This document shows positions 1 to 17,045 of a DNA stretch of 17,045 nucleotides, piece by piece. Positions within the stretch are counted from its first letter, which is position 1, and each line of letters starts with the position of its first letter. The notes under the pieces are model-generated. The model was given only the letters and a program-made list of their open reading frames with translations. It was not told where the DNA came from and searched no databases. The DNA comes from Deltaproteobacteria bacterium (GTDB lineage Bacteria > Myxococcota_A > UBA796). The stretch lies in the NCBI GenBank assembly GCA_002683315.1, contig NYTD01000294.1, forward strand, positions 1-17,045. The letters run 5' to 3'. Position numbers and translations under genes: made by a program.

Positions 1-3000
1 GCGTTTTCCTCGCAGGTCGTATGTTCGTGTACGCCCTCTCCAAACCCCTTCAATACGACGTTGACCATCACATAGAGAAATAAATTTTTGCAAGAATTCT
101 GGATTGGTGTGTTGGATATCATCAAGATAGAGCATGACATTATTGGCCATTTCAAAGCCAAGATTGATCTTTTCTACTTCTTGACGTGCTGTCGCATTGG
201 GTGATTCACTGGGGTCTAATGAAACGACTTGATGGCCAATACTTGGACCATTTACTTTTACAAAAGCCATCCCCAAGCGTGAAGCAACGTATTCCATCAG
301 TGTTGTTTTACCATACCCTGGAGGAGAAATAAGCAAAAGCATACCCATAAGGTCGGTTCTCTTTCCTGCTCCGGATGCTCCGATCTGTTTGGCAAGATTA
401 TCCCCAATAAGCGGTAGATATACATCGTTAATCAGCTTGTTTCGAACAAATGAAGTTAAAACACGAGGACGTAATTCGTCCAAGCGTAGTCTTTTTTCTT
501 GTTCGATCAGGTACTGATGTCTTCGTTCTCGATAATTTGTAAATCCAGGGACATCGACCAAGTGAAATTGTGTCAGTCTTTCTAAGAAAGAGTCATAGCG
601 AAGGTGAAGAACTCCGTCTACGATGTTTTTATGCTGTCCTTGGAGATCTTTGATGCTTGTCTCTGTATTGACTTTATGAATCTGCCACATCTTTGGGTCT
701 GAACACCAATATACAATTAACTCTTCTAAGATATGCATGGAATCTGGATTGATAGAAGAGATTCCGGCATGAATCCAAGCACGAACCAGTTGTTCCTGTT
801 CGAATACATTATTGCTAAGATCTGCGATATTTCGTTTTAGACCTCTTAAAGCACTTCCTTTTTTGATCTTCGATCGAATCTGTTTGTCTACATTCGCGGC
901 AAGTGCCGATAAAATAAACTTAGGAACTGTGTTCGAAATCTCTACAGCGAGATAAGATCCGGCTCGCTGTAATTCAATCTGAGATAGATCTTGAAGTATA
1001 TTTTGTTGTTTCAGATATGTGGAAATAGCAATGGTGATTTCTTTTGAAAATTGAGAGTCGGTACCCGTTCCCATTGTCTTTTTCATCATAGCGAAGCTTT
1101 TTGCTCTATTTTTCCATCGGTCTTGTTCTATTTTTTCTGTTATGGATTTCCACCACCATACACCAGCAGCTCTTGAACGGGCAGAATAACGAAGGTTGCC
1201 AACATCTTTTCTCAATCGAAGCAGAGCGATTAGAATTTTGGTTGCATCTTCGTCATGAATACCTTTTACATATCCTGCACTTGGGAATAAAGATGCGTAT
1301 TCTTGCACATGTGTAGCAAGATTCTCAGCTTGTTCAAGTACACTGATGGAAAGATTATGCGTTTCGTCTTCTGCGGCAAACAGTACCGCTGCGGCCAGAT
1401 ATTCACTGCGAGAGACATGATTATTTTCAGAGATAAGAGCTTGATTCCAATACTTTTGGGTTTTCAAGAATTCTTCATCTTCTATTTGCTCATGAAAATC
1501 GGTGTTGCTGATGTGTAGTGCGACCCCATCTTTGTAGGGCGCGATGGTTAGGTCAAAGGGTTGTGTATTGATGGCAAATCGATGAGATCCCAATTTAATG
1601 AGATTGCTTCCCTCTTCAAATAATTCAGCAGTATCTCTGAGTTTGCGAAGGGCATCTTGTTCTGTCGACTGTAAAGAAGATAGTAATTCTTCTGCTTTGT
1701 TGGTGTCCAATAACGCAGAGATTTGTTGTGCCAACTTTCGAACACGTTGGATTCGACGATCTGTAGCAAAAAAGTTTTTCAGGGCTCCGATATCGGAGAA
1801 TCGTCGTTCAGACAAACCGGAAATGATTTGTTGTGCATTGGAAAAGAGTCGTGCAACACGTGATTGTCGCTGTTCAAGAAGTTGTTGTTTTTTAGAGAAA
1901 AGTGTGCTTTGAAGAAGTTCTCTTTTTTCCTCTATTTGATCGACAAAGTCGTCCACATCTCCAAATCGAGCATCGAGATCGTCCAATAGGCCAGCCAGAC
2001 GAGATGATTCTTCATCACATGCTTCAGGATTATCTGCTCTTGCTACACCACCTTCTAATTCAGAGTCGAATAATGATATATCGGCAGAGAATTGCGCATA
2101 TGCTTCTTTTTCTCTCAGTTTTTTCTGTTGGTTATCAAGTGAGAATTTTACTTGGTTACTTCTTCTTCGTACTTTTTGAATTGACTGTGTGATGGCTGTT
2201 TGGATTTCGATATCGTCGACTTGTAGACGTTCTTTTGCATCAGTAAGAACATTGAGTCCATCCATCACATTGTCTAGTTTCTCTGTAATGGGTTTAAGAC
2301 CTTTGGTTTTTTTGATATTTCCGAGCTCTTTTTCCATGTCATTGAGGTCACGAAGTAGGGGAGCAAAGGCATCTGGTCTTTGTAAGAATTTGGCACAAAG
2401 AGTACAGAGTTTGGTCATGTGTTCATCAAGAATAGCAATTTGCAGATCGAGTGCTTCTTCATCTATATATTTGATGGTCTCTAGTGATCTGGTTTGAGCC
2501 GTTTGTCTGTCCAGAATACCCATCCCTTCCATAAATTGACCGATACTTCGATAGTTTTCAGGCCTGATCTCTTCCAGCATAGAAGTGATTTCTTTTTTCG
2601 CTTCTTGAAGGGCGAGCTTGGCTTTTTTCTTCTGGGTTGCGACTTTTTCGAATTCATCAATGATCTGACCAGATGTGAGTCGCAATGCCTCAATTTCAGA
2701 CTCAAAGGAACCACTCTCATCATGAGAAAGCCAAGAGAAATCTTGAACGATGCGATCACAAGAACGAACCAAGTTTTTATATAGTGTGGATGTGGGATTG
2801 GGATTTTGTACGAGCTTGTGAAGAGTGTGCACATCGGATATGGCACGAACCAATTCTGCATTTCCGATATCGCGAAGAAATGAAGGAGCTTGATTCTTCA
2901 TATGCTCAATATAGTATTCGTCCGAGCAAAAAGGGGTGTTCCATATCTGTACCTCATGGGTTGTGGTCGGTTCGTCCTTTGCCCAGAAGAACAGAAGTGT

Positions 3001-4155
3001 ACCGTCATCCATAATCGAGTACCCGTGACATTCAATGGGATTACGAACTTCTTTGTTAACCATATTGTATTGCAACAAGAGATAGTGACCATCTCTTCTA
3101 CGAAGGTACACAAATAGGACATCCTCTCCATTGGGAGAGACGATCTTGGTTTTGAATTCAAGTTCTTCTGTGTCGAACGAAAATACGCGAAAAGAGCCTT
3201 CGGAAAGAACATATCCCTTTGGGAATATGAGTCCCTGGTTTTCGGGAAGGCGAATACAGGAAAGACCAATAGAGTCCTCTCGAACGACTTCATTGGTTAA
3301 GGTGTTGAATACAAAATAACGAGTTTCCTCAGCTCTAGGGGTAATTTGAAGAACGATGAGTTGTCCAACAAAAGCATATGCTATGTGTGCATCATCAAGA
3401 GTTTGGTAGGGGTCTTCTACGGGTTCTGAATAGATTCCTTCTCCATCTTCTGTGTTGTTCTCCACTTTAATGGTCAGGTCTCCCCCTACGGTTTCTACAA
3501 AGACTTTATTTTGGATGCTAACATGAGGATGGTTGCCTCGAATAAAGTCTTCTGGTGTTGTTTTAATCCAATCAAAGTCATGAGACAGAGGAAAGAGGTT
3601 GTCATCTCCACCAAATTCATCTTTGTATGTCAGGCCTCCTTTTCCGTCTGATAACCAACGAAATACTTTGGTGTCACGATGTGAGGCTCCAGTCTGAAAA
3701 ATAGCCAAAAATTTGGAAGAAAGAAGTCGAAATTGGATGAGTTTGGATTCTTTGTTGAATGAAAGAAGATTTTTATAGTCACGCAGAAATTGTTCATTTC
3801 GAAGAAATCTCCACGAATCTTCGTCTTGTAGTACTGAAAAAGAATCTTCTGAAAATTGGTAGAGAGCAAATGTGTCTTCAGTATCGATTTTTCGTAAGCC
3901 AAAATATACATTATATCCCAGTAGGACGGTTCCATTTAGGTAGACCATATCTACGGGAACACAATTATTATCCGTGATGATTTTATGTTTTTTACGTAAT
4001 GTAAAAACAGAGTCACCAAAGAGGGATGTTCTCTTTTCATTTAGTGTACGTGATTTTTGAAATATCTCTTGAGATGTACGTTCCAAACGAGCCTTGAGAA
4101 CTTTGTAATTATCCCCCAAGGCTTCACTGGATGTTCCTTCGTCTTTTTCTTCCAT
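1..4155 (-). CDS. Giant protein of at least 1385 aa; its 3' end lies beyond window position 1. The start ATG is at 4155-4153, 6 nt after the flotillin stop, with a GAGAAAGG Shine-Dalgarno-like sequence inside the flotillin 3' end. Domain order is an N-terminal globular region of about 480 aa, then about 750 aa of predicted coiled coil rich in E/K/Q/L, then a dynein/MoxR-type (AAA_5-like) AAA+ ATPase domain.
   Basis: I translated the minus strand from 4155 down to position 1 by hand and found an unbroken 1385-codon frame. It is absent from the ORF track only because it has no in-window stop. The Walker A motif LLLISPPGYGKTTLMEY is encoded at about 304-345. The Walker B motif VMLYLDDIQH is at about 109-135. 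It is followed by NPEFLQKFISLCDGQRRIEGV, which matches the hhhhDE-N...LLxLLD..R pattern of AAA_5/MoxR/midasin-type ATPases. The stop-to-start spacing of 6 nt indicates translational coupling with the upstream flotillin gene. Confidence 0.8.
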   Translation of the reverse strand, partial: MEEKDEGTSSEALGDNYKVLKARLERTSQEIFQKSRTLNEKRTSLFGDSVFTLRKKHKIITDNNCVPVDMVYLNGTVLLGYNVYFGLRKIDTEDTFALYQFSEDSFSVLQDEDSWRFLRNEQFLRDYKNLLSFNKESKLIQFRLLSSKFLAIFQTGASHRDTKVFRWLSDGKGGLTYKDEFGGDDNLFPLSHDFDWIKTTPEDFIRGNHPHVSIQNKVFVETVGGDLTIKVENNTEDGEGIYSEPVEDPYQTLDDAHIAYAFVGQLIVLQITPRAEETRYFVFNTLTNEVVREDSIGLSCIRLPENQGLIFPKGYVLSEGSFRVFSFDTEELEFKTKIVSPNGEDVLFVYLRRRDGHYLLLQYNMVNKEVRNPIECHGYSIMDDGTLLFFWAKDEPTTTHEVQIWNTPFCSDEYYIEHMKNQAPSFLRDIGNAELVRAISDVHTLHKLVQNPNPTSTLYKNLVRSCDRIVQDFSWLSHDESGSFESEIEALRLTSGQIIDEFEKVATQKKKAKLALQEAKKEITSMLEEIRPENYRSIGQFMEGMGILDRQTAQTRSLETIKYIDEEALDLQIAILDEHMTKLCTLCAKFLQRPDAFAPLLRDLNDMEKELGNIKKTKGLKPITEKLDNVMDGLNVLTDAKERLQVDDIEIQTAITQSIQKVRRRSNQVKFSLDNQQKKLREKEAYAQFSADISLFDSELEGGVARADNPEACDEESSRLAGLLDDLDARFGDVDDFVDQIEEKRELLQSTLFSKKQQLLEQRQSRVARLFSNAQQIISGLSERRFSDIGALKNFFATDRRIQRVRKLAQQISALLDTNKAEELLSSLQSTEQDALRKLRDTAELFEEGSNLIKLGSHRFAINTQPFDLTIAPYKDGVALHISNTDFHEQIEDEEFLKTQKYWNQALISENNHVSRSEYLAAAVLFAAEDETHNLSISVLEQAENLATHVQEYASLFPSAGYVKGIHDEDATKILIALLRLRKDVGNLRYSARSRAAGVWWWKSITEKIEQDRWKNRAKSFAMMKKTMGTGTDSQFSKEITIAISTYLKQQNILQDLSQIELQRAGSYLAVEISNTVPKFILSALAANVDKQIRSKIKKGSALRGLKRNIADLSNNVFEQEQLVRAWIHAGISSINPDSMHILEELIVYWCSDPKMWQIHKVNTETSIKDLQGQHKNIVDGVLHLRYDSFLERLTQFHLVDVPGFTNYRERRHQYLIEQEKRLRLDELRPRVLTSFVRNKLINDVYLPLIGDNLAKQIGASGAGKRTDLMGMLLLISPPGYGKTTLMEYVASRLGMAFVKVNGPSIGHQVVSLDPSESPNATARQEVEKINLGFEMANNVMLYLDDIQHTNPEFLQKFISLCDGQRRIEGVWRGRTRTYDLRGKR

Positions 4156-4161
4156 TCTTGT

Positions 4162-6342
4162 CTATTTACCTTTCTCAAGATCTGTTGCTTTTGCCAGCAG
4201 TTTTTGGAGGAGCTTCTTTTGCTCTCCAGAGGCTTCACTGGATAAACTTGCCAATAATGCGGTCAGAGAAAGATCGCGAAGGTTGCTGGCTTGCAATGTT
4301 GGAGAAGATAAAATGTTCCCTACTTCTTTGATGAGGTTTCCTTCTCCCTCTACGTAGTCGTGAGAGATTGCTTGCAGTGTCTGAGAATTATCCATGGTGG
4401 CATCTAGGGCTTGTCCGATTGATGCTGCGTGTACAAATCGATCGAAGAAGTCTCCGTCTCCACCGATAATTTTGATGTCTGTAGCTTTGAATGCTTCTGC
4501 CAATACACCAGCTTGTGATTTGGCAATGTCTCTGCGAACCGCGATTTTCGCCAGTGCAATTTCTGTTTGCTTGTCCAATTTTAGACGGAATTCTTCTCGT
4601 TCTTGAGAGATACTGTCCATAAGTTTTTGGGCATCGGCCAGTTTGGAAATACCTTCAGCCTCTGCGAATTTGATCTGACGAATCCGATTGGCTTCAATTT
4701 CGTTTGCTCTTTCGGCAATATTTACATTTCTCTCTTCCACATCTGCTTCGGCAAGTCCTTGCGAACGAAGTAATTCGGCCTGCGCGGATCCTTCATCTTG
4801 GATGTTGGCTGCCTTTGCGACGCCTTCTGCTCGGATGTTTTCTGCTTTGGCCGCACCTTGACGTTTGAGGTTCTCTGCATCAACATTGCCTTTTCTATCG
4901 ACAATGTTGAGCTCGAGATCATCGTTGGAAATTTTGATCTTGCGCAGATCTTCGCGATCGCGTTCTACTTGAACTTTTGCCATCTCTGTTGCCGCGAATT
5001 CTTTGGCTTGTGCATCTGCCAAACGTTCTTTTTCAAACGCTTGTGCCTCTGCGCGCATCTTTTGTGACTCTGTCTCAATTTCGGTTTTCTTGAGATCAAA
5101 AGACGCCATTTGCGATTCTATTTCAGCAACTTTTTTCGCGGCTTCTGCTTTTTCTTCTTCTTTAATTCGTAGCTCTTCTGCTTCGGCTTGTGCTGTGATA
5201 ATGGTAGATACCTTTGTTCTTTCTGCTTGTTCTCGCTCAATAATTGTTTTATTGGTCTCTTCTGCTTCGATTTTAATACCTTCTGCTCTTTTTAGTTTGG
5301 AAGATTCTTCTTCGGCTTTCGTTTGTTTTTGAAGATCCAATACAATGGCAAGTTCTTCACGTTTCTTTTGTAAACGAAGTTTTTCAGCCATATTTTCTTC
5401 TTCTTTGATTAGAAGGGCTTTTTCTCGGTCTTTCAGCGCAGCTTCTGCTTTTCTCATTTTGGCTTGTTCTGCAGCGAGCATTTCGGCTTCGTCATTCTTG
5501 CGCTGTAGCTCGATATCTTTTTCTTTTGTCAGCTCTTTGGTGGAGACTTCACGTTCACGTTTGATTCGCGCTTCTTCTTTTGCTTGGGTTGTGTTTTCAT
5601 CAATCTCGGATTTTTGACGCTCAGCAAGCTTAATTCTCTCCCACTTCTTGACATCTTCGTTGGCGATTTGTGCCTCTGCTTCGTTTGAGAGGCGAGCCTC
5701 TATGACCTGCTTCTCTTTTGTAATTCGAACGATCTTTTCGATACCCTGTGCATCGTTGGTATCATTTACATTGAGGAACTTGAGGTCTGTTTGCTCCAAG
5801 TAGTCAATCGCCACATCTTCAAGCACGAATCCGTTTAGATCTTCTCCGATCACTTCTTTTACTTTTTCTCGGAAGTCATCGCGTTTGTCGAACAAAGCTG
5901 CAAACTCAAATTGCTTTCCAGCTGTTTTGAGCGCTTCGGAGAACTTGGCATTGAATAGCTCATCGAGTGCTGCCAGGTCAGATGCTCGTTTACATCCGAT
6001 TGTGGAAGCAACTTCCAGAACTTTTTCCTTGATGGGATTGATGCGAACAAAGAAGTTTACATTGATGTCGGCTCGCAGATAATCTTTACAGATCAATCCA
6101 TTCTTTCCTCTACGATCAATGTCGATTCGCTTCACGGAGATATCAATGATCTCGGCTCGATGAATGATGGGGTATACAACACCTCCTGTGAAGGTTACTT
6201 CAGGTTCATCTTTCATTTTGTTAATGATGAGTGCCTGTCCTTGATCTACTTTTCGGTAAAACTTTGCAACAATGATGGCAAGTCCACCAAAAATAACGAT
6301 AATCCCGCCAATGAGGATTGCAGCAACGATCCATGTGTCCAT
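4162..6342 (-). CDS. Flotillin-like SPFH/band-7 protein of the YqiK type, 726 aa. It has an N-terminal TM helix, an SPFH domain, an unusually long E/K/A/R-rich coiled coil of about 370 aa, and a flotillin C-terminal region.
   Basis: The N-terminus MDTWIVAAILIGGIIVIFGGLAIIVAKFYRKV is a TM anchor. The segment RRGKNGLICKDYLRADINVNFFVRINP is recalled as matching the corresponding E. coli YqiK segment closely. About 370 residues of heptad-like EAxxK/R repeats follow. A GGAG lies 10 nt upstream of the ATG at 6342. Confidence 0.9.
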   Translation of the reverse strand: MDTWIVAAILIGGIIVIFGGLAIIVAKFYRKVDQGQALIINKMKDEPEVTFTGGVVYPIIHRAEIIDISVKRIDIDRRGKNGLICKDYLRADINVNFFVRINPIKEKVLEVASTIGCKRASDLAALDELFNAKFSEALKTAGKQFEFAALFDKRDDFREKVKEVIGEDLNGFVLEDVAIDYLEQTDLKFLNVNDTNDAQGIEKIVRITKEKQVIEARLSNEAEAQIANEDVKKWERIKLAERQKSEIDENTTQAKEEARIKREREVSTKELTKEKDIELQRKNDEAEMLAAEQAKMRKAEAALKDREKALLIKEEENMAEKLRLQKKREELAIVLDLQKQTKAEEESSKLKRAEGIKIEAEETNKTIIEREQAERTKVSTIITAQAEAEELRIKEEEKAEAAKKVAEIESQMASFDLKKTEIETESQKMRAEAQAFEKERLADAQAKEFAATEMAKVQVERDREDLRKIKISNDDLELNIVDRKGNVDAENLKRQGAAKAENIRAEGVAKAANIQDEGSAQAELLRSQGLAEADVEERNVNIAERANEIEANRIRQIKFAEAEGISKLADAQKLMDSISQEREEFRLKLDKQTEIALAKIAVRRDIAKSQAGVLAEAFKATDIKIIGGDGDFFDRFVHAASIGQALDATMDNSQTLQAISHDYVEGEGNLIKEVGNILSSPTLQASNLRDLSLTALLASLSSEASGEQKKLLQKLLAKATDLEKGK
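4540..5670 (-). repeat. Low-complexity coiled-coil-coding segment of the flotillin gene (E/A/K/R-rich heptads), with GAA/GCA/AAA/CGA-rich DNA.
   Basis: Flotillin residues about 225-600 are dominated by E, K, A, R, Q and L in heptad-like periodicity, for example EAEELRIKEEEKAEAAKKVAEIESQ. Antisense frames here give spurious Ser-rich ORFs at 5003..5332 and 5345..5617. Confidence 0.6.
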
Positions 6343-6407
6343 ATGTATGCTCCAGTATTGAGATGATAAACTCTACCTGTAATGAAATTTTTTGCAGATT
6401 TCATGTC

Positions 6408-6436
6408 TGTATACAATAGAGAGAGATATTTTCCAA
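6408..6436 (-). promoter_or_regulatory. Candidate sigma70-type promoter for the flotillin gene. Read on the minus strand, the -35 is TTGGAA (plus 6431-6436), the spacer is 17 nt, and the -10 is TATACA (plus 6408-6413).
   Basis: The reverse complement of 6408-6436 reads TTGGAA-N17-TATACA. This lies about 60 nt upstream of the ATG at 6342, inside a 186-bp AT-rich gap between the NfeD and flotillin genes. It rests on motif match only. Confidence 0.25.
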
Positions 6437-6473
6437 TTATGTACAAAGAAACAAGTATTCTATGCTTTCATCA

Positions 6474-6514
6474 TTGGGATCATCATGATCTATAATTTGG
6501 ATCTTTGATCCCAA
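6474..6514. promoter_or_regulatory. Perfect 9-bp inverted repeat (TTGGGATCA ... TGATCCCAA) with a 23-nt spacer, carrying four GATC sites within 33 bp, upstream of the candidate flotillin promoter.
   Basis: TTGGGATCA at 6474-6482 is the exact reverse complement of TGATCCCAA at 6506-6514. GATC occurs at 6478, 6487, 6500 and 6507. This could be an operator-like dyad or a Dam-type methylation cluster, or on mRNA a hairpin between the nfeD-like stop at 6529 and the flotillin start. Confidence 0.3.
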
Positions 6515-6528
6515 TCAATCTTGGTATG

Positions 6529-7398
6529 TCAAGTCTTTTGATTTTGTTGACGTTTTTTCCATTCAGAAAGACGATGTTGCACTTTTTGGGCAACGATACT
6601 TTGAATGGGTTCCACAATTAAAGCATTGCGTTCTTTATCAATAGAGATGACAAGGACTTCATCTCCATTGGTTAGGGCATTGTCGTGATCGCAGCGCGCC
6701 ATCATGATTAGTGGGGTTCCATTTCTACTTTTGATTTTTATCTCACCAAATCGATCGTTGACTTTGCTTGTTGATACAACCCCAATGCTACCGATAAGAT
6801 CGATGTCTCTTTCTCCTTGATTGGTTTCAAAGGCTCCATCAAAAGGACGAACCAATACAGAGGTGGCCAGAGTTCCACAAAAAAGAGCAAGTAAAAATGT
6901 TAGTGTGGCATTGATGAATGCTCCAAAAGGAAGGCTCGTCATCACCATGGCCACCATAAAGTATGAAATAGTCCAGCTTAATAATACGATTAGACTTGCA
7001 GAAACTGTAATAGGAACAGAGCGAAGTTTGAGGGCAGAGAGAAGACCAACGCTATCGGATATTCCTTCTACTTCCACTTCTGAGCCTATATCTCCAAGTG
7101 ATTCGGTAGCCCCTTCTGCTACGGCTTCTGCGCCGGCCTCTGCAGCCGCTTCTGCCACAGCTTCTGATGCTGCTTCTGCCGTGGCTTCTGCAGCCGCTTC
7201 TGCCGCGATTTCAGCAACTGTTTCTGAAGCCCCTTCGATTCCTCCATCGATAGCGCCTTCCAATCCATCTGCACCATCGAATAAATCTAGATCGGCAACA
7301 CCAATAAAGACAAAGCCCCAATAAAGAGAGAGAAAACCTAATAATATAGAGAAAATCCCAGTGGGCATGATCAAAATATTCTCTAAGAATGCTTCCAT
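6529..7398 (-). CDS. NfeD-like (YqiJ-type) membrane protein, 289 aa. It has N-terminal TM helices, an Ala/Glu-rich low-complexity linker, further TM helices, and a C-terminal NfeD OB-fold beta-barrel.
   Basis: Its position immediately upstream of an SPFH/flotillin gene on the same strand is the canonical nfeD-SPFH operon arrangement. The hydrophobic segments are MPTGIFSILLGFLSLYWGFVFIGV and LIVLLSWTISYFMVAMVMT...LTFLLALFCGTLATSVLV. The C-terminal region GERDIDLIGSIGVVSTSKVNDRFGEIKIKSRNGTPLIMMARCDHDNALTNGDEVLVISIDKERNALIVEPI resembles the NfeD short-form beta-barrel. The ATG at 7398 has GGGG about 9 nt upstream. Confidence 0.75.
   Translation of the reverse strand: MEAFLENILIMPTGIFSILLGFLSLYWGFVFIGVADLDLFDGADGLEGAIDGGIEGASETVAEIAAEAAAEATAEAASEAVAEAAAEAGAEAVAEGATESLGDIGSEVEVEGISDSVGLLSALKLRSVPITVSASLIVLLSWTISYFMVAMVMTSLPFGAFINATLTFLLALFCGTLATSVLVRPFDGAFETNQGERDIDLIGSIGVVSTSKVNDRFGEIKIKSRNGTPLIMMARCDHDNALTNGDEVLVISIDKERNALIVEPIQSIVAQKVQHRLSEWKKRQQNQKT
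7100..7240 (-). repeat. Imperfect tandem repeat with 9-nt periodicity (GCTTCTGCN / GCNGCTTCT) encoding an (A-E-A/T/S-A)n linker in the NfeD-like protein.
   Basis: The DNA at 7126-7230 reads gcttctgcgccggcctctgcagccgcttctgccacagcttctgatgctgcttctgccgtggcttctgcagccgcttctgccgcg. The protein segment is AEIAAEAAAEATAEAASEAVAEAAAEAGAEAVAEG. Confidence 0.6.
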
Positions 7399-7433
7399 TT
7401 TCTAATCCCCAAAAGGTAATGAACCTTTCTCAC

Positions 7434-8918
7434 TTATTGCGATGGGATTTTTTGACAAGGTGTATGCCCTCCAGTTGTGCTAGATTCTTCCCATATCCAG
7501 TATTGGTTTGATGAGGGAGTGATGAAATGGTTTTGCGATATATGTGTATACCAAGAAGACAAAGAAGAATCCCATCTGGGTTCATGTTTCGACGCAATAG
7601 GCATCACAAGGGTGAATCCAGCCTGTCTTAGCTCTGTGCTTAATCGATGAATACATTCTTGATTTTTGGTTCTACAGCAATGTTTAGGCTCTAAGATTAT
7701 TGCTTGGCCTCCATATTGTTGAGCATATGCAAGTATGGAGCGATGTCGTTCATCTCGAAGGGGGATGGTCGCAATTTTTTTGTTTTCTTTCAACTGTGAA
7801 ATAATAGTCCCAGCACCGATAAGACTTATATCTCGAAGCAGTCTTTTGGGAATAGGATCATATTGCTCGAGCCACAATTGCGGTGGTTTCGGGATTGTTG
7901 GTTTTTGAGTTTGCATCCATGTGTGACGATCTTTGCTCCAAACGTATTGATGACTCCACGTGTCTATGAGTAGGAATATGATTCCACAAAGTAGGATAGG
8001 GGTTGAAAAACGAATTTTTCCTAGCTGCACAGCAATAAGTGTGCACAATGGTACACCAAAAACGATCAGATAGCGGGGTCTTAGTTTCATTCCAAGTAGA
8101 CCACATGTAATCGTCATTCCTAAAATGGTCACAATGAGTAGGATGGTATGTTTTTTTTCTTTGGACATACAAAGCCATCCGAAGATTGCAATCAGAAGAA
8201 ATTGGAAAAACTTTCCTTCATTCATTCGATGGATGGAAAGATCATATAGCTGCTGGATACCATTCAGGAGATCAAAATGTGTAATGATTTCAGGATGACT
8301 TCTTTGGGGCCAGAACCAAGCATAGCTCCAAAAAAAAGAGTACCCCAAAAAAGGTGTCATCCATATATTTCTTTTGCTGAGCCATATGGGGATGAGTATC
8401 ATCATAGACAAGAGAGGAAGAGCAAGCTCTTTTGCCCATACCGAAATGGGAAGAAGTGTACATCCAAGCATTGATATGAGAATGCCATATAGCTTTTGTT
8501 GTTGTAGTCCGTAAAAGATACAGCCAAAACCCAATGTTGAAAGACCAATAGAGAAAGGATCATTTCCAAAGAGAAGAGCGAGATAATGAACTGGAGGCCA
8601 TGCCGAGATAAGTAAACCTGCAAAAAGAGCAGATTTTGAAGAGGAAAGAGAATGGGCATATAGGGTTGTACCCAATACGACACAGCCACCCATGAGGAAA
8701 GAGAGTATTTGTATTGTCGTTTCAAGAGGAAAGAGCGCTGTACCCAGTAGATAGATGGATGCTGCAAAATCATTCTTTGGAGTTCCTACACTCGCGAGAT
8801 ATATGCTCCAAGAACCTGCAGCTCCGGGAAGATCACTTCGATCTTGTGCACATATAAAATACCCTTGAACAAGACCAAAAGAGATTAAAGGAAGTATGTG
8901 GGATAGATAAAAGCGCAA
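7434..8918 (-). CDS. Polytopic integral membrane protein of 494 aa, with about 9-11 predicted TM helices and a soluble C-terminal domain of about 150 aa. It may be a GT-C-fold (ArnT/PMT-like) glycosyltransferase or a related lipid-linked sugar transferase.
   Basis: Hydrophobic helices run throughout, for example LISFGLVQGYFI, ILSFLMGGCVVLGTTLY, ILISMLGCTLLPISVW, FLLIAIFGWLCM and ILLCGIIFLLI. The start is TTG (no ATG or GTG is available after the in-frame stop at 8943-8945), so the true start is uncertain. It sits 35 nt upstream of the nfeD-like gene. The GT-C assignment is a guess from topology only. Confidence 0.55.
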   Translation of the reverse strand: MRFYLSHILPLISFGLVQGYFICAQDRSDLPGAAGSWSIYLASVGTPKNDFAASIYLLGTALFPLETTIQILSFLMGGCVVLGTTLYAHSLSSSKSALFAGLLISAWPPVHYLALLFGNDPFSIGLSTLGFGCIFYGLQQQKLYGILISMLGCTLLPISVWAKELALPLLSMMILIPIWLSKRNIWMTPFLGYSFFWSYAWFWPQRSHPEIITHFDLLNGIQQLYDLSIHRMNEGKFFQFLLIAIFGWLCMSKEKKHTILLIVTILGMTITCGLLGMKLRPRYLIVFGVPLCTLIAVQLGKIRFSTPILLCGIIFLLIDTWSHQYVWSKDRHTWMQTQKPTIPKPPQLWLEQYDPIPKRLLRDISLIGAGTIISQLKENKKIATIPLRDERHRSILAYAQQYGGQAIILEPKHCCRTKNQECIHRLSTELRQAGFTLVMPIASKHEPRWDSSLSSWYTHISQNHFITPSSNQYWIWEESSTTGGHTPCQKIPSQ

Positions 8919-8983
8919 AATAGAACCCGATAAGCGTATACCTTATATCATGCATGTGTCTATATCGGTTGATGATGTTTGCT

Positions 8984-10813
8984 CTAATCTGCACATATAA
9001 ACTGATCAAAGATCAATTGGTTGTTGTTTTCACGGCATTCTTCGATCATGTCTTGCTCATCGAGAAAGATAAATATTCCACGTTCCACTTCTTCTTGTGT
9101 AAATGAGTAGGGACCACTCCAGTATACTTCTTGTTCCTCGAGAATGGGTATGACATCGGTCTCAAATGTTCCATCGGGGCTTTGAATATATACGGTGATC
9201 TCTTCTTCAATACTTCGAAGCCCGGTGTTTTCTATGGGGATATAGATGTCGATTATATGTTGTCCACAGTTGTATAGACAAGCAGAGGGAGATCCGATTT
9301 GGATGTCCGGTAAAGACAACCCAACTCTGGTTTCCGAATTTCCTGCTCGAAAATTGTTCCAGTGTAGCCAGCTTGGATAGGGATAGGCGGGAATACTTCC
9401 ATCGTCTTCAATATTGGTGATGGAATATGCGTATTGGTTCCAAATGGTACGTGCGGCTACCCAAGAATTATCATTGCTTCCGATAACACGAAGACCATAA
9501 TCTGAATCTCTACCACCTGGTAAAAGGATTTCAGCTGAGCCATCTTTGTCAATGTCAACGATGGTCGGATATTCAAACCGGGTTCCAGAATCGTGTTCAT
9601 TCCACTCCAGTTCTACTTGACCTGTTGCACCATCCAAAATCCACAATGTTTCCTCATCGGCATATACTACCTCGGCAGCACCATCTCCTTCAAAATCAAA
9701 AACAGAAGAACCAGTCATTCCAGAAGAGGCTTCTTGAATGGGATGTGACCAAAGAAGCGTGCCATCTCCATCCAGAACGATATAGTCTTCCTTTGAAGCG
9801 ACACCAACTTCTGCAGCGCCATCGCCATCGAAATCGGCAATGGTAGGAGGGCCACTTCGCGAGCCATATTCATAGCTCCAGATCAACATTCCTTCATCAC
9901 TGAGAACAGTAATAATTCCATCGGATGTGGATACGATTTCTGGTGACGTGTCTCCATCAAGATCGCCAAGTGCTGGAAATCCAACGATACCTTCAGCTTC
10001 CCATATCAAGGTTCCATCATGAGTAAAGATCGCACCACTACTAATGACTTCTTGTGTACCATCAAGGTTGATATCAGCAGCAAAGGAGCCAAAATATTTG
10101 TTTGCATTTTCGTGATAGTCGGGTCTTTGCCATCGTATGGAACCATCAGCATTGAGAACGGTTCCCCCTAAAATAATTTCAGAAGAACCATCTCCGTTAA
10201 GATCGGCCAAAGATATGATCGAATCTCCTCCACTTCGCGTGTCAAAATCGGCATGCCATACCATATTACCTTGTATGTCAAGGCGCATGACCCCATGTTT
10301 GGTTGCGGCAAAGATATCGGGAAAACCATCTTCATCAACATCTCCGGCAGCGACTCCAGATATGCCCCAAAATGGATGGTTCTCGTCAGATGCGATAAAC
10401 AATGGCTCTTGGGTTTGACCTGATATTGCAATTAGGTGTCCCTCTCCTCGAAACTTATTTCTACGAAACGCAGGGAAAATAATGTCAGGGATATCGGATT
10501 CATCGATTCGACCGTCTCCGTTGTCATCATTTAGGTTGATGGCTATGGGAGGAGATTCTACAACATTGTATTCTTCATCGATGTCATTGTCTTTCCATGT
10601 CCACTCAAGCACGGGAGAAAAAGTTCCTATTTCTGGCTCCGCAGTACAATCCATGTATCGATTGGGCATATAATTATCTTGTCCAGACTCTTGGCACTCT
10701 TCTTTGCCTGTGTCTGGGATGGTACCCGGTTGGACATCTTCATGGACATTTTTTAGCTCGTACTCATTACAGCCCCAAAATAATAATGACAAGCTGAATA
10801 ATTGGATCTTCAT
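8984..10813 (-). CDS. FG-GAP repeat (integrin-alpha-like beta-propeller) lipoprotein of about 609 aa from the revised start. It has an N-terminal lipoprotein signal peptide and a C-terminal beta-rich domain of about 120 aa of unknown type.
   Basis: Repeats of the form FDGDGAAEV, FDFEGDGAAEVVYAD, DIDKDGSAEILLPG, DLNGDGSSEIILGG and DLDGDTSPEIV are diagnostic of FG-GAP/VCBS-type propeller blades. The ORF-track start at 10840 is a TTG nine codons upstream. The ATG at 10813 gives MKIQLFSLSLLFWGC (lipobox L-F-W-G-C) and is preceded by AGGAG 9 nt upstream, so I place the start there. Confidence 0.8.
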   Translation of the reverse strand: MKIQLFSLSLLFWGCNEYELKNVHEDVQPGTIPDTGKEECQESGQDNYMPNRYMDCTAEPEIGTFSPVLEWTWKDNDIDEEYNVVESPPIAINLNDDNGDGRIDESDIPDIIFPAFRRNKFRGEGHLIAISGQTQEPLFIASDENHPFWGISGVAAGDVDEDGFPDIFAATKHGVMRLDIQGNMVWHADFDTRSGGDSIISLADLNGDGSSEIILGGTVLNADGSIRWQRPDYHENANKYFGSFAADINLDGTQEVISSGAIFTHDGTLIWEAEGIVGFPALGDLDGDTSPEIVSTSDGIITVLSDEGMLIWSYEYGSRSGPPTIADFDGDGAAEVGVASKEDYIVLDGDGTLLWSHPIQEASSGMTGSSVFDFEGDGAAEVVYADEETLWILDGATGQVELEWNEHDSGTRFEYPTIVDIDKDGSAEILLPGGRDSDYGLRVIGSNDNSWVAARTIWNQYAYSITNIEDDGSIPAYPYPSWLHWNNFRAGNSETRVGLSLPDIQIGSPSACLYNCGQHIIDIYIPIENTGLRSIEEEITVYIQSPDGTFETDVIPILEEQEVYWSGPYSFTQEEVERGIFIFLDEQDMIEECRENNNQLIFDQFICAD

Positions 10814-10840
10814 GATGATGCTCCTCGATTGAATATTCAA

Positions 10841-11028
10841 ACGATAGCGTCTCTATGCTTTTGTTCTGTGACGATTGTTGTTACAATTATAAATTGGGTT
10901 TTGGGGACTCTTGGGATTGTATTTCTTCAAGAAGTTTTTTATCTTGATGGTTTTTTTTTATATTCATCATTCTTGGTACAATACCATTTTTAAGCCAAAA
11001 TTAAGACGTTTGGGCTATACTCATAGGT
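10841..11028. promoter_or_regulatory. Divergent AT-rich intergenic region of 188 bp, expected to hold the promoters for the FG-GAP operon on the minus strand and the selenoprotein gene on the plus strand. It includes a TATACT -10-like hexamer at 11015-11020, immediately upstream of the selenoprotein ATG.
   Basis: This is the only sizeable non-coding gap between divergently oriented genes. It contains a T9 run at 10941-10949 and a TATACT 9 nt before the ATG at 11029, which would imply a near-leaderless transcript. I saw no clear -35. Confidence 0.25.
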
Positions 11029-12831
11029 ATGAAATTCGCCTTTAGATCCAAGATGATTCTTCTCTGGTTCACCTGTCTTTCGTGTACAGGAGAGGAACAC
11101 TTTTCTTTTTCTGTCAAAGCGGATGTTGTGTCTGAAGAGACACAAGAAGAATCTGAAGAGCCCGTCACATATTCATCGTTACCCAATACCTGCGCACCGA
11201 GTCAAGTAGACTCCGATCCGCTCATAGAAAAGGGGTTCGTCTTTACACAAGACTATGTTTTTGCTGAATTGTTGGATATCGTGTACGAGCCAGAAGAAGA
11301 GGTCATTTGGTCAGTAGGGCAGGGGGGACTCATGGTGTTTGATGTCTCCAATCCAGCGCAACCAGAATTTATGACATCGTATAGTCCTTTGGCATGGCAT
11401 GAACGAGCATACCATCTTGCTTTGGATGGTTCTGAACGGATATTTCTTACCCATCGTAAAAATGGATGGATGTCGTACGATATACGCAATCCACTACAAG
11501 CGAGTGCTGGAGAGTTTATGCCACTCTCGGGAGCGTCTGGCATCGCGTATGAGGAAGATATCGTATATGTGGCAACCCATACTGGTTCGGTCTATTCATA
11601 CGATGTTTCTCTCGCTTTTCCAGAGATGCTTGATGTTGTTTCTGATCTTGGAAATCCATGGCGAATGGTACTAGGCGAAAACTATGTATACGTAGCAGAC
11701 AATACACAAGGTCTTGTTGTCATCAACAGACAATCTCCACAGCAGCTCACGGTTAAGAATCGAGTGTTGGGTAGTGGAGGGTTGCAAGATGTGGTTTTGA
11801 ACGAAGAGATCGCATACGGAGCAGCAGGAGGTCTAGGGATTGATGTTTTTGATGTTTCCAATCCCGAAAGTCCGCAATGGATCGGCAATATCCCAACATC
11901 GTATCCCGCGATTGAGCTGGCCGTGGATAATGATGTTCTGTGGGTAGCCTCCCAGCAAGATGTCATCGCCATTGATATATCAAATCCGTATGATCCTGTT
12001 ATTGTAAATACCGAGAAGACCCGACAATGGGCCATGGCCATCGATGCTGCCGATGGATATGCTTTTGTTGCTGATTGGGGGTATCTGTCCATTCTGGAAT
12101 TGCAGGCTGATGTTTCAGGTAGCGATCTTCATCTTGCATCAAATCAGGTCTATATCGATGAGAATGAATCGATGTTGATTGCACTTCGCAACTTTGGAAC
12201 AAAGCCCATTGAAATCTTTGGAGGAACATCTTCACATCCAGATGTAGGGCTTGAAATCTCTTCTTTGGAGATTGAACCGCACGAAACCCAGTGGCTTTCT
12301 ATTCAGAAAAACACATCACAGGGAAGTCAAATCTGTATTGCTTCGTCAGATCCAGATGCTTCGCAAGAGTATATCAATGTGGTTGGTCCACAAGAACATC
12401 CAATTGGTTCCACAGCTCCGGATTTCAGCTTGACGAGTCTGGATGGGACATTATATCGTCTACAAGAGATGTATGGCTCCTATGTTGTTTTGGTATATTT
12501 TGCCACGTGGTGACCGGTATGTGCATCCGAGGTCTCGGATATTGAACACAGTATTTGGCGGCGATATAAAGATGAAGGAGTCATCGTACTTGGGATCGCG
12601 TCCCAAGAGCCACAGATGGAAATTGAACAGTATGTGGAACATCTTGGGATCACGTTTCCGGTATTGATGGATTCCAATGGCGAGGTGCATTCTCAATATC
12701 AGCAGCAGTCAGCATTTCCATCGGCAGCATATCCACAAGATTGGGTGATTGGTCCAGATTCCACCATTGTCTATCGAAATAACGGATATGAGCTTGATGC
12801 GATTTTGTCTGCAATTGGTAAAGCACAGTAG
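11029..12831 (+). CDS. Selenocysteine-containing lipoprotein of 600 aa with Sec at codon 495 (TGA at 12511-12513). It has an N-terminal lipoprotein signal (MKFAFRSKMILLWFTCLSC), an LVIVD-repeat beta-propeller region, and a C-terminal TlpA/redoxin-type thioredoxin fold with a U-P-V-C active site.
   Basis: The ORF track ends the gene at ...VVLVYFATW* and lists a separate 71-aa ORF at 12616..12831. The frame is continuous through the TGA, with no other stop until TAG at 12829-12831. The read-through sequence PVCASEVSDIEHSIWRRYKDEGVIVLGIASQEP...LGITFPVLMDSNGEVHSQYQ...DWVIGPDSTIVYRNNG matches the redoxin consensus F.ATWC.PC..E.P.L...Y...GV.VLG...D...FPVL.D..G.V...Y.V...P.TF.ID..G.I. The TGA sits exactly where the first Cys of WCxPC belongs, and a SECIS-like hairpin follows 11 nt downstream. 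LVIVD-type repeats include GGLMVFDVSNPAQPE, QGLVVINRQSPQ, GLGIDVFDVSNPESP and DVIAIDISNPYDP. Confidence 0.75.
12525..12540 (+). other. Bacterial SECIS-like stem-loop: a 6-bp stem AUCCGA/UCGGAU with a 4-nt loop GGUC, beginning 11 nt 3' of the in-frame UGA.
   Basis: The sequence after TGA is ccggtatgtgc (11 nt), then ATCCGA GGTC TCGGAT, a perfect hairpin. The apical sequence GAGGUCUC closely resembles the CAGGUCUG apex of the E. coli fdhF SECIS, which carries the conserved G and U loop bases. The 11-nt spacing between UGA and the hairpin base matches the canonical bacterial SECIS geometry. Confidence 0.65.
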
Positions 12832-12833
12832 CA

Positions 12834-15107
12834 TTAGCGAATATAAAAGTCACCACTTGATTGGTGCGCGCTGGGCCATGGGCGATGTTGAAAGACACAC
12901 GATGTTCCAAAAACAGTATTGTTGGTTTTGTAGCCATACTTTCCAATACCCATCCACGTACCGGATACTCCGCCATCCCACGTGTGAAAGTTGAAACCAA
13001 TTCGCGCACGGATATTGGAGCATCCATTGTGTCCTTGTGTTGCATTTATGGTTAGGCTTGCAACCAATGGTTCGCTGTCGATTTGGGTAGGGGTACAATC
13101 TGTAGAGTTTTGTATGACATCGAAGAGGCTTGATCCTGTCCAGCAATGAGAGACATCTCCAATCGCATTATGATAGGTGCTCATGACTTCTGTGAAATCC
13201 GATATTTCCATATAAGCGGGCGAGATATGGTGGTCATCGTGAACGGTGGCGTATCCTCCAGACTGCGTCCAAGAAGAGTCGTCATAATATGGTGCCGATT
13301 TGAGAACGAGCATCCATCCTCCACCGTAGCTGGTCATATCGCAATATGCTTCAAAAGCATTACCATCCATTTGTGGATCGATCCAGTATATGTCACTTGG
13401 TGCACTGGTATTGCTTTCGATAATACTCAAACAGCTTTCCATGGGGACACTTACTTGCGAACCACACAGGAAAAACGAAGCATCTGCATCATCGCAGTCA
13501 GCCCCTCCTATTTGATCGAAGCTGTCATACCCGTCTTGGTCTTGGTCGTAGTCACTTTCTCCATCACAATCACTGTCGATACCATCATACCAAACTTCGG
13601 CAATTCCGGGGTTGACAGTGGAATCTTCATCGTTACAATCAGGGTTTGTCGGATCATTATTACGCCAACCGTCTTGGTCTTGGTCGTAGTCGCTTTCTCC
13701 ATCACAATCACTGTCGATACCATCATACCAAACTTCGGCAATTCCGGGGTTGACGCTATTGTCTTGGTCATTGCAGTCCTCGGCAATCGAGACATATCCT
13801 ATGGGTTGGTTGCACCCCATTTGTGACTCTGTTTCATCTCCGTATCCATCTTCGTCATTATCGAGATACCATGTGGACATATCGATGGCATCTTCTTCGT
13901 CGGTTTGTCCGTCGCAGTCATTATCCAAACCATCACAGATTTCATCTTGTGATACATATACACTTGCGTTGGTATCATCACAGTCATCGGTGTTGGCTAC
14001 GTATGAGGCTGGCTGCATACAGCTCGTCATTGTGAAAAGTGCACTACCGTACCCATCGCCATCATAGTCGATATACCAAGTGGGTGCATCAGAAGCATCA
14101 TTTTCATCGATGGTGCCGTCGCAGTCATTGTCTGCACCATCACATGTTTCATCTGCTCCCCAATAGGTATTGGAATTTGTATCGTCGCAGTCATTGTCAT
14201 TTTGAGAATGTCCTGTGGGTAGAGAACATGCAGCGGTGGGAGAAAGAGGATCTCCAAATCCATCTTCATCTGTATCTGCAAAGAATATTTGGGTACCATA
14301 TGCGCCATCTTCATCGATGTATCCATCGCAATCGTTGTCGATTTCATCGCAGATCTCAATAGAAAATGGATTGGCGTAGGTTTCCAAGTCATCGCAGTCT
14401 CCTGCTTGTGCTACAAAACCTTCGGGTGCAGAGCACGATTCCATTGTATTATCTTCTGTTCCAAATCCATCACTGTCTTTGTCTTCGTAGAAAACGATAC
14501 GTAACCCTTCGTCGATGGTACCAGTACAGTTATTGTCAATGTCATCACAAATCTCTGTGGCCAAAGGATGAATATCGGCATCGGTGTCGTTGCAGTCATC
14601 TGAAAATAGTGAAATCCCCAATCTTAGGGCACATTCTTGAACAGGCTGATTGAGATCACCAAAGCCATCTCCATCCTCGTCGAGATAGAATTCTTGCATT
14701 AGGCCTTCATCGATATCTTCGTTGCAATTGTTGTCGAGGCCATCACAGATCTCTTCTGCACCCGGAAATACTGTATTGTCAGTATCGTTACAGTCCGAGC
14801 CATTGTCAACAAAGCCATCTTGTTCGGAACAACTTTCTACTGTCAGTCCTTCATTGCCAAATCCATCTTCATCTGCATCGGCATAGTAGGTCGTTTTTAC
14901 ATCTTCATCGATGGTTCCATTACAGTTATTGTCCATCCCATCACAAATCTCTGTGGCAGAAGGGGAGATAGAGGCATTGGAGTCATCACAGTCTTCCTCA
15001 GCAAGAAATCCGTCACCATCTTCATCGATGGTGATTTTACCCGTATCTGGGTTGGTTTTTGTCGATTCACCACTGCAGGCGAGTAGATAGAAGAAAGAAA
15101 AGAGCAT
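12834..15107 (-). CDS. Large acidic secreted lipoprotein of 757 aa. It has a lipoprotein signal (MLFSFFYLLACSG), about 8-9 Cys-rich 'putative metal-binding / Myxococcales-type' repeats (D.DGDG...C.....DCDD.....P.A.E.CDG.DN.CDG.IDE), and a C-terminal fibrinogen-related domain (FReD).
   Basis: The repeat is seen as EDCDDSNASISPSATEICDGMDNNCNGTIDED, GSDCNDTDNTVFPGAEEICDGLDNNCNEDIDEG and so on, eight or more times. The C-terminal domain contains YCDMTSYGGGWMLVLKS, matching the hallmark (Y)CDM...GGGWTVIQ motif of fibrinogen C-terminal domains. The ATG is at 15107. The stop TAA at 12834-12836 is only 2 nt from the convergent stop of the selenoprotein gene. Confidence 0.8.
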   Translation of the reverse strand: MLFSFFYLLACSGESTKTNPDTGKITIDEDGDGFLAEEDCDDSNASISPSATEICDGMDNNCNGTIDEDVKTTYYADADEDGFGNEGLTVESCSEQDGFVDNGSDCNDTDNTVFPGAEEICDGLDNNCNEDIDEGLMQEFYLDEDGDGFGDLNQPVQECALRLGISLFSDDCNDTDADIHPLATEICDDIDNNCTGTIDEGLRIVFYEDKDSDGFGTEDNTMESCSAPEGFVAQAGDCDDLETYANPFSIEICDEIDNDCDGYIDEDGAYGTQIFFADTDEDGFGDPLSPTAACSLPTGHSQNDNDCDDTNSNTYWGADETCDGADNDCDGTIDENDASDAPTWYIDYDGDGYGSALFTMTSCMQPASYVANTDDCDDTNASVYVSQDEICDGLDNDCDGQTDEEDAIDMSTWYLDNDEDGYGDETESQMGCNQPIGYVSIAEDCNDQDNSVNPGIAEVWYDGIDSDCDGESDYDQDQDGWRNNDPTNPDCNDEDSTVNPGIAEVWYDGIDSDCDGESDYDQDQDGYDSFDQIGGADCDDADASFFLCGSQVSVPMESCLSIIESNTSAPSDIYWIDPQMDGNAFEAYCDMTSYGGGWMLVLKSAPYYDDSSWTQSGGYATVHDDHHISPAYMEISDFTEVMSTYHNAIGDVSHCWTGSSLFDVIQNSTDCTPTQIDSEPLVASLTINATQGHNGCSNIRARIGFNFHTWDGGVSGTWMGIGKYGYKTNNTVFGTSCVFQHRPWPSAHQSSGDFYIR
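13531..13754. repeat. Recent in-frame tandem duplication with a period of 138 bp (46 codons). Two 86-bp cores at 13531-13616 and 13669-13754 are identical at 85 of 86 positions.
   Basis: The sequence ccgtcttggtcttggtcgtagtc[a/g]ctttctccatcacaatcactgtcgataccatcataccaaacttcggcaattccggggttgac occurs twice. It duplicates the protein segment NPGIAEVWYDGIDSDCDGESDYDQDQDG in the 757-aa lipoprotein. Confidence 0.85.
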
Positions 15108-15124
15108 TGGGATTCCATTTGTAA

Positions 15125-15553
15125 TTATGGTTTGGCGTAGTAGCCTGATAATGAAAATGATATTGCGCAGTAGCTACCGTGATTGGTGATACCAAACGAA
15201 TCAGAAGGCTCAATTGGGATCCCGCTACGATAACTATGAGAGACTTGTGTCGGGCGTAAATAATAATCTCCATAAAAAGTATCAGAGACGAGCATAAATT
15301 CAGCCATATTTCCAGCTCCGGTTTGAATACTCACACGGTTGCTGCACGTGTTGCTTTGGTTTCCATTTCCCGCTATCGTAATCACGACATCAGTGATGAT
15401 CATTCTTTGATCGGATGGAGCAGTGGCAAGTGTAGATGTAGAACTCGCGGATGTTTGTCCCCCAAAAGCAAAGATGGGATTGCTGGTGGTAGAAACAGTG
15501 TTGGTTGGAAATGCGTGTGCTGAAAAAGTGAGCAGATAGCCTAGAAAGGACAT
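15125..15553 (-). CDS. Small secreted protein of 142 aa with unknown function and a signal peptide (MSFLGYLLTFSAHA|FPTNT). It is rich in S, T, G and N.
   Basis: The ATG at 15553 has GGAG 9 nt upstream and a classic AHA-F signal peptidase I site. The gene ends 17 nt before the start of the 757-aa lipoprotein gene on the same strand, suggesting co-transcription. I recognised no motif. Confidence 0.5.
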   Translation of the reverse strand: MSFLGYLLTFSAHAFPTNTVSTTSNPIFAFGGQTSASSTSTLATAPSDQRMIITDVVITIAGNGNQSNTCSNRVSIQTGAGNMAEFMLVSDTFYGDYYLRPTQVSHSYRSGIPIEPSDSFGITNHGSYCAISFSLSGYYAKP

Positions 15554-15667
15554 ATAATCTCCGAAGTGGTCTCATGAATTGAACATATTATATCATGAGT
15601 TATCTCAATCGTTTACAGGATTATAGATGACAGAACCATAGAAGTTGTGCGAAAATAATGAGCGTTG

Positions 15668-17045
15668 CTATTCACTTCCATACATTAGATATGCTTTTCC
15701 ATATCCGTGTGAGGTTGACGTAAGCCAAAAATCATCGAATCCATCCCCATCAACATCCCCAACTGGATTGATTCCTCTTCCCAACTGGTCGTTGCTCGTG
15801 GCACCATATAGTACAAACGATGCCTCATCAATGAGGTTCATGGAACCTGTTTCAGCACCACCATATACACCATATACCGCCCCAGAATTGTTGCCGTTGT
15901 CATCATTTTTGTGTGCGACAATGGCGATATCGCTTAGACCATCACCATTCACATCACCGATTCGGTGAACATATTCACCAGTATTGTCATCATCGGATGC
16001 ACCATAAAAAATATGGGAGGAGAGGGATAGGTCGGATTGCGTTTCTCCACCATATACAAGAAACGCGCGGCCTTCGTCTTGATCATTGATATCGTAATCG
16101 GGTGCACCGATGAGAAGATCGGTTTGTCCATCTCCATTGAAATCCCCTGCATCTGCGATGGAATATCCAATGTGTTCTTTGAATTGTGTCCCATGAAATT
16201 TTTGAAGCATATTCACATCAAGGGCCTCATCAAACAGCATGGATTTGGGGAGAATAAATACACTTCCTGTATCGGTGGTGATGTCATCACTGTAAATGGA
16301 TGAGATGGCATATTCAATAATTCCATCCCCATCAAAGTCATTGATGGCGGCAATCTGCCATCCGAGGTATTGTCCGTTGTTGGCTCCATATATACTATGT
16401 GTGAGCGTTGGTGTTTCTCCACCGCTAAAGATATGAACGGCTCCGCGATTGGTCCCCGCACCATCATCTCCACGAGCAGTAACCAGAGCATCATCAAATC
16501 CATCTTCATTTGCGTCACCAATGGCAAGGATGTCATTGGCAAATTGATAATTGTCAATACTTGTGTGTAATGATTCAAGAGGTATCTCTTCCTCTACTCT
16601 ATCGATAGAGAAAAAATACACGGATCCTGCTTTTGTACCTTGTTCAAATCCACCACCAGTCATGATATCTTCTATGCCATCTCCATTCATATCGCCCACA
16701 AAAGCCAAACTTCTACCCACTCGCTCTTGTTCGGTGTGTCCAGACCAAAAGGCACCTTGATCTGGTATGTCGGGAAAGTCTTGGAAATCTAAATCTGCTG
16801 GGACATAGAAGAGGCCTCCTTTGAATTCATCATAGCTGTGCATCGCAAAGATCATGGCTGGTTTTGTGGGGTCAGAGCCGATGGGAGCAACGTCTGTTTT
16901 TATTCCAAATCCCCCTCCAAAAGGAGAATTCCATCCTTGTGTAAATCGATGTGCATTCATGGTTGCGGTGGTACCGTTACAGTCTGCGTCAATATCGTCG
17001 TTTTTCTCGATGGCGCGTGGATGAATACGAGAATCGTTATCATTA
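15668..17045 (-). CDS. FG-GAP repeat beta-propeller protein. The frame is open to the window edge, so the gene is probably 5'-truncated by the window. The first in-window ATG is at 16960.
   Basis: Repeats include VGDMNGDGIEDIMTGG, IGDANEDGFDDALVTA, INDFDGDGIIEYAISS, AGDFNGDGQTDLLIGAPDYD, IGDVNGDGLSDIAIVA and VGDVDGDGFDDFWLTS, each followed by G-x-hY-hh-G, which is the canonical FG-GAP pattern. Translating upstream of the ATG at 16960 gives ...NDNDSRIHPRAIEKNDDIDADCNGTTAT with no stop before position 17045. Confidence 0.8.
   Translation of the reverse strand, partial: NDNDSRIHPRAIEKNDDIDADCNGTTATMNAHRFTQGWNSPFGGGFGIKTDVAPIGSDPTKPAMIFAMHSYDEFKGGLFYVPADLDFQDFPDIPDQGAFWSGHTEQERVGRSLAFVGDMNGDGIEDIMTGGGFEQGTKAGSVYFFSIDRVEEEIPLESLHTSIDNYQFANDILAIGDANEDGFDDALVTARGDDGAGTNRGAVHIFSGGETPTLTHSIYGANNGQYLGWQIAAINDFDGDGIIEYAISSIYSDDITTDTGSVFILPKSMLFDEALDVNMLQKFHGTQFKEHIGYSIADAGDFNGDGQTDLLIGAPDYDINDQDEGRAFLVYGGETQSDLSLSSHIFYGASDDDNTGEYVHRIGDVNGDGLSDIAIVAHKNDDNGNNSGAVYGVYGGAETGSMNLIDEASFVLYGATSNDQLGRGINPVGDVDGDGFDDFWLTSTSHGYGKAYLMYGSE

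Follow-up and report, generated by a model that had tools for sequence, protein, structure and literature searches.

The 17,045-bp stretch of DNA analyzed here (the window) carries a widespread bacterial operon in its abbreviated version, without PspA; this operon encodes a YqiJ/YuaF-type membrane protein, a flotillin and a giant ATPase. We consider it fairly probable (at roughly 0.6) that this ATPase works in the cytoplasm, where it would use ATP to remodel flotillin scaffolds, or to help assemble them, when the envelope is under stress. This association of genes is already in the literature as a prediction from comparative genomics, and the window is another instance of it, from an uncultured marine Myxococcota-like metagenome-assembled genome (MAG).

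The window is the entire contig of this MAG (locus tags CL916_13580 and CL916_13585), and the 3′ end of the giant ATPase gene is therefore not recoverable from its own assembly. Inspection of the open reading frames (ORFs) confirmed the three genes of the preliminary description, all on the minus strand, as are all features given below: a YqiJ/YuaF-type (NfeD-like) membrane protein of 289 aa with 3 transmembrane (TM) segments (6529-7398), a YqiK-type flotillin of 726 aa (4162-6342), and the 5′ 1385 codons of the ATPase (1-4155), whose open frame runs off the contig. The first 2 genes are separated by an intergenic spacer of 186 nt, as read from the sequence (6343-6528), in which a promoter and terminator scan found no minus-strand terminator-like site and promoter-like matches only at chance level. 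The flotillin gene stops with TAG and, as had been noted before, the ATPase gene starts just 6 nt later (acaaga; 4156-4161), with the ATG at 4155. The long ATPase frame shows no break, and its reality is further backed by more than 4955 homologs, for which the NCBI name is “DNA repair ATPase”. An Rfam screen of the window yielded nothing useful, and a domain search found no PspA or CesT domain in any of its ORFs.

Because neither the flotillin nor the NfeD-like protein of the window matches Pfam on its own, we settled their families by profile comparisons. The family profile of the flotillin aligned to Escherichia coli YqiK with a probability of 99.9% (hhalign), and a direct BLASTP comparison with YqiK gave an E-value of 6e-33. 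Homologs of the flotillin match PF01145 and bear the JGI name YqiK, and E. coli YqiK itself contains Band_7 and Flot domains. The protein consists of a single N-terminal TM segment, predicted by a hydropathy scan (aa 1-30; 6253-6342), an SPFH/Band-7 domain (approximately 5773-6261), the long coiled coil that had been recognized from the start (approximately 4468-5787), and a C-terminal globular tail. Among loci, the length of the flotillin spacer differs by steps of 3, 4, 7 and 11 residues; these indels keep the coiled-coil register. Searched against PDB sequences, the single flotillin sequence gave only a marginal match to the coiled coil of prohibitin-2, and the family profile gave none.

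For the upstream protein, the hydropathy scan showed 3 hydrophobic blocks: an N-terminal TM segment (approximately 7288-7380), and TM segments 2 and 3 (approximately 6841-7035). An acidic, Ala/Glu-rich loop lies between the first and the second (approximately 7045-7287), and an OB-like domain follows at the C-terminus (approximately 6604-6816). The protein had originally been called NfeD; neither PF01957 (NfeD) nor PF07290 matched it, even at E-values up to 1. The family profile did align to E. coli YqiJ over TM segments 2 and 3 and the OB region (hhalign probability 82%, E = 1e-5), and we assign the protein to the YqiJ/YuaF type with moderate confidence.

The ATPase itself can be described in part from the window and in part from its homologs. 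P0001, an 83%-identical homolog, is 1865 aa long; by homology, the full protein would thus be of about the same length, with some 480 C-terminal residues presumably missing from the window. Homologs of 1600-2000 aa have the same architecture of DUF3686, DUF7902 and AAA domain. The hydropathy scan found no TM segment in the ATPase, so that the topology classes of the 3 proteins are 3 TM segments, 1 and none, in gene order. The N-terminal 480 aa, which the preliminary description had considered motif-less, match the Pfam domain DUF3686 (PF12458; aa 33-473; 2737-4059) with an E-value of 8e-161 and a score of 535.9 bits, the cut-off being 25. In the structural model, this domain is predicted to consist of an N-terminal helix, a beta-propeller of approximately 7 blades (aa 52-406; 2938-4002) and a helical bundle; the propeller was modeled by AF2 with a pLDDT of 89, and its matches in the fold comparison are propellers.

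Next comes a helical and coiled-coil spacer with conserved globular motifs (aa 480-1240; 436-2718). The 750 aa of coiled coil first attributed to this region are an overstatement, since a (crude) heptad heuristic gives a signal mainly at aa 483-850, and the region also includes DUF7902 (aa 595-678; 2122-2373; E = 2.7e-12, 47.2 bits against a cut-off of 26) as well as conserved non-heptad motifs, such as HRFxVNTQP. In 65 homologs, 851-904 aa separate the end of the propeller from the Walker A lysine, and at the sequence level the length of the ATPase spacer (approximately 880 aa) is tightly conserved. We also considered that the spacers of flotillin and ATPase might co-vary as a “molecular ruler”, and set this idea aside: the correlation between their lengths is weak (Spearman 0.41) and carries no phylogenetic correction.

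The contig end cuts the AAA+ module, leaving its N-terminal half (aa 1273-1385; 1-339) with the Walker A motif PPGYGKT (aa 1278-1284; 304-324) and the Walker B motif LYLDDIQ (aa 1342-1348; 112-132). Even on this partial domain, the Pfam AAA model (PF00004) scores above its cut-off (33.1 versus 21.2 bits). The dynein/MoxR-type assignment that had been made from these motifs agrees with the fold comparison, in which the AAA+ fold is closest to MoxR, midasin and dynein, with the core of the pre-sensor-1 hairpin and helix-2 insert clade. A classic-clade AAA domain, to which matches among PDB sequences (VCP, Rix7 and Rpt3) pointed, was rejected because these matches do not extend beyond the Walker A region and because, by fold, the MoxR clade is favored. 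We looked for the vWA domain or partner that had been suggested by analogy with MoxR and midasin and found neither: P0001 matches neither VWA nor AAA_3 (PF07726), its C-terminal 440 aa are modeled as all-helical, and no vWA genes are among the recurrent neighbors of the ATPase loci. The AAA+ module is of the MoxR/midasin/dynein clade and lacks a vWA partner. While the AAA+ fold is shared with the MoxR family (CbbQ, NorQ and RavA), midasin and dynein, the giant ATPase differs from these in lacking vWA/MIDAS and an AAA_3 match, in having one AAA module per polypeptide, and in its Walker B motif. Both Walker motifs are invariant in 42 homologs, and Walker B reads DD, not DE, without exception; hydrolysis could consequently be slow or switch-like.

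To survey the linkage of these genes, we used an alignment-based scan of metagenomes, a single-protein scan of genome contigs having given only 3 distant loci, and counted loci with enough upstream sequence. At 59 of 63 loci, the ATPase gene is immediately preceded by a flotillin gene in the same orientation, whereas the other 4 have no flotillin, and a YqiJ-like ORF precedes the flotillin in 49 of 53. The same gene order is found in Terrimonas and a Bacteroidetes MAG, in Streptomyces, Deinococcus and the Pseudomonas plasmid pQBR103, and in Bradymonadia and Acidobacteriota MAGs, so that it is kept in at least 6 phyla at 31-83% identity; further matches to the ATPase occur in Proteus and Vibrio. 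The spacing between flotillin and ATPase genes, in contrast, is not kept across the family. Its median is 90 nt, and only 11 of the 59 loci have a gap of 20 nt or less; the 6-nt spacing of the window is lineage-specific, and translational coupling, initially seen as a defining property of the module, is not general. In 12 of 47 loci, PspA is encoded directly upstream, always together with DUF2170/YjfI or CesT_Tir_1. Only the ORF directly upstream was considered for this count, as the unfiltered PspA HMM gave many matches that probably reflect the coiled coils of flotillin and ATPase. Two Bacteroidota loci (L001 and L003) have the full form of the operon with a DUF3686 ATPase. Overall, the recurrent neighbors of ATPase loci are PspA, chaperone genes of the CesT/YjfI type, rhomboid proteases and HTH regulators.

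Although the module could at first not be placed in any named system, exactly this operon, together with its abbreviated form, was described by Ravi et al. in 2024. By comparative genomics, these authors placed it in the phage-shock membrane-stress network, with the Dokdonia donghaensis neighborhood of ANH61663.1 as prototype, found abbreviated operons without PspA to be widespread, and proposed a role in PspA-linked membrane dynamics (PMC11237479). [quoted passage not shown] The window differs from the full form in lacking the CesT/Tir-PspA dyad, and hence represents the abbreviated form; it is also distinguished by the Ala/Glu-rich loop insert of its YqiJ-like protein and by the short flotillin-ATPase spacing. 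The pairs YqiJ-YqiK of E. coli and YuaF-FloT of Bacillus subtilis likewise combine an NfeD-like protein and a flotillin in the same gene order. In E. coli, however, no ATPase is encoded downstream, and YqiK has 553 aa, compared with the 726 aa of the window flotillin; ATPase-linked flotillins are typically approximately 600-800 aa long, with longer coiled coils than that of YqiK. In our literature searches, we found no paper that names DUF3686 or PF12458, none that joins YqiK and YqiJ to an ATPase or “DNA repair ATPase” to flotillin, and only unrelated work on SPFH proteins with MoxR.

How the ATPase acts on the flotillin is the part of our account that we infer. On the cytoplasmic side of the inner membrane, the flotillin, held by its N-terminal TM anchor and aided by the YqiJ-like protein, would build a scaffold or cage of coiled coils. 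Hexamers of the ATPase, formed via its AAA+ module, would engage the scaffold or its clients with 6 propeller-tipped arms, and ATP would be spent on assembling, remodelling or disassembling this scaffold in envelope stress. PspA would take part as well, whether its gene belongs to the operon or lies in another part of the genome. A role in envelope stress, one of the candidates named in the preliminary description, fits the recurrent PspA, CesT and YjfI neighbors. Functional analogies would be the action of Vps4 on ESCRT-III and that of FtsH with the HflK/C cage. The former analogy concerns the proposed logic of an ATPase working on a membrane polymer, and PspA, a member of the ESCRT-III family, is present in about a quarter of the operons; the constant partner of the ATPase is nevertheless flotillin rather than PspA, and the ATPase has neither the MIT domain nor the classic-clade fold of Vps4. 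More tentatively, we suggest a sharper version of the remodelling model, in which the giant ATPase would serve bacterial flotillin cages as a dedicated motor that assembles or disassembles them at the expense of ATP. In such a motor, 6 propeller-tipped arms, all of one fixed length (approximately 880 aa), would extend over a cage of coiled coils that differs in height by whole helical turns.

The relation between scaffold and ATPase may also be the reverse. As HflK/C does with the AAA+ protease FtsH, the flotillin cage could enclose or regulate the ATPase and do no more than restrict its activity to a microdomain; the true substrates would then be other membrane or envelope proteins. We regard this explanation as rather unlikely, yet the same linkage data apply to it (59/63 and 49/53 loci), and SPFH cages housing AAA+ machines are established for HflK/C-FtsH (cited in PMC11188069). 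In addition, a propeller is a generic protein-binding platform, and a rhomboid protease recurs among the neighbors. Both HflK/C-FtsH and the prohibitin-m-AAA protease complex may resemble the module functionally, in that an SPFH scaffold is coupled to a hexameric AAA+ protein at the membrane. The resemblance would go no further than function, as FtsH is a classic-clade, membrane-anchored protease, whereas the ATPase of the window is a soluble MoxR-clade protein that lacks a membrane anchor, a protease domain and any other effector domain; HflK/C and prohibitin also belong to a different SPFH subfamily than the window flotillin. The lack of an effector domain and of a membrane anchor speaks against sequestration, although no measurement made here separates it from the remodeller model.

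Considerably less probable is a role in anti-phage defense or biological conflict, another candidate function that had been put forward, in which the module would detect a disturbance of the membrane during infection and set off a response based at the membrane. MoxR-clade ATPases in combination with beta-propellers are indeed known from conflict systems (PMC7159879). PSP systems respond to phage secretins, and one copy of the operon is located on the megaplasmid pQBR103. Against this, the best matches in PADLOC-DB 2.0 were marginal (mad8 to the P-loop of the ATPase, E = 0.0038; Type I specificity to the YqiJ-like protein, E = 0.091; none for the flotillin), no match was found in 50,697 phage records, and no defense genes recur among the neighbors. 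ATPase and flotillin are, moreover, conserved and length-constrained instead of diversifying, and the vWA partner is missing.

We give still less credence to the idea that the database names are right, and that the giant protein acts in DNA repair as an ATPase akin to SMC or Rad50. This idea draws on how the protein is named in Pfam and at NCBI (“ATPase involved in DNA repair” and “DNA repair ATPase”) and on weak, sub-threshold matches to the P-loop region of RuvB, but the latter are confined to the Walker A region and reach 25.6 bits against a cut-off of 282. The fold is that of a MoxR-clade AAA+ protein and not of an ABC/Rad50 head, the domain search turned up neither a nuclease nor a DNA-binding domain, the genes conserved next to it encode membrane proteins, and no literature was found behind the name, for which the sequences appear to offer no support. 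Finally, that the giant gene lies next to the flotillin pair by coincidence in one contig, for which only the 4 loci without flotillin could be cited, is refuted by the survey, in which the adjacency recurs at 59 of 63 loci and across at least 6 phyla at 31-83% identity.

The mechanistic role of bacterial flotillins is still debated. If the giant ATPase is indeed a motor for flotillin cages, flotillin microdomains would be actively remodelled rather than passive scaffolds, and PspA would be recruited to the same site. As a near-obligatory partner of flotillin in thousands of genomes from at least 6 phyla, the ATPase offers an experimental handle on flotillin mechanism, and the operon is present in tractable hosts, including P. 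fluorescens (pQBR103), Streptomyces, Deinococcus and Myxococcus. It may also provide an answer to the question of what energy source drives some of the bacterial PspA/ESCRT-III systems that have no Vps4.

The window's three consecutive ORFs lie on the minus strand as claimed in the preliminary description, and encode a YqiJ-like protein of 289 aa (6529-7398), a flotillin of 726 aa (4162-6342) and a giant ATPase (1-4155), whose incomplete frame of 1385 codons is open from the ATG at 4155 to base 1 and runs off the window end. Six bases (acaaga) separate the flotillin TAG from the ATPase ATG. The flotillin and the protein upstream of it are 100% identical to the proteins with locus tags CL916_13580 and CL916_13585. 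Because the window is the entire contig, the end of the ATPase gene is absent from its own assembly; relative to the nearest homolog, P0001 (1865 aa, 83% identity), about 480 C-terminal residues are missing. The P0001 locus has the same three genes, encoding 294, 726 and 1865 aa, followed by a convergent gene.

For the linkage survey, we collected 80 metagenome loci encoding ATPase relatives (35-43% identity) and ran HMMs for flotillin, the YqiJ-like protein and PspA over the ORFs of all six frames. A flotillin-like ORF was found directly upstream of the ATPase on the same strand in 59 of the 63 loci having at least 2.4 kb of upstream sequence, and a YqiJ-like ORF upstream of the flotillin in 49 of the 53 loci with room. 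The triad order also occurs in Terrimonas rubra and a Bacteroidetes MAG (31-34% identity), and the same gene order was found on a Streptomyces linear plasmid (annotated as a “flotillin family protein” and then a “DNA repair ATPase”), on a Deinococcus plasmid, on the Pseudomonas fluorescens megaplasmid pQBR103, in Bradymonadia and Acidobacteriota MAGs and on a 319-kb JGI contig. Flotillin and giant ATPase, noted earlier as neighbours in one genome, thus keep their adjacency in at least six phyla. Four loci (L011, L019, L037 and L043) lack an upstream flotillin despite enough sequence, with AIM24 and a Peptidase_M48 gene in its place in L037 and ThiF with a pyridine-nucleotide disulphide oxidoreductase in L043; the usual partners are thus occasionally missing from an ATPase locus. 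The gap between flotillin stop and ATPase start had a median of 90 nt, with just 11 of 59 gaps no longer than 20 nt. Flotillin and ATPase are likely co-transcribed, but the tight translational coupling proposed from the 6-nt gap holds for the window's lineage and is not a trait of the system.

Of the 47 loci long enough to show it, 12 encoded PspA immediately ahead of the YqiJ-like protein, always alongside a DUF2170/YjfI or CesT_Tir_1 gene, and the order in the Bacteroidota loci is CesT_Tir_1, PspA, YqiJ_N-like, flotillin, ATPase. Clustering of flanking ORFs gave only PspA, DUF2170, rhomboid, an HTH regulator and CesT as recurrent neighbours. An operon combining CesT/Tir and PspA with YqiJ/YuaF-type, flotillin and beta-propeller/coiled-coil/AAA+ proteins, together with an abbreviated version lacking PspA, was described by Ravi et al. 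2024 (mSystems, PMC11237479; bioRxiv 2020), and the Dokdonia donghaensis row of their Table S3 has the same gene order. Neither PspA nor CesT was found in the window; its triad, which the preliminary description could not place in any named system, is thus an example of the short version of this operon, a system already published and defined by computation. A literature search found no experimental study of the system and no paper naming DUF3686.

On pQBR103 (NC_009444.1, 1-13193), a run of ten genes encodes YjfI, PspA, rhomboid, DUF2491, DUF350, DUF1190, glutathionylspermidine synthase, a hypothetical protein (YqiJ-like by position), an SPFH protein and a “DNA repair ATPase”, uniting the two PspA operon classes that Ravi et al. 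treat separately. The gene for a rhomboid intramembrane protease, which lies inside this extended operon (1430-1984), is directly downstream of the ATPase in 6 of the 80 metagenome loci (L031, L035, L044, L067, L070 and L080). In the window, the YqiJ-like gene is preceded on its own strand by a 494-aa ORF (7434-8918, minus), which stops 35 nt short of it and may be co-transcribed with the triad; this ORF weakly matches the Agl23 flippase-associated family (E 3.8e-5, sub-cut-off). Genes for large repeat proteins take up the remainder of the contig (8984-16960): FG-GAP proteins (8984-10840 and 15668-16960, both minus), an LVIVD-repeat protein (11029-12513, plus) and one (12834-15107, minus) that combines eight MopE metal-binding motifs with a fibrinogen-like GGGWT domain. 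The 83%-related contig L004 also encodes a MopE/RCC1 protein, adjacent to the operon.

The N-terminus of the ATPase, earlier called motif-less, matches Pfam PF12458 (DUF3686, “ATPase involved in DNA repair”) at aa 33-473 (E 8e-161), and aa 595-678 match DUF7902. Residues 1-500, searched exhaustively, hit 588 clusters at 50% identity; among the matches listed, nearly all full-length proteins (~1600-2000 aa) have DUF3686 at the N-terminus. Full-length homologs (1700-2000 aa) form more than 4955 clusters at 90% identity, named “DNA repair ATPase” by NCBI and “MoxR-like ATPase” by JGI. In the AlphaFold2 model of aa 1-500 (pLDDT 89, pTM 0.84), a long helix at the N-terminus precedes about seven four-stranded beta-propeller blades (aa 52-406), with a helical bundle after them. 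The AAA-like motifs withstood HMM searching, with even the truncated C-terminus scoring above the PF00004 cut-off, and Walker A (PPGYGKT, aa 1278-1284) and Walker B (LYLDDIQ, aa 1342-1348) do not vary among 42 aligned homologs. In the latter (LYLDDIQH, window 112-132, minus strand), DD replaces the usual DE in 42/42, which could mean slow or switch-like ATP hydrolysis. When the last 685 residues of P0001 were modelled (pLDDT 79, AAA+ core >90), a hairpin lay between the Walker B strand and that of sensor-1, and the tail was entirely helical; this fold therefore supports the “dynein/MoxR-type” call. A vWA domain, for which the preliminary description proposed a check, was not found: neither vWA nor AAA_3 matched the ATPase, and no vWA gene was among the recurrent neighbours of the surveyed loci. 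No TM segment was detected in the ATPase. By a crude heptad heuristic, the proposed coiled coil of about 750 aa is borne out mainly at aa 483-850, and the region between propeller and AAA+ also has conserved non-heptad motifs in the 42-homolog alignment.

From propeller end to Walker A lysine, the ATPase spacer measures 851-904 aa (median 880; 65 homologs at 31-83% identity; window 436-2938, minus strand, and L001-L086), and is strongly length-constrained. Flotillin spacers are 364-459 aa long and vary in increments of 3, 4, 7 and 11 residues, sizes that would fit register-preserving indels, as expected for a continuous coiled coil. Between ATPase and flotillin spacer lengths there is a weak correlation (Spearman 0.41, p 7e-4, without phylogenetic correction). 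The flotillin has one N-terminal TM segment and by itself no Pfam match, but it aligns with E. coli YqiK (E 6e-33; family profile, 99.9% probability), which contains Band_7 and Flot domains. The YqiJ-like protein, with three hydrophobic blocks, also lacks a Pfam match; a word-based search found only 10 relatives, and it evolves fast. Its profile aligns with E. coli YqiJ over TM2, TM3 and the OB-fold (82% probability, E 1e-5); the “NfeD” label was thus approximately right, the protein being of YqiJ/YuaF type. Its TM1-TM2 loop (window 7045-7287, minus strand) consists of a low-complexity repeat rich in Ala and Glu (75% A+E over 40 aa), a form confined to the window's close lineage; in relatives, acidic repeats of other types (DG, DV and ALDGA) occupy this place, and YqiJ of E. 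coli is ~80 aa shorter.

The architectures, topology classes, conserved gene order and PspA/CesT association are directly supported; the earlier observation is confirmed, and its interpretation supported in part. We propose that the flotillin and its YqiJ-like partner would build a coiled-coil scaffold on the cytoplasmic side of the membrane, and that the soluble ATPase would hexamerise via its MoxR-clade module, its propeller-tipped arms assembling, remodelling or dismantling the scaffold, or handling clients. The main rival is a sequestration model, in which the complex would act by analogy with HflK/C and FtsH. A role in defence, a candidate in the preliminary description, drew no support from PADLOC models, recurrent neighbours or a phage-record search. 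A DNA-repair function, suggested by a database name resting solely on sub-threshold RuvB P-loop similarity, is contradicted by fold and gene context. On the scaffold-remodelling reading, the ATPase would act under envelope stress, together with PspA. The system would repay study, and tractable hosts have been identified.

Follow-up and report, generated by a model that had tools for sequence, protein, structure and literature searches.

The question raised by this locus is whether the TGA triplet at 12511-12513 ends a gene or specifies selenocysteine within a longer one. In the window (the whole analysed stretch of DNA, a contig of 17,045 bp), the ATG at 11029 on the plus strand opens 494 codons which end in ...VVLVYFATW just before this TGA, and the ORF ending LVYFATW-TGA reported in the first-pass annotation was found exactly there. 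Past the TGA, the same frame reads PVCASEVSDIEH... and runs to the TAG at 12829-12831. The continuation of the frame, which had been given as 106 codons, was confirmed, although it consists of 105 sense codons and reaches 106 only when the stop is counted. Since the frame past the TGA completes a TlpA/ResA-type redoxin domain, the TGA stands for the first Cys of a WCxxC motif; its earlier placement at the first Cys of the redoxin active site agrees with the alignment to WCxxC of solved ResA/TlpA-like proteins. We consider it very probable that 11029-12831 is one gene for a 600-residue selenoprotein and not a gene for a 494-residue protein followed by a fragment. Its central features are as follows.

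11029-12831, plus strand: predicted complete selenoprotein gene (494 codons, Sec-UGA, 105 codons, TAG; 600 residues)
12403-12828, plus strand: TlpA/ResA-type thioredoxin-fold (redoxin) domain, residues 459-600, split in gene calls at the Sec codon
12511-12513, plus strand: predicted Sec-UGA, residue 495, position 1 of W-U-P-V-C, with C as the next base
12520-12522, plus strand: predicted resolving Cys498 of UxxC, invariant in 32/32 aligned loci

The assignment of the redoxin domain was tested against the TlpA/ResA-like family as represented by PF08534, PF00578 and cd02966. With U replaced by C, Pfam AhpC-TSA matched residues 459-582 (E 6e-23, 81.5 bits against a cut-off of 26) and Redoxin scored 65.5 bits against a cut-off of 26.6. 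The best PDB sequence matches were 2ls5 (5e-16), ResA 4nmu (9e-14) and Etrx 4hqs, 4hqz and 2yp6, and ResA 1st9 was also matched; W-U-P-V-C aligned with WCGVC of 2ls5 and WCKPC of ResA. The protein is not a ResA orthologue, since the NCBIfam ResA model NF002854 gave 77.4 bits, under its cut-off of 170. The read-through product aligns colinearly with P0155, a Cys homologue without interruption (residues 78-593, 34% identity, E 1e-102), and this alignment spans the Sec position. AlphaFold2 models were available for the 486-residue N-terminal part and for full-length P0155 (pLDDT 87.9, pTM 0.85 for the latter). In the P0155 model, the Cys-form motif WCPHC (533-537) precedes the helix 537-555, which places CxxC at the N-terminus of helix 1.

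The window sequence belongs to a family of 87 related loci (78 distinct sequences over 60 nt, window included), whose proteins are 27% to 81% identical. TGA occupies the Sec codon in 87/87 loci and the downstream frame is conserved in all of them, the in-frame continuation being 104-115 codons in 31 genome loci and 53 metagenome loci. Downstream of the TGA, divergence by codon position was 0.34/0.32/0.53 and amino-acid identity 50%. The view that ORF callers had split a selenoprotein is borne out by this TGA in frame and the conserved continuation behind it. An error of sequencing or assembly, or a pseudogene created by a recent nonsense mutation, would take a single base change from TGC to TGA in a family in which Cys forms exist, but its probability is practically nil and it is effectively refuted by the presence of TGA in 87 independently assembled loci of this diversity, with the downstream frame intact throughout.

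Gene callers do split the gene at this point. The public NCBI record MAA80284.1 is a 486-residue hypothetical protein, i.e. a truncated mis-annotation from which the catalytic domain has been lost, and past the TGA the callers start short ORFs (80-108 residues) at internal Met or Val codons. On this view the TGA would be a true stop, and the propeller protein would be made separately from a small redoxin protein that has its own start codon. However, the N-terminal part already includes 36 residues from the beginning of the redoxin domain, and both the initial strands of the fold and the nucleophilic residue are missing from the downstream piece. The called start codons of this piece vary between loci, the two parts never differ in frame and have no spacer between them, and the Cys homologues are single ORFs. 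A search among the 87 related loci for homologues with a genuine stop and an independent redoxin gene, recommended in the first-pass annotation, found none. Two separate products are therefore extremely unlikely. About 100 relatives from marine and freshwater Myxococcota-like MAGs share the mis-annotation as truncated proteins.

The conserved downstream frame in itself demands only read-through, which would also be provided if UGA were a general sense codon (genetic code 4 or 25) or were read by a near-cognate tRNA without selenium. On the other hand, the final stop is TGA in 40/79 family genes, about 105 codons past the Sec-UGA, and the other five long ORFs of the window contain zero in-frame TGA, one of them (6529-7398) ending on TGA, so that TGA is not generally reassigned. 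Moreover, the UGA lies exactly at the position of the redox-active Cys and is always accompanied by a hairpin with an fdhF-like apex, which is gone where the codon is TGC. We regard sense decoding of this kind as highly unlikely and selenocysteine insertion as the preferred explanation. The first 4 kb or so of the window, which seem free of ORFs, are in fact occupied by a large ORF on the minus strand that runs off the contig end.

12525-12540, plus strand: predicted SECIS hairpin with a 6-bp stem AUCCGA/UCGGAU and a GGUC loop (12531-12534), encoding A-S-E-V-S-D

The hairpin AUCCGA-GGUC-UCGGAU begins 11 nt past the TGA; its perfect stem, loop, position and distance are all as first described. 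The pattern NUCCGA-GGUC-UCGGAN was present at the same distance in 87/87 loci with compensatory pair changes. Among the 78 distinct sequences, the loop was GGUC in every one, pair 15-30 was GC in 69, CG in 5, AU in 2 and GU in 2, and pair 18-27 was CG in 75 and UA in 3. The RNAalifold consensus structure was this hairpin, with 99% of cells paired and two pairs covarying, and its covariation score was beaten or equalled by 0/500 shuffles. Synonymous entropy was 0-0.2 bit in the hairpin codons versus 0.8-1.6 bit in the flanking fourfold-degenerate codons. The S-E-V-S codons were near-fixed (TCC 31/32, GAG 32/32, GTC 32/32, TCG 29/30), while the codons for Val, Ala, Thr and Pro adjoining the hairpin varied freely. 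Because S, V and S of SEVSD are unconstrained in the Cys forms, their conservation in the Sec forms is imposed by the RNA. At the level of sequence comparison, selection on the RNA itself is shown to have kept the hairpin in every UGA-bearing family member.

The folding energies of single sequences were less telling. The window hairpin alone had -6.0 to -6.8 kcal/mol (the window sequence is AT-richer), versus -7.6 to -9.1 kcal/mol for the family consensus hairpin and -13.8 for the fold of 60 nt of the window that contain the hairpin. Its z-score was -1.8 over 23 nt and 0.14 over 66 nt, and a rival hairpin inside 12535-12558 is about equally stable (-6.9 kcal/mol). It is the comparative evidence that makes the hairpin far more than chance, single-sequence thermodynamics being undecisive. 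The bSECIS consensus includes a loop of 3-9 nt with G at loop positions 1-2, a stem of 4-16 bp, a distance of 16-37 nt from the UGA and an MFE of -7.5 kcal/mol or lower (PMC13188914). The geometry of the window hairpin falls within this consensus (4-nt loop starting with GG, 6-bp stem) and so does the 17-nt UGA-to-loop distance, in agreement with the earlier statement that its spacing fits the bacterial SECIS rule; the energy of the window hairpin alone is slightly weaker than the -7.5 kcal/mol of the consensus. Rfam gave no match in the window.

The resemblance of the apex to that of the E. coli fdhF SECIS, pointed out in the first reading, holds. The fdhF apex sequence used for the comparison was verified in 5419/5426 E. 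coli genomes, and in both elements an A-U pair closes a GGUC tetraloop (AGGUCU). Counted from the U of the UGA, the tetraloop occupies nt 22-25 in fdhF and nt 21-24 here, one nucleotide closer to the UGA. In contrast to the fdhF element, which has a bulged U, the perfect 6-bp stem has none, its sequence is different and there is no conserved lower helix. E. coli SelB needs the bulged U of the fdhF SECIS. The fdhF-like GGUC apex suggests that E. coli may decode the hairpin, which would make expression and testing practical.

An exhaustive HMMER profile search retrieved full-length Cys homologues with WCPxC in a single uninterrupted ORF (e.g. P0155, P0156, P0184 and P0196), whose existence had escaped the first reading. 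The proposed check for Cys orthologues thus gave ATW-C-P-x-C, with LVIVD and redoxin parts fused in one ORF. Both Cys-form loci checked at the DNA level (L102 and L104) have TGC at the Sec codon and no hairpin. Word-indexed searches, which yielded truncated fragments only, had suggested a family without a Cys form; this was overturned by the exhaustive search. According to a rough neighbour-joining tree drawn without support values, the fusion apparently first existed with Cys, a single Cys-to-Sec change probably founded a large clade, and this change seems to have been followed by reversions to Cys and two motif losses. The family is a clean natural experiment for SECIS biology, the hairpin being frozen across proteins about 30% identical and apparently decaying on reversion to Cys.

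Upstream of the redoxin domain, the following features were recognized.

11029-11085, plus strand: predicted signal peptide ending in a lipobox, MKFAFRSKMILLWFTCLS-C, with the codon of the putatively lipidated Cys19 at 11083-11085
11191-11193, plus strand: conserved Cys55 in an N-terminal LPxxCxxP segment, present in 30/31 homologues
11221-12102, plus strand: predicted seven-bladed beta-propeller of LVIVD repeats, residues about 65-358
12127-12384, plus strand: predicted Ig-like seven-strand beta-sandwich, residues about 367-452, from AlphaFold2 secondary structure

The architecture initially proposed (lipoprotein signal, LVIVD propeller and Sec-redoxin) names parts that are also predicted here, but the Ig-like sandwich, apparent from the AlphaFold2 model, had been overlooked. 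The lipobox Cys is kept in 30/31 aligned homologues, mostly in the context L-[SAG]-[GAS]-C. The window lipobox C-L-S-C has Cys and not Leu at -3 when compared with the pattern [LVI][ASTVI][GAS]C; most homologues have canonical lipoboxes such as LLSC, FLGC or LLAC. The N-terminus had low pLDDT in the AlphaFold2 model of the N-terminal part. The protein is predicted to be a lipoprotein. The read-through protein matched LVIVD (PF08309) with 61.4 bits against a cut-off of 20.2. The propeller resembles generic WD40-like folds only, with no specific enzyme match, and invariant polar residues, e.g. R143, D224 and T331, fall in the sequence modelled as the propeller. In homologues with precomputed Pfam matches, PF22544 and PF15780 were assigned to the Ig-like region. 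This domain holds the conserved Cys436 (12334-12336), which co-occurs with Cys55 in 29/31 homologues, and the two residues probably form a disulfide.

A mechanism can be proposed from these features. SelB with Sec-tRNA(Sec) would bind the hairpin as the ribosome meets the UGA, in UGA-C as a weak termination context, and selenocysteine would be inserted. The product would be exported and anchored in the cell envelope by the lipidated Cys19, with the propeller, the Ig-like sandwich and the C-terminal redoxin domain packed as one compact body and the likely Cys55-Cys436 disulfide bridging the N-terminal segment and the Ig-like domain. A partner, either a protein or some other ligand of the envelope or the extracellular space, would be bound by the propeller, and the Sec495 selenolate would attack a disulfide of this partner, or a sulfenate or peroxide on it. 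Cys498 would then resolve the resulting selenenylsulfide, and the Sec495-Cys498 selenenylsulfide would be re-reduced by a CcdA/DsbD-like electron shuttle in the membrane. The protein is plausibly a thiol-disulfide oxidoreductase of the envelope, tethered to a propeller with a binding function.

The selenoprotein might also be a surface peroxidase or oxidant scavenger (Prx/GPx-like), or its redoxin domain might feed a catalytic site of the propeller in cis. The top Pfam match is AhpC-TSA, JGI labels the Cys homologues "peroxiredoxin", oxic marine samples are rich in UxxC "Prx-like" selenoproteins (PMC2398784), and the invariant R143, D224 and T331 lie in the propeller-modelled sequence. However, the peroxidatic signature P-x-x-x-T-x-x-C(U) is absent from V-L-V-Y-F-A-T-W-U, where Thr is at -2 and not -3 and position -7 is not Pro, and the NCBIfam Prx models scored 19-35 bits against cut-offs of 140-270. 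The solved-structure sequence neighbours are reductases of the ResA/TlpA/Etrx type, and the propeller has no specific enzyme match. We consider the peroxidase or in-cis function a possible but distinctly less probable one, and prefer the thiol-disulfide oxidoreductase. Still less likely is a new class of envelope selenoenzyme in which the propeller, instead of being a passive anchor, is catalytic or captures the substrate with high specificity and receives electrons in cis from the Sec-redoxin, as in Trx-MsrA/B fusions or between the Ig-like domain and the Trx-like domain of DsbD; a further possibility is that the UGA acts as a selenium-dependent isoform switch. With the UGA at 82% of the length, the amount of selenium available could determine whether a truncated propeller-only lipoprotein or the full enzyme is made.

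The window and 731 kb of family-locus flanks contained no tRNA-Sec and no SelA, SelB or SelD motifs, and the neighbourhood analysis of family loci revealed no conserved partner gene. A scan of the flanks for further genes with UGA and hairpin gave GC-rich out-of-frame noise; the one exception was a candidate with an HMA domain, in a Poribacteria locus that is unrelated. Scanning for promoters and terminators near the gene yielded nothing informative.

With this family, exported selenoproteins gain a multi-domain member predicted to be lipid-anchored, and a handle on the function of LVIVD propellers is obtained. Among the closest known systems are ResA, TlpA, CcmG and the pneumococcal Etrx1/2 lipoproteins, which are extracytoplasmic membrane-tethered thiol-disulfide reductases. 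The W-C-x-x-C type motif, the TlpA-type fold and, as predicted here, an envelope anchor are shared with them, as is the conserved Glu three residues past the second Cys, a residue with a known role in ResA. In contrast to these proteins, Sec replaces Cys here and the propeller and Ig-like modules are additional; the active-site dipeptide has the order P-x of CcmG and DsbA and not x-P. The NCBIfam family NF041054 (ResA-like WAxxUGC selenoprotein, long form) likewise has a ResA-like Sec domain in a longer protein, but its model gave 25.8 bits (cut-off 300) and its motif is UGC, not UPxC.

UxxC redoxin selenoproteins are already known (PMC13188914, PMC1088965, PMC2398784) and share with the present protein the fold families, Sec as the nucleophile, a SECIS hairpin within the coding region and the existence of Cys homologues. 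Unlike in these selenoproteins, the redoxin domain here is the C-terminal quarter of a predicted 600-residue lipoprotein, and no propeller fusion has been described for the known families. The fusions reported from the GOS data involve a PP2C phosphatase, Secretin_N-like and unknown domains, none with Prx-like 1 or an LVIVD propeller (PMC13188914, PMC1088965, PMC2398784). For LVIVD-repeat cell-surface proteins (PF08309; PMC2447325), neither a redox domain nor selenocysteine has been reported, and the searchable literature yielded no paper on LVIVD together with selenocysteine. Neither an NCBIfam model nor a paper in the searchable literature covers the fusion of an LVIVD propeller with a Sec-redoxin, in accordance with the first-pass annotation, which did not recognize the combination as a described selenoprotein family. 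The domain combination, for which no description was found, appears to be new, and the chemistry is of a known type.

The plus-strand ORF of the gene at 11029-12831 starts with ATG 11029 and comprises 494 codons, which end with ...VVLVYFATW and are followed by TGA (12511-12513). Past this codon the same frame gives PVCASEVSDIEH...SAIGKAQ, i.e. 105 codons before TAG 12829-12831. With C in place of the stop, the 600-residue product matched three Pfam families above their cut-offs: LVIVD, Redoxin and AhpC-TSA, the last at residues 459-582 (E 6e-23). Among solved structures, the C-terminal domain matched those of TlpA/ResA type (2ls5, 5e-16; ResA 4nmu, 9e-14; Etrx lipoproteins), and these alignments place the stop codon exactly at the first Cys of WCxxC. 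The end of the ORF at TGA, the in-frame redoxin remainder and the position of the TGA in the active site, as proposed by the first-pass annotation, were confirmed, and all its coordinates and descriptions proved correct. Its interpretation of the UGA gene as encoding a selenoprotein is supported by the conserved TGA and frame, by the hairpin and by Cys homologues. As judged from the sequence data, this is a genuine, conserved and mis-annotated selenoprotein gene.

About 45 database proteins with identities down to 26-30% all terminate with ...VVLVYFATW; hence this one codon ends each of the gene calls. The DNA fetched came from 31 loci of species-representative genomes, the majority of them MAGs bearing the label Myxococcota or Deltaproteobacteria, and from 53 metagenome loci; two or three paralogues are present in several of the MAGs. 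In every fetched locus, TGA directly follows FATW and the frame continues for 104-115 codons (P-[VQI]-C-x-S-E-V-S-D-I-E...AYPQDW...). The post-TGA part of the family shows 50% protein identity, and its divergence is highest at third codon positions (0.53 vs 0.34 and 0.32 at the first two), as expected for translated sequence. The set pooled with the window comprised 87 loci with 78 distinct 60-nt sequences.

The following element was found downstream of the TGA, in agreement with the hairpin and GGUC loop described previously:

12525-12540, plus strand: predicted SECIS hairpin AUCCGA-GGUC-UCGGAU, beginning 11 nt after TGA

Its energy is -6.0 to -6.8 kcal/mol, its z-score is -1.8 when 23 nt are considered and 0.14 when 66 nt are, and no matching model was found in Rfam. 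A rival hairpin (12535-12558) overlaps the 3' arm of the SECIS stem and is about equally stable (-6.9 kcal/mol). Folding of two GC-richer relatives (loci L003 and L009) did not predict this rival; the window member is AT-richer, and the rival hairpin might make recoding in its organism less efficient. The window sequence alone does not decide between chance and feature, and the decision therefore rests on comparison with relatives.

The RNAalifold consensus structure is exactly the 6-bp stem. Of the cells, 99% are paired, a share that falls to 18-53% after a shift of the 3' partners by 1-3 columns, and the covariation score exceeds that of all 500 shuffles. The loop is GGUC in 78/78 distinct sequences; the outer pair is G-C in 69, C-G in 5, A-U in 2 and G-U in 2 of them, pair 18-27 is C-G in 75 and U-A in 3, and the only mismatch, A-G at the loop-closing pair, occurs in 3. 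The codons under stem and loop are nearly frozen (Ser TCC 31/32, Glu GAG 32/32, Val GTC 32/32, Ser TCG 29/30), with an entropy of 0-0.2 bit vs 0.8-1.6 bit in nearby Val, Ala, Thr, Pro and Gly codons. This comparison shows a hairpin maintained as RNA under selection, and the predicted SECIS of the propeller-redoxin family is exceptionally well conserved. Loop size, stem length, the G at the loop start and the 17-nt spacing from UGA (allowed range 16-37 nt) all lie within the bacterial SECIS consensus (PMC13188914), as had been suggested for the spacing, and the energy is borderline for the AT-richer copy in the window. The proposed resemblance to the apex of the E. coli fdhF SECIS, the sequence of which was verified in 5,419 E. 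coli genomes, also held: in both elements an A-U pair closes a GGUC loop, which occupies nt 22-25 counted from UGA in fdhF and nt 21-24 in the window. The window element lacks the bulged U of fdhF.

Selenium-independent read-through of the UGA would not explain a hairpin with an fdhF-like apex tied to this codon. General reassignment of UGA to sense is excluded, since in-frame TGA is absent from the other long ORFs of the window and 40 of the 79 genes at the family loci (L001-L101) use TGA both as the putative Sec codon and, about 105 codons later, as the true terminator. These dual-TGA genes offer a built-in contrast of SECIS context and termination context.

The Cys form was not among the matches of word-indexed protein searches, but an exhaustive search of 1.84 billion representative proteins with a profile of the post-TGA fragments recovered it. 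The full-length Cys proteins, 556-685 residues long, have propeller, Ig-like and redoxin domains in one uninterrupted ORF and the active site W-C-P-x-C (P0155, P0156, P0184, P0186, P0190, P0192, P0193, P0196, P0231, P0251 and P0252). Cys orthologues and the fusion of LVIVD and redoxin parts elsewhere are both present. The alignment of P0155 to the window read-through covers residues 78-593 and runs directly across position 495 (34% identity, E 1e-102). At the DNA level, P0155 and P0156 carry TGC in place of the UGA and lack the hairpin; together with the Sec/Cys pairs, this is the classic selenoprotein signature. In the Cys forms the SEVSD motif is free to vary at S, V and S, and its strictness in the UGA forms is therefore imposed by RNA, not protein. 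Two separate genes split at the TGA are excluded by the single ORF of these homologues, and a sequencing error or pseudogene by the TGA in 78 distinct independent sequences.

Two full-length members, P0179 and P0226, have wholly lost the motif at the protein level (S-P-N-D-P-R-A-P and S-L-D-D-P-L-L-P in place of W-U/C-P-x-C) and keep the propeller, Ig-like domain and redoxin scaffold. These putatively redox-dead versions suggest a scaffold function independent of redox chemistry. In a rough neighbour-joining tree without support values, Cys forms are basal and P0155, P0156, P0179 and P0226 are nested inside one large Sec clade. Sec is known to arise from redox-active Cys, with later reversions, and the rough tree fits this pattern.

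The predicted N-terminal signal peptide ends in a putative lipobox Cys, conserved in 30/31 homologues. Residues 1-486 were modelled with AlphaFold2 (pLDDT 89.4, pTM 0.86): 28 strands make up a seven-bladed propeller, after which come an Ig-like sandwich of seven strands and the first redoxin-domain hairpin. A full-length Cys homologue was modelled as a compact three-domain body (pLDDT 87.9, pTM 0.85) whose C-terminal domain has the canonical TlpA-type fold with CxxC at the start of helix 1. Fold searches returned only generic WD40-like propellers, including Lp49 and YncE, bacterial proteins of the surface or periplasm. Cys55 and Cys436 co-occur in 29/31 homologues, often as the sole cysteines besides that of the lipobox, and the disulfide inferred between them fits an extracytoplasmic location.

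The UGA occupies the nucleophilic site of a U-P-x-C motif of TlpA type, in a protein with a fused propeller and Ig-like module. Sec would be inserted in a SelB-dependent manner, aided by the weak UGA-C termination context, and the product would be exported and lipid-anchored. The propeller might then capture a partner, Sec495 selenolate would attack its disulfide, or a sulfenate or peroxide, Cys498 would resolve the intermediate and a CcdA/DsbD-type shuttle would re-reduce the enzyme. The PxxxTxxC signature is missing, which makes the mechanism of a true peroxiredoxin less likely.

No conserved neighbouring gene hinting at a substrate was found across the family loci, and no sel gene or tRNA-Sec in their fetched flanks; the window spans the whole contig (17,045 bp) that encodes NCBI protein MAA80284.1. 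Other genes noted in the window and in L102 are:

2-4161, minus strand: ORF of at least 1386 residues running off the contig end, with DUF3686, DUF7902 and a C-terminal AAA domain
4162-6342, minus strand: coiled-coil protein of 726 residues, faintly similar to flotillin (FloT)
8984-10840 and 15668-16960: FG-GAP repeat proteins flanking the selenoprotein gene
12834-15107, minus strand: adjoining gene with eight MopE-type putative Cu-binding motifs and a fibrinogen-like GGGWT domain
7196-7921 of the Cys-form locus L102, minus strand: gene rich in MopE-type putative Cu-binding motifs

The MopE-type and FG-GAP repeat families recur in several fetched loci, neither being family-wide. The first 4 kb of the window, apparently ORF-free, are taken up by the ORF 2-4161, which leaves the sequence end and matches DUF3686 ("ATPase involved in DNA repair") at E 8e-161; the gene at 4162-6342 is immediately upstream of it, and the two may form a gene pair. 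Near position 6114 of L037 (Nitrospiria CAKKSE010000102), a single-domain TlpA-like gene reads FFASW-TGA-PYC with a 118-codon in-frame continuation; it probably encodes a further selenoprotein of the UxxC redoxin kind, one that does not belong to the propeller family. On the minus strand of L033 (Ca. Poribacteria OZ250160, offset 9478 of the reverse complement), the heavy-metal-associated-type motif EGMT-TGA-SAC has an open frame on both sides and a hairpin AGUGC-GGUCC-GCACU, with its loop start 25 nt from the U of UGA; this gene is a candidate for a Sec-containing HMA domain.

The window gene is solid and testable and brings no new principle: known chemistry and a known recoding mechanism are joined in an undescribed lipoprotein-propeller-Ig-redoxin architecture. 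That this domain combination had not been described was borne out in NCBIfam, where no model reaches its cut-off (best ResA, 77 bits vs 170), and in a literature search, which did not find LVIVD combined with selenocysteine; LVIVD proteins are described there only as putative propellers of the cell surface. The window protein shares the defining motif and fold of the UxxC redoxin-fold selenoproteins, which form established families, and would presumably work like them. It scores 26 bits against the NCBIfam model of the ResA-like WAxxUGC selenoprotein (cut-off 300), and the catalogued fusions of marine selenoproteins include no propeller.
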